The translations under genes and the position numbers were made by a program. A stretch of 64,000 bases of DNA from Pristiophorus japonicus (lineage: Eukaryota): positions 318,432,001 through 318,496,000 of the forward strand of contig NC_091979.1 in assembly GCF_044704955.1 (NCBI RefSeq). The letters run 5' to 3'. Each line of letters begins with the position of its first letter. Within the stretch, counting starts at the first letter, position 1. Of the stretch, positions 1 through 64,000 are shown one piece after another. A model generated the notes under the pieces. The model searched no databases. It worked only from the letters and a program-made list of their open reading frames with translations, and had not been told where the DNA came from.

Positions 1-775
1 CCATCATCTAAATCATTAATATATGTTGTAAATAACTGGGGTCCCAGCACTGAACCCTGCGGCACTCCACTAGTCACTGCCTGCCATTCTGAAAAGGACC
101 TGTTAATCCCGACTCTCTGCCTCCTGTCTGCCAACCAGTTCTCTATCCACGTCAGTACATTACCCCCAATACCATGTGCTTTAATTTTGCACACCAATTT
201 CTTGTGTGGGACCTTGTCAAAAGCCTTTTGAAAGTCCAAATACACCACATCCAGTGGTTCTCCCTTGTCCACTCTACTAGTTACATCCTCAAAAACTTCC
301 AGAAGATTTGTCAAGCTTGATTTCCCCTTCATAAATCCATGCTGACTTGGACCAATCCTATCACTGCTTTCCAAATACACTGCTATTTCATCCTTAATGA
401 TTGATTCCAACATTTTCCCCACTACTGATGTCAGGCTAACTGGTCTATAATTACCCGTTTTCTCTCTCCCTCCTTTTTTAAAAAGTGGTGTTACATTAGC
501 AACCCTCCAGTCCATAGGAACTGATCCAGAGTCGATAGACTGTTGGAAAATTATCACCAATGCATCCACTATTTCAAGGGTCACTTCCTTAAGTACTCTG
601 GCATGTAGACTATCAGGTCCTGGGGATATATCAGCCTTCGATCCCGTCAATTTCCCTAACACAATTTCCCACCTAATAAGGATATCCTTCAGTTCCTGCT
701 TCTCACAAGACCTTTAGACACCTAGTACATCGGGAAGGTTATTTGTGTCTTCCTTTGTGAAGACAGAACCAAAGT
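1..775 (-). mobile_element. CR1 LINE ORF2 (reverse transcriptase) fragment running off the window start
   Basis: Reverse complement closely matches the + strand CR1 at ~62160-62950 (e.g. ATATATTAATGATTTAGATGATGG, GACTTTCAAAAGGCTTTTGACAAGG). Ends abruptly where the next CR1 5' end begins. Confidence 0.9.
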
Positions 776-1596
776 CGGCGGCAGTCGGGAGCAGCGTCGA
801 GGAGGTGCGTGGAGAGGCCTATAAAAGGCACAGCAGGGAGTCCGGGGCCCAGCGTCGGCGGCAGTCGGGAGCAGCGTCGAGGAGGTGCGTGGAGAGGCCT
901 ATAAAAGGCACAGCAGGGAGTCCGGGGCCCAGTGTCGGCGGCAGTCGGGAGCAGCGTCGAGGAGGTGCGTGGAGAGGCCTATAAAAGGCACAGCAGGGAG
1001 TCCGGGGCCCAGCGTCGGGAGCAGCGTCGAGGAGGTGCGTGGAGAGGTCTATAAAAGGCACAGCAGGGAGTCCGGGGCCCAGCGTCGGCGGCAGTCGGGA
1101 GCAGCGTCGAGGAGGTGCGTGGAGAGGCCTATAAAAGGCACAGCAGGGAGTCCGGGGCCCAGCGTCGGCGGCAGTCGGGAGCAGCGTCGAGGAGGTGCGT
1201 GGAGAGGCCTATAAACGGCACAGCAGGGAGTCCGGGGCCCAGCGTCGGCGGCAGTCGGGAGCAGCGTCAGAGGTGCGTGGAGAGGCCTATAAACGGCACA
1301 GCAGGGAGTCCGGGGCCCAGCGTCGGGAGCAGCGTCGAGGAGGTGCGTGGAGAGACCTATAAACGGCACAGCAGGGAGTCCAGGGCCCAGCGTCGGCGGC
1401 AGTCGGGAGCAGCGTCGAGGAGGTGCGTGGAGAGGCCTATAAAAGGCACAGCAGGGAGTCCAGGGCCCAGCGTCGGCGGCAGTCGGGAGCAGCGTCGAGG
1501 AGGTGCGTGGTGAGGCCTATAAAAGGCACAGCAGGGAGTCCGGGGCCAGCGTCGGGAGCAGCGTCGAGGAGGTGCGTGGAGAGGCCTATAAAAGGC
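776..1596 (+). repeat. CR1 5' UTR array of ~11 monomers (80 bp; some ~70-bp variants), each with a TATA box
   Basis: GCAGTCGGGA recurs at 781, 861 and 941 (period 80). TATAAAAGG/TATAAACGG occurs once per unit. GC/CpG-rich. Confidence 0.9.
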
Positions 1597-1652
1597 GTGA
1601 CTTGTGCAGCTACAGGGAGAAGGCAAAAAAGAAGAAGAAAGAAATGAAAAGG

Positions 1653-1695
1653 TGACGTCACAGCCAAGAGGGTAAGTGATTGGCTGGTGATTGGT
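1653..1695 (+). promoter_or_regulatory. CRE palindrome plus two inverted CCAAT boxes in the CR1 5' UTR
   Basis: TGACGTCA at 1653-1660, GATTGGC at 1678-1684, GATTGGT at 1689-1695. Motif match only; function untested. Confidence 0.45.
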
Positions 1696-1781
1696 GAGTA
1701 GTTTTTCTTTTGTCTCTTCTATATCAGTGAGTAACTGTTAACATTGTTGTTGCCAATTTAAGTGTATCTAAGGGTTAAGTC

Positions 1782-2729
1782 ATGGCAGGAGAGCTCGGTC
1801 GGGTGTTATGCTCCTCCTGTACCATGTGGGAACTCAGGGACGACACCAGTGTCCCTGACGACTATATTTGCAGGAAGTGTGTCCACCTCAAGCTCTTGAC
1901 GGTCCGCGTTGCGGAGTTGGAGCTGAGGGTGGATTCACTCTGGAGCATCCACGATGCTGAGAATGACGTGAGTATCACGTGTAGCGAGTTGGTCATACCG
2001 CAGGGAAAGGGTCCACAGCCAGATAGGGAATGGAAGACCAACAGGAAGAGCAGTGCAAGGAAGGTAGTGCAGGAGTCCCCTGTGGTCATCCCCCTGCAAA
2101 ACAGATACACTGCTTTGGGTACTGTTGAGGGGGATGACTCATCAGGGGAGGGCAGCAGCAGCCAAGTTCATGGCACCATGGCTGGCTCTGCTGCACAGGA
2201 GGGCAGGAAAAAGAGTGTGAGAGCAATAGTGATTGGGGATTCAATGGTGAGGGGAATAGATAGGCGTTTCTGCGGCCGCAACCGAGACTCCAGGATGGTA
2301 TGTTGCCTCCCTGGTGCAAGGGTCAAGGATGTCTCGGAGCGGGTGCAGGACATTCTAAAAAGGGAGGGAGAACAGCCAGTTGTCGTGGTGCACATTGATA
2401 CCAACGACATAGGTAAAAAAAGGGATGAGGTCCTACGAAACGAATTTAAGGAGCTAGGAGCTAAATTAAAAAGTAGGACCTCAAAAGTAGTAATCTCGGG
2501 ATTGCTACCAGTGCCACGTGATAGTCAGAGTAGGAATCGCAGGATAGCGCAGATGAATACGTGGCTTGAGCAGTGGTGCAACAGGGAGGGATTCAAATTC
2601 CTGGGGCATTGGAACCAGTTCTGGGGGAGGTGGGACCAGTACAAACCGGACGGTCTGCACCTGGGCAGGACCGGAACCAATGTCCTAGGGGGAGTGTTTG
2701 CTAGTGCTGTTGGGGAGGATTTAAACTGA
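1782..2729 (+). CDS. CR1 ORF1p: CxxC..CxxC zinc finger, coiled coil, SGNH/GDSL esterase domain
   Basis: CSSC...CRKC, heptad LLTVRVAELELRVDSL, esterase blocks IVIGDSMVR, CLPGA, HIDTND and DGLH. Open 315-aa frame. Confidence 0.9.
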   Translation: MAGELGRVLCSSCTMWELRDDTSVPDDYICRKCVHLKLLTVRVAELELRVDSLWSIHDAENDVSITCSELVIPQGKGPQPDREWKTNRKSSARKVVQESPVVIPLQNRYTALGTVEGDDSSGEGSSSQVHGTMAGSAAQEGRKKSVRAIVIGDSMVRGIDRRFCGRNRDSRMVCCLPGARVKDVSERVQDILKREGEQPVVVVHIDTNDIGKKRDEVLRNEFKELGAKLKSRTSKVVISGLLPVPRDSQSRNRRIAQMNTWLEQWCNREGFKFLGHWNQFWGRWDQYKPDGLHLGRTGTNVLGGVFASAVGEDLN

Positions 2730-2806
2730 TATGGCAGGGGGATGGGAACCAATGCAGGGAGACAGAGGGAAACAAAAAGGAGGCAAAAGCAAAAGACAGA
2801 AAGGAG

Positions 2807-4477
2807 ATGAGGAAAAGTGGAGGGCAGAGAAACCCAAGGCAAAGAACAAAAAGGGCCACTGTACAGCAAAATTCTAAAAGGACAAAGGGTGTTAAAAGAA
2901 CAAGCCTGAAGGCTTTGTGTCTTAATGCAAGGAGTATCCGCAATAAAGTGGATGAATTAACTGTGCAAATAGATGTTAACAAATATGATGTGATTGGGAT
3001 TACGGAGACGTGGCTCCAGGATGATCAGGGCTGGGAACTCAACATCCAGGGGTATTCAACATTCAGGAAAGATAGAATAAAAGGAAAAGGAGGTGGGGTA
3101 GCATTGCTGGTTAAGGAGCAAATTAAGGCAATAGTTCGGAAGGACATTAGCTTGGATGATGTGGAATCTATATGGGTAGAGCTGCAGAATACCAAAGGAC
3201 AAAAAACGTTAGTGGGAGTTGTGTACAGACCTCCAAACAGTAGTAGTGATGTTGGGGAGGGCATCAAACATGAAATTAGGGGTGCGTGCAATAAAGGTGC
3301 AGCAGTTATAATGGGTGACTTTAATATGCACATAGATTGGGTTAACCCGGTAGAGGAGGATTTCCTGGAGTGCATAAGGGATGGTTTTTTAGACCAATAT
3401 GTCGAGGAACCAACTAGGGGGGAGGCCATCTTAGACTGGGTGTTGTGTAATGAGAGAGGATTAATTAGCAATCTCGTTGTGCGAGGCCCCTTGGGGAAGA
3501 GTGACCATAATATGGTGGAATTCTGCATTAGGATGGAGAATGAAATAGTTAATTCAGAGACCATGGTCCAGAACTTAAAGAAGGGTAACTTTGAAGGTAT
3601 GAGTTGTGAATTGGCTAAGATAGATTGGCGAATGATACTGAAGGGGTTGACTGTGGATGGGCAATGGCAGACATTTAGAGACCGCATGGATGAACTACAA
3701 CAATTGTACATTCCTGTCTGTCGTAAAAATAAAAAAGGGAAGGTGGCTCAACCATGGCTATCAAGGGAAATCAGGGATAGCATTAAAGCCAAGGAAGTGG
3801 CATACAAATTGGCCAGAAATAGCAGCGAATCCGGGGACTGGGAGAAATTTAGAACTCAGCAGAGGAGGACAAAGGGTTTGATTAGGGCAGTGAAAATGGA
3901 GTACGAGAAGAAACTTGCAGGGAACATTAAGACGGATTGCAAAAGTTTCTATAGATATGTAAAGAGAAAAAGGTTAGTAAAGACAAACGTAGGTCCCCTG
4001 CAGTCAGAATCAGGGGAAGTCATAACGGGGAACAAAGAAATGGCGGACCAATTGAACAAGTACTTTGGTTCGGTATTCACTGAGGAGGACACAAACAACC
4101 TTCCGGATATAAAAGGGGTCGGAGGGTCTAGTAAGGAGGAGGAACTGAGGGAAATCCTTATTAGTCGGGAAATTGTGTTGGGGAAATTGATGGGATTGAA
4201 GGCCGATAAATCCCCAGGGCCTGATGGACTGCATCCCAGAGTACTTAAGGAGGTGGCCTTGGAAATAGTGGATGCATTGACAGTCATTTTCCAACATTCC
4301 ATTGACTCTGGATCAGTTCCTATGGAGTGGAGCGTAGCCAATGTAACCCCACTTTTTAAAAAAGGAGGGAGAGAGAAAACAGGGAATTACAGACCAGTCA
4401 GCCTGACATCGGTCACCCACTGTCACCCACTGCTTCAGACCTCCAACTCCCTCTCCTTGTTGTGCTTCTCCTTGTGA
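2807..4477 (+). pseudogene. CR1 ORF2 N-terminal part (APE endonuclease and linker), truncated at the start of RT
   Basis: LNARSI, GITETW, GGGVA, YRPP, GDFN, LD, SDH, KSPGPDG and NYRPVSL motifs. The last ~20 codons are read-through into unrelated sequence. Confidence 0.9.
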
Positions 4478-4556
4478 GGCAGCTGCACAGCCAGCAATGA
4501 TGAGAATGTGCTGCTGTGGTCAGGGACAAATGAAGGGGAGACAAATGGGGCAGTTG

Positions 4557-5951
4557 CCTAGGGCTCAAGCCTAGAGTGGGGCCCAAGCCTACAGTGGGGC
4601 TCAAGCCTAGAGTGGGGCCCAAGCCGAGAGTGGTGCCCAAGCCTGGAGTGGGGTCAAGCCGAGAGTGGTGCCCAAGCCTAGAGTGGGGCTCAAGCCGAGA
4701 GTGGGGCCCAAGCCTAGAGTGGTGCCCAAGCCTAGAGTGGGGCTCAAGCCTAGAGTGGTGCCCAAGCCGAGAGTGGGGCCCAAGCCGAGAGTGGGGCCCA
4801 AGCCTAGAGTGGTGCCCAAGCCTAGAGTGGGGCTCAAGCCTAGAGTGGGGCCCAAGCCTAGAGTGGGGCCCAAGCCTAGAGTGGGGCTCAAGCCTAGAGT
4901 GGGGCCCAAGCCTAGAGTGGGGCCCAAGCCGAGAGTGGGGCCCAAGCCGAGAGTGGGGCCCAAGCCTAGAGTGGTGCCCAAGCCTAGAGTGGGGCTCAAG
5001 CCTAGAGTGGTGCCCAAGCCTAGAGTGGGGCTCAAGCCTAGAGTGGGGCCCAAGCCTAGAGTGGGGCCCAAGCCGAGAGTGGGGCCCAAGCCGAGAGTGG
5101 GGCCCAAGCCTAGAGTGGTGCCCAAGCCTAGAGTGGGGCTCAAGCCTAGAGTGGGGCCCAAGCCTAGAGTGGGGCCCAAGCCTAGAGTGGGGCTCAAGCC
5201 TAGAGTGGGGCCCAAGCCTAGAGTGGGGCCCAAGCCGAGAGTGGGGCCCAAGCCGAGAGTGGGGCCCAAGCCTAGAGTGGTGCCCAAGCCTAGAGTGGGG
5301 CTCAAGCCTAGAGTGGTGCCCAAGCCTAGAGTGGGGCCCAAGCCTAGAGTGGGGCCCAAGCCTAGAGTGGGGCCCAAGCCTAGAGTGGGGCCCAAGCCTA
5401 GAGTGGTGCCCAAGCCTAGAGTGGTGCCCAAGCCTAGAGTGGGGCCCAAGCCTAGAGTGGGGCCCAAGCCTAGAGTGGGGCTCAAGCCTAGAGTGGTGCC
5501 CAAGCCTAGAGTGGTGCCCAAGCCTAGAGTGGGGCCCAAGCCTAGAGTGGGGCCCAGGCCTAGAGTGGGGCCCAAGCCTAGAGTGGGGCCCAAGCCTAGA
5601 GTGGTGCCCAAGCCGAGAGTGGGGCCCAAGCCTAGAGTGGGGCCCAAGCCGAGCGTGGGGCCCAAGCCTAGAGTGGGGCCCAAGCCTAAAGTGGGGCCCA
5701 AGCCTAGAGTGGGGCCCAAACCTAGAGTGGTGCCCAAGCCTAGAGTGGGGCCCAAGCCTAGAGTGGGGCCCAAGCCTAGAGTGGGGCCCAAGCCTAGAGT
5801 GGGGCCCAAGCCTCGAGTGGGGCCCAAGCCTCGAGTGGGGCCCAAGCCTAGATTGGGGCCCAAGCCGAGAGTGGGGCCCAAGCCTCGAGTGGGGCCCAAG
5901 CCTCGAGTGGGGCCCAAGCCGAGAGTGGGGCCCAAGCCGAGAGTGGGGCCC
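4557..5951 (+). repeat. 18-bp minisatellite (CCCAAGCCTAGAGTGGGG), ~77 copies, in the hAT left subterminal region
   Basis: Direct reading; 6-aa periodicity (PKPRVG) in the spurious ORFs. Confidence 0.95.
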
Positions 5952-6039
5952 ATACAGGGTGGGATTAAGTGTAAGGGTAAACAGTATTGAGGTAAGTGAC
6001 GTAGCAGGAGTGGAGTGAAGCTGCGAGGGCTCAGACGCA

Positions 6040-8595
6040 TGTTATTGTCGACTTGATGTAAACAGCCTCTAGATGCCCTTTTTCTAGAGATGCATTCTAC
6101 ACACAAATCCGGGTTAAAAAAAGGAAAGAACACTAGCTACACAAGGAGCAAAAGAGACGAGAAGTAGCTAAACTGCTTAAACTAGATAATTTTTTCCAAC
6201 TAAAACCTCAAGATCATGAAGATGAAGGCCAAGATGATGCTGTGTAGTTAAGTTCAACAATGAAACCACTCGTGGCACCAGACTCGGAGTTGGGCGAGTT
6301 GGAGCTCCAAGTCTAAAAAGTTGAAGAAGATGACAACCAACTGTCACATACTGAGCTGAAAGAGACGCAACTTACGAGCGACATTAGGCTGTGCGGAGAC
6401 AATATCTCAGAAGATATGTAAAGCCATTGGGTTGCAAAAGGTAGTGAGGACCACCGAAACTGTAATAAAGACTTCCAAAACTCCGGTGTGATTCATGCCA
6501 AGGAAGGATGTCGCTGATACTGCTCGAAGTCCTTCTTCACACGTGTGCACCAACTGACAAGGGAACATGTGGAGTGAATGTGGCTCTGTTAGTTACCTTC
6601 AAACGGTAGTATATACTGCTTTGTTTGCAAGGTCACAGCACGAACAAGTAACTACTTTACTCATGGGTTTAATGACTGGAAGCATGCAGATGAGACGATT
6701 TCATCTCACAAAAACAGCCACCAGCACAGAGAAGCCATGGTAGTAATGTGCACTAGACAAGCAGGCACTGGTTTTGTGGATGGTCATATTGTCTTCCAGT
6801 TTGAAAATGAATTGCAGTGCTGACGCAAGGTGCGAGAGCGGGCTGTCTGTGTCATAACATTTCTCTGTGAACGAGGTCTTTCATTGCGAGGTACAGACAA
6901 AATTGTTGGGTCTCCAAGAAATGGTAATTATCTGGGTGTGTTGGAGGATCTCGCAAACTACGATGCATTTCTTGCTGAACACATCAAGCAGTTTGTCAAC
7001 AAAGGCAAGGGGCATACTTCATACTTGTCTTCCACCACTTGTGAAGAACTGATTAGTCTGATGGGTGGCAAAGTACTTGAGACAATTATCCAGGAATTGA
7101 AATCAGTGAAGTTCTATTCAGTATCTGTTGATTCAACACCAGATGCCACACACTCAGATCAGATGACATTTGTTGTCCGCTATGTTCTATCGACTGGTCC
7201 TGAGGAAAGATTCCTCATGTTGTTGCCGATAATCGGTCATACTGCACAATAAATAATAGAAATAACACTGGCCTTTCTGGATGAGAATGGGATTGATGTA
7301 CAAAATTGCCACAGACAATCTTATGATAATGCTTCAAATATGAGTGGTAAATACATTGGTGTCCAAATTATCATCAAAGAGCAATGCCCATATGCAACGT
7401 TTATACCATGCACAGCACACTCACTCAATCTTGTGGGGAAAAACAATGCCGAACGCAGCCCAGTGATCATCAGATTTTTGACATTGTACAAAAGTTGTAC
7501 ACTTTTCTCTCTCCATCAACGTATCGCTGGCGACTGCTTTATGAAAAACTAAAGTTTTTAGGGCTGTCTGTCGTCAAACAGCTTTCTGCTACTCGATGGT
7601 CAGCAAGGTATGAAGCAGTGTCAGCCCTGCTCAAAGATTACACTCCCATATGTGAAGTGTTGGAATCTCTGGCAACTGAGGTGAAACAGAAAGTTGAATG
7701 CTGAAATGAAGCTCAGTTGATCCTTGACAAACTGGGCGACCTGGATTCAGCGATTCTCATTGTTATTTGGAACACAGTCTTGAAGCGCTTTCACCTGACC
7801 AATCTCTCGCTTCAAGAGACCGGCTTGAATCTAAATGTCATGATGTCCTTACTCGGGTCCCTTGTCGATTTTGTCAAGACACGGTGAACAGAGTTTGAGG
7901 ACTTCGAAGACCGAGGGATTAAACTGTGGCCAGAATGAGTACAATTCAGCTCCGAGGCACGTTCAGGTATGCAGTCGCCACTATGACGATGGAGACGCTG
8001 AAAACATTGTGCTGTCACCCAAGGAGAAATTCAAAACTGAAGTGTTCCTTGTCATCATTGATCAACTAATCAATACCTTGAAACATCACCTTGAAGCACA
8101 CAAGGAAATCAACTGTAAGTTTGGATTCCTGTCCAAGCTAGCTGCTCTCTCGACTATGAGATCAAGCAAGCCACAGCAAATCTTGCCTGTTCCTATCCCA
8201 ACAATCTGGAACCTAGGATTGAAAATTAATTCATCCAGTTTTCTAACTTGGTGACATCCTCAACAGAGCTTCAACCCTCAAGTTGTGTCAAACAAACGAA
8301 GCCATCAGAGCTGAGAATGTACCAATTGCTCAATAGACACGCCCTCACCCAAACCTTTTCTAACACTGAAATAGCTCTTCGGATATACCTGTCGATGATG
8401 GTATCAAATTGCAGTGGTGAGCAATCCTTCTCGAAACTAAAACGCATCAAGGATGAGGTCTGGAACCGAATGGGACAAGATTGACTTAAGAGTCTTTCAA
8501 TCGTGAGAATTAAGAGCGAAGTACTGCGAGGACTTGACTTCTCAAAAATCATTGACGAACTTAGCCGACAAAAATCTAGGAAAAGACCAATGTAA
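6040..8595 (+). pseudogene. hAT transposase (TTF-type zinc finger / DUF4371 / ZMYM1-like), with multiple stops and frameshifts
   Basis: YCFVCK, GFNDWKH, GNYLG, VDSTPD...DQ, YDNASNMSG, CTAHSLNL, TRWSAR and the dimerisation motif SNCSGEQSFSKLKRIK, spread over short ORFs. Confidence 0.88.
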
Positions 8596-9699
8596 TGTCA
8601 CACTGGTAGTTGCCTCTGTGGAGAAAATAGAATACAAATGACAAATGATGGTCTTCCAATAAAATTGCACAGTCTTATTCGAAATTGTTGTCATTGTCGA
8701 TTTAGTTTCAAAATGTAAGGATTATACAGGGTTTCATCAAGGTATCGGTTTGATTATTTGGAAACATAAAATATTAAATGGGAGTCGTTATAGTAGCAAT
8801 GAGAACATAACCTGAGGCGTAGACCTGACCTGACCGTGACCGGATACATACTCAGTATAGTGTCCTGTGACTTAGCTCACGAATGTCATTTACTGCAGGA
8901 TGTGAATGGGAGTAGGGGGCCCATGATCAGGATACTAGCCGGGCCCCAAGGCACTCTTAATCCGTCCCTGGCTGCAGTATCAAAGAACCTTCCCTTTAAG
9001 TACTGGCAAAAACCTGTGTCAATAATGAGTTGTGATTAGACTGCACCCGATATCCGTCCACCCTGTGAGTGTGACACCACTGAACTAGGCCTTTAAGACT
9101 TGATTTAGCGCCCAAATCATTTCTTTGAGCAGTGAGAATGAATTTTGCATGCAATCTAAAGCATTAGCGCCTGGCGCGAAATCTCAGGGGTCGAAATTCG
9201 GTTGTACCGCCAGCTGATACCACCTGGGAGAGGCGGCAATGGGGCGTAAATGGCTCAGCGGCAGCGTTAGACGGTGGTGCTGCCTGATGGGAAATTCGGT
9301 TCTGCTTCTTCAAGGGTGCAAAGATTTTCCGCCTCGCCGACTATCGCCATGGAAATCCTGACATCAGTACGCGTGCAATGCCTCCTTGGTGCCGGTCTCG
9401 CCAAATTCATTTTTCTGCCTCACTTACCGGCTGGCGGGGAACACGCCAAAAAAAGTTACCATTCACAAATCAAGGTAAATCAAGGGGCAGTAATTAAAGG
9501 GAGTTGCAGCCGGCCACAGAGGTCGCGGTCAGTGTTGCGTTCTCTCCTCGCAGAGTGTGTAGGTGTTGGCGTGCTGCGACTACTCAGCTTCACAACGAGC
9601 ATTTCGCAAACATTGGTGGGTTTCAGGTTGGATCCATTTGCAACTACCATATCGCGGCTAACTTCTGCAACTTAATGGGGGCAGTGATGGCACACCACT

Positions 9700-10882
9700 T
9701 CGTCCTGCAGTGAATATTTCCAAGGCACCGGCTACAGAGACAGCTTCCGGCAAATGTGGGTCCATGCCAGAGGAGAGGCCCCAGATGTCAGGGCAAGAGA
9801 CCGTAGAGACGCAGGGGTTACCGTGTGCATTATTTTTACCTGGATATGTCCGAGGAGCTGTACATAAAAAGACTGCGGTTCCGGAAGGAGGTCGTTACTG
9901 AGCTCTACCACCTCCTGCAGACATAACTCGAAGCTGACATTGGCACCAGGACCTCGCTGTCAATAGCAGTGAAAATGACAGTTGCCCTCCAATTCTATGC
10001 TACCGGCTCCTTCCAGTCTCCTGTCGGCGATATCTGCAACATCTCGCAGTTTGCAGTACATTGCCGCATTCGCCAGGTGTCTGCACTCTCTACAGCCGAT
10101 GAATGGTCTACATAAAGTTCAGTATGTCCAGGGAGAGCCAGGATGAGCGGCCCCATGGCTTTGCCAGGATAGCGGGCTTCCCCGTGATTCAGGGGGCCAT
10201 TGACAGTATGCATGTGGCATTGAGGGCCCCGCCTCACAATGGAGAGGTGTTCCGCTATCGAAAGGGCTACCACTCCCTCAACGTTCAGCTGGTCTGCGAT
10301 CACAGGCAGATGATCCTCGCTGTATCAATGCACGCTATCCTGGCAGCTGCCACGATGCCTTCATCCTGCAGGAGCGCAGTGTGTCCTGACTGTTCCAGCT
10401 ATCGCATGAATGGTGTGGCTGGCTCATCGGCGACAAAGGATATGGTCTCGCCACCTGGCTGATGATACCAGATGCTGAGGCTCTGCCCCGGGTGAGTAGC
10501 AGTGGGTCGGGCCTTTTGGAACGTGTTTTTGCCCGCAATCCCACCACACCTGCCGAGCAGCGCTCCAACAGCAGTCATATCACAACCAGGACCATTAGAG
10601 AGCAAAGTATCAGGTTTCTGTAGCAACGTTTTCACTGCCTTGAGCGTTCTGGAGGGGCATTTCAGTACTCACCTGACAGAGTGTCCATCTTCACTGTTGT
10701 GTGCTGCATACTGCACAACCTGGCCATCATGTTGGGCTAGCCATTACCAAAAGAGATGGCAGCTCCACCTCAGGAGGACAATGACGATAAGGAGGACGAC
10801 AAAGTGCTGAGGAGGCAGCCTGACACTGTTGTGGCTGCAAAGACTGCTCGTCAGAGATTCATCGTGCATCGATTCCAGTGAA
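9700..10882 (+). pseudogene. Harbinger (HARBI1-like) DDE transposase, frameshifted
   Basis: GFPVIQGAIDSMHV, RKGYHSLNVQLVCD, ARYPGSCHDAFIL, WLIGDKGY and CCILHNLAI in alternating frames. Confidence 0.85.
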
Positions 10883-13800
10883 TGACACAAGATGTGCCGA
10901 ATGGCCAGTCTACTTCACCTGCCGATCTGCTGAAGACATCGCGCCCCACCCGCCTAGCTTCTGTGTATATAAATGGCATGTCAAGAGTGTGACAACAAAA
11001 ACCACAGTGTGCTGTAAAGAAGCACAAAAGGATGCCAACATCCACAGCAAAGAATAATTGAAATCAGACCACTTGAAACATTCTCACCCACATCCACGTG
11101 CAACTATTTAGATTAATTCATATTCAAACAAGGACAGCATCTCTGGCCACGATCACATAATTCTTTAGTGGCTCATCCAAGTGCAACTATTTACATGAGT
11201 TCATATTTGAGCAAGGTCACCATCTCTGGCCATTGGCACACACATTTTTAGTAGATCTTTCTTCGTGTTTTTCCACTCATTCGCTTCTCCCCCTCCCACG
11301 CCTACTGCTCCTCCTCAATAGGGTCTCAGTGCCCACAGTAAGGCTTGTAGAAGGACGCTCAATTGACTCCGCTGCCACAGCTGATGGCCTAGCAGGACGT
11401 GCTGCACCAGCTCGGAACCATGCAGACTACATCACCGCAGCATGGACAGCAGCACACTGTGGTGGATGGGTTGCAGAGAGCGGCAGGGGCAAGTGCAGAA
11501 TTATGTCGTCCTGTGAGAGGACATCAAATTGCAAAAGGCCCAACATGCTGCTACTCCCTCAGCATCTGGAGCAATCTGGGTGAGAACAGATTGCTGCCCT
11601 GCTTCGGCAACGTGAGGTCCCTGTTGAACTGATGGGGCTGCAGACACGATGGCAGCAGTCAGTGGCTACGTGGCATCAAGTTGACTCTGCATCAGCATCT
11701 GCAGCACATTACAGAGCTGATTGATTCCACCACATACTGACGGCATGATAGTATGCAGGTCTACCATAGCATCGGCCTGGTGCTCAATCGCTACTGCCAC
11801 CTCAGCCATAGCCCATCCCACCATGTCTGGGACCCCATGCTCACTGGAAGCATCCAACATCTGTTGATGTCGACCAATGATGGACTCCACGGGCTCTGAG
11901 AGACATGTGTATAAGTTGAGGCAGGCTCCTCCATCTTCACAGCTAGTGCATTGAGACTCTTGGACACCCTTGCCAATACACCCAGCAGATCACTGTGCAT
12001 CCACAATGACTGTCTTGCAACATCCTCTAATTTGGGCTCATCATCAGAGTGCTGCTGAGCATCACTCAGGTGCACACTCACCCTCCGGGGAGCTGGCCCC
12101 CTGTTTTCCCCTCCCCCATGGCACTGCTGTAGGCCACTGGGTCCCGAAGCATCACCCACCTCAATCTCACCGACCACGCCTTCCGTCAAAAAGCTGCTGG
12201 CCCTGCTTTCTGAGGACGCTGGATCCTCGGTCACATCCAGAGAGGTGTCCTTCGCCTCCTCCTCCTCTCCACCACCACCAGCAGTGGAAGGCTGACGTGC
12301 AGGCCCCTGGCCATCTGAGTCGCCATCGGAAAGTACAAAGCCAGAGAAGAGTGGTTACCTACAGGTGAGGGGGCCAGGATGGGAGAGATGTTCGGAAATG
12401 CTTGTCTCAGGAAAGTGGTGAAGGATTCTGCTGTCAGGGCTGAGTGGCCTGCTGGAGGCTGTAAAGGAACTCAACATACCGTCACTGTACCAAGGGGGAT
12501 CAGCCTCACCCACTTGTGCATCCATCAGGGCTGAGTGGTATTCCTACACCTGAGTCAGGGGTTGCGCCTCAGAGTCCCCCTCGGACCGGAACCAACGTCC
12601 GAGGGGGAGTGTCTGCTAGTGCTGTTGGGGAGGAGTTAAACTAATATGGCAGGGGGATGGGAACCAATGCAGGGAGACAGAGAGAAACAAAAAGGAGACA
12701 AAAGCAAAGGACAGAAAGGAGATGAGTAAAAGTGGAGGGCAGAGAAACCCAAGGCAAAAAACAAAAAGGGCCACTGTACAGCAAAATTCTAAAGGGTCAA
12801 AGTGTAATAAAAAGGCAAGCATGAAAGCTCAGTGCCTCAATGCGAGGAGTATTCGGAACACAGGAGAGGGCTCTGAGCTAGTTAGAATGTGTGAGAGCTC
12901 AGATGAACAGGATCCCAAGAAAGAATGCAAAAGACAGGAGGCAACAGAGCAGAGTAGCACTGGGGTAAGTGTAAACCACAAGGTGATAGGAAGGGACAAT
13001 ATGTATGAATATAAAGGGGCTGCAGGAGGGGTCAAAACTAAAAATCATGGTTTAAGAACTAGTAGTAAAACACTACCTAAACGCACGCAGCATTCGAAAT
13101 AAAGTAAATGAGTTGACGGCACAAATCATGACAAATGGGTATGATTTGGTGGCCATTGCAGAAACGTGGTTGCAGGGTGGCCAAGAATGGGAATTAAATA
13201 TACAGGGGTATCTGACAATTCGGAAAGATAGACAAGAAGGGAAAGGAGGTGGGGTAGCTCTGTTAATAAAGGATGAAATCAGGGTAGTTGTGAGAGACGA
13301 TATTGGCTCTAATGAACAAAATGTTGATTCATTGTGGGTGGACATTAGAGATAGTAAGGGGAAAAAGTCACTGGTGGGCGTAGTTTATAGGCCCCCAAAT
13401 AATAACTTCATGGTGGGGCAGACAATAATGAAGGGAATAATGGAGGCATGTGAAAAAGGAACGGCAGTAATCATCGGGATTTTAACCTACATATCGATTG
13501 GTCAAATCAAATTGCACGGGGTAGCTTTGAGCAAGAATTCATAGAATGCATACGGGATTGTTTCTTAGAACAGTATGTTACAGAACCTACAAGGAAGCAA
13601 GCGATCTTAGATCTGGTCCTGTGCAATGAGACAGGAATAATAAACGATCTCCTCATAAAAGATCCTCTCGGAATGAGTGATCACAGTATGGTTGAATTGG
13701 TAATACAGATTGAGGGTGAGGAAGTAGTGTCTCAAACGAGCATACTATGCTTAAACAAAGGGGACTACAGTGGGATGAGGGCAGAGTTGGCTAAAGTAGA

Positions 13801-14803
13801 CTGGAAACACAGACTAAACGGTGGCACAATTGAGGAACAATGGAGGACTTTTAAGGAGCTCTTTCATAGTGCTCAACAAAAATATATTCCAGTGAAAAAG
13901 AAGGGTGGTAAGAGAAGGGATAACCAGCCATGGATAACCAAGGAAATATAGGAGAGTATCAAATTAAAAACCAATGCATATAAGGTGGCCAAGGTTAGTG
14001 GGAAACTAGAAGATTGGGAAAATTTTAAACAACAGCAAAGAATGACTAAGAAGGCAATAAAGAAAGGAAAGATAGATTACGAAAGTAAATTTGCGCAAAA
14101 CGTAAAAACAGATAGTAAAAGCTTTTACCGATATATAAAACGGAAACGAGTGACTAAAGTAAATGTTGGTCCCTTAGAAGATGAGAAGGAGGATTTAATA
14201 ATGGGAAATGTGGAAATGGCTGAGACCTTAAACAATTATTTCGCTTCGGTCTTCACAGTGGAAGACACAAAAACCATGCCAAAAATTGCTGGTCACAGGA
14301 ATGTGGGAAGGGAGGACCTTGAGACAATCACTATCACTAGCGGGGTAGTGCTGGACAGGCTAATGGGACTCAAGGTAGACAAGTCCCCTGGTCCTGATGA
14401 AATGCATCCCAGGGTATTAAAAGAGATGACGGAAGTTATAGCAGATGCATTCGTTATAATCTACCAAAATTCTCTGGACTCCGGGGAGGGACCAGTGGAA
14501 TGGAAAGCAGCTAATGTAACACCTCTGTTTAAAAAAGGGGGCAGACAAAAGGCAGGTAACTATAGGCCGGTTAGTTTAACATCTGTAGTGGGGAAAATGC
14601 TTGAAAATATCATTGAGGAAGAAATAGCGGGATATCTAGATAGGAATCGTGCAATCAAGCAGACGCAACATGGATTCATGAAGGGGAAATCATCTTTAAT
14701 TAATTTCCTGAAATTCTTTGAGGATATAACGAGCATGGTGGATAGAGGTATACCGATGGATGTGGTATATTTAGATTTCCAAAAGGCATTCAATAAGGTG
14801 TCA

Positions 14804-15617
14804 CATAGAAACATAGAAACATAGAAAATAGGTGCAAGAGTAGGCCATTCGGCCCTTCTAGCCTGCACCGCCATTCAATGAGTTCATGGCTGAACATTCA
14901 ACTTCAGTACCCCATTCCTGCTTTCTCGCCATACCCCTTGATCCCCCTAGTAGTAAGGACCTCATCTAACTCCTTTTTGAATATATTTAGTGAATTGGCC
15001 TCAACAACTTTCTGTGGTAGAGAATTCCACAGGTTCACCACTCTCTGGGTGAAGAAGTTCCTCCGCATCTCGGTCCTAAATGGCTTACCCCTTATCCTTA
15101 GACTGTGACCTCTGGTTCTGGACTTCCCCAACATTGGGAACATTCTTCCTGCATCTAACCTGTCTAACCCCGTCAGAATTTTATATGTTTCTATGAGGTC
15201 CCCTCTCATTCTTCTGAACTCCAGTGAATACAAGCCCAGTTGATCCAGTCTTTCTTGATAGGTCAGTCCCGCCATCCCAGGAATCAGTCTGGTGAACCTT
15301 CGCTGCACTCCCTCAATAGCAAGAATGTCCTTCCTCAGGTTAGGAGACCAAAACTGTACACAATACTCTAGGTGTGGCCTCACCAATGCCCTGTACAACT
15401 GTAGCAACACCTCCCTGCCCCTGTACTCAAATCCACTTGCTATGAAGGCCAACATGCCATTTGCTTTCTTAACCGCCTGCTGTACCTGCATGCCAACCTT
15501 CAATGACTGATGTACCATGACACCCAGGTCTCTTTGCACCTCCCCTTTTCCTAATCTGTCACCATTCAGATAATAGTCTGTCTCTCTGTTTTTACCACCA
15601 AAGTGGATAACCTCACA
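14804..15617 (-). mobile_element. 5'-truncated CR1 (family A) inserted antisense into the family B CR1
   Basis: Tail (CATAGAAA)n at 14804-14828. Near-identical to the reverse complement of 19640-20456. TCACATA at both junctions (14801-14807, 15613-15619). Confidence 0.92.
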
Positions 15618-16078
15618 TAAAAGGTTACTGCAGAAAATAAAGGTACGCGGAGTCAGAGGAAATGTATTAGCATGGATCGAGAATTGGCTGGCGAGCAGAA
15701 AGCAGAGAGTCGGGATAAATGGGTCCTTTTCGGGTTGGAAATCGGTGGTTAGTGGTTTGCCACAGGATCGGTGCTGGGACCACAACTGTTTACAATATAC
15801 ATAGATGACCTGGAAGAGGGATAGAGTGTAGTGTAACAAAATTTGCAGATGACACAATGATTAGTGGGAAAGCGGGTTGTGTCGAGGACACAGAGAGGCT
15901 GCAAAGCGATTTAGATAGGTTAAGCGAATGGGCTAAGGTTTGGCAGATGGAATACAATGTCGGAAAATGTGAGGTCATCCACCTTGGAAAAAAAAACAGT
16001 AAAAGGGAATATTATTTGAATGGGGAGAAATTACAACATGCTGCGGTGCAGAGGGACCTGGGGGTCCTTGTGCATGAA

Positions 16079-16249
16079 ACTCTTTTTGGAGTTCACCTGC
16101 AAAACATAAAACATTAAACGGTGCCACCCGACCTGGGTGACACTCCAGACATTTACAAGGCCCTTTTTTTCCCCCCCTTTTTTTTGTTTTTTTTTGTGTT
16201 TTTCTTTTTTTTTTTTTTTTTTTTTTTGGGCACTAAAATCACAATTTTT
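16079..16249. mobile_element. 171-bp T-rich insertion with a 14-bp TSD, probably the 3' remnant of an L1/Tx1-type retroelement
   Basis: TCCTTGTGCATGAA duplicated at 16065-16078 and 16250-16263. The equivalent site in the CR1 near 63720 is uninterrupted. The family assignment is inference. Confidence 0.7.
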
Positions 16250-17453
16250 TCCTTGTGCATGAATCCCAAAAAGTTAGTTTGCAGGTGCAGCAGGTAATCA
16301 GGAAGGCAAATGGAATGTTGGCCTTCATTGCGAGAGGGATGGAGTACAAAAGCAGGGAGGTCCTGCTGCAACTGTACAAGCTACTGGTGAGGCCGCACCT
16401 GGAATACTGCGTGCATTTTTGATCACCTTACTTAAGGAAGGATATATTAGCTTTGGAGGGGGTACAGAGACGATTCACTAGGCTGATTCCAGAGATGAGG
16501 GGGTTACCTTATGATGATAGATTGAGTAGACTGGGTCTTTACTGGTTGGAGTTCAGAAGGATGAGGGGTGATCTTATAGAAACATTTAAAATAATGAAAG
16601 GGATAGACAAGATAGAGGCAGAGAGGTTGTTTCCACTGGTCGGGGAGACGAGAACTAGGGGGCACAGCCTCAAAATATGAAGGAGCCAATTTAAAACCGA
16701 GTTGAGAAGGAATTTCTTCTCCCAGAGGGTTGTGAATCTGTGGAATTCTCTGCCCAAGGAAGCAGTTGAGGCTAGCTCATTGAATGTATTCAAATCACAG
16801 ATAGATAGATTTTTAACCAATAAGGGAATTAAGGGTTACGGAGAGCGGGCGGGTAAGTGGAGCTGAGTCCACGGCCAGATCAGCCATGATCTTGTTGAAT
16901 GGCGGAGCAGGCTCGAGGGGCTAGATGGCCTACTCCTGTTCCTAATTCTTATGTTATATCCCCTCCTCCGTTCCGCATCTGGTCTCTTCCAATCTGTGCA
17001 AACTTGGCCTGCAAGATTAAAAAGAACGTCATCATTAGTGCCCTTCTATCTGTCTGTTTGAAGTGCCTTACATAGTTCAGAACATGTTCGTGTCTGAGAC
17101 TCTGTAAAGTTTGATGTAACTTCCATTAGCTGCGAGTACTTGTGGCAATGCTTGAATGAAGGGGAGCCAGGACCTAACAGTTACTGTGAGGTTAGCATCT
17201 TCCAGATACATCTGAAGACTGAGGAGGTAACAGGATGAGGGGTGGGTGTCCACAAGGGAGTAGGAAGGTTAATTGTGCATACAGGCCTTGGAGTGGGTGA
17301 GGCTGCAAATGGGAACCTTGTATCTGGTCTCACCCACATAGAGCATGGGGTCAGACACATTCACATTGAGGAGAGACTGCACATTGAGCTCAGAGCGTGG
17401 CATGGTCAGGTTAATGTAAAATATACTCACCCTCAGAACCGAGTCATGTCGTT

Positions 17454-18045
17454 CTTGTGACATGGGTCGCTGTCCTGGGCACCGTGTCACTCACTGACAC
17501 TACTTGTGACATGGGTCACTGTCCTGGGCACCGTGTCACTCACTGACACTACTTGTGACATGGGTCACTGTCCTGGGCACCGTGTCACTCACTGACACTA
17601 CTTGTGACATGGGTCGCTGTCCTGGGCACCGTGTCACTCACTGACACTACTTGTGACATGGGTCACTGTCCTGGGCACCGTGTCACTCACTGACACTACT
17701 TGTGACATGGGTCGCTGTCCTGGGCACCGTGTCACTCACTGACACTACTTGTGACATGGGTCGCTGTCCTGGGCACCGTGTCACTCACTGACACTACTTG
17801 TGACATGGGTCGCTGTCCTGGGCACCGTGTCACTCACTGACACTACTTGTGACATGGGTCGCTGTCCTGGGCACCGTGTCACTCACTGACACTACTTGTG
17901 ACATGGGTCACTGTCCTGGGCACCGTGTCACTCACTGACACTACTTGTGACATGGGTCGCTGTCCTGGGCACCGTGTCACTCACTGACACTACTTGTGAC
18001 ATGGGTCACTGTCCCGGGCACCGTGTCACTCACTGACACTACTTG
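17454..18045 (+). repeat. 49-bp minisatellite, left part (~12 units)
   Basis: Unit ACTTGTGACATGGGTCRCTGTCCTGGGCACCGTGTCACTCACTGACACT; CATGGG at 17461 and 17510. Confidence 0.95.
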
Positions 18046-20456
18046 GGATGGTTTTTTAGACCAATATGTCGAGGAACCAACTAGGGGGGAGGCCATCTTA
18101 GACTGGGTGTTATGTAATGAGTGAGGATTAATTAGCAATCTCGTTGTGCGAGGCCCCTTGGGGAAGAGTGACCATAATATGGTGGAATTCTGCATTAGGA
18201 TGGAGAATGAAACAGTTAATTCAGAGACCATGGTCCAGAACTTAAAGAAGGCTAACTTTGAAGGTATGAGGCGTGAATTGGCTGAGATGGATTGGCGAAT
18301 GATACTTAAGGGGTTGACTGTGGATGGGCAATGGCAGACATTTAGAGACCGCATGGATGAACTACAACAATTGTACATTCCTGTCTGGCATAAAAATAAA
18401 AAAGGGAAGGTGGCTCAACCGTGGCTATCAAGGAAAATCAGGGATAGTATTAAAGCCAAGGAAGTGGCATACAAATTGGCCAGAAATAGCAGCGAATCTG
18501 GGGACTGGGAGAAATTTAGAACTCAGCAGGGGGTTTGATTAGGGCAGGGAAAATGGAGTATGAGAAGAAACTTGCAGGGAACATTAAGACGGATTGCAAA
18601 AGTTTCTATAGATATGTAAAGAGAAAAAAGTTAGTAAAGACAAACGTAGGTCCCCTGCAGTCAGAATCAGGGGAAGTCATAACGGGGAACAAAGAAATGG
18701 CGGACCAATTGAACAAGTACTTTGGTTCGGTATTCACGAAGGAGGACACGAACAACCTTCCGGTTATAAAAGGGGTCGGGGGGTCTAGTAAGGAGGAGGA
18801 ACTGAGGGAAATCCTTATTAGTCGGGAAATTGTGTTGGGGAAATTGATGGGATTGAAGGCCGATAAATCCCCAGGGCCTGATGGACTGCATCCCAGAGTA
18901 CTTAAGGAGGTGGCCTTGGAAATAGTGGATGCATTGACAGTCATTTTCCAACATTCCATTGACTCTGGATCAGTTCCTATCGAGTGGAGGGTAGCCAATG
19001 TAACCCCACTTTTTAAAAAAGGAGGGAGAGAGAAAACAGGGAATTATAGACCGGTCAGCCTGACATCGGTAGTGGGTAAAATGATGGAATCAATTATTAA
19101 GGATGTCATAGCAGTGCATTTGGAAAGAGGTGACATGATAGGTGCAAGTCAGCATGGATTTGTGAAAGGGAAATCATGCTTGACAAATCTTCTGGAATTT
19201 TTTGAGGATGTTTCCAGTAGAGTGGACAAGGGAGAACCAGTTGATGTGGAATATTTGGACTTTCAGAAGGCATTCGACAAGGTCCCACACAAGAGATTGA
19301 TGTGCAAAGTTAGAGCACATGGGATTGGGGGTAGTGTGCTGACATGGATTGAGAACTGGTTGTCAGACAGGAAGCAAAGAGTAGGAGTAAATGGGTACTT
19401 TTCAGAATGGCAGGCAGTGACTAGTGGGGTACCGCAAGGTTTTGTGTTGGGGCCCCAGCTGTTTACACTGTACATTAATAATTTAAATGAGGGGATTAAA
19501 TGTAGTATCTCCAAATTTGCGGATGACACTAAGTTGGGTGGCAGTGTGAGCTGCGAGGAGGATACTGTGAGGCTGCAGAGCGACTTGGATAGGTTAGGTG
19601 AGTGGGCAAATGCATGGCAGATGAAGTATAATGTGGATAAATGTGAGGTTATCCACTTTGGTGGTAAAAACAGAGAGACAGACTATTATCTGAATGGTGA
19701 CAGATTAGGAAAAGGGGAGGTGCAAAGAGACCTGGGTGTCGTGGTACATCAGTCATTGAAGGTTGGCATGCAGGTAAAGCAGGCGGTTAAGAAAGCAAAT
19801 GGCATGTTGACCTTCATAGCAAGGGGATTTGAGTACAGGGGCAGGGAGGTGTTGCTACAGTTGTACAGGGCATTGGTGAGGCCACACCTGGAGTATTGTG
19901 TACAGTTTTGGTCTCCTAACCTGAGGAAGGACATTCTTGCTATTGAGGGAGTGCAGCGAAGGTTCACCAGACTGATTCCCGGGATGGCGGGACTGACCTA
20001 TCAAGAAAGACTGGATCAACTGGGCTTGTATTCACTGGAGTTCAGAAGAATGAGAGGGGACCTCATAGAAACATTTAAAATTCTGACGGGGTTAGACAGG
20101 TTAGATGCAGGAAGAATGTTCCCAATGTTGGGGAAGTCCAGAACCAGAGGTCACTGTCTAAGGATAAGGGGTAAGCCATTTAGGACCGAGATGCGGAGGA
20201 ACTTCTTCACCCAGAGAGTGGTGAACCTGTGGAATTCTCTACCACAGAAAGTTGTTGAGGCCAATTCACTAAATATATTCAAAAAGGAGTTAGATGAGGT
20301 CCTTACTACTAGGGGGATCAAGGGGTATGGCGAGAAAGCAGGAATGGGGTACTGAAGTTGAATGTTCAGCCATGAACTCATTGAATGGCGGTGCAGGCCA
20401 GAAGGGCCGAATGGCCTACTCCTGCACCTATTTTCTATGTTTCTATGTTTCTATGT
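18046..20456 (+). mobile_element. 5'-truncated CR1 (family A) inserted into the 49-bp minisatellite; RT region open at 18535-20355
   Basis: QHGF, DFQKAFD, GVPQG and FADD motifs, and a 3' tail TTTTCTATGTTTCTATGTTTCTATGT. A small deletion causes a frameshift near 18530. Confidence 0.93.
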
Positions 20457-20989
20457 GACATGGGTCGCTGTCCTCGGCACCGTGTCACTCACTGACACTA
20501 CTTGTGACATGGGTCACTGTCCTGGGCACCGTGTCACTCACTGACACTACTTGTGACATGGGTAACTGTCCTGAGCACCGTGTCACTCACTGACACTACT
20601 TGTGACACGGGTCGCTGTCCTGGGCACCGTCTCACTCACTGACACTACTTGTGACATGGGTCACTGTCCTGGGCACCGTGTCACTCACTGACACTACTTG
20701 TGACATGGGTCACTGTCCTGGGCACCGTGTCACTCACTGACACTACTTGTGACATGGGTCACTGTCCTGGGCACCGTGTCACTCACTGACACTACTTGTG
20801 ACATGGGTCGCTGTCCTGGGCACCGTGTCACTCACTGACACTACTTGTGACATGGGTCGCTGTCCTGGGCACCGTGTCACTCACTGACACTACTTGTGAC
20901 ATGGGTCACTGTCCTGGGCACCGTGTCACTCACTGACACTACTTGTGACATGGGTCACTGTCCTGGGCACCGTGACACTCACTGACACT
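20454..20989 (+). repeat. 49-bp minisatellite, right part (~11 units)
   Basis: Same unit resumes in register after the CR1 tail. Confidence 0.95.
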
Positions 20990-21625
20990 ATTTCAGCGAC
21001 TTCCCACCAGAGCTTTCGAAATGTTTGGGGTTGTGGCCTGCTGCCAGCCTCTGTCCGAAGTAATTCTCAACCCCTCTCCAGGGTATCAAGCAGTGCATCG
21101 ATAGCGGTGTCGGAGAAGCAGAGAGCTCGCTGGCGAGCTGCGGCTGCATCTGTAATCTTCACCCTGTGAGTGAGTGCGTAGGAAGCTAGTATACGCACAA
21201 GGCAGTGCCACACCCAATCACCGCCTCAATTGAATGCAGGTGGCGGGAGTGTGTCTGTGGCACATTTACAAATGATAATTGCCGTCTGGGTGTTGCTGCC
21301 TCACTTTCCACCCCATTTACCGCCGTTTGCCACCTCCAGGGGAGCGTACAACACCTGCTTTAACCCTGCAATCCCCTTTTCAGGCAGCAAAACTGAATTT
21401 CACGGTTGGTAACGGCAACTGCCGCCTGGTGGTAAAATCTCCATTCAAACGGTGATACCGCCTCAAAAACGGCGCGACCGAATTTCGACCCCTCAAACTT
21501 TTCTAATCCTACCGCCCATTCTAGGCTATGATGAATTTCTAACCGAGAGAGGTTAACAAAGGTCATAGGGCTCTAGTGATTAAGGTCACATCAGGGAAAA
21601 ATAGTAAAAAGTTAAAATTAAAGGC

Positions 21626-22870
21626 GAGTTAGAAATTCCCCTCGGGTCCCGTTTGACACGCTAAATCAGGAAAGCTGGAAAAGTTCGAGCCAAGAGCTAT
21701 CTTCTTCCAGCTTCTCTGAAATTCCCACTTTTTGCTCCGAGGGCAGTGGAGCACTAAATCGGTCCACTTCCTTCTTGGAGCGCAAGATGGGGGGAAGATT
21801 GTGAGCGAGGCGCACGGCTCAGCAGCACTATGCACTATGACACATGGCACTGCTGCATTGTAGGGGCTCTTCCCTGAATTAACAGCAAGGGCCCAGGCTG
21901 CAAACTCTGAATTAATGTTTTAACTTACCTGGACCAATGGAGCGTGCGGGTGTCATGCAATCAGCCCAGCACTCAAGCAGAGTGCAAGACTGACCGATCG
22001 CGGTACGCACCCCACGTCTGCAGGCACATTTTTTTTTGAAATGATCCAACATTTTTTCATGGTGGCCGTCCAACTCACCTTTAAATAACATCTCGCTAGT
22101 GTCTGGCTGCCCTGCTAGCGACCCCTGCAGCAGTCACTGCCATCGCCCGGCACTGCTGCAGGGGGCGAAGGTGAGTTTTTGTGCCGGGTCACTACCGGGG
22201 CGATGCATCCAGAGATGACGTCATGAAACAAGATCGATGAACTAATGGCACACATAGAGATAAATGTGTGTGATTTAGTCGCCAGTACTGAGGCGTGGTT
22301 ACAGGGTGACCAAGACTGGAAACTAAATGTTCCAGGGTACTTGCCTTTTAAGAAAGATAGTTGAAATAGAAAAGGACGGAGGTAGCCCTGATAATAAAGG
22401 ATGAGATAAGGACAGCAGTGAATAAGGATCTTAGCCCAGAAAATCAGGATGTAGAATCAGTTTGGTTGAAGCAAAGAAATAGCAATGGACAGAAATATTG
22501 GTGTGAGTAGTTTATAGGCCCCATAACAGTGTTGGACAGAGTATAAATCAGTAAATTAGAGGAGCATGTAACGAGAGTAATGCAATAATCGTGGGGACAT
22601 TAATCTTCATATATACTGGGCAACCCAAAATGGCAAAAGTAGTTTTGAGGACAATTCATGAAATGCGTTTGAGACAGTTTTCTGGAACAATGGGGTAGAA
22701 ATTCCCCTGGGGTCCAGTTTGGGGAGCTAAGTGAAAAATGTTTGTAAAGTTAGAGCCAGGCGTTAGCCTTTTCAATCATTTGAGAAATTCCCAAATTTGC
22801 TCCAAGAGGGAAGTAGAGCAATAAATCAAGCACTCCACTTCCCTCGGAGTGCAAGAGAGGGGGCAGGGGT
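21626..22870 (+). mobile_element. Two related Harbinger-type terminal remnants flanking an old CR1 endonuclease fragment (~22224-22690)
   Basis: GAGTTAGAAATTCCCCT (~21626) and GGGGTAGAAATTCCCCT (~22692) begin similar sequences. Between them lie degenerate TEAWLQGDQDW and VYRP motifs. Confidence 0.5.
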
Positions 22871-22889
22871 TGGGGGGAATGTGGGGAGC

Positions 22890-23208
22890 CGGAGAGTCTA
22901 GAACTAGGGGTCATAGTCTCAGGAAAAAGATTGGGACATTTGGGACTGAGATGAAAAGAACGTTCTTCACTCAGAGGGTTGTGAACCTTTCGAGTTCTCG
23001 AGCCCAGAGGGCTGCGGATGCTCAGCAGTTGTATATATTCAAAACTGAAATCAATAGTTTTTGGACATTAAAGGAATCAAGGGGTATGGGGACAGAGTGG
23101 GACAATGGGGTTGAGGTAGAAGATCAGCCATGATCTTATTGAATGGCGGAGCAGGTTCAAGGCAACCTATGGCCTACTCCTGCTCCTAATTCTTATGTTC
23201 TTATGTTC
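22890..23208 (+). mobile_element. CR1 3' end fragment
   Basis: ESRTRGHSLR..FFTQRVVN followed by tail CCTAATTCTTATGTTCTTATGTT. Confidence 0.85.
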
Positions 23209-24294
23209 CCACTGTGAGCAAATTATCCCAGCTCTGTGCATTTCAACTGCTTCGTTGTATACTATTGAGTATGCTATTTTATTCCTGGAAGAAAACTCCT
23301 CATTCAATCGTCTGAATGTAAATTTAAATACAGAAGGAATTCCAATGATCGATACCTCATAATGCGAATCGAATGGAAAATGCGGCAAATTCCTTCTTCA
23401 GCTTTCCCTCCAATGGTGAGTTGATTGAGATCAGTACTCGGTGTGTTATAATTTCCAGCTATTTGTTTTCTCAATGTGAAACTATTTACTGAAACTGTTA
23501 AATATAACGAACCACCACGGCTTTTCTCTCTGCCTTCTGACCATATCACTCATCAACTCCTCTGGAATCCACTTATACAACATGCTTCAGTGACATCTCC
23601 ATGGTAAATTGATCTCAGTGTCGGTAACGCCGAGAACTGGAGAGTCTAGTCAGACTGCTGAGCCACTGGAACTGTGCTGGAGCAGCACGTCCTGCCCAGC
23701 AGTCTGCCCTCGCACTGACACCATCCCCAATCCCAGGGTCAGGGCCATGAGTGTAAAGGGGGTGGTCACTTCCAGGACATTCCCCCATCCTAAGGCCACA
23801 GAGCTGAGTTCCTGATCCTTTGCAGCCCGCTCAGTGCAGCTGTATTCATACATTGTAAATGTACAAAGGCATCTTCACACAGTAAGAAGGGCGGGGAACA
23901 TGAGCCTGAAGCCCTCGAGGGGGACACTTCTGGCCCTGACTGGTGAGGCCGAGGTGGGAGCAGGGCCTGTTTAAACAAGGAATCAGAGTGTCTTTCATTA
24001 TTGAAAGAAAACAGACCAATTAGTCCCCTCCCGCGGGTTACATGTTCCCACAGACCAATCAGATCACTAGAGCAGTATTAATGATATGGGTCACATGATC
24101 CCATCAACCAAAGTATTGGCAGAAGAACAACAGAGTTGTGGGTCATTTGATTCCTAAGGACCAATCAGATCTCGAGGAATCAATCCCAATTGAAAGGGAC
24201 CAGATGATCAACAGTAACAATAGATAAATATTGGAATGCAGTCGTGAAGCTTGTATTGTGCTATCTGGTTGTATCTGAACCGATAGGTTCAATA

Positions 24295-25205
24295 AATAAA
24301 AACAGAAAATGCTGGAAATACTCAGCAGATCGTGCAACATCTGTGGAGAGAGAAATGTTGCAGGCCGGTGACCTTTCATCAGAACTGGAAAATGTTCGAG
24401 ATGTAATGGTTTTTCAGGAAGTACAGAGGCAGGAAAAGGAGGGGTGAGGGCCAGAAGGAACAAAAGGGAAGGTCTGTGATAGGTGGAAGGCAGGAGTGAT
24501 CAAATGGCAAAAGGGATGATGGTGCAAGGCAAAAGGGGGTGGTAATGGAACAAGTAAAGAAACAAAAGATGGTTCTAGAGGAGCTGTAAATGGCAACAGC
24601 AGAGCCATGACCTGTTTGAAAAAGTGGGAGCAGTGAAATTGATCAACTCAATGTTGAGACCGGAAGGCTCTGAAGATGGTAATCCAAAGATGAGGTGTTG
24701 TTCCCCGAGTTTCTGTTGGGCTTCATTGGAACAATGTAGGAGGCCGAGGACAGAGAGGTCAGAGTGGGAGTGGGAGGGAGATTTATAACTAATTGTGACC
24801 GGAAGCTCAGGGTCACGCTTGTGGACTGAACAGAAGGGTTCGTCGGAGGGTTCATCCAATCTGCGTTTGGTGTCCCCAGTGTAGATCAGAGCGCATCGTA
24901 AGCAACAAATACAGTTTGTGAAATTGAAAGAAGGAGAAGTAAATCGCTGATTGGCCTGGAATGAGTGCTTGCGGCCCTGAACGGTGGGAAGGGAGGACAT
25001 GAAAGGGCTGGTCTTACATCTCCTGCGTTTGCACAGGACGTGCTGTGGGAAGGGGAGCAGTGCTGGGGGTGATTGAGGAGGGAACGGTCACTTCGGAATG
25101 CTGAAAGGGGAGGGGAAGATGTGTTTGGTGGTGGAATCACGCTGGAGGGGGCAGGAATGGTGCAGGATGATCCGATGAATGAATAGGCTGGTGAGGTGCA
25201 TGGTA
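24295..25205 (-). mobile_element. Penelope-like element fragment (GIY-YIG endonuclease and 3' region)
   Basis: Degenerate GIY-YIG: NCICCLRCALIYTGDTKRRL...HSHSDLSVLGL...EQHLIF...PSGLNIE. Confidence 0.8.
24350..24390 (-). ncRNA. Degenerate minimal hammerhead ribozyme motif of the Penelope element
   Basis: Minus strand CTGATGA-AAGG-TCACCGG-CCT-GCAAC. The core GAAAC has become GCAAC, so it is probably inactive. Confidence 0.55.
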
Positions 25206-25213
25206 AAGACAAA

Positions 25214-26689
25214 TTAGGCGTCCAGAGCGAGGTGGGGGGGGGAGGGGGAAGGGAAGGGAAGTCATTAAATTCTATAATAAATCCTTATTTATACTTATAC
25301 AAATATTATACAAATAAATCCAACCTGAATAAACATTTATAAGCAAAGAAAAGATTAAATAAACCATCTTCCTACCTGTGTGAAAGTGCTTCAGGCAGGC
25401 CTTTCGGGACCGAAGGCTGAACGGGCCGGCCCGAGACTTCAGGCAGGGCCCGTCCCCAGTACCAGATTTACAGGTAGGTGGCGTTGGGTCGGGTCGGGGA
25501 GGTTCGGTTTGGTTCGGGTCGGGGGGGGAGGGAGGGAGGGAGAGAGAGCGGGGGGGGAAGAGAGGGAGAGAGGGGGGGGGAGGGAGGGAGAGAGAGGGGG
25601 GGGAGGGAGGGAGAGAGACCGNNNNNNNNNNNNNNNNNNNNNNNNNNNNNNNNNNNNNNNNNNNNNNNNNNNNNNNNNNNNNNNNNNNNNNNNNNNNNNN
25701 NNNNNNNNNNNNNNNNNNNNNNNNNNNNNNNNNNNNNNNNNNNNNNNNNNNNNNNNNNNNNNNNNNNNNNNNNNNNNNNNNNNNNNNNNNNNNNNNNNNN
25801 NNNNNNAGAGGACAGGTCGGGGAGGGGGAGGTCAGGTCGGATCCAGTCTGGGGGCGGAGGGGGAGCGGGAGTCGAGTCGGGTCGGGTCCAGTCCGGGGGG
25901 GAGGGGGGGAGCGGGAGCAGGAGCGCGGGTCGGGTCCAGTCGGGGGGGGGGCGGAGCGGGAGCGGGAGTCGGGTCGGGTTGGGGGGGGGGTGGGAGTCGA
26001 GTCGGGGGGGAGACCAGTCGGAGGGTGGGGGGGGTCAGGTTGGGGGGCGGGAGTCAGGTCGGGTCGGGTCCAGTCGGGGGGGTGCGGAGTTGGAGCGGGA
26101 GTCGGGTTGGGTCGGGGGGGTGCCTGGAGTCGAGTCGGGGGGGTGTCCAGTCGGAGGTTGGGGGGGGTCAGGTTGGGGGGCGGGAGTCGGGTCGGGTCGG
26201 GTCCAGTCGGGGGGGGGGGGGAGCAGGAGCGCGGGTCGGATCGGGTCGGGTCCGGTCCGGGGGCGGGGGGGAAGTGGGAGCGGGAGCGGGAATCGGGTCA
26301 GGTCCAGTCCGGGGAGGGTGGGGGGAGAGCGGGTGCCGGGTCTGGTCGCGGGGCGGGGGGGAGAAGCAGGAGCTGGCCGGGGGAGGAGCCTTATTCACGC
26401 AGACCCAGTGAGGCCATTCGGCCAGGGCTAGGGGCTGCGTGCTACTGGTGCCTGGAGCTACTGCACTTGCGTGCCCACTGTAGCGCGCATGTGCAGAGGT
26501 CCCGACACTGTTTTCAGTGCCGGGACCTGGCTCCGCCCCCTACAGCTCGTGCTGCGCTGCGCCGAGGGCCAGAGGACCTGCAGGGAGGTGGAGAATACCG
26601 AGGATTTTTTTAGGCGCACTTTGTGGCGCGAAAAACGGGCGTCCAGGTCGGGACTGCGCCGTTCTAGGCGCGTGTGGAAACTTGGGCCC
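25214..26689. mobile_element. Probable non-autonomous DNA transposon remnant with G-rich low-complexity interior
   Basis: CpG-rich terminus ...GCGCGTGTGGAAACTTGGGCC at ~26689; partner terminus not found. The interior is GGGTC/GGGAG degenerate repeats. Confidence 0.45.
25622..25806. other. Assembly gap (185 N)
   Basis: Run of N. True contiguity across the gap cannot be verified. Confidence 1.
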
Positions 26690-26839
26690 AACGTTTCTTC
26701 TAAATAGGATGAATTATTCCCCTTGAATCTTCCTCTCATAAAAGCTTTGCACTGAGAGATTAAACCAGTTTCAAATGAAAAGGTTCAGGTGGTCTCCTTT
26801 GGCTTCGAGCCAAAAAAACAAGAATCTGGAAATGAGTCT

Positions 26840-27955
26840 TGTTATGTTCAGAATAACTCCACAAGACTGTATTGTAAGCTCAAACTGTTGTGACCTTGGT
26901 CTCTTTATTGAGACTCCAGAGTGAGGAGACAGCATGGTGAATCACCTTTTATACCTACTTGCCCAGGGTGCACAGGTGACCCTTAGGTCTCCCACAGGTG
27001 TGCCCCCTAGTGGCAAGTCTTGCATATTGGTGAGATTTACATACATACATAACATCACTCCCCCCCAAAGTCTTATGTACAAGTTATTTGCAAGTTGAGG
27101 CGATCTGGTGCCCTCCGTCCCCGGGTCGCTCGCCTGAGTTGAAGTCCTGGCACGGGTGAGTTGGTCTGATCGTTGCTGCACGGCCACGCGGCTGGTCTGA
27201 TCAGACTGATGGGCATGGTGGGTTCATCCTCGTGGTTGACGGCGAGGTCACTTGTGGTTAGTGTGTTGCTGGGGGCCAGGTCCTTTCACAGTGGTTCCTG
27301 TTTATCTGTAGTTCGCAGTTGGGTCTGGTCCAAATGCTCTGTGCGTTTGCCCAGTACATGGTTTCACAACAAACGTTCCATTTTTATCACAAACACTCCA
27401 TTCCCCTCTTTGGCTAATACAGTGCTAGCAGCCCATCTGGGGCCTTGAACATGGTCTACATCATTTATTCTGATGTCGCGTGGAGGAGCCATGCGATCGA
27501 GGTGCATTCTCTGCTGATAGCATAAGGAAAGCACGGTTCTGAGTGATTCTGTCTGGTAACTGCGTAGCACCCGAGATATCTGGGTCTGTGGAGAGTCTAC
27601 CGTGACATGTGTGGTGCTTGGCTTTATGATCTGGGCTGCCCGCTCCGGACTATTGTCTCTGACCCTAAGGTCTGGCAAGCCAAGGATGGCCGATATGGAC
27701 TTGAGACTTTCAGTGGTCGTGGGAGGGTCCCCATCGATCCTGGGCCATGGTATGGAGGCCCGGACCACCAACTGTGTATAGCCTCCCTCCCTTTCTTTGC
27801 AACGTAGCAGGGTTGCCCCATAGGAGCCAATCTGATGGGATGAGCAACCTGTGTTTGCGACGGATAAGCTGCAACATCCCGTCTAGCGGTTTGCCGTTAG
27901 CAGGCAGTAACGTGGGATCCTGGCTGGTCCAGGTCGTAAACTGGGGAGCCGTTAC
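26840..27955 (-). mobile_element. Gypsy LTR retrotransposon remnant: 3' LTR (26840-27054), PPT and decayed pol
   Basis: TGTTATG...CATAACA termini, adjacent TCACTCCCCCCC (minus-strand PPT), and integrase C-terminal-like GPRWAASTV. Confidence 0.75.
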
Positions 27956-30900
27956 TGTGGTGTATGCAGGCACCTTTGGTAATGACTCGATGAGGCAGGG
28001 TATGGTACTTAAACTGTGTACACTGCAGTCCTTTATTTGCAGCTCCTCGAGTGAGGACACCAAGCTGTGAGCTCCCTTTTAGACTGGGTTACCCGCAGTG
28101 TGTAGGTAACCCTTAGGTCTCCAGCAGCAGCACCCTCTGGTGTACAGTAAGGTGTGTACAGTGTAAGGTACATTCAGTGATACAAACATCATATAACAAT
28201 ACAAGCAAGCATACATAACAACACTCCCCCCTAAGCATTTTTCAAGTCCTTATTGTAATGACCTGGGGAAGTGATCGGTAGTGGGCTATGGGAGGTTGTG
28301 GTGAGGGTTGTGTGGGTGCTAGGTGTAGTGAGGGTTGTGTGGGTGCTAGGTGTAGTGAGGGTTGTGTGGGTGCCAGGTGTGATCCCTGTTCTTAAGGCTG
28401 GCCTCATATATTTCCCCCCCATCCCTCACACAGACCATGTGGGTGTCACTGTTGTGGGATCCCTCAGTGGGGTAGTCATTGCAGCAGTGGGTAGGGTGCA
28501 TATTCTGAGATGTGGGTAGTTGTGTGGTGGTGGGCAGGACCACAGGACTGTGTGGGCTCCTTGTCCTCCAATTGGGATGAGAGTCTGGTCATCCCAGGGT
28601 TTGCCAGGAAAGCTGGAGGGTATTGGCCTCTCGCTCCTGGTGTTGGCCCTCGTGGCCAGGGGGTGTAGGGCTGGTCTGGGGCAGGTTGCCAGTGGTGGTG
28701 GCTGTGTTGCCCATTGACCACTGTCCCTGTAGTGGGTCTGCTTCCACTGGGTGTGCTGGTTGTGTGTGTGTCCTTCCTGGGGCATCACACTCATTCCAAA
28801 GATCCAGGCTACATGGTCTGGTAGCCAACTGGACCTGGGGGTCTCCCATGGGGGGATTCCTCTAGCATTTGCATGGTCCCTGCAGAACACTGTGTGCTTT
28901 AACAGTGTCCTACCTGTATACATGACACCCTAGCTCTGATCATACATAGTTGAGTCTATATTATTGACTGCCTTTACATTGTTAATAAGAGCATTTGCAT
29001 CACTTTTTGGTATCATGGTCTCACCAGACATGGTTACATTAGGTATTTCAAACTCCCTGCCATAATCATCACACATAACAAGCTTGTTCCTAAACTTACT
29101 TACACAAGCATTCATTTTATTTTTCACATTAGTTACACCAGCATCACAATTCATGGTTACATTATCATACGTCCACCCTTTTACTACATTTTTAGTTTTA
29201 AAGTCCCTGTCATCTTTAAGTTGAAACTGCCCCTTTAAATTTTTTTGGTTACCGGTCTCCTTTAAGGGAGCCTTCAAATCCGATTGGCCGCTCGATGTCA
29301 CGTGTCGCTCCTCCAATGCTGCCCCTCATGATCTGGTCCCGGCCATTTTGATTTTAGGTTTTTCTCCTCGTGGTGCGGCAGCTATCTTCTGGCTCTCCTC
29401 CAGGTCGGCTGTGGTGATCTTTTCTTCCTCAGGTTTGGCCATGGACGTCGGGAATCCACTTCTTTCGATGATGTTCACCTCTTGGAGTCCTGCCCTGGCC
29501 TGGAAGATGAAGGTTGGATTTTCGGTTCCTGAGATCTTGTCACGGTGTTGTGGAGTCGTCACCCCGCAGTCGACTGGTCGCTGGGATCTCTCGATGCAGC
29601 GATGGATCCATGTTCGGGGCTGCGTGGGATGTCGATTGCTGGAGCCTGGAGGCCGTCGCCACTTCGCCTGATTTGGACCGGGTTCATCCAATTCCTTCCC
29701 AGCAGTGTGGGACCATCTCCAGCAACGATCCACAAGGAGAGTTTGTTCAACACGTCGCCCTGAGAGACCTGGACGTTCACGCTGCCAACGATTTGGATTT
29801 TACCTTTGGTGTAGGTGAGCAGCTGTGCCTGGACAGGAGACAGTTTTGGTCGAGCGGTGGGATTCATCCAAATTTTTTCAAAGGTCGTTTGGCTCATCAC
29901 AGACTGGCTCGGCCCTGTGTCGATCTCCATGGAAACTGGGACCCCACCGATGTAGATTTCCATCGTCCACAGAGAACTTTCAGTGGAGCAGGTATTATCT
30001 CCATTCTTTTGTTCCACGGGTTGAGCAGCTTCATCTTCATCTGTGTCGGAGCCCCGGTGATCAGCCTCCTCTTCAGTGACGCGGTGAGTAAAGCTTTTTC
30101 TACACATCCTTTGAAGGTGCCCTTTCTCTTTGCAGCTTTTGCATGTCTAGTCTTTGTAGCGGCTGGTGGGCCCTGTGGTTTCCTCCACAGCGCCAGCACA
30201 GGGCTATCCGGTTTGCCCCATGTGGCGGACCAGGGTTGCGGAACTCGGGGCAGCATTTCTGTCTTTAGAAGTGTCCATGCGGTGCACTGCGCTCGGCGGT
30301 TTAGAGTCCAGGGTCAATATTCGCCTGGAGTCGCCGGCCGAAACCATGTAGGCCTGGCTCACTTGGATTGCTTTCTGCAGGGTGACTGTGATGTCAGCAG
30401 AGAGCAATTTGTGTAGGAGGCCCTTGTGGCCAATTCCGATGACAAACATGTCCCTTTGTGCTTCATTCAGGTGGTCTCCAAAATCACACGGTGCAGCTAG
30501 TCTTCTTAAATGTGCAGCATACTTAGTAATTTCCTGGCCTTCGGATCGCCGGTAAGTGAAGAACCGGTGCCTGGCTGTGAGGATGCTTTCTTTTGGTTTT
30601 ACTTGCTCCTGTATTAGTGTTACAAGTTCCTCATAGCTGTTGGTGGTTGTCTTCACAGGGGCTAGCAAGTCCCTGACGAGACAATGGATGGTGGGCCCAC
30701 AACTGCTAAGCAGGATGGCCCTGCGCTTTCAGTCGTGTAGCCGGTGTGTCCCCATCCTGGTCGTTGGCTATGAAGAAATGTTCCAATCTTTCTACAAAAG
30801 TATCCCAATCTTCCCCATCGGTAAATTGCTGAAAGTTGCTGAGATTCGACATGCTGAGCATGTAGTTCATGACCTCATCGCCAATTGCAGTGTATGCAGG

Positions 30901-31149
30901 CACCTTTGGTAATGACTCCACGAGGCAGTGTATGGTACTTAAACTGTGTACACTGTCGTCCTTTATTTGCAGCTCCTGAGTTGGGACACCAAGCTGTGAG
31001 CTCCCTTTTAGACTGGGTTACCTGCAGTGTGTAGGTAACCCTTAGGTCTCCAGCAGCAGCACCCTCTGGTGTACAGTAAGATGTGTACAGTGTAAGGTAC
31101 ATTCAGTGTTACAAACACCATAAAACAATACAAGCAAGCATACATAACA
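27956..31149 (-). mobile_element. Gypsy LTR element with two LTRs (27956-28220, 30886-31149); only gag and protease are recognisable
   Basis: LTRs differ at ~15 of 265 positions. PBS TGGCGATGAGG (30873-30883, tRNA-Ser-like) and PPT next to 28221. gag SYEELVTLIQEQVKPK..ARHRFF..DMFVIGI and protease MEIDTG. Confidence 0.88.
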
Positions 31150-31669
31150 CAATCAAACCTGTGAGGGCAGCATGAGTGCAGGAAGGTGGAGGTGAGCTGT
31201 CGGATTGGAGTAGGGAATTGGGAGGGCCGAGTACCCGAGAGGGGAGAAATGATAGGAGACACGTCGACAGAAGTGAGGGATCAAGGAGGGGGAAACAAAA
31301 ATAAATAAAGTGTCAGTGAAAAGCACAAGTAGAAGTGATGGGCTCGGGTCCGGAGAGGCAGACAAAATGCTCACGAGAATGGACGCAGGGAAACTCAAGT
31401 TCCATCGGCCTGGTTACATAGCAATTACCCCACTCCATTTTAACTGCCTGCCTGTCGGTTTTCGCCAGGTAGGGGGGGAGTTAAAATCGGGACCTCAAAG
31501 TCAGTTACAAAGGGGGAACGGAGCCAACAACTGATTTGTTGTGTATGTTATTCTATTATCCAGATTATTTGTTTCCTGATTGTGAAATTAGAAACTTAAC
31601 CTGTTCAACAAAACTAACCATAACTGTTTTGCAATCTGCCTTCTCACCAAATGAGAATTTAAAAATTGC

Positions 31670-34050
31670 CAGGCTGGGAGCCAATGTATATCAGTGAGCA
31701 AAGGGGTGATGGGTGAATGGGACGGTGTGAGTTAGGATACGGGCAGCAGAATTTTGTAAGAATTCAAGTTCATGGAGAATGGCAGATGGGAGGCCGGCCG
31801 GGAGAGCATTGGAATAGTCAAGGCCAGAGGTAACAAAGGCATGGATGAGGGTTCCAGCAGCAGCTGAGCTGAGGCAGGAGTGCAGTTGTGTGACGTTACT
31901 GAGGTGGAAGTTAGCAGACTTGCTGATGGAGCTGACATGTGGTCGGAAGCTCATCTCGGTGTCAAATGTGACACCAAGGTTGCGAGTGGACTGGTTCAGC
32001 CTCAGACAGTTGCCAGGGAGAGGGATGGAGTCAGTGGCTTGGGAACAGAGTTTGTGGTGAAGATTCCCAATATTTAGTTGGAAGAAATTTCTGCTCATCC
32101 AGTACTGAGTTTTGGATAACCAGTGTGACCAATTAGAAACTGTGAATTGGTCGGGAGAGGTGGTAGTGAGGTAGAGCTGGGTGTTGTCAGCACAGATATG
32201 GAACCTGATGCTGTGTTGTGGGATGATTTCACCGAGGGGCAGCATGATGTAGAGTAAAGGAGGGGGCCAGGGCTAGATCCTTGGGGAGTCCAGAGGTAAT
32301 GCTGTGGTAGTGGGAAGAGAATCCATTGCAGATGATTGTCTGACTATGATTGGATAGAGAAGAATGGAACCAGGAGAGTGCAGACCCACCCAGCTGGAGG
32401 AGGGAGGAGAGGTGTTGCAAGTGATGTTGTGGTCAACCGTGTCAAAGGCTGTAGACAGGTTGAGAACAATGAAGCGGGTTAGTTTAACACAGTCACAGAC
32501 ACATAGGATGTCATTTGTGACTTTGATAAGGTTCGAATCAGTACTGGAGGAAAACTGATTGTAGGGTTTCAAACATGGATCTGCGGGAATGATCAGCATT
32601 GATTTGGGAGGCGATGGCACATTCAAGGACATTGGAGAGGAAAGGATTTTGGAGATGGGTCAGTGGGTTGCAGGGACAGAGGTGTTAGGAATAATTTTTT
32701 TTGAGGAGAAGGATGATGAAAGCAGATGTGAAGGGCTGGGGGACAGTACTTGAGGAGATTTAACAATATCTGCTGTTATGGGGGCCAGGAAGGGAAGTTG
32801 GGCGGTTATCAATTTGGTAACAATGGGGTTCGAGTGAGCAGGAGGTGGGTCGAATAGACAAGGGGAGCTTGGAGTGGGCATGAGGTGAGATTGGGGAGAA
32901 ATGGAGAAATATGCAAGTTCAGGGCTAGAGCAGAGGGAAACCATAGGTGAAGTTTGACCTGGTGGGCTCGGTGAAAAGACGGAAGCAGGTGATGCGGCTG
33001 AACGGATGGTCTCAATGTTTGTGACCAAAAAATCTATGACCTCCTCACACTTGTTTTTGGAGATGAGGGTGGAAGAGGCAGGAAGAGGGATTTGGGAAGA
33101 CTGTGTGTCAATAGAATAGAAGCCAGGGGCTTTCAATGCCTTCCAGAAAGATCGTGGAAAGGTGAGCATTTTTGGCAGAGGAGCGCAGGGCCCGATAATA
33201 CTTTATATGCTGCAGTCAGAGCTGGCAATGAATAGCGAAACCATTTGTTTACCATAAAAATTCATGTCTGCATCCCTTGGGCTTGAGGGAGCAGTGATGA
33301 GGGCCGTACCAGGGAGAAGAACCAGAGTGAAAGAGATTAATGGTTTAAATGGGGACAAGAGCATCAGAGGTGGAGGTGAGGGAGTGATTGAGCAGATCAG
33401 TAAATGAAGAAATGTTGTGATCAATGGAGGGACAAATGCGAGGCAGTTGAGAATTTGAAAGTGCAGTGTTAAGTGACTTGGGGAGAGTTTTTTTTACAGT
33501 GGCAGACACAGAACGAAGTGAAGTTGTGAGGGGAAAGGGGGATGTGTGTTGTGAGCAATACTAGGAAGTGATCAGAGATGGCCTTATCTGTGATTGACAC
33601 GGGGGGAACAGCGAGGCCAAGTGAGGAGGCAAGGTCGAGGGGATGGCCATGAATATGGGTAGGGGAGTTTATATGAAGGGAAAGATTAAGTGAGGGTATG
33701 AGGGTAATGAACTCAGAGGTGAGAGAGAATGTTGATTTAAGATGGAGGTTGAAATCACCGAAGATGAGAAGTCAGTTGGTGCAGAGACTAAGGGAGGAAA
33801 GCAGTGAAGATATCTCGGTGGAAATTTGGCTCTGTATTTGGCTGGGCATTAGAGAATGAGGATTTTAAATTTGAGAGAGGTAGAACAAAGTGGGATGGTC
33901 AAAGGGAGAGAAGATGCCAGAGAAGTACAGAGAACTACCTCGGTGTGATTTGGTGATAAATATCACACCGCCACAGCGGTCGTTTGGGTGAGGCCAGTGG
34001 TGAAAGGTATAGCCTGGTGGGAAAGATTCATTTGGGGGAAGGCACCTTCA
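31670..34050 (-). mobile_element. Old L2-clade LINE ORF2 remnant (copy 1)
   Basis: LSTAFDTVDH, CADNTQLYL, RNLGVTFD, LIHAFVTSGLDYSNA and QNSAARIL are L2-type RT motifs. Confidence 0.8.
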
Positions 34051-34829
34051 ACCATCAGCCAGGTTTCTGTCAAGACCCTGATGTCGCAGCAATCATCCAC
34101 AGGGTTAGCTTTGGGAGGGGTGAGTGGGACGGGATGGAGATTGGAAAGGTTAATGCCCAGCTCTCACACTGAGTAGTAAGCTCAGCGAAGAATAGGATGA
34201 GGCAGTTTGAGTTGTTGCTCATAAGGAGAGAATGCTGAGTGTCTTGTTAGGCTCTCCGGAGAGTGCCAAGCGAGGCACAGGGGGCAGCTGTAAGCTTATC
34301 TAAGATGCAGTCAAACCTGTGAGGGCAGCATGAGTGCAGGAAGGTGGAGGTGAGCTGTCAGATTGGAGTAGGGAATTGGGAGGGCCGAGTACCCGAGAGG
34401 GGAGAAATGATAGGGGACACGTCGACAGAAGTGAGGGATCAATGAGGGGTAAAGAGAAATAAAATAAAGTGTCAGTGAAAAGCACAAGTAGAAGTGATAG
34501 GTTCGGGTCCGGAGCAGCAGACAAAATGCTCACGAGAATGGACACAGGGAAACTCAAGTTCCATCGGCCTGGTTACATAGCAATTACCCCACTCCATTTT
34601 AACTGCCTGCCTGTCGGTTTTCGCCAGGTAGGGGGGGAGTTAAAATCGGGACCACAAAGTCAGTTACAAAGGGGGAACGGAGCCAACAACTGATTTGTTG
34701 TGTATGTTATTCTATTATCCAGATTATTTGTTTCCTGATTGTGAAATTAGAAACTTAACCTGTTCAACAAAACTAACCTTAACTGTTTTGCAATCTGCCT
34801 TCTCACCAAATGAGAATTTAAAAATTGCC

Positions 34830-37210
34830 AGGCTGGGAGCCAATGTATATCAGTGAGCAAAGGGGTGATGGGTGAATGGGACGGTGTGAGTTAGGATACG
34901 GGCAGCAGAATTTTGTAAGAATTCAAGTTCATGGAGAATGGCAGATGGGAGGCCGGCCGGGAGAGCATTGGAATAGTCAAGGCCAGAGGTAACAAAGGCA
35001 TGGATGAGGGTTCCAGCAGCAGCTGAGCTGAGGCAGGAGTACAGTTGTGTGATGTTACTGAGGTGGAAGTTAGCAGACTTGCTGATGGAGCTGACATGTG
35101 GTCGGAAGCTCATCTCGGTGTCAAATGTGACACCAAGGTTGCGAGTGGACTGGTTCAGCCTCAGACAGTTGCCAGGGAGAGGGATGGAGTCAGTGGCTTG
35201 GGAACGGAGTTTGTGGTGAAGATTCCCAATATTTAGTTGGAAGAAATTTCTGCTCATCCAGTACTGAGTTTTGGATAACCAGTGTGACCAATTAGAAACT
35301 GTGAATGGGTCGGGAGAGGTGGTAGTGAGGTAGAGCTGGGTGTTGTCAGCACAGATATGGAACCTGATGCTGTGTTGTGGGATGATTTCACCGATGGGCA
35401 GCATGATGTAGAGTAAAGGAGGGGGCCAGGGCTAGATCCTTGGGGAGTCCAGAGGTAATGCTGTGGTAGTGGGAAGAGAATCCATTGCAGATGATTGTCT
35501 GACTATGATTGGATAGAGAAGAATGGAACCAGGAGAGTGCAGACCCACCCAGCTGGAGGAGGGAGGAGAGGTGTTGCAAGTGATGTTGTGGTCAACCGTG
35601 TCAAAGGCTGTAGACAGGTTGAGAACAATGAAGAGGGTTAGGTTAACACAGTCACAGACACATAGAATGTCATTTGTGACTTTGATAAGGTTCGAATCAG
35701 TACTGGAGGAAAACTGATTGTAGGGTTTCAAACATGGATCTGCGGGAATGATCAGCATGGATTTGGGAGGCGATGGCACATTCAAGGACATTGGAGAGGA
35801 AAGGATTTTGGAGATGGGTCAGTGGGTTGCAGGGACAGAGGTGTTAGGAATGATTTTTTTTGAGGAGAAGGATGATGAAAGCAGATGTGAAGGGCTGGGG
35901 GACAGTACTTGAGGAGATTTAACAATATCTGCTGTTATGGGGGCCAGGAAGGGAAGTTGGGCGGTTATCAATTTGGTAACAATAGGGTTCGAGTGAGCAG
36001 GAGGTGGGTCGAATAGACAAGGGGAGCTTGGAGTGGGCATGAGGTGAGATTGGGGAGAAATGGAGAAATATGCAAGTTCAGGGCTAGAGCAGAGGGAAAC
36101 CATAGGTGAAGTTTGACCTGGTGGGCTCGGTGAAAAGACGGAAGCAGGTGATGCGGCTGAACGGATGGTCTCAATGTTTGTGACCAAAAAATCTATGACC
36201 TCCTCACACTTGTTTTTGGAGATGAGGGTGGAAGAGGCAGGAAGAGGGATTTGGGAAGACTGTGTGTCAATAGAATAGAAGCCAGGGGCTTTCAATGCCT
36301 TCCAGAAAGATCGTGGAAAGGTGAGCATTTTTGGCAGAGGAGCGCAGGGCCCGATAATACTTTATATGCTGCAGTCAGAGCTGGCAATGAATAGCGAAAC
36401 CATTTGTTTACCATAAAAATTCATGTCTGCATCCCTTGGGCTTGAGGGAGCAGTGATGAGGGCCGTACCAGGGAGAAGAACCAGAGTGAAAGAGATTAAT
36501 GGTTTAAATGGGGACAAGAGCATCAGAGGTGGAGGTGAGGGAGTGATTGAGCAGATCAGTAAATGAAGAAATGTTGTGATCAATGGAGGGACAAATGCGA
36601 GGCAGTTGAGAATTTGAAAGTGCAGTGTTAAGTGACTTGGGGAGAGTTTTTTTTACAGTGGCAGACACAGAACGAAGTGAAGTTGTGAGGGGAAAGGGGG
36701 ATGTGTGTTGTGAGCAATACTAGGAAGTGATCAGAGATGGCCTTATCTGTGATTGACACGGGGGGAACAGCGAGGCCAAGTGAGGAGGCAAGGTCGAGGG
36801 GATGGCCATGAATATGGGTAGGGGAGTTTATATGAAGGGAAAGATTAAGTGAGGATATGAGGGTAATGAACTCAGAGGTGAGAGAGAATGTTGATTTAAG
36901 ATGGAGGTTGAAATCACCGAAGATGAGAAATCAGTTGGTGCAGAGACTAATGGAGGAAAGCAGTGAAGATATCTCGGTGGAAATTTGGCTCTGTATTTGG
37001 CTGGGCATTAGAGAATGAGGATTTTAAATTTGAGAGAGGTAGAACAAAGTGGGATGGTCAAAGGGAGAGAAGATGCCAGAGAAGTACAGAGAACTACCTC
37101 GGTGTGATTTGGTGATAAATATCACACCGCCACAGCGGCCGTTTGGGTGAGGCCAGTGGTGAAAGGTATAGCCTGGTGGGAAAGATTCACTTGGGGGAAG
37201 GCACCTTCAA
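34830..37210 (-). mobile_element. Old L2-clade LINE ORF2 remnant (copy 2, duplicated)
   Basis: Same motifs at +3159. Confidence 0.8.
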
Positions 37211-39888
37211 CCATCAGCCAGGTTTCTGTCAAGACCCTGATGTCGCAGCAATCATCCACAGGGTTAGCTTTGGGAGGGGTGAGTGGGACGGGATGGAGAT
37301 TGGAAAGGTTAATGCCCAGCTCTCACACTGAGTAGTAAGCTCAGCGAAGAACAGCATGAGGCAGTTTGAGTTGTTGCTCATAAGGAGAGAATGCTGAGTG
37401 TCTTGTTAGGCTCTCCGGAGAGTGCCAAGCGAGGCACAGGGGGCAGCTGTAAGCTTATCTAAGATGCAGTCAAACCTGTGAGGGCAGCATGAGTGCAGGA
37501 AGGTGGAGGTGAGCTGTCAGATTGGAGTAGGGAATTGGGAGGGCCGAGTACCCGAGAGGGGAGAAATGATAGGAGACACGTCGACAGAAGTGAGGGATAA
37601 ATGAAGGGTAAAGAGAAATAAAATAAAGTGTCAGTGAAAAGCACAAGTAGAAGTGATGGGCTCGGGTCCGGAGAGGCAGACAAAATGCTCACGAGAATGG
37701 ACACAGGGAAACTCAAGTTCCATCGGCCTGGTTACATAGCAATTACCCCACTCCATTTTAACTGCCTGCCTGTCGGTTTTCGCCAGGCGGGGGGGAGGAG
37801 TTAAAATCGGGACCACAAAGTCAGTTACAAAAGGGGAACAGAGCTGGCAACTGAATTCCTGTGTATGTTATTCTATTATCCAGATTATTTGTTTCCTGAT
37901 TGTGAAACTAGAAGCTTAACCTCTTAAACAAAACTGTTTTGCAATCTGCCTTCTCACCAAATGAGAATTTAAAGATTGAGGCGTTGCCAGACTGGGAGCC
38001 AATGTATGTCAGTGAGCAAAGGGGTGATGGGTGAATGGGACGGTGTGAGTTGGGGTACGGGCAACAGAGTTTTGGATGAATTCAAGTTCATGGAGGGTGG
38101 CAAATGGGCCAAGTGAGCTGGCAAGATCGAGTGGGTGGCCGTGAATATGGGTTGTGGAGTTTATATGGAGGGAGAGGTTAAGGGAGGATAGGAGGGCAGT
38201 GAAGTCAGAGGTGAGAGAGAAAGCTGAGTTGGGACGTACTTGAAATCACCAAAGATGAGAAGTCAGTCGGTGAAGAGGTTGTGAAGATATCTGAGTGGAA
38301 ATTACTTGGTATTTGGCTGGGCGATGGAGAATGAGGAATTACATGAGATGACAGAGATGTGGAACAAGATGAGCTGTTCAAAGGAGGAGGTGTCAGAGGA
38401 GTATGGCGAGAGATCATGGTGTGATTTGGTGATGAATGTCTCCTGGCTCCCTGTGGAAACAACACCTCTCTCCTCGAGTTGACCCCCTACACCAAGGCCT
38501 CCAGTGCTGTATCCGAGAAACTTGCCACACGCTCTCTTCGCTGTTGTGACATGATTTTTCTTTTCTCCTCCTCTCACTGTCTTCCCCAGCCAGTTCAATG
38601 AGCTGCTGCAGACAGAATGCACCTCCCCTTTCAGAAATGTAGACTGCCTTTAAGTAGTGCAGGCTAGCTTTATGTGGTACTAGCCTCGCACGACCTTGGG
38701 TCCCGTGCTGAGCATTCAGCCACTCAGCAACACGTTCGACACTGGGCTGAATGCCATAACCATGGAAATGAGCAGGCAGTATGAAGTTCGTGTGTTGCTT
38801 GCATTCCCCACAACTGGCGTGTGTTGATCGCACATCGCGATCCCCGCGCCCGTTTTCGGGGGCTAACGAATTTCTAGGCCTTTATATTTTTAAAGTTTAT
38901 TTTTTGCAAATTAATAACTCCAGATTGGTAGAATTAAAATGGTGACTATAGAATTAACAGTCGACTCACACATCCACCACTGAGTGAGAAACAAGGGTCT
39001 GGATTTACTTCAGTTACACCACCCAAAAATGGGGAAGGATGAAAATGGGGTGCGGAAGCCGACCGCCAGAACCTCACTCCTCAGAGCACCACCAGAAAGT
39101 CCCCCCATACCCCATTTGATATGTTGGTGGGGTGAGGGGGGCAGGGAGTGGGAAACGGGCCACCAGGTGAGGGCCGGCAATACAACAACAACTTGTATTG
39201 CTATCTAGATATATTTATAATACAGGCTGGGGAAGTAGCAGAACGCCCTTATGGACAGAGAAGGCCCAACAGTGGGCACCTCTCCCTCGCTTCTGTCCCC
39301 AGTCACTCAGTTTGTACAAATGCTGCTCATTCTGAAGCGGTAAGTAAAATTGCGCTGCTAATCTTTGGGGTGTTTCTGCCCCCGTTAATGGTGGATGTTC
39401 CTCTCTCTGGTGTTGCTGTGCGATGCCACCATTCCCTGGCTATCAGTGGTGGCTCCTTGAAGTGTAACGGAGATCCCGCTGGGAGCCTGCCCTGCGGCTC
39501 TAATGAGCCTCAACCCAGGAAAATGGGTCGGTTGACGTGGGTCAGAGTGTTCGGTGGAAGCCCCGCTTGACCCACCTCTGACACAAACCCTTCCTGGAGG
39601 AAAACCCAGCTCAGGAAGATATAATGGTATTTCAAAGCTATCATGAAAAAAGCTGCTGGGATGGTTGAAGTAGTGTTGCCAACTCTGGTTGGACATATTC
39701 CTGGATGTTTTATCACATGACCTCCCACCTCCAATAGCCCCACCCTGAGCTCCCATCAGTGATTACCGGACTCGCACATCCTCACACATTCCCCCACCAA
39801 TAGGAAAGGGAACAGACTCCAGAACCTGATTGGATGATTTTTTATTGTGAGACAGCAGCCTTTTTCCCCACCTCCAATATTTATATTC

Positions 39889-40880
39889 CAGGTACAACGT
39901 CCAGAATCCAGAATTCCCAAAACCAGAATTGTCCGAAAATTGGACAGTTTTGAAGCGGCCAAGGTGGCAACGGAGGGCAGTGCCGGGGGGCCACGGCCAG
40001 TGAGAATCGGCGGCCAGCGAGGAGCGGGGGATCGGCCGGTGGCGAGGAGCGGGGGATCGGCCGGCGGTGAGGAGCGGAGGATCGGCCGGCGGTGAGGAGC
40101 GGAGAATCGGCGGCCAGCGAGGAGCGGGGGATCGGCCGGCGGTGAGGAGCGGAGGATCGGCCGGTGGTGAGGAGCGGAGGATCGGCCGGTGGCGAGGAGC
40201 GGAGGATCGGCCGGCGGTGAGGAGCGGAGGATCGGCCGGTGGTGAGGAGCGGAGGATCGGCCGGTGGCGAGGAGCGGAGGATCGGCCGGCGGTGAGGAGC
40301 GGAGGATCGGCCGGCGGTGAGGAGCGGAGAATCGGCGGCCAGCGAGGAGCGGAGGATTGGCCGGTGGTGAGGAGCGGGGGATTGGCCGGCGGTGAGGAGC
40401 GGAGGATCGGCTGGCGGTGAGGAGCGGAGGATTGGCCGGCGGTGAGGAGCGGGGGATTGGCCGGCGGTGAGGAGCGGGGGATCGGCCGGCGGTGAGGAGC
40501 GGAGGATTGGCCGGCGGTGAGGAGCGGGGGATTGGCCGGCGATGAGGAGCGGAGGATTGGCCGGCGATGAGGAGCGGAGGATTGGCCGGTGGCGAGGAGT
40601 GGAGGATTGGCCGGCGGTGAGGAGTGGAGGATTGGCCGGCGGTGAGGAGTGGAGGATTGGCCGGCGGTGAGGAGCGGAGGATTGGCCGGCGGTGAGGAGC
40701 GGTGGATCGGCCGGCGGTGAGGAGTGGAGGATCGGCCGATGGCGAGGAGTGGAGGATTGGCCGGCGGTGAGGAGCGGAGGATTGGCCGGCGGTGAGGAGT
40801 GGAGGATTGGCCGATGGCGAGGAGCGGAGGATTGGCCGATGGCGAGGAGCGCCAACAGCGGATTTCAGACGTTGTACCTG
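39889..40880. mobile_element. Tc1/mariner-pogo-like MITE
   Basis: TIRs CAGGTACAACGTC (39889) and GACGTTGTACCTG (ends 40880). TA follows the right end; the left flank is TC. Confidence 0.75.
40000..40850 (+). repeat. 25-bp GC-rich minisatellite (GGCGGTGAGGAGCGGAGGATYGGCC), ~34 copies, inside the MITE
   Basis: Direct reading; period 25 (40621 and 40646). Confidence 0.93.
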
Positions 40881-41239
40881 TACTAATAAACAAAAGGATT
40901 CAAAGAAAATGTTAAAAACACACCATTTATTTCATGTCCCCGTGAATCTTCTCCCTAGTTGCTCACAGCAGTGTGCTGGAGATTAACCTTCAATACAGAC
41001 AGACTCCAGGGCAATCTGTTTGACTGATGTGGCTGTCATGGTTGAATAGCTAGCAGTATGTGCAAGCTGTGAGATGTGAGTGTGAGGCTTGCGGCAGTGT
41101 GAAGTATGTGAGGGTGAGGTGAAGCTATGTCAGGTATGAAGCCTGACTGAGAGAGATTGTTGGGAGGTGAGTGATGGGGATGTGGTGAATTGAGCAGTGG
41201 GTGTGGCTCCTGTTGCAGTTGGGAAGACATGGCATTTGA

Positions 41240-41695
41240 GGTTGCATTCACTGACCTTGACCACTCATGTGAGGTCACTGAACTTCTTGCGGCACTGTAT
41301 GCAGGTCCTCGGGGCTTGACTCCGGGCACTGACCACCACGGCTATCTGCTTCCACTTCCTTTTGACCGTGTGTCTGGAGGGCTGCCTTCCCCCCTGTGGA
41401 TTCAGGACATCGCGCCTCCTTTCCACATCCTCCATCAAGGCCTTCAGTGCAACGTCCCAATAACTTGGAGCCCACTAGCTCCCCTGTTGTGCCTTTCCTC
41501 ACTCTTTCCCAGGTCAGAATCTCTTCAACCACGACCCCCAGCACCTGCTCCAGCCACAATGCAGCACCCCTTTAAGAGGTGCCGGTTGGCGCAGCACCAA
41601 GTTGGCGTGCTGCCTGCATTTCAATCAACGGGCGTGGGTTAATCATGCTTCACGATCCCTGAGCCCGTCTTCAGGGCTATCCAGTTTAGCCCCTC
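41240..41695 (-). mobile_element. Harbinger Myb/SANT exon remnant and terminus
   Basis: Minus strand reads DVALKALMEDVERRRDVL...RTCIQCRKKFSDL, followed by a GTCAGT donor. Confidence 0.65.
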
Positions 41696-43283
41696 AGGTG
41701 ACTGTGTATCATCTCCAATACCTTAAGTTCAGTTTCCAGCATTGCACGGACCTGAGAAAACCTCCACAGAAAGGCTGTTTCTGGTGCTGTTTCAAGGAGG
41801 TGATTTTCCATTCGGTGTAAATATGGTGTGAGGCATCTGCACCTCTCCCAATGTTAGGTTCTTCCACTGTCCAATTCCACGGAACTTTCCCAACCATTCC
41901 TCCCTAACCTTTCTCTAATAGCATTATGGCTACAGCTAACAGTGTAAGGGCCATGTGTCACTCCACAATCAACAGCTGTTCAGTTTACTGCCTGTGTTAA
42001 AGGCTGGTCTGAATGTTCCTTACAGAGCTGGTACAGTTCACTATCACAAAGTATGGACTATGAGTGACACTTACTGTCAGCATTAGCGCAGATCAATGAC
42101 ACAAATAAAATCGTAACTACAGTTTATTTTTATTGGTTATTTTAACACTCAGTCTCTGATATTACAGCAAATTAACATTTCTGCTGGGAAAAGCTATCTC
42201 TGCAACTATAAAGCTTTATTATTTTTTAACCATTTTAATCTATTACTTTATCATTTATCCATAAGTCACGCGGTAGAAATTAACCGCTTCCATTGAAGAG
42301 GCTGGAAATCAGGGAGCTGTGGGCGGCTCATTTCCCGGAGAGAGAGAACATAATCTTTATTCAGGCGTGATACCGACCATCCCGGACAAAGCGGGGAAAT
42401 CGGTGGGGACTGTACTCACAAATACTGAAGCAAAAGGCTGCTTCGAATAAAAATATTAACAGTATATATTAAATAAGGTAAGTCGGATGAGTATGCTGCC
42501 AAACTTGTTCATTGATCAGAGAGCATCACAGCATCTTTCAAACACTGGGGTAGAGTCTCTGCTAATTTGTGATAGTTTTATCAGCACAATCCAGTGAAAA
42601 CTGCTCAACCAGCGCAAAAGATCACGGGAACTCGAGCATGATTTACATCAAGTGTAAATCAAGTATTCCGTCATCTTTAACACTGGTTTAAAAATCTACA
42701 AAACTGGCCCGGCCCACAGATAGAAATAACGAGGATGGCGAGTTTCCACCGATTGCACCCGTTCGAGGAAGGTTTTCAAATTAAACTAATTGCCTTAGGC
42801 ACCAGGCACTAGTCGGCATGATTTAAAAGTTTTACATATTAAACATACTTTATTGACTTACAAACTGACTAGTGTATAACAATAAAACTAATAAATGGCT
42901 CAGTATAGTTTTCTTTTCAGACATTTCAGTTATCTTAAATCAGGTTTCCCACAGGTGAAAGGCTGGGCACTTCTATTAAAAATGCTTATTTTTTTGTCAT
43001 AATCAAACTCCAAGGCCTTTTCAAAGCATTCAATAGCTTCGCACTTCTCCCCATCCAGCTGGTGTAGTAACCCAGGAACACCAAAGGCCTTGCTGTCTCT
43101 GGGATTCCTGTCAATTTGTTTTGATACAATCTTTCTCAAATTTTCGTGACACAATTGCCAACCTTTTGTGCCTTGTTCAATTGTAAATCCTTCCAGAAAA
43201 TGGATGATAGCATTTGATTCAGATTCTTTCTAGTGCAGTTCAAAAAACCCAATCTGCAAAGACACTGCCTGCTGTTTATCAGG

Positions 43284-44378
43284 ACATAATAACATAAGAA
43301 CATAAGAAATAGGAGCAGGAGTAGGCCACCTGGCCCCATGAACCTGCTCCGCCATTTAATATTAAGGCTGATCTGATAATGGACTCAGCTCCACATCCCT
43401 GACCACTCCCCATAACTCCTTGTTCCCTTATCGCTCAAAAATCTGTCTATCTCCACCTTAAATATATTCAATGACCCAGCCTCCACAGTGCTCTGGGGCA
43501 GAGAATTCCATAGATTTACAACCCTCTGAGAGAAGAAATTCCTCCTCAACTCAGTTTTAAATGGGTGGCCCCTTATTCTGAGACTATGTGCCCTAGTTTT
43601 AGTTTCCCCTATGAGTGGAAATATCCTCACTGCATCCACCTTGTCAAGCCCCCTAATTATCTTATATGTTTCGATAAGATACCTCTCATTCTTCTGAACT
43701 CCAATGAGTATTGGCCCAACTTACTCAACCTACCTCCATAAGTCAACCCCCTCAACTGCGGAATCAACCAAATGAACCTTCTCTGAACAGCCTCCAATGC
43801 AAGTATATCCTTCCTTAAATATGGAAGCCAAAATTGTACGCAGTACTCGATAGGTTGGCCTCACCAATATCCTGTACAGTTGTAGCAGGACTTTGCTGCT
43901 TTTATACTCTATCCCCCTTGCAATAAAGGCCAACATTCCATTTGCCTTCCTGATTACTTGCATACTAACTTTTTGTGTTTCATGCACAAGGACCCCCAGT
44001 TCCCTCTGTACAGCAGCACTTTGCAATTTTTTTTCATTTAAATTATAATTTGCTTTTCTATTTTTTCTGCCAAAGTGGATAACCTCACATTTTCCCACAT
44101 TATACTATATCTGCCAAATGTTTGCCTGTCTATATCGCTTTGCAGATTTTTTGTGTCCTCACTATTTGCTTTCCTGGCCATCTTTGTATCATCAGCAAAC
44201 TTGGCTACATTACACTTGGTCCCTTCATCCAAGTCGTTAATATAGATTGTAAATAGTTGAGGCCACAGCAACGATCCCTGCGGCACCCCACTCGTCACTG
44301 TTTGCCAACCAGAAAATGACCCATTTATCCCAACTCTCTGTTTTTGTTCGTCAGCCAATCCTCTATCCATGCCAACAT
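43284..44378 (-). mobile_element. 5'-truncated CR1 inside IFIT, tail to the left
   Basis: Tail (CATAAGAA)n at 43284-43310; GVPQG, FADD and QRVVNLWN on the minus strand. Confidence 0.9.
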
Positions 44379-45788
44379 GCTAGTTGGATCCAAAATTGGT
44401 TCAGAGGTAAGAAGCAAAGGGTAATGGTTGATGGATGTTTTTGTGACTGGAAGGATGTTTCCAGTGGAGTCCGCAGGGCTCAGTACTGGGTCCCTTGCTT
44501 TTTGTGGTATACATCAATGATCTAGATTTGATTATAGGGAGTATGATTAAGAAGTTTGCAGATGACACTAAAATTGGCTGTGTGGTCGTTAATGAAGCAG
44601 AAAGTCATGGGCTGCAGGAGGATATCAATCTACTGGTCAGGTGAGCAGAGCAGTGGCAAATGGAATTTAATTTGGAGAAGTGTGAGGTAATGCACTTTGA
44701 GAGGGCTAATAAGGAAAGGATATACACATTAAGCGGTAGACCATGGAAAAGATGAATAAAGGGATCTTGGAGTGCTTGTCCACAGATCCCTGAAAGTAAG
44801 GTGGATAAGGTGGTGAAGAAGGCATACGGAATGGTTGCCTTTCTTGGCTGAGGCACATAATACAAGAGCAGGGAGGTTATGCTTAAAATGTATAATACTT
44901 TGGTTAGGCCACAGCTGGAGTACTGCGTGCAGTTCTGGTCGCCGTATTATAGGAAGGATGTGATTGCAATAGAGAGGGTGCAGAGGAGATTTGCTAGGAT
45001 GCTGCCTGGAATGGAGAAACTTAGCTATGCGGATAGATTGGATAGGCTGGGTTTGTTCTCATTGGAACAGAGGAGGTTGAGAGGAGACCTCATTGAGGTG
45101 TACAAACTTTTGAGGGGCCTGGATATAGTGGATAGCAAGGGCCTATTTCCCTTGGTGGTGGGTTCAATTATGAGGGGGCATAGTTTTAAGGTGGTTGGTG
45201 GAAGGTTCAGAGGGGATTTGAGGGGTGGCTTTTTCAAGCAGAGGGTTGTGGGGGTCTGGAACTTAGTGCCTGGAAGGGTGGTGGATGTAGAAACCCTCAA
45301 CGCATTTAAAAGGTGCTTGGATGTGCACTTAAAGTGCCGCAATCTGCAGGGTTACACGGACCTAAAGCTGGTAAGTGGGATTAGACTGGATAACCTGTTG
45401 GCAGGCACAGCTATGATGGTAAGTACTGCAGGGAATCGAATATATCCAGGGTGATCTCCTGGACGAGTTTCGATTACTTGGATGGGTTGGAGAGGAATGT
45501 TCCGAGATATTTTTTCCCCAATTGACCTGGGTTTTTATCTGTTTTTTGCCTTTCCCAGGAGATCACATGGCTCCGGTTGGGGAGGAGTGTAGAATGTTTC
45601 GGTGCAAGGGGTGTCGCATTTGTGTGGGGCTGACTGGTTGGGCTGGGTGCTCTTTACCTTTCTGCCATTGTTCATTGATCATACGTTTATATGTAACTTT
45701 CAGGGCTGCTGACTGAGGGCCGTATGTTTCTTTGTCGGCCGGTGTGGACACGATGGGCCGAAATGGCCTCCTTCTGCGTTGTAGATTT
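44379..45788 (+). mobile_element. 5'-truncated CR1 of a different family inside IFIT, tail to the right
   Basis: WIQNW..KQRV, FADD, RPQLEYCVQFWSP and RRLRGDLIE; 3' end GATGGGCCGAAATGGCCTCCTTCTG. Confidence 0.88.
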
Positions 45789-47079
45789 GCAATTGTGCAA
45801 AAATAAATGATGGCTTCTGCTCAAATGCCTTTTCAAAATAGTACTTGCATTGATTGATCAACTCAGCTTTGAAAAGCAGGATTGCGAGGGGCTTTGCTGC
45901 CTGGATTTTTGTTCAGTTCAAATAGTTTTTTTCTGTAACACTGACCTATTTGGTGGTGTATGAAGGTAGAGTTTGGGGTAATTTCTAATGCTTTCTTCAA
46001 CAGCTCCACAGCTTTTTCCACATCTCCTCTTCTGTAAAATTTTGCTGCATAACGAGTTACATATGGAAGATCAGGGGACTTCTGCAATGCTTGTTCAACT
46101 AATTCGTGTTCTTCCACCTTTTGATTGAACTCTTGTAGTTTTAGAGCCAACATCACCATGGCTACAGAGTCATCTGGATCAAGTCCCCACACGTCGCAAC
46201 TGCTTCACTGATTGGCTGCGGTCACCACTCTCTGGGGTACGAGAAAACGTGTCCACACGAAACAGAACAGTCGCATAGCCAACGTTCCATTCAGTGTCAT
46301 CAGGATCATCCTCCAGAGTCTTCTCAAAACATTCCTTTGCCTCTTCATAGTATTGACTAGGAGAATTCAACAGTGACCAACCCTTCTCCCCGTATACTTC
46401 TGGTCTCAGTGCTGTATACCGAGTAAATTGTTTACAGATCATCTCCAGCTTGTCGAGGTAGGACTGGGCCTCTGTCAGTTGGCCCATGTGATAATATACC
46501 CAGGCATAGTTTCCATAGGTGATGATGCTTCTTCTTTCAAATTCATGTTCATGATTCTCCCTCAGAATCTTTTCAGCTTCCTTTAAGTTTTGAATTGCCC
46601 CTTTGAATTGCCTTGCAGACAGTTTACAAATGCGAGGTGGTTGTCAGACCTGGCCTGATAATTCACACCAGCCTGTATTAAATCTTGTAATCTATACTTC
46701 ATGTCGTCCAAGTCAATGCTGTCTCTCTGTGGGCCCCACGTGAAGTGACATTGAAGCTGGCTGAGTTTTGCTTTCAAGCAATCATTCAGTGTGTTGCTGT
46801 TGGAGAACAAAATAATCAAAGCCCATCTTATGTGTATCTAACTTACATTTTTAGCTCATATATAATCAACATAGCAATGCTGGTAAAGTCAGAATAGCAG
46901 AACAGATGAGCAGCTCAGTGCACATGGGCCCAGAACACTTCCCGACAGCCTCACTGCCTGGCATCCCTCAGTTCGGGGGAAACCCATTGGAATCCTGTAA
47001 TGGTCCCGGAGGCAATAACAAATGAACAATTGGCTCATGAGTGTCAGCAGAAATCCATGATCATCCATTAGTCTGATCA

Positions 47080-47440
47080 TAGGTAGGAACATAGGAACAT
47101 GTTCCACCATTCAATTTATCATGGCTGAACTGTATCACAACTCCATCTACCCACCCTGGTTCTGTAACCCTTAATACCCTTGCCTAACAAAATTCTATCA
47201 TCTCAGTTTTGACATTTTTAATTGGCCTAACCTCGACAGCTTATTAGGGGAGAGAGTTCCAGATTTCCACTACCCTTTGTGTGAAGAAGAGCTGTCTGAC
47301 ATCACCCCTGAATGGCTGAGCTCAAATTTCACTTTCATGCCCCCTTGTTCTGGCCTCCCCCACCAGAGGAAATCGTTTCTCTCGATCGACCCGGTCAAAT
47401 CCTTTAATCATATCAAACATCTCAATTAGATCATCCCTTA
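47080..47440 (-). mobile_element. Old CR1 3' end remnant
   Basis: CATAGGAACATAGGAACAT tail-like sequence and CCCTTAATACCC...TTCCAGATTTCCACTACCCTTTGTGTGAAGAA, resembling the other CR1 3' ends in the window. Confidence 0.65.
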
Positions 47441-47455
47441 ACACTGGGGAAAGCG

Positions 47456-47868
47456 GGCTCGGGGAATGGGAGACTGGGGAATGGGGGCTCGGGGAGAGGG
47501 TGACTGGGAAATGGGGACTCGGGGAGAGGGAAACTGGGGAATGGGGGCTCGGGGAGAGGGAGACTGGGGAATGGGGGCTCGGGGAGAGGGAGACTGGGGA
47601 ATGGGAGCTCGGGGAGAGGGAGACTGGGGAATGGGGGCTCGGGGAAAGGGAGACTGAGGAATGGGGGCTCGGGGAGAGGGAGACTGGGGAATGGGGGCTC
47701 GGGGAGAGGGAGATTGGGGAATGGGGGCTCGGGGAGAGGGAGACTGGGGAATGGGGGCTCGGGGAGAGGGAGACTGGGGAATGGGGGCTCGGGGAGAGGG
47801 AGACTGGGGAATGGGGGCTCGGGGAGAGGGGGAATGGGGGCTCGGGAGAGGGAGACTGGGGAATGGGT
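47456..47868 (+). repeat. 30-bp G-rich minisatellite (GGGGAGAGGGAGACTGGGGAATGGGGGCTC), ~14 copies
   Basis: Direct reading; four G-tracts per unit. Confidence 0.95.
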
Positions 47869-48025
47869 CAGGGGGGATCATGGTGAGGCCAGGCGGGAGG
47901 TAGAAGAGGCCAGGTTGAGTGTAATTTATTCTGTGGTGGCCTGGAGGAGCTGGACTGATCCCTGGGCTCCAGACAAGGTCACTGGGCCTCTCCAGCCCTG
48001 GCCTTCTCTCACACACCACAGCAAC

Positions 48026-48115
48026 TCCCTTCAGCCCCCTCCCAGCAGATCCCTTCAGCCCCCTCCCAGCAGATCCCTTCAGTCCCCTCGCAGCAGATCC
48101 CTTGAACCCCTCAGG
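48026..48115 (+). repeat. 24-bp C-rich tandem repeat, ~4 copies
   Basis: TCCCTTCAGCCCCCTCCCAGCAGA repeated. Confidence 0.8.
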
Positions 48116-48230
48116 AGATCGAGCTGCCGGGGGTGGGCAGAGCTTTCGGGGGGTTGGGAGTCGGGAAGTTGGGTTTGGAGGGTGGTGGGAGAACTCGGGA
48201 CCGGGAGAGGCGGGGATTATCTTTAACCTA

Positions 48231-48426
48231 CCCGGCAACTGATGATGCAGCTCGCAGTATTTGTCTGATTGGATAGTTCAATGTTTGGAAAGTTTATTTC
48301 GGCACCAACAAAAACTCTCCCCGTGTCTTTTCTACCCGGAGCCTATTGACTCACAGCCTGTTTTTATTGTAATTGGAGACAAATATACCCTCGAACCAAT
48401 CAGTTCGGAGGAGTCTGAGTGTAAAA
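48231..48426 (+). promoter_or_regulatory. MHC-type promoter: X box, X2-like site, Y box, AP-1 site, CCAAT box and TATA-like element
   Basis: X CCCGGCAACTGATG 48231-48244; TGATGCA 48243-48249; 20-nt spacer; Y CTGATTGG 48265-48272; TGACTCA 48347-48353; CCAATCAG 48396-48403; TGTAAAA 48420-48426. Confidence 0.75.
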
Positions 48427-48460
48427 CACTCTGCACTGGGCAAAGCGCACGAACAGATAG

Positions 48461-51400
48461 CACAGAGAGACAGTCCCAGAGACACAGTATCAGCACAGGG
48501 CACAGAGAGACAGTCCCAGAGACACAGTATCAGCACAGGGCACAGAGAGACAGTCCCAGAGACACAGTATCAGCACAGGGCACAGAGAGACAGTCCCAGA
48601 GACACAGTATCAGCACAGGGCACAGAGAGACAGTCCCAGAGACACAGTATCAGCACAGGGCACAGAGACAGTCCCGGAGACACAGTATCAGCACAGGGCA
48701 CAGAGAGACAGTCCCAGAGACACAGTATCAGCACAGGGCACCGAGAGACAGTCCCGGAGACACAGTATCAGCACAGGGCACAGAGAGACAGTCCCAGAGA
48801 GAGAGTATCAGCACAGGGCACAGAGACAGTCCCAGAGACACAATATCAGCACAGGGCACAGAGAGACAGTCCCAGAGACACAGTATCAGCACAGGGCACA
48901 GAGAGACAGTCCCAGAGACACAGTATCAGCACAGGGCACAGAGACAGTCCCAGAGACACAGTATCAGCACAGGGCACAGAGAGACAGTCCCAGAGACACA
49001 GTATCAGCACAGGGCACAGAGAGACAGTCCCAAAGACACAGTATCAGCACAGGGCACAGAGAGACAGTCCCGGAGACACAGTATCAGCACAGGGCACAGA
49101 GAGACAGTCCCAGAGACACAGTATCAGCACAGGGCACCGAGAGACAGTCCCGGAGACACAGTATCAGCACAGGGCACAGAGAGACAGTCCCAGAGACACA
49201 GTATCAGCACAGGGCACCGAGAGACAGTCCCGGAGACACAGTATCAGCACAGGGCACAGAGAGACAGTCCCAGAGAGAGAGTATCAGCACAGGGCACAGA
49301 GACAGTCCCAGAGACACAATATCAGCACAGGGCACAGAGAGACAGTCCCAGAGACACAGTATCAGCACAGGGCACAGAGAGACAGTCCCAGAGACACAGT
49401 ATCAGCACAGAGCACAGAGAGACAGTCCCAGAGACACAGTATCAGCACAGGGCACAGAGTGACAGTCCCAGAGACACAGTATCAGCACAGGGCACAGAGA
49501 CAGTCCCAGGGACATAGTATCAGCACAGGGCACAGAGAGACAGTCCCAGAGACACAGTATCAGCACAGGGCACAGAGACAGTCCCAGGGACACAGTATCA
49601 GCACAGGCACAGAGAGTCAGTCCCAGAGACACAGTATCAGCATAGGGCACAGAGAAACAGTCCCGGAGACACAGTATCAGCATAGGGCACAGAGAGACAG
49701 TCCCGGAGACACAGTACCAGCACAGGGCACAGAGACAGTCCCAGAGACACAGTATCAGCACAGGGCACAGAGAGACAATCCCAGAGACACAGTATCAGCA
49801 CAGGGCATAGAGACAGTCCCAGAGACACAGTATCAGCACAGGGCACAGAGACAGTCCCAGAGACACAGTATCAGCACAGGGCAAAGAGAGACAGTCCCAG
49901 AGACACAGTATCAGCACAGGGCACCGAGAGACAGTCCCGGAGACACAGTATCAGCACAGGGCACAGAGAGACAGTCCCAGAGACAGAGTATCAGCACAGG
50001 GCACAGAGAGACAGTCCCAGAGACAGAGTATCAGCACAGGGCACAGAGACAGTCCTAGAGACACAATATCAGCACAGGGCACAGAGAGACAGTCTCAGAG
50101 ACACAGTATCAGCACAGGGCACAGAGAGACAGTCTCAGAGACACAGTATCAGCACAGGGCACAGAGAGACAGTCTCAGAGACACAGTATCAGCACAGGGC
50201 ACAGAGAGACAGTCCCAGAGACACAGTATCAGCACAGGGCACAGAGAGACAGTCCCGGAGACACAGTATCAGCACAGGCACAGAGAGTCAGTCCCAGAGA
50301 CACAGTATCAGCACAGGGCACAGAGAGACAATCCCAGAGACACAGTATCAGCACAGGGCACAGAGACAGTCCCAGAGACACAGTATCAGCACAGGGCACA
50401 GAGAGACAGTCCCAGAGACACAGTATCAGCACAGGGCACAGAGAGACAGTCCCAGAGACACTGTATCAGCACAGGGCACAGAGACAGTCCCAGAGACACA
50501 ATATCAGCACAGGGCACAGAGAGACAATCCCAGAGACACAGTATCAGCACAGGGCACAGAGAGACAGTCCCAGAGACACAGTGTCAGCACAGAGCACAGA
50601 GAGACAGTCCCAGAGACACAGTATCAGCACAGGGCACAGAGAGACAGTCCCAGAGACACAGTATCAGCACAGGGCACAGAGACAGTCCCAGGGACATAGT
50701 ATCAGCACAGGGCACAGAGAGACAGTCCCGGAGACACAGTATCAGCACAGGCACAGAGATTCAGTCCCAGAGACACAGTATCAGCATAGGGCACAGAGAG
50801 ACAGTCCCAGAGACACAGTATCAGCACAGGGCACAGAGACAGTCCCAGAGACACAGTATCAGCACAGGGCACAGAGAGACAGTCCCAGAGACACAGTATC
50901 AGCACAGGGCACAGAGAGACAGTCCCAGAGACACAGTATCAGCACAGGGCACAGAGAGACAGTCCCAGAGACACAGTATCAGCACAGGGCACAGAGAGAC
51001 AGTCCCAGAGACACAGTATCAGCACAGGGCACCGAGAGACAGTCCCGGAGACACAGTATCAGCACAGGGCAGAGAGAGACAGTCCCAGAGACACAGTATC
51101 AGCACAGGGCACAGAGAGACAGTCCCAGAGACACAGTATCAGCACAGGGCACCGAGAGACAGTCCCGGAGACACAGTATCAGCACAGGGCACAGAGAGAC
51201 AGTCCCAGAGAGAGAGTATCAGCACAGGGCACAGAGACAGTCCCAGAGACACAATATCAGCACAGGGCACAGAGAGACAGTCCCAGAGACACAGTATCAG
51301 CACAGGGCACAGAGAGACAGTCCCAGAGACACAGTATCAGCACAGGGCACAGAGTGACAGTCCCAGAGACACAGTATCAGCACAGGGCACAGAGACAGTC

Positions 51401-53361
51401 CCAGGGACATAGTATCAGCACAGGGCACAGAGAGACAGTCCCGGAGACACAGTATCAGCACAGGCACAGAGAGTCAGTCCCAGAGACACAGTATCAGCAT
51501 AGGGCACAGAGAGACAGTCCCGGAGACACAGTACCAGCACAGGGCACAGAGACAGTCCCAGAGACACAGTATCGACACAGGGCACAGAGAGACAATCCCA
51601 GAGACACAGTATCAGCACAGGGCATAGAGACAGTCCCAGAGACACAGTATCAGCACAGGGCACAGAGAGACAGTCCCAGAGACAGAGTATCAGCACAGGG
51701 CACAGAGACAGTCCCAGAGACACAGTATCAGCACAGGGCACAGAGAGACAGTCCCAGAGACACAGTATCAGCACAGGGCACAGAGAGACAGTCCCAGAGA
51801 CACAGTATCAGCACAGGGCACAGAGAGACAGTCCCAGAGACACAGTATCAGCACAGGGCACAGAGAGACAGTCCCAGAGACACAGTATTAGCACAGGGCA
51901 CAGAGAGACAGTCCCGGAGACACAGTATCAGCACAGGCACAGAGAGTCAGTCCCAGAGACACAGTATCAGCATAGGGCACAGAGAGACAGTCCCGGAGAC
52001 ACAGTATCAGCATAGGGCACAGAGAGACAGTCCCAGAGACACAGTATCAGCACAGGGCACAGAGAGACAATCCCGGAGACACAGTATCAGCACAGGGCAT
52101 AGAGACAGTCCCAGAGACACAGTATCAGCACAGGGCACAGAGACAGTCCCAGAGACACAGTATCAGCACAGGGCACAGAGAGACAGTCCAAGAGACACAG
52201 TATCAGCACAGGCACAGAGATTCAGTCCCAGAGACACAGTATCAGCACTGGGCACAGAGAGACAGTCCCAGAGACACAGTATCAGCACAGGGCACAGAGA
52301 GACAGTCCCAGAGACACAGTATCAGCACAGGGCACAGAGAGACAGTCCCAGAGACACAGTATCAGCACAGGGCACAGAGAGACAGTCCCAGAGAAACTGT
52401 ATCAGCACAGGGCACAGAGACAGTCCCAGAGACACAATATCAGCACAGGGCACAGAGAGACAATCCCAGAGACACAGTATCAGCACAGGGCACAGAGAGA
52501 CAGTCCCAGAGACACAGTATCAGCACAGAGCACAGAGAGACAGTCCCAGAGACACAGTATCAGCACAGGGCACAGAGAGACAGTCCCAGAGACACAGTAT
52601 CAGCACAGGGCACAGAGACAGTCCCAGAGACACAGTATCAGCACAGGGCACAGAGAGACAGTCCCAGAGACACAGTATCAGCACAGGGCACAGAGACAGT
52701 CCCAGAGACACAGTATCAGCACAGGGCACAGAGACAGTCCCAGAGACACAGTATCAGCACAGAGCACAGAGAGACAGTCCCAGAGACACAGTATCAGCAC
52801 AGAGCACAGAGAGACAGTCCCAGAGACATAGTATCAGCACAGGGCACAGAGAGACAGTCCCGGAGACACAGTATCAGCACAGGCACAGAGATTCAGTCCC
52901 AGAGACACAGTATCAGCATAGGGCACAGAGAGACAGTCCCGGAGACACAGTATCAGCACAGGGCACAGAGAGACAGTCCCGGAGACACAGTACCAGCACA
53001 GGGCACAGAGACAGTCCCAGAGACACAGTATCGACACAGGGCACAGAGAGACAGTCCCAGAGACACAGTATCAGCACAGGGCATAGAGACAGTCCCAGAG
53101 ACACAGTATCAGCACAGGACACAGAGACAGTCCCAGAGACACAGTATCAGCACAGGGCACAGAGAGACAGTCCAAGAGACACAGTATCAGCACAGGGCAC
53201 AGAGAGACAGTCCCAGAGACACAGTATCAGCACTGGGCACAGAGAGACAGTCCCAGAGACACAGTATCAGCACTGGGCACAGAGAGACAGTCCCAGAGAC
53301 ACAGTATCAGCACAGGGCACAGAGAGACAGTCCCAGAGACACAGTATCGGCACTGGGCACA
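48461..53361 (+). repeat. 40-bp minisatellite (CACAGAGAGACAGTCCCAGAGACACAGTATCAGCACAGGG; 38-bp variants), ~120-125 copies
   Basis: Direct reading; only 3 T per 40 nt on the + strand. Confidence 0.97.
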
Positions 53362-53458
53362 GGAATCACACGGTCTGAATTGGGCGCAGCTCACGGACGG
53401 TCTCTCGGAAAAGGATTGCCTGCAAACTGCTCATCCCAGCCTGTCGAGGGAAGTAACA

Positions 53459-54526
53459 ATGTTTGGACTGACCGTGCTGGCCCTTCTGTGTGGAGAGGTG
53501 TGTGCAGGCTCTCACTCCCTGCGGTACATGCACACGGCTATCACTCCGCTCCCGGGCATTGCTGAGTTCACCGATGTGGGTTATGTGGATGACCAGCAGT
53601 TTATTTACTATGACAGTGTGAGCCGGCAGTACACCCCGCGGCAGCGGTGGATCAGGGAGAGCGAGGGCGCCGAGTACTGGGAGCGCTACACACAGATCCT
53701 GCGGGGCAAGGAGCAGGTGATGAAAGGCAACATTCAGACCGTCTTAACCCGCACCAACCAGACCGGCGGGATCCACACGCTGCAGAGGTTGTGCGGCTGT
53801 GAGCTGCGGGATGACGGCACCACCAGCGGCTTCTGGCAGTACGGCTGGGACGGGAAGGACCTGATCAGCTTCGACAAGGATCGCCTGGTGTGGGTCACCC
53901 CGGTACCGTGGGGAGAGATCACCAAGAACAAGTGGGACCAGGACAGGGCCGAAATGCAGCAGGACAAAAGTTACCTGGAGCAGGAGTGCATCGAGTGGCT
54001 GAAGAAATACCTGAAGGCTGGAGAGAGAGAACTGGGAGCTGTTGCTCCTCAAGTGTTTCCTTCTGTGGACAAGGCGTCAAATATTAAAGCCCCCCAACTC
54101 TCCTGTCTCCTCACAGGATTTTACCCTCGCGAAATCCAAGTGACCCTCCTGAGAAATGGCGAGCCAATCAGGGACACGGAATCCACGGGCATCCTGCCCA
54201 ACCACGATGGCACCTACCAGCTCACGACATGGGCTCAGATCGAGCCCGCGGATGGAGCCACCTATTCCTGTCAGTATGAGCAGAGCGGCCAAGCAGGAGG
54301 GAAGACCCGAGACTGGGACGGGACGTTCCGAGTGACTCCAGGATCGCCAGAGGGAACAAATAGGGGTTTGATTGTTGGAATTGTGATTGCTGCCGTCGCC
54401 CTGATTGCTCTTGTGATCGGTGCGGTTGTGTGGAAGAGGAGAGGAGGAGAGGAGACATCTGGTTACAGCCCAGCGAACCCTGCTGAACGAGGAGAATTAT
54501 CCCCAAACTCAGCAGCCCAGTCCTGA
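53459..54526 (+). CDS. MHC class I heavy chain, single-exon, classical (UAA-like) peptide-binding residues
   Basis: Signal peptide; GSHSLRY; alpha1 N-glycosylation NQT; alpha2 CGC...YLEQECIEWL; Ig-C1 alpha3 LSCLLTGFYP...NHDGTYQL...YSC; TM LIVGIVIAAVALIALVIGAVVW; KRR stop-transfer; cytoplasmic GYSPA. Uninterrupted 355 codons, A at -3. Confidence 0.96.
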   Translation: MFGLTVLALLCGEVCAGSHSLRYMHTAITPLPGIAEFTDVGYVDDQQFIYYDSVSRQYTPRQRWIRESEGAEYWERYTQILRGKEQVMKGNIQTVLTRTNQTGGIHTLQRLCGCELRDDGTTSGFWQYGWDGKDLISFDKDRLVWVTPVPWGEITKNKWDQDRAEMQQDKSYLEQECIEWLKKYLKAGERELGAVAPQVFPSVDKASNIKAPQLSCLLTGFYPREIQVTLLRNGEPIRDTESTGILPNHDGTYQLTTWAQIEPADGATYSCQYEQSGQAGGKTRDWDGTFRVTPGSPEGTNRGLIVGIVIAAVALIALVIGAVVWKRRGGEETSGYSPANPAERGELSPNSAAQS

Positions 54527-54769
54527 GGCTGATCCCGAAGTGAAGTTCACTGGGACTAGAATCTGGACTTGCTGTGTCGCAAGGAGGGTTCATTCAGAAG
54601 CAATCCACGATTCTGCATCTTCATTTCGTTTGATTGTCACTGGCTGCTGCCAGTGTTAATAGTAATCGGTAATGTATCTATCATTGAGTGGGTTTGGGGA
54701 TATTTTCTTTTTGGTGATTGGATAGAAATCTCCAGTTGGGTCTTTTGGTGTTTAATGTAAATGAGATGT

Positions 54770-54840
54770 GTCGATTTCGGCACGGGCTGGATGGCCAAAT
54801 GGTCGTCTTCCGTGCTGTAACCATTCTATGATTCTATGTA
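54770..54840 (+). mobile_element. Short CR1/SINE-type 3' tail downstream of the class I ORF
   Basis: GGCCAAATGGTCGTCTTCCGTGCTGTAACCATTCTATGATTCTATG. Confidence 0.6.
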
Positions 54841-54847
54841 TGGTGGC

Positions 54848-55508
54848 CGGGGGAGAGGGAGACTGGGAATGGGGGCTGGGGGAGAGAGGGAGACTGGGAA
54901 TGGGGTCTTGGGGAGACGGAGACTGGGAATGGGGGCTGGGGGAGAGAGGGAGACTGGGAATGGGGTCTTGGGGAGAGAGAGACTGGGGAATGGGGGCTCA
55001 GGGAGAGGGAGACTGGGGAATGGGGGCTTGGGGAGAGAGAGACTGGGTAATGGGGGCTCAGGGAGAGGGAGACTTGGGAATGGGGCCTCGGGGAGAGAGA
55101 GACTGGGGAATGGGGGCTTGGGGAGCGGGAGACTGGGGAATGGGGGCTTGGGGAGACGGAGACTTGGGAATGGGGCCTCGGGGAGAGAGAGACTGGGGAA
55201 TGGGGGCTCGGGGCTCGGGAGACTGGGGAATGGGGGCTTGGGGAGAGGGAGACTGGGGAATGGGGGCTTGGGGAGAGAGGGAGACTGGGGAATGGGGGCT
55301 CTGGGAGAAGGAGACTGGGGAATGGGGGCTTGGGGAGAGAGGGAGACTGGGGAATGGGGGCTCTGGGAGAGGGAGACTGGGGAATGGGGGCTTGGGGAGA
55401 GAGGGAGACTGGGGAATGGGGGCTCTGGGAGAGGGAGACTGGGGAATGGGGGCTCGGGGAGAGAGAGACTGGGGAATGGGTGCTCGGGGAGAGGGAGACT
55501 GGGGAATG
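54848..55508 (+). repeat. 30/31-bp G-rich minisatellite, ~22 copies, same family and orientation as 47456-47868
   Basis: GGGAGAGGGAGACTGGGGAATGGGGGCTY units. Confidence 0.95.
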
Positions 55509-55844
55509 GCGTGGGTGTGGGTTCTAGTATTTCCCCCAGAGCCGGGAGCAGCAGCAACGTGGTGAGTGGGAGTGACACTGAGAGAGGAGCAGCCAGTAAA
55601 GAGGTGAGTGAAACCTGGGGACCTTACTGTGGGTAAATAGTGAAAGATTATTTCCAGTGGTGGGCGAATGGGGAACTAGGGAACGGAAACCAAAGATTCT
55701 AAAACCTAAAGGGAATGTGATAAATATTTGAAAAGGAAGAATGTTATAAGATCTGGGGGTGGGGTGGGCGGGGGGGAATGGGATTACAGAAGAGAGTGCG
55801 AGCTCCGAGGCCGAATGATCTCCTCCTGTGCAGTCATTTCTATA

Positions 55845-57370
55845 AATGCATTCCCCACTCTGCTCAATGTGCTGAAGTTGCAGCCCTGGTGACAGCAATC
55901 CAAATGACTTATGACATACCTGTTAATGCCTGGCCAGATAGTGCCTATGCGATTAACACTTTGTTACCTTTATCGCTGTATGCTCGGAACACGATCAGCC
56001 CCTGTTTATGTTGGTAAGAAGTCTCACTCACCATCTTTGAACTTACACACCCGGAGCAACTCACAAGCAGATCATGCTGCTACAGATGCCACCGTTAACC
56101 TCTGGCAAGCTCCTACCCCTCCCTTAAGGTCTGTCCCGAGTATTCAAGGTGGGGACATCGATCTCCCGGTCTCTAGGCCAGTTATCTTCCCTATGCGGTT
56201 GTTATTGCATGGCATCGGGATGGATGTCCGTTGTCTCAGCCCACTCCATGGGCTGTGGACACACAATTGGCTCCAGATCAGTCTGGGAAATCTGCCCTCC
56301 TGTTAATGTATGGGCCCTGCTTGCGGTGGCTATCATCTGATCTCCCAGTTGTCTGTGTTCCCCCATCCATGGCACCCAAAATGTTTGATCTCCTCCATTG
56401 ACACCCGGTGGGAGGACACTATTCAGCCGATGCAACTGTTCAGAAACTACACAAATTTGCATGGCATCATAATTGTGTTACTGACGTCACTCATAGAGTG
56501 AATGTTGCCTGCCCTGTTTACAGCAAAACCCAAGTGCCACATGAAGCGAGCACTGTTGGGTAGTCCCCCTTCTCCCGAGGGGGCCAAGGTCCCACCTTCA
56601 AATTGACTTTATAGGCCCTTGCCTACAGGGCCTTCTGGGTTGTGGTATTGTCTGGTTGTAGTTGATACGTTTACAAAATGGATGGAGTCTTTTCCATGTA
56701 AAACAAACACAGTATTGACAGCAGCTCGCCTATTATTGGGTGAGGTGAGCTGCAGGCAGGGAGTGCCAATTCAGGCTGATACCGCACAAAGTTTTACCGA
56801 GCTGCAACGGACAATGAGTATGTTGCATAAACTTCATATCTCCCACCGTCCACAATCATCTGGAATGGTGGAAAGAGGAAATCGAATTCTGAAAATTATG
56901 TTAAACAAATTTGGTGCAGATCACCCCACCAAATGGTCTAGCATGCTGTCAATGTGCCAGATAGTTATTAAATCCACCCCGCATAGCACAACGGGTATTT
57001 CACCCTACCAAGCTATGACTGGGCGACTAATGCGAATGCCAGCCCATCTGTTAACCCCTTCAGTTACACCCTTAGTACAGGGAACTGCCAACCAAAAATG
57101 GCTTGAAATGTAGCCAGACAGACAGGGAAGTCAAGAAGCCAGGCATAGAAACACTTCGATAAGCAGTTCCGACCTTTTGAACATCAAGTGGGAGATATCG
57201 TAATGCTACTAAACTATGGGAAGCAACAACATTGCTTCGAACCAAGGTGGAATGGCCCCATTCCCGATTATTGACGGGGTCAGTCCTTCGGTCTATCTGT
57301 TGCAATTCCCTGGGGAAAAAGGGGAGGAACAAGTGGGGTAAATAGTACCATATCAATCAGTTGAAAACCG
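55845..57370 (+). mobile_element. Degenerate retroviral-type pol (RNase H plus integrase)
   Basis: HSAQCAEVAAL..DSAYA (RNase H); LQIDFIGPLP..LVVVDTFTKW..HRPQSSGMVERGNRILK..STPHSTTGISPY (integrase). Possible PPT AAGGAGGGGAA plus LTR start TGTTAG at ~58343-58361. Confidence 0.75.
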
Positions 57371-58543
57371 TGAAAGAATAAATATTGCATGTTTTATCTT
57401 ATAGAACCAGTTAAGAATGATCAGTTATCGAACCCTCCTGCTGGAGGTCATCATATACTTCAGACATTCGAACAGGTCTCAGACATGCTCAGTTACTTGA
57501 CAACAGAAGATGTGAAATGGTTAATGTGGCTCAGGGAAGTGAGACAATTAACACATACTCCATCGAGAATCAATCTAATTAATGACAAAGAGAGAGATTT
57601 GGAGAATCTTTTAAGTCCATGACTTGTTGATTAGATGTTAAACTTCAGCTTTCTGTACAATGTCTGTTTTCATTACCTGCATCAATGTTTGCTGGACATG
57701 TATATACTTAGTTGATGTGCTACTGATTGTCAGACTGAATTGTAACTATAATAATTATGTTTGGTAGGTAACAGAGCGTGGGAAAAGCCAGTATGAATCC
57801 AGTATGAGGGTTTTGATGCTGCCTCCTGTAGTATGTTTTACGGGTCTAAAGAGCCTCTTTCAAAACCGATACTGAAGTGAAACTGACAGTAAATGAGATA
57901 CTTCAGTATAAGCTGCACAATTAAGTGGTTCAATTGGTACGACATTCAGAATGGTGGGATATTGGGCCTAATATATCAGTACATTCTTAGGTTCAAATTA
58001 TTTCACACGCTCTGGTAATTATTTAACTTGTGATGATAGTGTATTTGATATTTGATTAATTGAACACAACAAAAGGGAATATGTGAAGCAACACAGAGGA
58101 AACCCCAGGTGGGGTAAGATCAGGAGAGATACAAGAAACAGAGGATAGCCCAGGCAGGGGAGAATTGGAACACCGGAACAGTGAATTGAATTTGAGAAAG
58201 GGCTCAGAGGTTGCAACTCCCGTTTAAAGGAACGGATTGTAACAAAGGGGAAAATCTTCATTTTTGTATCACCCTTAGCAAAATCTAGAGTTGGCATGGT
58301 TAGTAGAGGTACGGAAATGAGAGATCGAAATAACTTTCTCTCAAGGAGGGGAATATGTTAGAAATCAGGGATACCGAAAAATGTATAAAACTGTTATGAA
58401 AGTATAAAACTGATACGAATGCTGTGTTTAAATCATAGTTTTGAACTAAAGACGGAATATCTATCAGCTACCTGTTACGATTGTATGTTTTTGCGATACA
58501 ACTAATGTGTTATATTCCATCTTAAAGTCTGATTAAACACTAT

Positions 58544-59940
58544 GGGTTAGATTTTACACTTTTGTGCATATCGCCCAAAAATTGGTGTTATTTCCGGCGT
58601 GGGCGGTAAGAAAGGGTTTTCAGATCGTCGGCTTCTCGCCCATTCTCAAAGCACCAGTCAGCATTTTTTAAATTAGGCGTTACCGCGAGCGATATGAAAT
58701 GCACGGTAGCGTTAAATCTCTCTGAACTTCTGCCGTAAAGTGTCATCATCCTTAGCAATGGCATGTTAGCGCTCGATTCCCGCGATTCAGGAGGTCAAGG
58801 ATCACCATGACATGCACAGAAGAGGAGACAGAGAGAGGGGGAGCTGAGAGGGACTGGTGTGTGGCTGTGGTGTGGGCTTGTTTGGCTGTTGTGGGAGGCA
58901 CGAGGGAGATTCACCAGCAGCAAAAATTCTACTAATCACCAAGAACATAGTTGGCACCGAGTTTTTATCCAACAAATAAGATGTAACATGAAAGGGATGG
59001 TGGAGGCCCTGGAGCTGGTAGCCAGGAACACTGATGGCAGAGCGCTCCCAGTGGTCCCGGAGCATGGCACTGCACCCAAGGTGCTGCACCCATATTGCCA
59101 ATGACACATTAGAGCCACGAGCAACATCTTCTTCTAGCTCGGAGCACGTTCCCACCTTGGGATCGTCCTCTCCCGTATCCATCCACTCAGCAGCTCGGCC
59201 GTCATCCCCCCCCAACCCCCACAATGAAGCGTCACCTGAGGAGCTCCTCGGCCAGGCGGCTTGGAGTCAAGAGGGGAAGGGGAAGGGGTAGAGGTGGGGA
59301 GGAGAAGTTGGGGGGGGGGGGGGGTGGGCCGGCAAGGGGAAGGGATGTTTTTTTACAGAAATACTGATGATTTCAGACAACTGTTTGGTATAAATGTTTT
59401 TTATTTAAAAAAAACTTGTTGCGCATTGGCTCAGGTAGCTGCACCGTTACATGCTGGTGATTCCTCAACATCAAAGGGTATAATTACACTTAACTTCCAT
59501 CAACTTAAACTTTAACTGTCACCAAGGTGATGCCCACCATTGATGTATGACCTGCACACCCAGCAGTGTGTCAGCCTTGTAAATAACACCAACATTCTTT
59601 TAGGCAAAGTGATCATTGATGAGCTCCTAACCTAAGGCTCTTGCAGCTATCATGCCACCATGGACCCTTTCATGCAATCTACAGGGGGCAGGGGCATGGC
59701 TTCAGCATCAGCCTGATTGTCTGGTCCGATGTCAGCGTCTGCCTCCTTGTCCTCCTCTTCCTCTCTGTGGTGAGGTGGACTGTCAGACTCTTCAGGCAAT
59801 TCTAGTCCCCTCCTGATAGCCAAGTTGTGCAGCATGGAGCACACCACCACGAATTGAGCTACCTGCTCAGGGTGGTATTGGAGCTCGCCTCCTGAGTGGT
59901 CAAAGCATCTAAAGCGCTGCTTAAGCACTCCAATGGTTTT
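58544..59940 (-). mobile_element. Harbinger element remnant with transposase C-terminus
   Basis: Terminus GGGTTAGATTTT at ~58544; LKQRFRCFDHSGGELQYHPE..CSMLHNLAI in ORF 59650-59928. Confidence 0.75.
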
Positions 59941-60861
59941 CTAAATTTGACTAATTCTGGTTTCATTAAAGTAGCATATCCTTCGAGTAACCATTAGCAA
60001 CACACTTGGAGATTGCTGATTGTAAGAATCGGTGGAAATATCAACAGACTTCAAAATATTTTGTACTTTAATTTTTGACTTTTGCTTTTCCATATTTTCT
60101 GTTACTGCAGAAGAGCAGACAGCGGACTTGGGATAGGTCCATACATGTTTCACAGGGATACACATCAGGTGGGTGGGGATGGGTCAATGACTAAAATCGC
60201 AGGAAGATGGCTGATGGGACCCTTTGTCATCAGTGAGAGACCAAGTAAATCGAAATGACGGCGAGCTCCAGAGCACAGGAACCTCAGGACAAAGGAAGCC
60301 ATTTGGCCACCCAGACTCATTGGAGCCTTTATCCCCAGAATGGCCCAGTAACAAAGACACAGGATTCATGGCTCTTTCAGTTGGATTGCCTCAGGCAAAA
60401 GACTGGTTTTTGGCGCAAAGAATTCGGAAGTATTTTCAGGTATAAGAGAAACGGCAGTTGCAGCCATCGCTCTCTTCTTCCAAGCTTACTTGTTTCATTC
60501 AATGCACACAAGGACTGGGACGGAGAGAAGACACCACCAGCTACGAGCAAAGAGAGCCTCCCTCATTGGGAGAAGCAGCGAGTAAGCCAGAGGGGTAACT
60601 GGTGAGCATTATCCCAGCCCACACATGTCTTAAGACCACCGCATGGTGTGAAGAGGTGTTGTGTGTCCCAACCAAGCCTTAGGGATTTAATGGAGAGGTT
60701 TCTGCGTGGATCATAGGCATATGTACAATCTGTTGGACAGATTCGGTGGTGCCCTATTGAGCCAAGCAGGAGTGTTTTAGTCATGGGTACTTCGCGATGG
60801 AGCCTGTTCAGATGAGCCAGTGTTGTGTGTTGTACTTTATTTTTTTCATGCCACCAGATTA

Positions 60862-63012
60862 ATATGACAGGGGGATGGGATGGGAATCTATGCAGGGAGA
60901 CAGAGGGGAATAAAATGGAGACAGAAGCAAAAGATAGAAAGGAGAATGGTAAAAGTGGAGGACAGAGAAACCCAAGGCAAAAAACAAAAAGGGCCACTTT
61001 ACAACAGAATTCAAAAGGGTCAAAGTATGTTAAAAGACAAGCCACAATGTGAGGAGTATTCAGAATAAGGTGGACGAATTAACTGCACAGATAGCTGTTA
61101 ATGTATACGATGTGATTGGCATCATGGAGACATGGCTCCAGGATGATCAAGGCTGGGAACTCAACATCCAAAGGTATTCAGCATTTAGGAAGGATAGACG
61201 GAAAGGAAAAGGAGGTGGGCTGGCGTTGCTGGTTAAAGAGGACATTAATGCAATTGTAAGGAAGGACATTAGCTTGAATTATGTGGAATCGGTATGGGTG
61301 GAGCTACGGAATACCAAAGGACAGAAAACACAAGTAGGAGTTGTGTACATGCCACCAAACAGTAGCAGTGAGGTTGGGGACAGCATCAAACAAGAAATAA
61401 GGGATGTGTGCAATAAAGGTACAGCAGTTATCATGGGCGACTTTAATCTACATATTGATTGGCCTAACCTAACTGGTAGCAATGCAGTGGAGGAGGATTT
61501 CCTGGAGTGTATTGGGGATGGTTTTCGAGACCAATATGTTGAGGAACCAACCAGAGAGCTGGCTATCCTCGACTGGATGATGTGTAATGAGAAGGGACTA
61601 ATTAGAAATCTTGTTGTGCGAAGCCCCTTGGGGAAGAGTGACCATAATATGGTAGAATTCAGTATTAAGATGGAGAGTGACAAAGTTAATTCAGAAACTA
61701 GGGTGCTGAACATAAGAAAAGAATTGGCTAGATTAGACTGGCAAATGATAGTTAAAGGGTTGACAGTGGATAGGCAATGGCAAAACACAAAGATCATATG
61801 GACGAACTTCAACAATTGTATATCCCTGTCTGGAGTAAAAATAAAACAGGGAAGGTGGCTCAACCGTGGCTAACAAGGGAAATTAAGGATAGTGTTAAAT
61901 TCAATGAAGAGGCATACAAATTAGCCAGAAAAAGTAGCAAGCCAGAGGACTGGGAGAAATTTAGAATACAGCAGAGGAGGACAAAGGGTTTAATTAAGAG
62001 GGGGGAAATAGAGTACGAGAGGAAGCTTGCCGGAAACATAAAAACTGACTGTAAAAGCTTCTATAGATATATGAAGAGAAAAAGATTAGTGAAGACAAAC
62101 GTAGGTCCCTTGCAGTCGGATTCAGGTGAATTTATAATGGGGAACAAGAAATGGCAGACCAATTGAACAAGTACTTTGGTTCTGTCTTCGCAAAGGAAGA
62201 CAAAAATAACCTTCCGGATGTACTAGGGGACCGAAGGTCGAGTGAGAAGGAGGAACTGGAGGATATCCTTATTAGGCGGGAAATTGTATTCGGGAAATTG
62301 ATGGGATTGAAGGCCGATAAATCCCCAGGGCCTGATAGTCTGCATCCCAGAGTACTTAATGAAATGGCCCTAGAAATAGTGGATGCATTGGTGATAATTT
62401 TCCAACAGTCTATCGATGCTGGATCAGTTCCTATGGACTGGAGGGTTGCTAATGTAACACCACTTTTTAAAAAAGGAGGGAGAGAGAAAATGGGTAATTA
62501 TAGACTGGTTAGCCTGACATCAGTAGTGGGGAAAATGTTGGAATCAATCATTAAGGATGAAATAGCAGTGTATTTGGAAAGCAGTGATAGGATCGGTCCA
62601 AATCAGCATGGATTTATGAAAGGGAAATCATGCTTGACAAATCTTCTGGAATTTATTGAAGATGTAACCAATAGAGTGGACAGGGGAGAATCAGTGGATG
62701 TGATGTATTTGGACTTTCAAAAGGCTTTTGACAAGGTCCCACACAAGAGATTGGTGTGCAAAATCAAAGCACATGGCATTGGGGGTAATGTACTGACGTG
62801 GATAGAGAACTGGTTGGCAGACAGGAGGCAGAGAGTCGGGATTAACAGGTCCTTTTCAGAATGGCAGGCAGTGACTAGTGGAGTGCTGCAGGGCTCAGTG
62901 CTGGGACCCCAGCTATTTACAACATATATTAATGATTTAGATGATGGAATTGAATGTAACATCTCCAAGTTTGCAGATGACACTAAACTGGGTGGAGGTG
63001 TGAGCTGTGAGG
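60862..63012 (+). mobile_element. CR1 (family A subtype) ORF2, frameshifted, interrupted at 63012
   Basis: APE and RT motifs in ORFs 61049, 61777 and 62151, up to FADDTKLGGGVSCE. Confidence 0.92.
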
Positions 63013-64000
63013 AACATAAGAACATAAGAACTTAAGAATTAGGAACAGGAGTAGGCCATCTAGCCCCTCGAGCCTGCTCTGCCATTCAACAAGATCATAG
63101 CTGATCTGGCCGTGGACTCAGCTCCACTTACCTGCCCGCTCCCCTTAACCTTTAATTACCTTATTGGTTAAAAATCTATCTATCTGTGATTTGAATACAT
63201 TCAATGAGCTAGTCTCAACTGCTTCCTTGGGCAGAGAATTCCACAGATTCACAACCCTCTGGGAGAAGAAATTCCTTCTCAACTTGGTTTTAAATTGGCT
63301 CCCCCGTATTTTGAGGCTGTGCCCCCTAGTTCTAGTCTCCCCGACCAGTGGAAACAACCTCTCTGCCTCTATCTTTTCTATCCCTTTCATTATTTTAAAT
63401 GTTTCTTTAAGATCACCCCTCATCCTTCTGAACTCAGAGTAAAGACCCAGTTTACTCAATCTATCATCATAAGGTAACCCTCTCATCTCTGGAATCAGCC
63501 AAGTGAAACGTCTCTGTACCATCTCCAAAGCTAGTATATCCTTCCTTAAGTAAGGTGACCAAAATTGCACGCAATACTCCAGGTGCGGACTCACTAATAC
63601 CCTATACAGTTGCAGCAGGACCTCCCTGCTTTTGTACTCCATCCCTCTCGCAATGAAGGCCAACATTCCATTCGCCTTCATGATTACCTGCTGCACCTGC
63701 AAACTAACTTTTTGGGATTCATGCACAAGGACCCCCAGGTCCCTCTGCACCGCAGCATGTTGCAATTTCTCCCCATTTAAATAAGATTCCCTTTTACTGT
63801 TTTTTTTTCCAAGGTGGATGACCTCACATTTTCCGACATTGTATTCCATCTGCCAAACCTTAGCCCATTCGCTTAACCTATCTAAAGCTCTTTGCAGCCT
63901 CTCTGTGTCCTCTACACAACCCGCTTTCCCACTAATCGTTGTGTCATCTGCAAATTTTGTTACACTACACTCTGTCCCCTCTTCCAGGTCAACTATGTAT
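63013..64000 (-). mobile_element. CR1 (family B) inserted antisense, running off the window end
   Basis: Tail (CATAAGAA)n at 63013-63040; near-identical to the reverse complement of 15800-16955. Confidence 0.92.

Follow-up and report, generated by a model that had tools for sequence, protein, structure and literature searches.

We report here that an intronless MHC class I gene of Pristiophorus japonicus lies behind an X-Y promoter module which, judged by homology, is the class I promoter of its own parent gene, inherited by descent. Its most probable origin, at roughly 0.6, is that a CR1-like enzyme primed at a LINE tail copied a transcript that likely began upstream of this promoter, and that the cassette was later amplified to nine copies. 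The window, i.e., the whole stretch of 64,000 nucleotides that was analyzed, is C3:318,432,001-318,496,000 of a 5.9-Gb genome (C numbers denote contigs). The first-pass annotation of the window had proposed that the introns were removed at the native locus, or that the gene is a DNA-level duplicate of such a locus, on the ground that a dispersed retrocopy would not carry its promoter. That ground fails, as 5'-extended transcripts yield retrocopies that do carry it, according to the relevant part of PMC5470649.

The intronless gene and its promoter

The coding region is on the forward strand at 53459..54526 and, as had been annotated, belongs to an intronless class I gene; it encodes an intact 355-aa heavy chain, to which a UniRef entry under the name Pristiophorus japonicus is identical. 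Compared with the spliced gene at C19:54.66 Mb, all seven introns, including the intron just after the stop codon, are precisely missing (7/7 junctions), leaving six coding junctions and the 3'UTR junction cleanly spliced. The 3'UTR (54527..54778, forward strand) is derived from the parent's last exon, to which it is 84% identical when the tail described below is included. As the absence of introns alone is compatible with both retroposition and in-place loss, the ends of the cassette decide between them. Nine copies are found on C3 (316.6-319.3 Mb), one of them frameshifted; the eight intact copies, all from one assembly, show 0-9 differences per 1068 nt. Database models of 380 and 385 aa have N-terminal extensions that we treated as artefacts; one of these goes back to IFIT intron DNA, spliced from position 46877.

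The promoter elements are on the forward strand as well. The X box (48231-48244) has one difference in 14 positions from that at C19:56.68 Mb, and the Y box (48265-48272), 20 nt downstream, is identical in four of the six spliced class I promoters that were compared. TGACTCA (48347-48353), CCAAT (48396-48400), and a TATA-like motif (48420-48426) follow. The X box, the 20-nt gap, the Y box, CCAAT, and the TATA-like motif are all where the first-pass annotation had placed them. At least one loose X-core plus ATTGG motif occurred in 19 of 200 Markov-resampled windows; as the loose motif alone is thus weak, it is the homology to spliced promoters that establishes the module. The region 48227-48450 matches the DNA directly 5' of the leader exon in five spliced class I genes (76-85% identity, E 6e-62 to 2e-33) and, partially, in a sixth, and the 20-nt X-to-Y gap is common to the window copy and all six spliced promoters. 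The module is thus a class I promoter by descent, and the comparison with paralogs that the annotation had proposed finds it conserved. The inherited proximal promoter (48227..48447, forward strand), which contains all five elements, is clipped 5' of X and has lost the S box and the ISRE. For a class I promoter and leader at C19:56.61-56.68 Mb, the nearest alpha1 exon found is 65 kb away; either the intron is very long or the promoter is an orphan.

The X box is 5.2 kb from the start codon, and a 40-bp tandem repeat of 124 copies (48460..53362, forward strand) lies between them. The repeat has expanded from a unit in the parental 5'UTR, and the spliced gene at C19:49.77 Mb has a few copies of a related unit in its own 5'UTR; the 4.9-kb gap between the module and the ATG is thus accounted for by an expanded 5'UTR repeat. 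The distance from the TATA-like motif to the ATG ranges from 990 to 5652 nt across the nine copies and is 5040 nt in the window copy, compared with about 100 nt in the parent. This distance fits the view that the module is a passenger, the copy being silent or its transcription starting beside the ATG or further upstream, with 4.9 kb of repeat intervening; so does the lack of significant constraint on the module in the retrogene branch (2/42 private changes vs 16/171 in the rest of the promoter, p=0.27). We consider this possible but doubtful, since the distance is only 990-1294 nt in six copies, no ATG intervenes between the TATA-like motif and the start codon in the window or in any of the eight copies checked (8/8), and the ORF is intact with pN/pS below 1.

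In the case of the coding region, no breaks were observed at 17% divergence from the parent. Nine independent dispersed copies contain 27 breaks in 3300 nt, from which 8.7 would be expected in the ORF (P about 2e-4, the ages being unequal); these nine were picked by hand from a set of 35 matches that includes duplicate loci and members of one chimeric family (P=0.002 for the whole set). Pairwise dN/dS between the retrogene and the parent is 0.46, and dS in alpha1 is 0.88. On the retrogene branch, pN/pS is 0.47 over 145 codons (p=0.038), a value as low as which is also seen in two of seven dead copies (0.46 and 0.48). We regard these as modest signs of selection on an intact ORF. Class Ia molecules anchor peptides with eight residues, Y7, Y59, R84, T143, K146, W147, Y159, and Y171, all of which are present in both the retrogene and the parent. 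Two protein trees, of 33 and 31 sequences, place the retrogene together with the parent and Squalus acanthias AAN77874, with moderate support (86/87 and 83/85, respectively) and similar branch lengths; this placement, together with the alpha1 dS, points either to an old event or to a donor allele that was itself divergent.

When the window region 53507-54041 was compared with PDB entries, the best match was nurse shark class I, and two of the three next-best matches were MR1 chains, aided by a common ERYTQ-L-RG stretch. The ligand lysine of MR1 is unmatched in the window ORF. Contigs of sequencing runs of unrecorded kind and strand contain pieces of the gene and have no bearing on its transcription: X1 and X3 pieces are about 99% identical to the ORF, the X1 run also has a 252-nt piece over 48150-48401 with three differences, the X3 run has a short piece of C19-type block A (see below), and the X2 run, which has another organism label, has two near-identical ORF pieces.

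The two ends of the cassette and its origin

The homology to the parent ends at a 60-nt sequence (54779..54838, forward strand), which is the 3' end of the cassette, and the parent itself continues beyond it. This sequence is the 3' tail of a LINE and consists of a stem-loop and 8-nt repeats. The genome contains 399 occurrences of its last 29 nt, and at 20 of 30 sampled places an RT ORF ends within 140 nt upstream of the tail. The retrogene thus ends in the stem-loop-bearing 3' end of an RT-encoding LINE, the feature expected of CR1-type mobilization; the tail hairpin has a z of -4.7 in the retrogene and of -0.58, which is not significant, in the parent's present copy. We take the LINE to be CR1-like from its GDSL ORF1, RT ORF2, and tail. 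CR1-like LINE copies with a GDSL-esterase ORF1 and an RT ORF2 are also present in the window at 1782-4477, 14904-15518, 18553-20355, and 61124-63849, and their examined tails belong to other subfamilies than the tail in the class I 3'UTR.

The same 3' end recurs elsewhere in the genome. Of 437 candidate matches to the parent's last exon, 40 were scored, and 30 of these are dispersed. Twenty-six of the 30 end at positions 284-314, the tail end being at about 310, three extend beyond it, and one stops earlier; one of the 26 is 6 kb from a downstream piece, and the two may be a single interrupted copy. No A-tract was found at any of 18 ends inspected, and the first polyA-like hexamer of the parent is at 351, about 40 nt past the tail. 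We infer that reverse transcription was primed at the internal LINE tail of the parent mRNA, and the retrogene itself ends at this site without poly(A).

Tails are shared in a comparable way by stringent LINEs and SINEs, as described in parts of PMC3747384 and PMC4176376 for the shark HE1 SINE and HER1 LINE and for the ZfL2 stem-loop: there, as here, a 3' stem-loop and short repeats are common with an RT-encoding LINE. In the present case, however, the passenger is a protein-coding mRNA, and the tail lies inside the last exon of the parent. Tail recognition was demonstrated, in the relevant part of PMC4176376, for zebrafish L2 elements and not for this element, and CR1 specificity is cited as limiting retrocopies in a passage of PMC5470649 (after Suh 2015).

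On the 5' side, the homology to spliced promoters starts abruptly 4 nt before X in the window copy, and the identical break was observed in the six further C3 copies examined. The DNA beyond the break consists of a G-rich linker (48105..48226, forward strand) and block A (47868..48104, forward strand). Block A is class I upstream DNA that has 80-83% identity, in the same orientation, to five class I-associated places; in four spliced genes, it is found 2.7-15 kb upstream of the promoter, and it adjoins a fifth class I place. It was considered as a common repeat, and this was rejected, as its matches, in a search that can skip common words, are confined to these five places, the C3 copies, the unplaced contig C3585, and four weak short matches. 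No homologue of the linker was found between block A and X in five spliced loci, nor anywhere beyond the C3 copies and C3585.

A plausible course of events begins with the insertion of the 60 nt of LINE sequence in the parent's 3'UTR, by which the parent mRNA would have become a substrate of a tail-specific RT. A rare transcript may then have started from block A or further upstream, and its processing may have brought block A near X, perhaps by way of an acceptor-like AG located 5 nt before the break in five of six parents. A transcript processed to this AG would carry the promoter and lose the S box and the ISRE. The AG scores at the low end of real acceptors; in a post hoc test for which 4 of 19 training sites were false, the probability of its occurring by chance was 1.4-4.8% in five parents and 23% in the sixth. 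Block A extends past a parental GTGAGT donor and thus was not spliced there. No upstream-started or spliced parental transcript was seen.

Retrogenes that inherit a promoter are known, Pgk2 being an example, and retrocopies of 5'-extended transcripts make up about 3% of human and mouse retrocopies, according to the same part of PMC5470649. The shark gene is like them in being intronless, relocated, and intact in its ORF, with upstream DNA of the parent. It differs in that it ends at a CR1-like tail and not at poly(A), its promoter is clipped between S and X, and it is an immune gene that has been amplified ninefold.

The 5' end may instead have been finished on DNA, i.e., the tail-primed cDNA may have entered the parent locus by strand invasion, been extended along the promoter to just past X, switched to block A as a template, and only then been joined to the target. 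Such a route dispenses with an upstream transcript. Normal mRNA lacks the promoter, block A looks unspliced, and the linker could be filler from template jumps. We consider this route a genuine but rather unlikely alternative, as it requires two template switches, it has left no direct sign, and the break falls 5 nt after the acceptor-like AG in most of the parents.

The site of insertion also bears on the origin. The cassette is flanked by two arms of a 30-bp G-rich minisatellite, the left at 47443..47867, which is flush with block A, and the right at 54850..55509, with the same unit and orientation. The right arm is followed by a right flank (55505..55845) that is common to sites without a class I cassette: in 11 of 13 ten-kb stretches without a class I gene, it was found again, its first 196 nt being 95% identical and the remainder 81-86%. 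The exact minisatellite dimer occurs only on C3 at 311.7-319.5 Mb and on C3585 (40 matches). At seven of eight cassette-free sites examined, the order is ISREs, TATA, the first exon of an oppositely oriented gene, the minisatellite, and then the right flank. We take the gene beside the array to be IFIT from its neighboring coding frame and exon pattern. In the window, a frameshifted fragment of an IFIT coding exon (46024..46829, reverse strand) is 92% identical to IFIT unit L122, the frame of which matches IFIT1 at E 9e-55, and its exon 1 and ISRE promoter are missing. As the IFIT promoter is gone from the cassette-bearing copies and IFIT intron DNA abuts the array, the left side has been rearranged. 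No target-site duplication is readable, both junctions being inside the minisatellite and the left side being rearranged. The retrogene was thus inserted among foreign flanks in an IFIT cluster on C3, away from the parent on C19; loss of the neighboring IFIT promoter and duplication of the unit as DNA would have followed the insertion. This cluster (C3:316.6-319.5 Mb) is a large tandem array of IFIT genes that have double-ISRE promoters, and the class I copies are interspersed among them.

Removal of the introns at the native class I locus by cDNA recombination, with the locus then moved to C3 as DNA, would predict native flanks, and contiguous native flanks are not observed: the 3' end at the LINE tail is followed by IFIT-cluster DNA, and the 5' homology breaks just before X. 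In-place intron loss, as originally annotated, is thus unsupported. Such an origin would be in keeping with two class I upstream blocks kept in order and orientation, with deletions in the region, and with later copies that are DNA duplicates; however, the S box and the ISRE are absent, as are the 2.5-15 kb that separate block A from X, the 3' end is exactly at the LINE tail as in 26 of the 30 dispersed matches and not at a native flank, and the copies scored on C19 and C11, a lower bound, include none that is both full-length and intronless. We therefore regard it as very improbable. The annotated DNA-level duplication is retained for the later amplification to nine copies, and otherwise does not hold.

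Other class I retrocopies were also observed. One at C17:3.8977-3.8988 Mb (L216) is 5'-truncated and has an inverted 5' piece, and none of four other long copies carries the promoter (0/4). In one dispersed family (L012-L017, L019, L020, L078-L084, L086-L090, L092, L093), a piece of spliced class I sequence, which in most members covers about nt 620-1220 of the parent mRNA and in some is 5'-shorter, is fused at nearly one 3' point to a common unrelated sequence; this structure is that of a class I fragment taken up and dispersed by a different element.

Loss of the S box and the ISRE

In five of six spliced promoters, a CAACCT S box is located exactly 16 nt 5' of X, and an ISRE-like element 44-45 nt 5' of X. 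Both of these class I-type elements are absent from the window copy, as compared with the six spliced promoters, and the absence of an S box at the 16-nt spacing agrees with the first-pass annotation. The GGACC that it had reported about 10 nt further upstream does exist (48198-48202), but lies 12 nt beyond the 16-nt S position, i.e., 28 nt before X. It is followed by G and is part of the non-homologous linker; a GGACCT-type (CIITA-type) S box was not found at 16 nt.

The primer sequences in PMC4374748 give, for mouse H2-K, an ISRE, TAACCT, 16 nt, and X, and, for H2-Eb, a GGACCT S box with X, X2, and Y boxes that closely resemble the shark sequence. In the part of that study used here, the Y box of the NLRC5-type SXY module is located 20-22 nt downstream of X, and X boxes are interchangeable for NLRC5, the S box being decisive. 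The shark module, with its spacing of 20 nt, is like the mammalian SXY of both types (NLRC5 at H2-K and CIITA at H2-Eb) in X, the gap, and Y. Spliced shark genes are like H2-K in having an S box at 16 nt and an ISRE, so that their X, X2, and Y are H2-Eb-like but their S box is H2-K-like; the retrogene, having no S box at 16 nt, is unlike both H2-K and H2-Eb. The earlier description of the module as class II-like is thus correct for the resemblance of X, X2, and Y to H2-Eb, but it does not imply control by CIITA, as the CAACCT S box makes the spliced shark promoters class I-type despite their class II-looking X-Y, and X boxes are interchangeable.

As the S box is decisive for NLRC5 in mammals and both the S box and the ISRE have been lost, the retrogene promoter is predicted, by analogy with mammalian data only, to have lost its NLRC5 and interferon input. 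Basal transcription by RFX, CREB, and NF-Y would be kept while induction by NLRC5 and interferon is lost, and the product would be a low-level, nearly monomorphic class I molecule. The retrogene promoter can be viewed as a natural S-box/ISRE deletion allele of the shark class I promoter; together with the intact parent, it makes it possible to ask by reporter assay whether the NLRC5/S-box logic was already established in sharks.

Genomic setting

The spliced class I genes are located on C19 at 49.8-57.2 Mb, around a class II alpha match at 55.7 Mb, and also on C11; we infer that C19 contains the MHC. A proteasome-subunit search for the MHC location gave no C19 row among 48 matches and did not locate TAP or PSMB8, and a class II beta search gave no match; both are uninformative for C19. 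The retrogene on C3 thus lacks the MHC linkage that is characteristic of class Ia genes. According to the part of PMC10751288 considered here, class I or class II genes outside the MHC were not found in elasmobranchs. The retrogene protein belongs with known elasmobranch class I lineages, in that it groups with the Squalus acanthias protein and the spliced C19 gene, but, unlike the genes of that report, it is intronless, multicopy, and on a contig other than that of the spliced class I and class II alpha sequences. As its copies are on C3 and not on C19, it is an exception to the reported MHC-only location of elasmobranch class I genes. The C11 cluster (148.35-148.58 Mb) consists of spliced class I genes with S-X-Y promoters in which the Y box is altered, and is a second possible exception. 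In the wallaby, MHC genes have likewise been displaced from the MHC, with one intronless MHC copy; unlike the shark gene, that copy belongs to class II and is a pseudogene, having both a stop codon and a putative poly(A) tail.

A literature search, largely at the record level, brought up neither a description of an intronless class I gene in sharks nor one of this LINE tail. A 2026 preprint (10.64898/2026.06.26.734816) gives a total of 14,081 retrocopies for cartilaginous fish and connects these with CR1/Tx1, and the portion available makes no mention of the MHC.

The present case offers a concrete route by which protein-coding mRNAs may be copied by a tail-specific LINE, and the dozens of dead copies provide internal controls. 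A wider scenario is tentative: a LINE tail in a class I 3'UTR may have made the mRNA a SINE-like passenger of a tail-specific CR1 enzyme, and one copy with X-Y but with no S box or ISRE may have survived since about the dogfish-lineage split and given rise to a monomorphic class I family outside the MHC that has a classical-type groove, is expressed independently of NLRC5 and interferon, and is tuned in its output by a 5'UTR repeat of 1-5.6 kb.

Two minor observations came from the same searches. A second match to the class II alpha family is located at C6:35351065-35351286, away from C19. The proteasome-subunit search gave many long intron-free matches, most of them lacking the 5' part, and retrocopies of other genes are thus also common in this genome.

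Follow-up and report, generated by a model that had tools for sequence, protein, structure and literature searches.

Among expressed retrocopies of human and mouse, about 3% are described as having inherited a parental promoter by way of an upstream-initiated transcript (PMC4772013). The MHC class I family described below, on contig C3 of Pristiophorus japonicus, resembles these retrocopies in being intronless, with the parental proximal promoter in front and homology that starts at an acceptor-like AG. It differs from them in being MHC class I, in numbering nine copies, in carrying a kilobase-scale minisatellite in its predicted leader, and in having an upstream exon that is not fully matched. 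In the tammar wallaby, MHC-unlinked class I genes are likewise intact, lie outside the MHC, and have recognizable SXY, CAAT, and TATA elements, and their move has been ascribed to retroviral elements and recombination (PMC2719672). Unlike the wallaby genes, the C3 copies are intronless, form a cluster within an IFIT array, and are without the ISRE-like element of their parents. Intronless MHC class IIB sequences of Rhodeus sinensis have also been ascribed to retroposition; these differ in being class II and in coming from genomic PCR, and the cited sections describe no promoter, locus, or leader array (PMC6743125).

The elasmobranch class Ib genes UBA, UDA, and UEA share with the C3 family that they are multicopy, nearly monomorphic, and related to the classical type (PMC10751288, PMC12562908), but all of them map to the MHC (PMC10751288), whereas the C3 family is intronless and lies on another large contig. 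The same source states that no shark or ray class I or II genes had been found outside the MHC, a generalization used for the ancestral MHC (PMC10751288); nine mostly intact C3 retrogenes contradict it, and further class I copies lie on a third contig (C11). No earlier description of an intronless shark class I family outside the MHC was found in the literature searched, and the main text of a vertebrate-wide retrocopy preprint mentions neither MHC nor histocompatibility (10.64898/2026.06.26.734816). For the minisatellite, the TYMS 5′ UTR VNTR offers a parallel as a variable-number leader repeat with a proposed effect on output. TYMS has 2–9 repeats, compared to 21–139 units (0.85–5.5 kb) in the C3 copies, where the variation is between paralogs, and the TYMS case indicates that reporter effects of the 5′ VNTR can shrink in vivo (PMC4504634). 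The novelty of the C3 locus rests more on a retrogene family outside the MHC and its series of leader lengths than on the missing ATG in the array.

An intronless class I family in the IFIT cluster

The window analyzed here (64 kb of P. japonicus DNA) contains an intronless ORF of 355 aa (53459–54526, forward strand) that encodes one uninterrupted MHC class I heavy chain with leader, alpha 1–3, membrane segment, and tail. Its best match among solved structures is 6LUP (E 5e-94), and a public P. japonicus protein is 100% identical over the query. The ORF was compared with a parental, intron-containing gene at C19:54.67 Mb; the public protein P0006 is the translation of the seven coding exons of this gene. 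The two are colinear and 82% identical, and all seven parental introns have been lost: six coding junctions are fused at 53507, 53768, 54041, 54317, 54443, and 54479, and the seventh junction, behind the stop, is fused within the 3′ UTR (54527–54838, forward strand). Homology to the parent stops at a SINE-like tail at the end of this 3′ UTR, and the dispersed copies L010 and L024 end likewise. A shark SINE/LINE pair has been listed, and recognition of 3′ tails by LINEs described (PMC3747384). The SINE label given here is putative, and the tail is presumably that of this shark SINE. Neither a target-site duplication nor a poly(A) remnant was seen by eye at either junction. Both flanks carry a 30-bp G-rich minisatellite detected by TRF (47443–47867 and 54850–55509, forward strand), the unit of the first recurring behind the class I gene.

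The dN/dS of the ORF against the C19 parent is 0.46 overall, 0.27 in alpha 3, and 0.88 in the membrane segment and tail; part of this divergence may predate retroposition. In simulations with substitutions only, a neutral ORF stayed free of stops in 0.1–6% of runs at 0.18–0.06 changes per site. Stops or frame changes were found in 16 of 21 dispersed class I fragments, a weak control for ORF decay, because at least 10 of the fragments have a common 3′ flank and cannot be counted as independent. Residues Y7, Y59, R84, T143, K146, W147, Y159, and Y171, which we take to be the peptide-terminus positions in class Ia numbering, agree with 6LUP; at position 123, the retrogene encodes Leu, and both the parent and 6LUP have Phe. 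A tree of 24 rows chosen from 120 listed places the family in one group (99/100) with Squalus Q8HWH7, sequences of Heptranchias, and the gene at C19:54.67 Mb; nurse shark 6LUP and Triakis fall outside this group.

Nine class I copies, 98–100% identical and differing among themselves by a few residues, lie within 2.7 Mb of C3, and a tenth promoter of the C3 type was found on the unplaced contig C3585. The promoter, the position of the array, and the 5′ UTR are common to all nine. The ORF is intact in eight; the ninth, which follows an array of 139 units, is frameshifted by a 20-bp deletion. Contig C19 holds some 20 matches to class I alpha 1 together with one to class II alpha and an exon of a proteasome subunit, and on this basis is taken as the MHC contig, with the C3 retrogenes outside it. 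The class I copies on C11 have an intron after the leader exon. The C3 region is instead a cluster of IFIT genes, which are antiviral and interferon-induced: of 97 IFIT matches, about 50 on C3 have open frames of at least 476 aa (counted by eye). Every one of the nine class I copies stands head-to-head with an IFIT exon that has no frame of that length. In the window, this neighbor is a frameshifted IFIT exon 2 (45790–46828, reverse strand) with TPR matches, an IFIT1/5 match at E 2e-37, and 91% identity to intact IFITs, the homology ending at 46828. No exon 1 or intron matching this broken exon was found. Insertion of the class I gene into IFIT intron 1 was considered and rejected; in a comparison with five intact IFIT loci, neither the sequence past 46828 nor the 27 kb downstream of it showed homology to their introns or first exons.

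Upstream of the ORF, the sequence from 48222 to 48459 (forward strand) shares 74–84% identity with the promoters of five class I genes that have introns. It contains an X-box-like element (48227–48244), a Y box (48265–48272), a CCAAT box (48396–48400), and a TATA-like element (48420–48427), names that we assign from consensus motifs. The homology begins at an acceptor-like AG that is kept in all five parents, and the ISRE-like element that lies just upstream in the parents is absent from the C3 promoter. Farther upstream, a block at 47902–48074 (forward strand) occurs only in C3-type copies and, at 80–88% identity, in the upstream DNA or vicinity of class I genes with introns; in four of the latter, it lies about 2.7–15 kb upstream. 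The block spans a parental donor-like site plus sequence beyond it that is genomic in look. The segment from 48100 to about 48221–48226 matches only the ten C3-type copies, with no match in the parents. A further match of 47100–47442 to parental upstream DNA, inverted and at about 70% identity, was set aside as common repeats.

Promoter and block together suggest that a transcript initiated upstream and then spliced was retrocopied, because the promoter homology starts at the acceptor-like AG and the block is found kilobases upstream in the parents. Duplication as DNA, with the introns lost later, would also fit, because the block passes the donor-like site and 48100–48221 is without a parental match. 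The gene is likely a retrogene that keeps the parental X/Y-box promoter.

The 40-bp array and its origin

Between promoter and ORF lies a 40-bp minisatellite (48460–53362, forward strand), for which TRF gave a period of 40, 124.2 copies, and 93% matches. It comprises 124 units with 29 CpG, no ATG, and weak predicted structure. The first-pass annotation had placed the array ~35 nt after the TATA-like element and ~98 nt before the start codon; the gap from the element is about 33–38 nt, and the ATG at 53459 is 96 nt past the array end. An exact scan bore out the absence of forward-strand ATG noted by eye, finding ATG at 48242, 48245, and 48281 and then not until 53459. Variant units recur in the same order, for example at 49454/49509 and 51349/51404, in agreement with the block-wise duplication proposed earlier. 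Neither GTRAG nor a pyrimidine run longer than 4 occurs within the array. The conserved class I 5′ UTR follows at 53363–53458 (forward strand).

The lengths of paralogous arrays, a check proposed at the outset, were determined in the C3 family. All nine copies have the array in the same place, with 21, 24, 24, 27, 29, 29, 112, 124, and 139 units, giving leaders of 0.85–5.5 kb, and none of the nine arrays contains ATG. The three long arrays have private variant units in common that stand in differing order, a pattern consistent with a single large expansion and later duplication. At the same position, six intron-containing class I genes have 0, 0 (C11), 1, 1 (C19), about 3, and 6 related units. 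From the 3-unit gene derive two processed pseudogenes, with 2.1 and 9.2 units, whose starts are only a few bases apart and lie immediately past the parental TATA-like element. The units are thus mature 5′ leader in this sister gene, as read from processed pseudogenes that carry them and start past that element. By sequence relationship, the unit of the C3 array descends from the class I 5′ leader.

The first-pass annotation had interpreted the array as a giant 5′ UTR of variable length that might tune class I expression without creating upstream ORFs, or else as an expansion that may have uncoupled promoter and gene. Its position in the leader, its copy-number range of 21–139 among nine paralogs, and the nature of its unit as 5′-leader sequence in related class I genes uphold that view in part; a selected absence of ATG does not survive, since chance suffices and the units of a sister gene contain ATG. 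The unit has 3 T in 40 nt, and only 2 of the 120 possible single substitutions create ATG. The chance that 39 distinct substitutions, an upper count from the nine arrays that includes some out-of-register windows, would miss both is about 0.45. Selection against upstream ATG was rejected on these figures. The ATG-free state of the array is ordinary, as expected by chance, because so few single changes to the unit yield ATG.

Transcripts and readings of the array

Contigs were available from three runs (X1–X3), the kind of which is not on record; X1 and X3 were judged likely RNA by their behavior. A 663-nt X3 contig crosses exon junctions, shows 50 differences from the retrogene, as for the spliced C19 parent, and matches that parent at 28 of 29 listed letters. 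X1 and X3 likely behave as RNA, because this contig matches the spliced C19 gene. Contigs at 98–99.7% identity to the retrogenes occur in all three runs, with seven listed among the 24 shown of 628 pieces. Five of these come from X1 and X3: one, an X1 contig, has alleles of the short-array type at 54521, 54773, and 54775, three have mismatch counts that fit short-array copies, and one is uninformative. Among the contigs listed (24 of 628 pieces), none carries the window copy's own alleles, and contigs cannot show absence.

An X1 promoter contig covers 48150–48401, reaching upstream of the TATA-like element and the X box, and is of the 27–29-unit type at the promoter variant 48402–48405. This contig fits an upstream start or genomic carry-over better than a start immediately ahead of the array, a point against the leader model. 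Both X1 and X3 hold tandem units, with a joint that goes back 40, and one tandem-unit contig has a variant context private to the two 24-unit arrays (typed by mismatch count plus a loose end). In the 6-unit gene, an X3 contig begins ahead of the TATA-like element and reaches the first unit. No contig bridging promoter and array or array and ORF was found among those listed, and the contigs give no strand, start, or level. Unit contigs have about 1–4 times the depth of gene contigs, compared to the 8–12 predicted for full read-through of a short array, depth being a poor measure. Collectively, the contigs and the leader origin of the unit indicate that the C3 array is likely part of a transcribed leader. 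Separately, no run has a contig over 53343–53388 and X2 has none over the promoter; these gaps were not counted as evidence.

With modest confidence, we favor the reading that a 40-nt piece of the ordinary class I leader grew into the minisatellite in front of a likely retrogene that kept its promoter, that the array is likely transcribed as leader, and that its length is most likely a by-product of repeat instability and not a selected dial. A class I transcript started upstream would have been spliced to the acceptor just before the X box, reverse transcribed from the SINE-like 3′ UTR tail, and landed in the C3 IFIT cluster. The copy has promoter and leader and none of seven introns, and it was amplified to nine copies together with its IFIT neighbor. 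Growth by slippage and unequal exchange would account for the observed rise of the leader unit from 0–6 in intron-containing genes to 21–29 in six copies and 112–139 in the three that share variants. The short-array copies would be transcribed through the array, where the lack of ATG and the weak structure would permit scanning. In the weakest step of this scheme, the 124-unit copy would yield less productive mRNA or splice past the array. Our gradings of this reading and of the splicing, decay, and dosage readings below overlap.

A less probable reading, though one with specific candidates, is that transcription starts near or before 46.9–47.1 kb and that promoter and array are removed as a 6.5-kb intron, leaving array length with hardly any effect. 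The first-pass annotation had found no splice pair that would remove the array; this held within the coordinates it covered, but the two AGs after the array (53388–53389 and 53438–53439, in the conserved 5′ UTR) serve as acceptors in public models, joined to donors at 46883 and 47071 (from 46882 or 47070). An ATG, a Leu codon, and a GT at 46877–46884 (forward strand) are likely the first coding exon and donor of a 380-aa public model, as judged from the protein sequence. The region at 47000–47072 (forward strand), with the donor at 47071, matches the upstream exon of a 385-aa public model of paralog L034. In public proteins identical to the window copy and to paralog L031, an extension of 25 aa requires a join at 53389/53390; in the L034 model, an extension of 30 aa requires one at 53439/53440. 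The X1 promoter contig, which lies upstream of the TATA-like element, also counts for this reading. However, the public models may owe their extensions to ab initio prediction along an open frame, and three of six distinct cluster proteins start at the normal ATG though the donors are present in those copies. A pyrimidine tract is almost lacking at the first acceptor, and the donor at 47071 is poor. Two observations concern these models: in the public models of three copies, promoter and array are an intron, which counts against the leader model, and one X3 contig starts at 53389, the join of the 380-aa model, an end seen in one run that was left uncounted, as contigs cannot show ends.

It is also possible, and we hold this only tentatively, that a jump to more than 100 units crippled three copies, which are now becoming pseudogenes while the short-array copies keep their function. 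The sole frameshifted ORF belongs to the 139-unit copy, the typable contigs match short-array copies (two directly, three by mismatch count), and CpG number 26–41 in long arrays vs. 4–6 in short ones. Yet a single broken copy among nine has a chance of 1/3 of falling among the three long ones, and the ORFs of the 124- and 112-unit copies are intact. The contigs, moreover, show presence only, and the sampled animals may lack the long-array copies.

Distinctly improbable, in our assessment, is a role of the array in setting the translation or mRNA output of each copy, with unequal exchange varying class I dosage under selection. Such a role would accord with two discrete length classes on near-identical genes, with units that are leader sequence throughout the class I family, and with an array that is less structured than its shuffles (198 of 200 folded at least as well as a 291-nt array slice in predicted folding). 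It is weakened by the chance expectation of ATG absence and by the spread of minisatellites through class I genes, most introns included, with 28 TRF rows in the window. The in vivo allelic imbalance for the 5′ UTR VNTR of TYMS, the best known of its kind, was below 1.5-fold (PMC4504634). We grade just as low the broader proposal that a retroposed, peptide-binding class I gene in the IFIT cluster uses its leader minisatellite and an optional splice as a dial of antiviral output per copy. The nine copies form a natural series with near-identical promoters and ORFs and differing leaders, and thus make two questions directly testable: the limit of ribosome scanning on an ATG-free leader, and the relation of 5′ VNTR length to expression.

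That the array lengths are an assembly artifact is very improbable: the near-identical copies do form a tandem cluster with another copy on contig C3585, and the 139-unit array contains an exact internal repeat of 1170 nt, but the long arrays lie 0.3–1.2 Mb apart, their shared private variants in differing order argue against such an artifact, the longest exact match between two of them is 619 nt, and the longest exact internal repeat of the window array is only 271 nt.

Leader units and 3' sequence of class I pseudogenes and the likely retrogene

The ~40-bp repeat units of the class I 5' leader are also present at L067:3551–3908, L070:5029–5108, and L074, with 9.2 and 2.1 units in two processed class I pseudogenes compared to ~3 in their parent. 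An ATG occurs in some of the leader units of this set, and a stop lies two codons behind it. By eye, the proteins of Squalus and Heptranchias resemble the membrane and tail region of the retrogene (window 54317–54526) more closely than the intron-containing class I gene at C19:54.67 Mb does, a likeness hinting that the parent of the retrogene was older or a different one.

Class I and class II sequences outside the C19 MHC contig

At least 10 of the 21 dispersed class I fragments (L013–L015, L017–L021, L023, and L026, on several contigs) span about the same interval from α3 to the 3' UTR and have one foreign 3' flank in common. The common interval and shared flank point to the likely capture of a class I piece by a mobile element, which would then have spread it. 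Candidate class I genes with promoters are located at C11:148.36–148.57 Mb (L053, L054, and L147); these contain an intron behind the leader exon and lack leader units. A class II α domain match was identified at G000:C6:35351065–35351286 and may represent a retrocopy or a W-type gene.

IFIT expansion and repeats in the window

The expansion of the IFIT family on contigs C3 and C5 is very large; the 97 genome matches include ~50 long open frames at G000:C3:316.3–319.5 Mb and 11 at G000:C5:24.7–25.1 Mb. Within the window, ORF lengths agree between the stretches at 31691–33202 and 34850–36361, and this agreement and the 3159-bp offset suggest a local tandem duplication; a Pfam search returned no match for the two ORFs tested. 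Approximately 10 units of 80 bp, each with a TATA-like TATAAAA, occupy 774–1596 and precede CR1-like ORFs that encode GDSL and endonuclease domains. A 49-bp minisatellite (17454–18045 and again 20454–20990) flanks a reverse transcriptase ORF on either side. The minisatellite 3' of the retrogene is directly adjoined by a degraded integrase-like region (55520–57400) with a weak rve match.

What the first reader, a model, noticed from the sequence alone, without database searches (positions are those of the whole stretch)
53459..54526. Completely intronless, intact MHC class I gene with classical peptide-anchoring residues
Seen: leader, alpha1, alpha2, alpha3, TM and cytoplasmic tail are in one 355-codon ORF with no intron. 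Established: vertebrate class I genes normally put each domain on its own exon. By motif position the anchors Y7, Y59, R84, T143, K146, W147, Y159 and Y171 (HLA-A2 numbering) are all kept, as are W167, the N86 glycan site and the tail YxxA; position 123 is L rather than F/Y. I see no poly(A) tract or TSD, and the ORF is intact while nearly everything around it is decayed. Inference: a functional, cDNA-derived, classical-type class I gene under selection. I recall reduced-exon class I genes being reported in cartilaginous fish, so novelty depends on which lineage this belongs to.
Basis: partly seen in the sequence, partly recalled or inferred. Interest (0 to 1): 0.82.

Follow-up and report, generated by a model that had tools for sequence, protein, structure and literature searches.

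The report
Retro-copied single-exon shark MHC class I gene
A Japanese sawshark carries an intact antigen-presenting (MHC class I) gene whose whole protein is coded without introns; it looks like an RNA-derived copy pasted in by a CR1 jumping-gene mechanism next to a dead interferon-response gene and later multiplied, so it is an unusual route to a new immune gene, but whether it works is not shown.

Summary
Window 53459-54526 (+) is one 355-codon ORF encoding leader, alpha1-3, TM and tail of an MHC class I chain, with all eight peptide-anchor residues, both disulfides and the N86 site.

Three corrections. The annotated Pristiophorus japonicus model for this locus has a 6.5-kb 5' intron, so only the coding part is intronless. 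There is a retroposition signature: the unit (47942-54842) ends in a CR1-type hairpin plus ATTCTATG x2 instead of poly(A). It is bracketed by a motif (ATTCTRTG..GTGGCC) found nowhere else in the window, and it splits a 30-bp minisatellite whose halves continue in phase. The unit also carries about 100 nt of native 5' leader, a 4.9-kb ATG-free satellite and an X1-X2-Y promoter-like block.

A frameshifted IFIT pseudogene lies head-to-head with it; no MHC neighbours are in the window. Heterodontus isoforms of the same clade skip exactly alpha2, so relatives have domain-border introns. Six near-identical sawshark proteins exist; the nearest other one is 73% identical.

Best reading: a CR1-mediated retrocopy of a classical-type class I transcript, later duplicated. 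Function is plausible but unproven.

The parts
53459..54526 (+). Single coding exon of the MHC class I heavy chain, 355 aa plus stop. Leader is aa 1-16; alpha1 about aa 17-103 (53507-53767); alpha2 about aa 104-194 (53768-54040); alpha3 about aa 195-286 (54041-54316); connecting peptide, TM and tail run to 54523.
   Evidence: ORF; Pfam; PDB; fold; anchor residues. Domain borders are placed from the Heterodontus isoform that lacks exactly alpha2 and the one that diverges after alpha3. The predicted TM helix is residues 302-329.
53363..53458 (+). Native 5' leader between the satellite and the ATG. It holds two AG acceptors used in annotated models (53389|53390 and 53439|53440).
   Evidence: The best hits of the Heterodontus P0012 leader in the whole window fall at 53396-53461 (E 1e-4) and 53356-53394 (E 7e-3); decoy hits reach at most 16 bits. 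Acceptors were inferred from P0001 and P0124. One Logan contig begins exactly at 53389.
48461..53362 (+). 40-bp satellite of about 124 units. There is no ATG on the + strand anywhere between the promoter-like block and the start codon.
   Evidence: TRF. There are 0 ATGs in 48440-53458; a simulated P of 0.0025 overstates significance because the units are not independent. Both edges carry GCACTGGGCA.
48231..48426 (+). MHC-type promoter-like block: X1-like CCCGGCAACTGATG, X2-like TGATGCA and Y box CTGATTGG at 48231-48273, then TGACTCA-N18-ATTGG and CCAAT at 48347-48400.
   Evidence: Motif scan. There are three CCAAT-type boxes in 146 nt (Poisson P 0.009). The X2-N-Y arrangement occurs once in the window. 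This is a motif match against consensus sequences recalled from memory; promoter activity was not tested.
47942..48230 (+). Unique 5' part of the inserted unit, upstream of the promoter-like block. It contains a 24-bp repeat of about 3 copies.
   Evidence: No other copy in the window. It starts directly after the left junction motif.
54527..54777 (+). Unique 3' UTR without a canonical poly(A) signal.
   Evidence: No AATAAA or ATTAAA in 54527-54900. It is unique in the window. It is covered, contiguously with the coding end, by a 560-nt Logan contig spanning 54276-54835.
54778..54842 (+). CR1-type 3' end: hairpin at 54778-54817, then ATTCTATG x2 and TATG.
   Evidence: It aligns with the tails of the window's own LINEs. 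Hairpin free energy is -30.1 kcal/mol, z -4.0, with the same architecture as a LINE tail in the window. The 54793-54838 stretch is shared by many unrelated contigs. The octamer matches the CR1 consensus ATTCTRTG (PMC8665684).
47928..47941 (+). Left junction repeat ATTCTGTG-GTGGCC, the candidate target-site duplication, left copy.
   Evidence: The pattern ATTCTRTG(N0-4)GTGGCC occurs only here and at 54831-54848 in 64 kb; 0.01 expected by chance.
54831..54848 (+). Right junction repeat ATTCTATG-TATG-GTGGCC, the candidate target-site duplication, right copy, merged with the new CR1 tail.
47868..47935 (+). Short older CR1-tail-like remnant ending in ATTCTGTG; the probable landing pad for the class I insertion.
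   Evidence: Weak alignment to LINE tails. It lies between the end of the left minisatellite half and the left junction motif.
47443..47867 (.). Left half of the 30-bp minisatellite that was split by the insertion.
   Evidence: TRF. It is 88-91% identical to the right half. It ends at unit phase 24.
54845..55509 (.). Right half of the same 30-bp minisatellite.
   Evidence: It resumes at unit phase 25. The joined halves score 93 against the periodic consensus, above all 30 control offsets (maximum 91).
46877..46882 (+). 3' end of the annotated upstream exon 1a (ATGCTG|GTAAAG), outside the inserted unit.
   Evidence: Joined to 53390 it gives MLLTDGLSEKDCLQTAHPSLSREVTM, identical to the N-terminus of P0001 and P0121.
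47000..47070 (+). Alternative upstream exon 1b (donor TA|GT), used in the annotated model of paralogue P0124.
   Evidence: It translates to MVPEAITNEQLAHECQQKSMIIH(Y), which differs from P0124 by two substitutions.
42933..46837 (-). IFIT pseudogene head-to-head with the class I gene. It shows an in-frame stop, at least three frame changes and a LINE insertion.
   Evidence: Six-frame reading. The piece 46182-46643(-) hits IFIT1/5/2/3 structures with E 2e-37 to 1e-28. The neighbouring piece gives weak TPR hits.

Best explanation
This is one copy of a small, recently amplified sawshark family of MHC class I genes whose whole coding sequence lies on one exon.

Inferred origin:
1. A transcript of a classical-type (UAA-like) class I gene had its coding introns spliced out.
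2. It began upstream of the gene's own X-Y promoter, so it carried the promoter, the leader satellite and the native 5' leader.
3. It ended at a CR1 fragment in or after its 3' UTR.
4. CR1 reverse transcriptase recognised that hairpin-plus-octamer end and copied the RNA by target-primed reverse transcription. The landing site was the tail of an older CR1 remnant inside a 30-bp minisatellite, next to an IFIT gene.
5. The IFIT-plus-class-I block was later duplicated along the chromosome, and the leader satellite grew to 4.9 kb.

Today the locus is annotated as transcribed from exons near the dead IFIT gene and spliced over the promoter and satellite into acceptors in the old leader.

The encoded protein has everything needed to bind beta2-microglobulin and to hold peptide termini. 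It most likely acts as an oligomorphic, possibly interferon-linked, peptide-presenting class I molecule expressed at a low level.

Shown: ORF, fold, anchor residues, CR1 end, junction motif, phase continuity, IFIT pseudogene, upstream exons, introns in relatives.
Inferred: the RNA intermediate and its upstream start, the order of events, expression of this particular copy, and function.
For: Gene and fold.

Species, and six proteins at 90% identity or more; next sawshark protein 73% identical.

Relatives in the same 100%-supported clade have introns at the domain borders. Heterodontus P0073 lacks exactly alpha2 and P0012 diverges after alpha3.

CR1-type 3' end:
- It aligns with the window's own LINE tails.
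- It has a hairpin with z -4.0 followed by ATTCTATG x2.
- It matches the published CR1 recognition structure (PMC8665684).
- It is shared by many unrelated contigs.

Junction motif only at the two ends of the unit, 0.01 expected.
Minisatellite halves 88-91% identical and exactly in phase across the unit.
Native leader retained.
Promoter-like X1-X2-Y block inside the unit.
IFIT pseudogene adjacent.
Upstream exons lie outside the unit but are shared by the paralogues' models, so duplication followed insertion.

Maintained constraint:
- Deviations at conserved columns are 2 of 57 and 7 of 91, both equal to the median of 83 homologues.
- The stem branch (0.25) is similar to the tips of P0005 (0.21) and Squalus (0.19).

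Probable transcripts: contigs at 99% identity or more cover 53698-54835.
Against: - No DNA of a parent gene or of the other copies could be fetched (look-up of encoding contigs closed). The boundaries of the unit rest on this one locus.
- A retrocopy that includes its promoter is atypical and needs an upstream-initiated transcript.
- The left 'older CR1 tail' aligns only weakly.
- The run type of the Logan contigs is not on record. Their depth for the family is about 1000-fold below a related class I gene, and no contig of 280 nt or more is identical to this copy.
- 5 kb of satellite separates the promoter-like block from the ATG.
- The annotated upstream ATG would place 25 residues in front of the signal peptide.
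- There is no poly(A) signal.
Confidence: 0.58

Rival explanations
1. Young processed pseudogene copies. The retrocopy and its duplicates are too recent to have decayed, and transcripts are by-products of neighbouring promoters; no protein function.
For: - Copies are about 99% identical.
- The family's contig depth is about 1/1000 of a related class I gene.
- The neighbourhood is decayed.
- 5 kb of satellite lies before the ATG.
- There is no poly(A) signal.
- 5' exons differ among copies, and one adds an in-frame upstream ATG.
Against: - The nearest other annotated sawshark class I is only 73% identical, yet the ORF shows no excess change at conserved columns (2 of 57, the median).
- All eight anchors, four cysteines and the glycan site are kept.
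- The stem branch is not accelerated.
- Six intact copies are annotated as coding.
- The few differences seen in near-identical contigs are denser in the UTRs than in the CDS, though the counts are small.
Confidence: 0.22
2. Intron loss in place. The original class I gene lost its coding introns by recombination with its own cDNA, keeping promoter, leader satellite and 5' intron. The gene was then moved and duplicated as DNA.
For: - A promoter-like X1-X2-Y block, the native leader and leader acceptors are all retained.
- Heterodontus relatives also have a tandem array abutting the same leader point, and an upstream exon spliced into the leader.
- cDNA-mediated intron loss typically spares 5' introns (established model; my own knowledge).
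Against: - It does not explain why homology ends exactly at a CR1 hairpin plus octamer tail.
- It does not explain the junction motif found only at the two ends.
- It does not explain the in-phase split of one minisatellite.
- The neighbours are an IFIT pseudogene and repeats, not MHC genes.
Confidence: 0.15
3. Assembly artefact or cDNA contamination of the genome assembly.
For: None specific, beyond the absence of introns.
Against: - The ORF is continuous with non-cDNA features: 4.9 kb of satellite, a promoter-like block, a CR1 tail and a minisatellite.
- The annotated 5' intron spans 6.5 kb of this same assembly.
- Several distinct paralogous proteins exist.
Confidence: 0.02

Closest known systems
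Shark classical-type class I (UAA; nurse shark Gici-UAA*01, PDB 6LUP; Squalus acanthias Q8HWH7; sawshark P0005)
   Same: Same domain order, fold, disulfides, N86 glycan site and all eight peptide-terminus anchors (YYRTKWYY). The ORF is 72-73% identical to the Squalus and sawshark P0005 proteins and sits with them in a 100%-supported clade.
   Different: The coding sequence has no introns, whereas clade relatives show exon skipping at the domain borders. It is multi-copy and almost invariant in the groove. Its neighbours are an IFIT pseudogene and repeats. Apparent expression is far lower than that of the P0005-like gene. The lineage name (UAA or another) could not be verified with named reference sequences.
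Teleost L-lineage MHC class I 'processed genes' (Dijkstra et al. 2007, as summarised in PMC4364491)
   Same: These are class I genes that lack the introns between alpha1, alpha2 and alpha3. They were proposed to come from retrotransposition of partially spliced mRNA, and they are multi-copy. Salmonid L genes respond to viral and interferon stimuli (title and abstract of PMC11695323), which parallels the IFIT neighbourhood here.
   Different: L-lineage molecules lack the peptide-terminus anchors and are thought to bind non-peptide ligands or none. This gene keeps all eight anchors. It belongs to a different phylogenetic lineage and taxon. A CR1 tail and junction repeat are documented here.
CR1-dependent retroposition (CR1 3' hairpin plus ATTCTRTG microsatellite recognised by the CR1 reverse transcriptase; Suh 2015, cited in PMC8665684)
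   Same: The unit ends in a stable hairpin followed by two exact ATTCTATG octamers, like the LINE tails in the same window.
   Different: The cargo is a spliced cellular mRNA with its promoter region, not a CR1 or a SINE. The literature uses the CR1 requirement to explain why such retrogenes are scarce in birds.
Elasmobranch nonclassical class Ib lineages (UBA, UDA, UEA, UFA; PMC10751288)
   Same: Multi-copy, little variation among copies, and probably restricted or low expression.
   Different: Those lineages map within the MHC in white shark, catshark and sawfish, and 'no MHC-Ia/b genes were found outside' it. This copy has no MHC neighbour within 64 kb. Its groove is classical in type, and it clusters with classical-type sequences.

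Membership tests
MHC class I heavy chain | alpha1/alpha2 peptide-binding superdomain plus a C1-set Ig alpha3 domain | tested here: met
   Pfam MHC_I 8e-53 and C1-set 1e-14. The AF2 model's top Foldseek hit is 6lup_A, E 2e-36, TM 0.92.
MHC class I heavy chain | Conserved disulfides (C101-C164, C203-C259), N86 glycosylation site, TM anchor and cytoplasmic tail | tested here: met
   C114/C177, C216/C271 and N100-Q-T are present. A helix is predicted at residues 302-329. The tail carries GYSPA.
Classical (class Ia) MHC class I | Eight peptide-terminus anchors Y7, Y59, Y/R84, T143, K146, W147, Y159, Y171 (definition in PMC4364491) | tested here: met
   YYRTKWYY, identical to 6LUP and the Triakis alleles.
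Classical (class Ia) MHC class I | High polymorphism concentrated in the groove | tested here: inconclusive
   No population data were available. The six paralogous proteins differ in the ectodomain only at I80N, D119G and A279E, which points to an oligomorphic family.
Classical (class Ia) MHC class I | Tight linkage to TAP/PSMB antigen-processing genes | tested here: not met
   The 64-kb window holds only an IFIT pseudogene, transposons and satellites. Linkage beyond the window was not testable.
Classical (class Ia) MHC class I | High, broad expression | tested here: inconclusive
   Family-specific contigs have depth 35-50, against 1e4-1e5 for a P0005-like gene. The runs are of unrecorded type and tissue.
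Processed retrogene (LINE-mediated) | Lacks the introns of the source gene | tested here: met
   One ORF spans all domains. Clade relatives skip exactly alpha2 and diverge after alpha3, so the lineage has domain-border introns. This is indirect, because no parent DNA was available.
Processed retrogene (LINE-mediated) | 3' end carries the tail that the mobilising LINE needs | tested here: met
   Hairpin plus ATTCTATG x2, as in the window's own LINEs and the published CR1 consensus.
Processed retrogene (LINE-mediated) | Target-site duplication and an interrupted target | tested here: met
   The junction motif occurs only at 47928-41 and 54831-48. The minisatellite halves are in phase. No empty site was available for confirmation.
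Processed retrogene (LINE-mediated) | Copy starts at the mRNA cap site and lacks the source promoter | tested here: not met
   About 520 bp upstream of the satellite lie inside the unit, including an X1-X2-Y-like block. An upstream-initiated transcript is needed, so this is an atypical retrocopy.
Teleost L-lineage class I | Groove lacks the peptide anchors; teleost-specific clade | tested here: not met
   Anchors are kept. The gene clusters inside shark class I. It resembles the L lineage in how it arose, but is not a member.

The most novel reading that the evidence does not exclude
A shark moved a peptide-presenting, classical-groove class I gene out of the MHC into an interferon-induced IFIT cluster. 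The gene travelled with its own X-Y promoter and leader, by CR1-mediated retroposition. It was then amplified as a working, interferon-coupled antigen-presentation module. This would be the first functional class I family outside the elasmobranch MHC, and a rare case of a CR1-made retrogene.
Probability: 0.3. Interest if true: 0.8.

Novelty: new variant of a known kind. Interest (0 to 1): 0.62.

Why it matters
Class I genes are a textbook case of one domain per exon. In elasmobranchs they have been reported to lie only within the MHC (PMC10751288).

A family of intact class I genes with a single coding exon and a classical groove, sitting beside IFIT genes, would show three things:
- Antigen-presenting genes can escape the MHC by retroposition in the oldest jawed vertebrates.
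- CR1-type LINEs, usually thought unable to make retrogenes, can do so when a host mRNA ends in a CR1 tail.
- Such a copy can carry its own promoter and later capture new 5' exons.

It parallels the teleost L lineage but keeps the peptide anchors, so it would be a natural test of what a class I molecule does once it is uncoupled from TAP/PSMB co-evolution. If the copies are merely young pseudogenes, the locus is still a clean worked example of CR1-mediated retroposition.

Tried and rejected
I could not fetch the other copies, P0005 or the relatives' loci, so there is no nucleotide phylogeny, no dN/dS, no parent search and no empty-site test.
- Homology between the sawshark 40-bp satellite and the Heterodontus leader repeat is rejected as unsupported. 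A reversed-sequence decoy scored higher (58 against 33 bits). Only the unique leader matches specifically.
- The ISRE/kB scan of 46.8-48.5 kb found only one ISRE core (47327-36, minus strand). It lies inside a LINE fragment, so I do not claim an interferon element.
- The bacterial-type promoter/terminator scan is irrelevant for a shark and gave nothing above shuffles.
- NCBIfam is a prokaryote-oriented library and gave only weak TPR hits for the IFIT pieces. The PDB search settled that point.
- Literature searches for intronless or retro-derived class I genes in sharks found nothing.
- Earlier-notes look-ups for TAP/PSMB, for a parent gene and for copy boundaries were blank.
- I first read a 6-8-bp TSD (TGGTGGCC). 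The pattern search and the phase analysis refined it to a nested insertion at an older CR1 tail.
Exon joins were only translated locally, to compare about 30 residues with the annotated N-termini.
Full report
**Observation.**
The window has a single ORF at 53459-54526 (+) of 355 codons. It matches Pfam MHC_I (8e-53, residues 17-192) and C1-set (1e-14). Its best solved relative is 6lup (5e-94), which is nurse shark Gici-UAA*01 (PMC8236899). An AlphaFold model built on 83 homologues has a mean pLDDT of 84.5, above 90 over most of alpha1-alpha3, and a predicted TM helix at residues 302-329. Its top Foldseek hit is 6lup_A (E 2e-36, TM 0.92).

The eight peptide-terminus anchors are defined in PMC4364491, with R84 being the norm in sharks. 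At those positions the ORF reads YYRTKWYY, identical to 6LUP and the Triakis alleles. Only 37 of 83 homologues keep all eight. tblastn of the protein against the window finds no other class I exon.

**Whose gene it is.**
The protein is 100% identical to a UniRef entry from Pristiophorus japonicus (P0001). That entry is 380 aa long and is one of six sawshark proteins at 90% identity or more (355-385 aa). These six differ from each other at only a handful of residues. Only I80N, D119G and A279E fall in the ectodomain. The next sawshark class I (P0005) is 73% identical, Squalus acanthias Q8HWH7 72% and Heptranchias 68%.

In a maximum-likelihood tree the family forms a tight cluster (tips about 0.005) on a 0.25 stem. 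It lies inside a 100%-supported clade with P0005, Squalus, Heptranchias and some Heterodontus, Scyliorhinus, Stegostoma and Chiloscyllium sequences. Deeper nodes are unresolved, and I could not attach a verified lineage name (UAA or other).

**Not entirely intronless.**
The 25 extra residues of P0001 are reproduced exactly by joining window 46877-46882 (ATGCTG|GTAAAG) to the acceptor at 53389|53390 and reading the 5' flank in frame. So the annotated transcript of this locus has a 6.5-kb 5' intron. The different N-terminus of paralogue P0124 is encoded, with two substitutions, at 47000-47070 (TA|GT donor), joined to a second acceptor at 53439|53440. Only the coding part is on one exon.

**Do relatives have introns?**
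There is indirect evidence from the Heterodontus members of the same clade. Isoform P0073 lacks exactly alpha2, and P0012 diverges right after alpha3. That is what exon skipping and intron retention at the domain-border introns would give. The lineage therefore has the usual introns, and the sawshark family lost them.

**Signature of the event.**
- *CR1-type 3' end.* There is no poly(A) tract and no AATAAA or ATTAAA after the stop. The 3' UTR ends in a 40-nt hairpin (54778-54817; -30.1 kcal/mol, z -4.0) followed by ATTCTATG x2. This aligns with, and has the same architecture as, the tails of the window's own EN/RT LINEs. It is the published CR1 recognition structure: a hairpin plus the ATTCTRTG microsatellite (PMC8665684). 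In the Logan contigs, 54793-54838 is shared by many unrelated sequences, as expected for a repeat tail.
- *Junction motif.* The motif ATTCTRTG(N0-4)GTGGCC occurs twice in 64 kb, at 47928-47941 and 54831-54848, against 0.01 expected.
- *Split minisatellite.* Outside these sites lie two halves of one 30-bp minisatellite (47443-47867 and 54845-55509), 88-91% identical. The left half ends at unit phase 24 and the right half resumes at phase 25. Joining them scores 93 against the periodic consensus, above all 30 control offsets (maximum 91).

My reading is a nested insertion. A short older CR1 tail (47868-47935, only weakly alignable) sat in the minisatellite. The class I RNA, which ended in its own CR1 tail, was then inserted at that tail by target-primed reverse transcription, duplicating ATTCTGTG..GTGGCC. 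The unit proper is 47942-54842.

**What the unit carries upstream of the ATG.**
- *Native leader, 53363-53458.* The 5' leader of Heterodontus P0012 is annotated as an in-frame N-terminal extension. Its best hits in the whole window fall at 53396-53461 (E 1e-4, 27 bits) and, for its last repeat unit, at 53356-53394 (22 bits). The two hits are adjacent, in order, and begin at the satellite boundary. Decoy hits reach at most 16 bits.
- *40-bp satellite, 4.9 kb.* It was found by TRF. There is no ATG on the + strand between 48440 and the start codon. The simulated P of 0.0025 overstates significance, because the repeat units are not independent. In Heterodontus a tandem array (18-aa period) abuts the same point of the leader, and P0010 splices an upstream exon into the leader. 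A repeat-prone leader and leader acceptors may therefore be native to this gene lineage. Homology between the two satellites themselves is not supported.
- *Unique 519 bp, 47942-48460.* This block has no other copy in the window. It holds X1-like CCCGGCAACTGATG, X2-like TGATGCA and Y-box CTGATTGG (48231-48273), followed by TGACTCA-N18-ATTGG and CCAAT (48347-48400). Three CCAAT-type boxes fall in 146 nt (P 0.009), and the X2-N-Y arrangement occurs only once in the window. This is a motif match to the MHC S-X-Y module as I recall it. Activity was not tested.

A retrocopy that contains its own promoter needs a transcript that began upstream of that promoter. That is the weakest link in the model.

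**Neighbourhood.**
On the minus strand, from 46837 down to 42933, lies an IFIT gene with an in-frame stop, at least three frame changes and a LINE insertion. One piece hits IFIT1/5/2/3 structures with E 2e-37 to 1e-28. The rest of the window is LINE, LTR and DNA-transposon debris and satellites. No TAP, PSMB or other MHC gene is present.

Exons 1a and 1b lie between the IFIT body and the minisatellite, outside the inserted unit. Yet the models of the paralogues use them too. So the IFIT-plus-class-I block was duplicated after the insertion.

Earlier notes of this scan report six more 1068-nt copies, one of them broken, spread from -1.8 to +0.84 Mb on the same chromosome among IFIT genes. They are leads that I did not check beyond this window. 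The number of intact copies matches the six annotated proteins. PMC10751288 reports that in three elasmobranchs no class I gene lies outside the MHC. Whether this chromosome carries the sawshark MHC could not be tested.

**Expression.**
Three public runs hold the stretch. All are kept as Logan contigs of unrecorded type. Their small contig sets (34-165 Mb), and short pieces 90-95% alike at depth 1e4-1e5, fit RNA libraries better than shark genomic DNA. The loose ends of those abundant pieces encode P0005-like residues (FNQGVKG, KEPNL), so they come from a related class I gene.

In these runs, contigs at 99% identity or more cover 53698-54835 at depth 35-50. That span includes the 3' UTR up to the CR1 tail. 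One contig begins exactly at the predicted acceptor, 53389. The family is therefore probably transcribed, at roughly 1/1000 of the related gene. No contig of 280 nt or more is identical to this copy, so expression of this particular copy is not shown.

**Constraint.**
No codon-level test was possible. Three indirect indications are available:
- The ORF deviates at 2 of 57 columns that are at least 90% conserved, and at 7 of 91 that are at least 80% conserved. Both counts equal the median of 83 homologues.
- The family's stem branch (0.25) is no longer than the tips of P0005 (0.21) and Squalus (0.19).
- The few differences seen in near-identical contigs are denser in the UTRs than in the CDS, though the counts are small.

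These fit continued constraint. They cannot separate constraint before the retroposition from constraint after it.

**Verdict.**
The ORF and its classical-type groove are real, and a cDNA origin is well supported, now with a mechanism (a CR1 tail, a junction repeat and a split minisatellite). The gene is not fully intronless at the transcript level. It is one of several near-identical copies beside IFIT genes. Function and selection remain inferences.

The closest precedents are the teleost L-lineage 'processed' class I genes, which lack the anchors, and CR1-dependent retroposition. I found no paper describing such a gene in cartilaginous fish. I rate it a new variant of a known kind, interest 0.62.

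Noticed in passing
window 48440-53458: 5 kb of leader, consisting of the 40-bp satellite plus its edges, has no ATG on the + strand, against 16 on the minus strand. This is compatible with a long uORF-free 5' UTR, or it may simply reflect a unit that lacks ATG. Both satellite edges carry GCACTGGGCA, suggesting the satellite expanded in place.
   Followed up: partly
proteins P0012/P0073 and P0010 (Heterodontus francisci), alignment A4: The annotated N-terminal extensions are translated 5' leaders. P0012 and P0073 read through at least five tandem units with an 18-aa period, directly upstream of a leader homologous to the sawshark's. P0010 splices an upstream exon into that leader. A repeat-prone, spliced leader may be an old feature of this class I clade.
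   Followed up: partly
window 42933-46837 (-): IFIT pseudogene head-to-head with the class I unit. It has an in-frame stop, frame changes and a LINE insertion. Its exon 1 and promoter were not located.
   Followed up: partly
window 17454-18045 and 20454-20990: Two arrays of the same 49-bp tandem repeat flank a LINE copy. The second array starts right at the LINE's TTTCTATG octamer tail.
   Followed up: no
window 31691-33169 and 34850-36328: Near-identical ORF pairs (184 aa and 169 aa) recur about 3.16 kb apart on the minus strand. This looks like a recent tandem duplication of a repeat-derived segment.
   Followed up: no
window 774-1596, 4561-5952, 25926-26250, 40019-40851: Further satellites with periods of 80/150/230/308 bp (the unit contains TATAAAAGG), 18 bp (77 copies), 133 bp (G-rich) and 25 bp (33 copies). 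An assembly gap (N run) lies at 25622-25806 and was left untouched.
   Followed up: no
window 1782-4477, 6830-8254, 29559-30668 (-), 56619-57113: Transposon genes: a LINE ORF1 with a GDSL-esterase-like domain followed by EN/RT; DUF4371 (hAT-type transposase-like); a gag aspartyl protease; and an integrase core.
   Followed up: partly
Read-laying runs X1 and X3 on window 53970 and 54365: Very deep contigs (1e4-1e5) that are 90-95% alike in alpha2-end, alpha3 and TM carry P0005-like codons but have F where P0005 has Y (AFNQGVKG). They probably come from an allele or paralogue of the main expressed sawshark class I gene.
   Followed up: no
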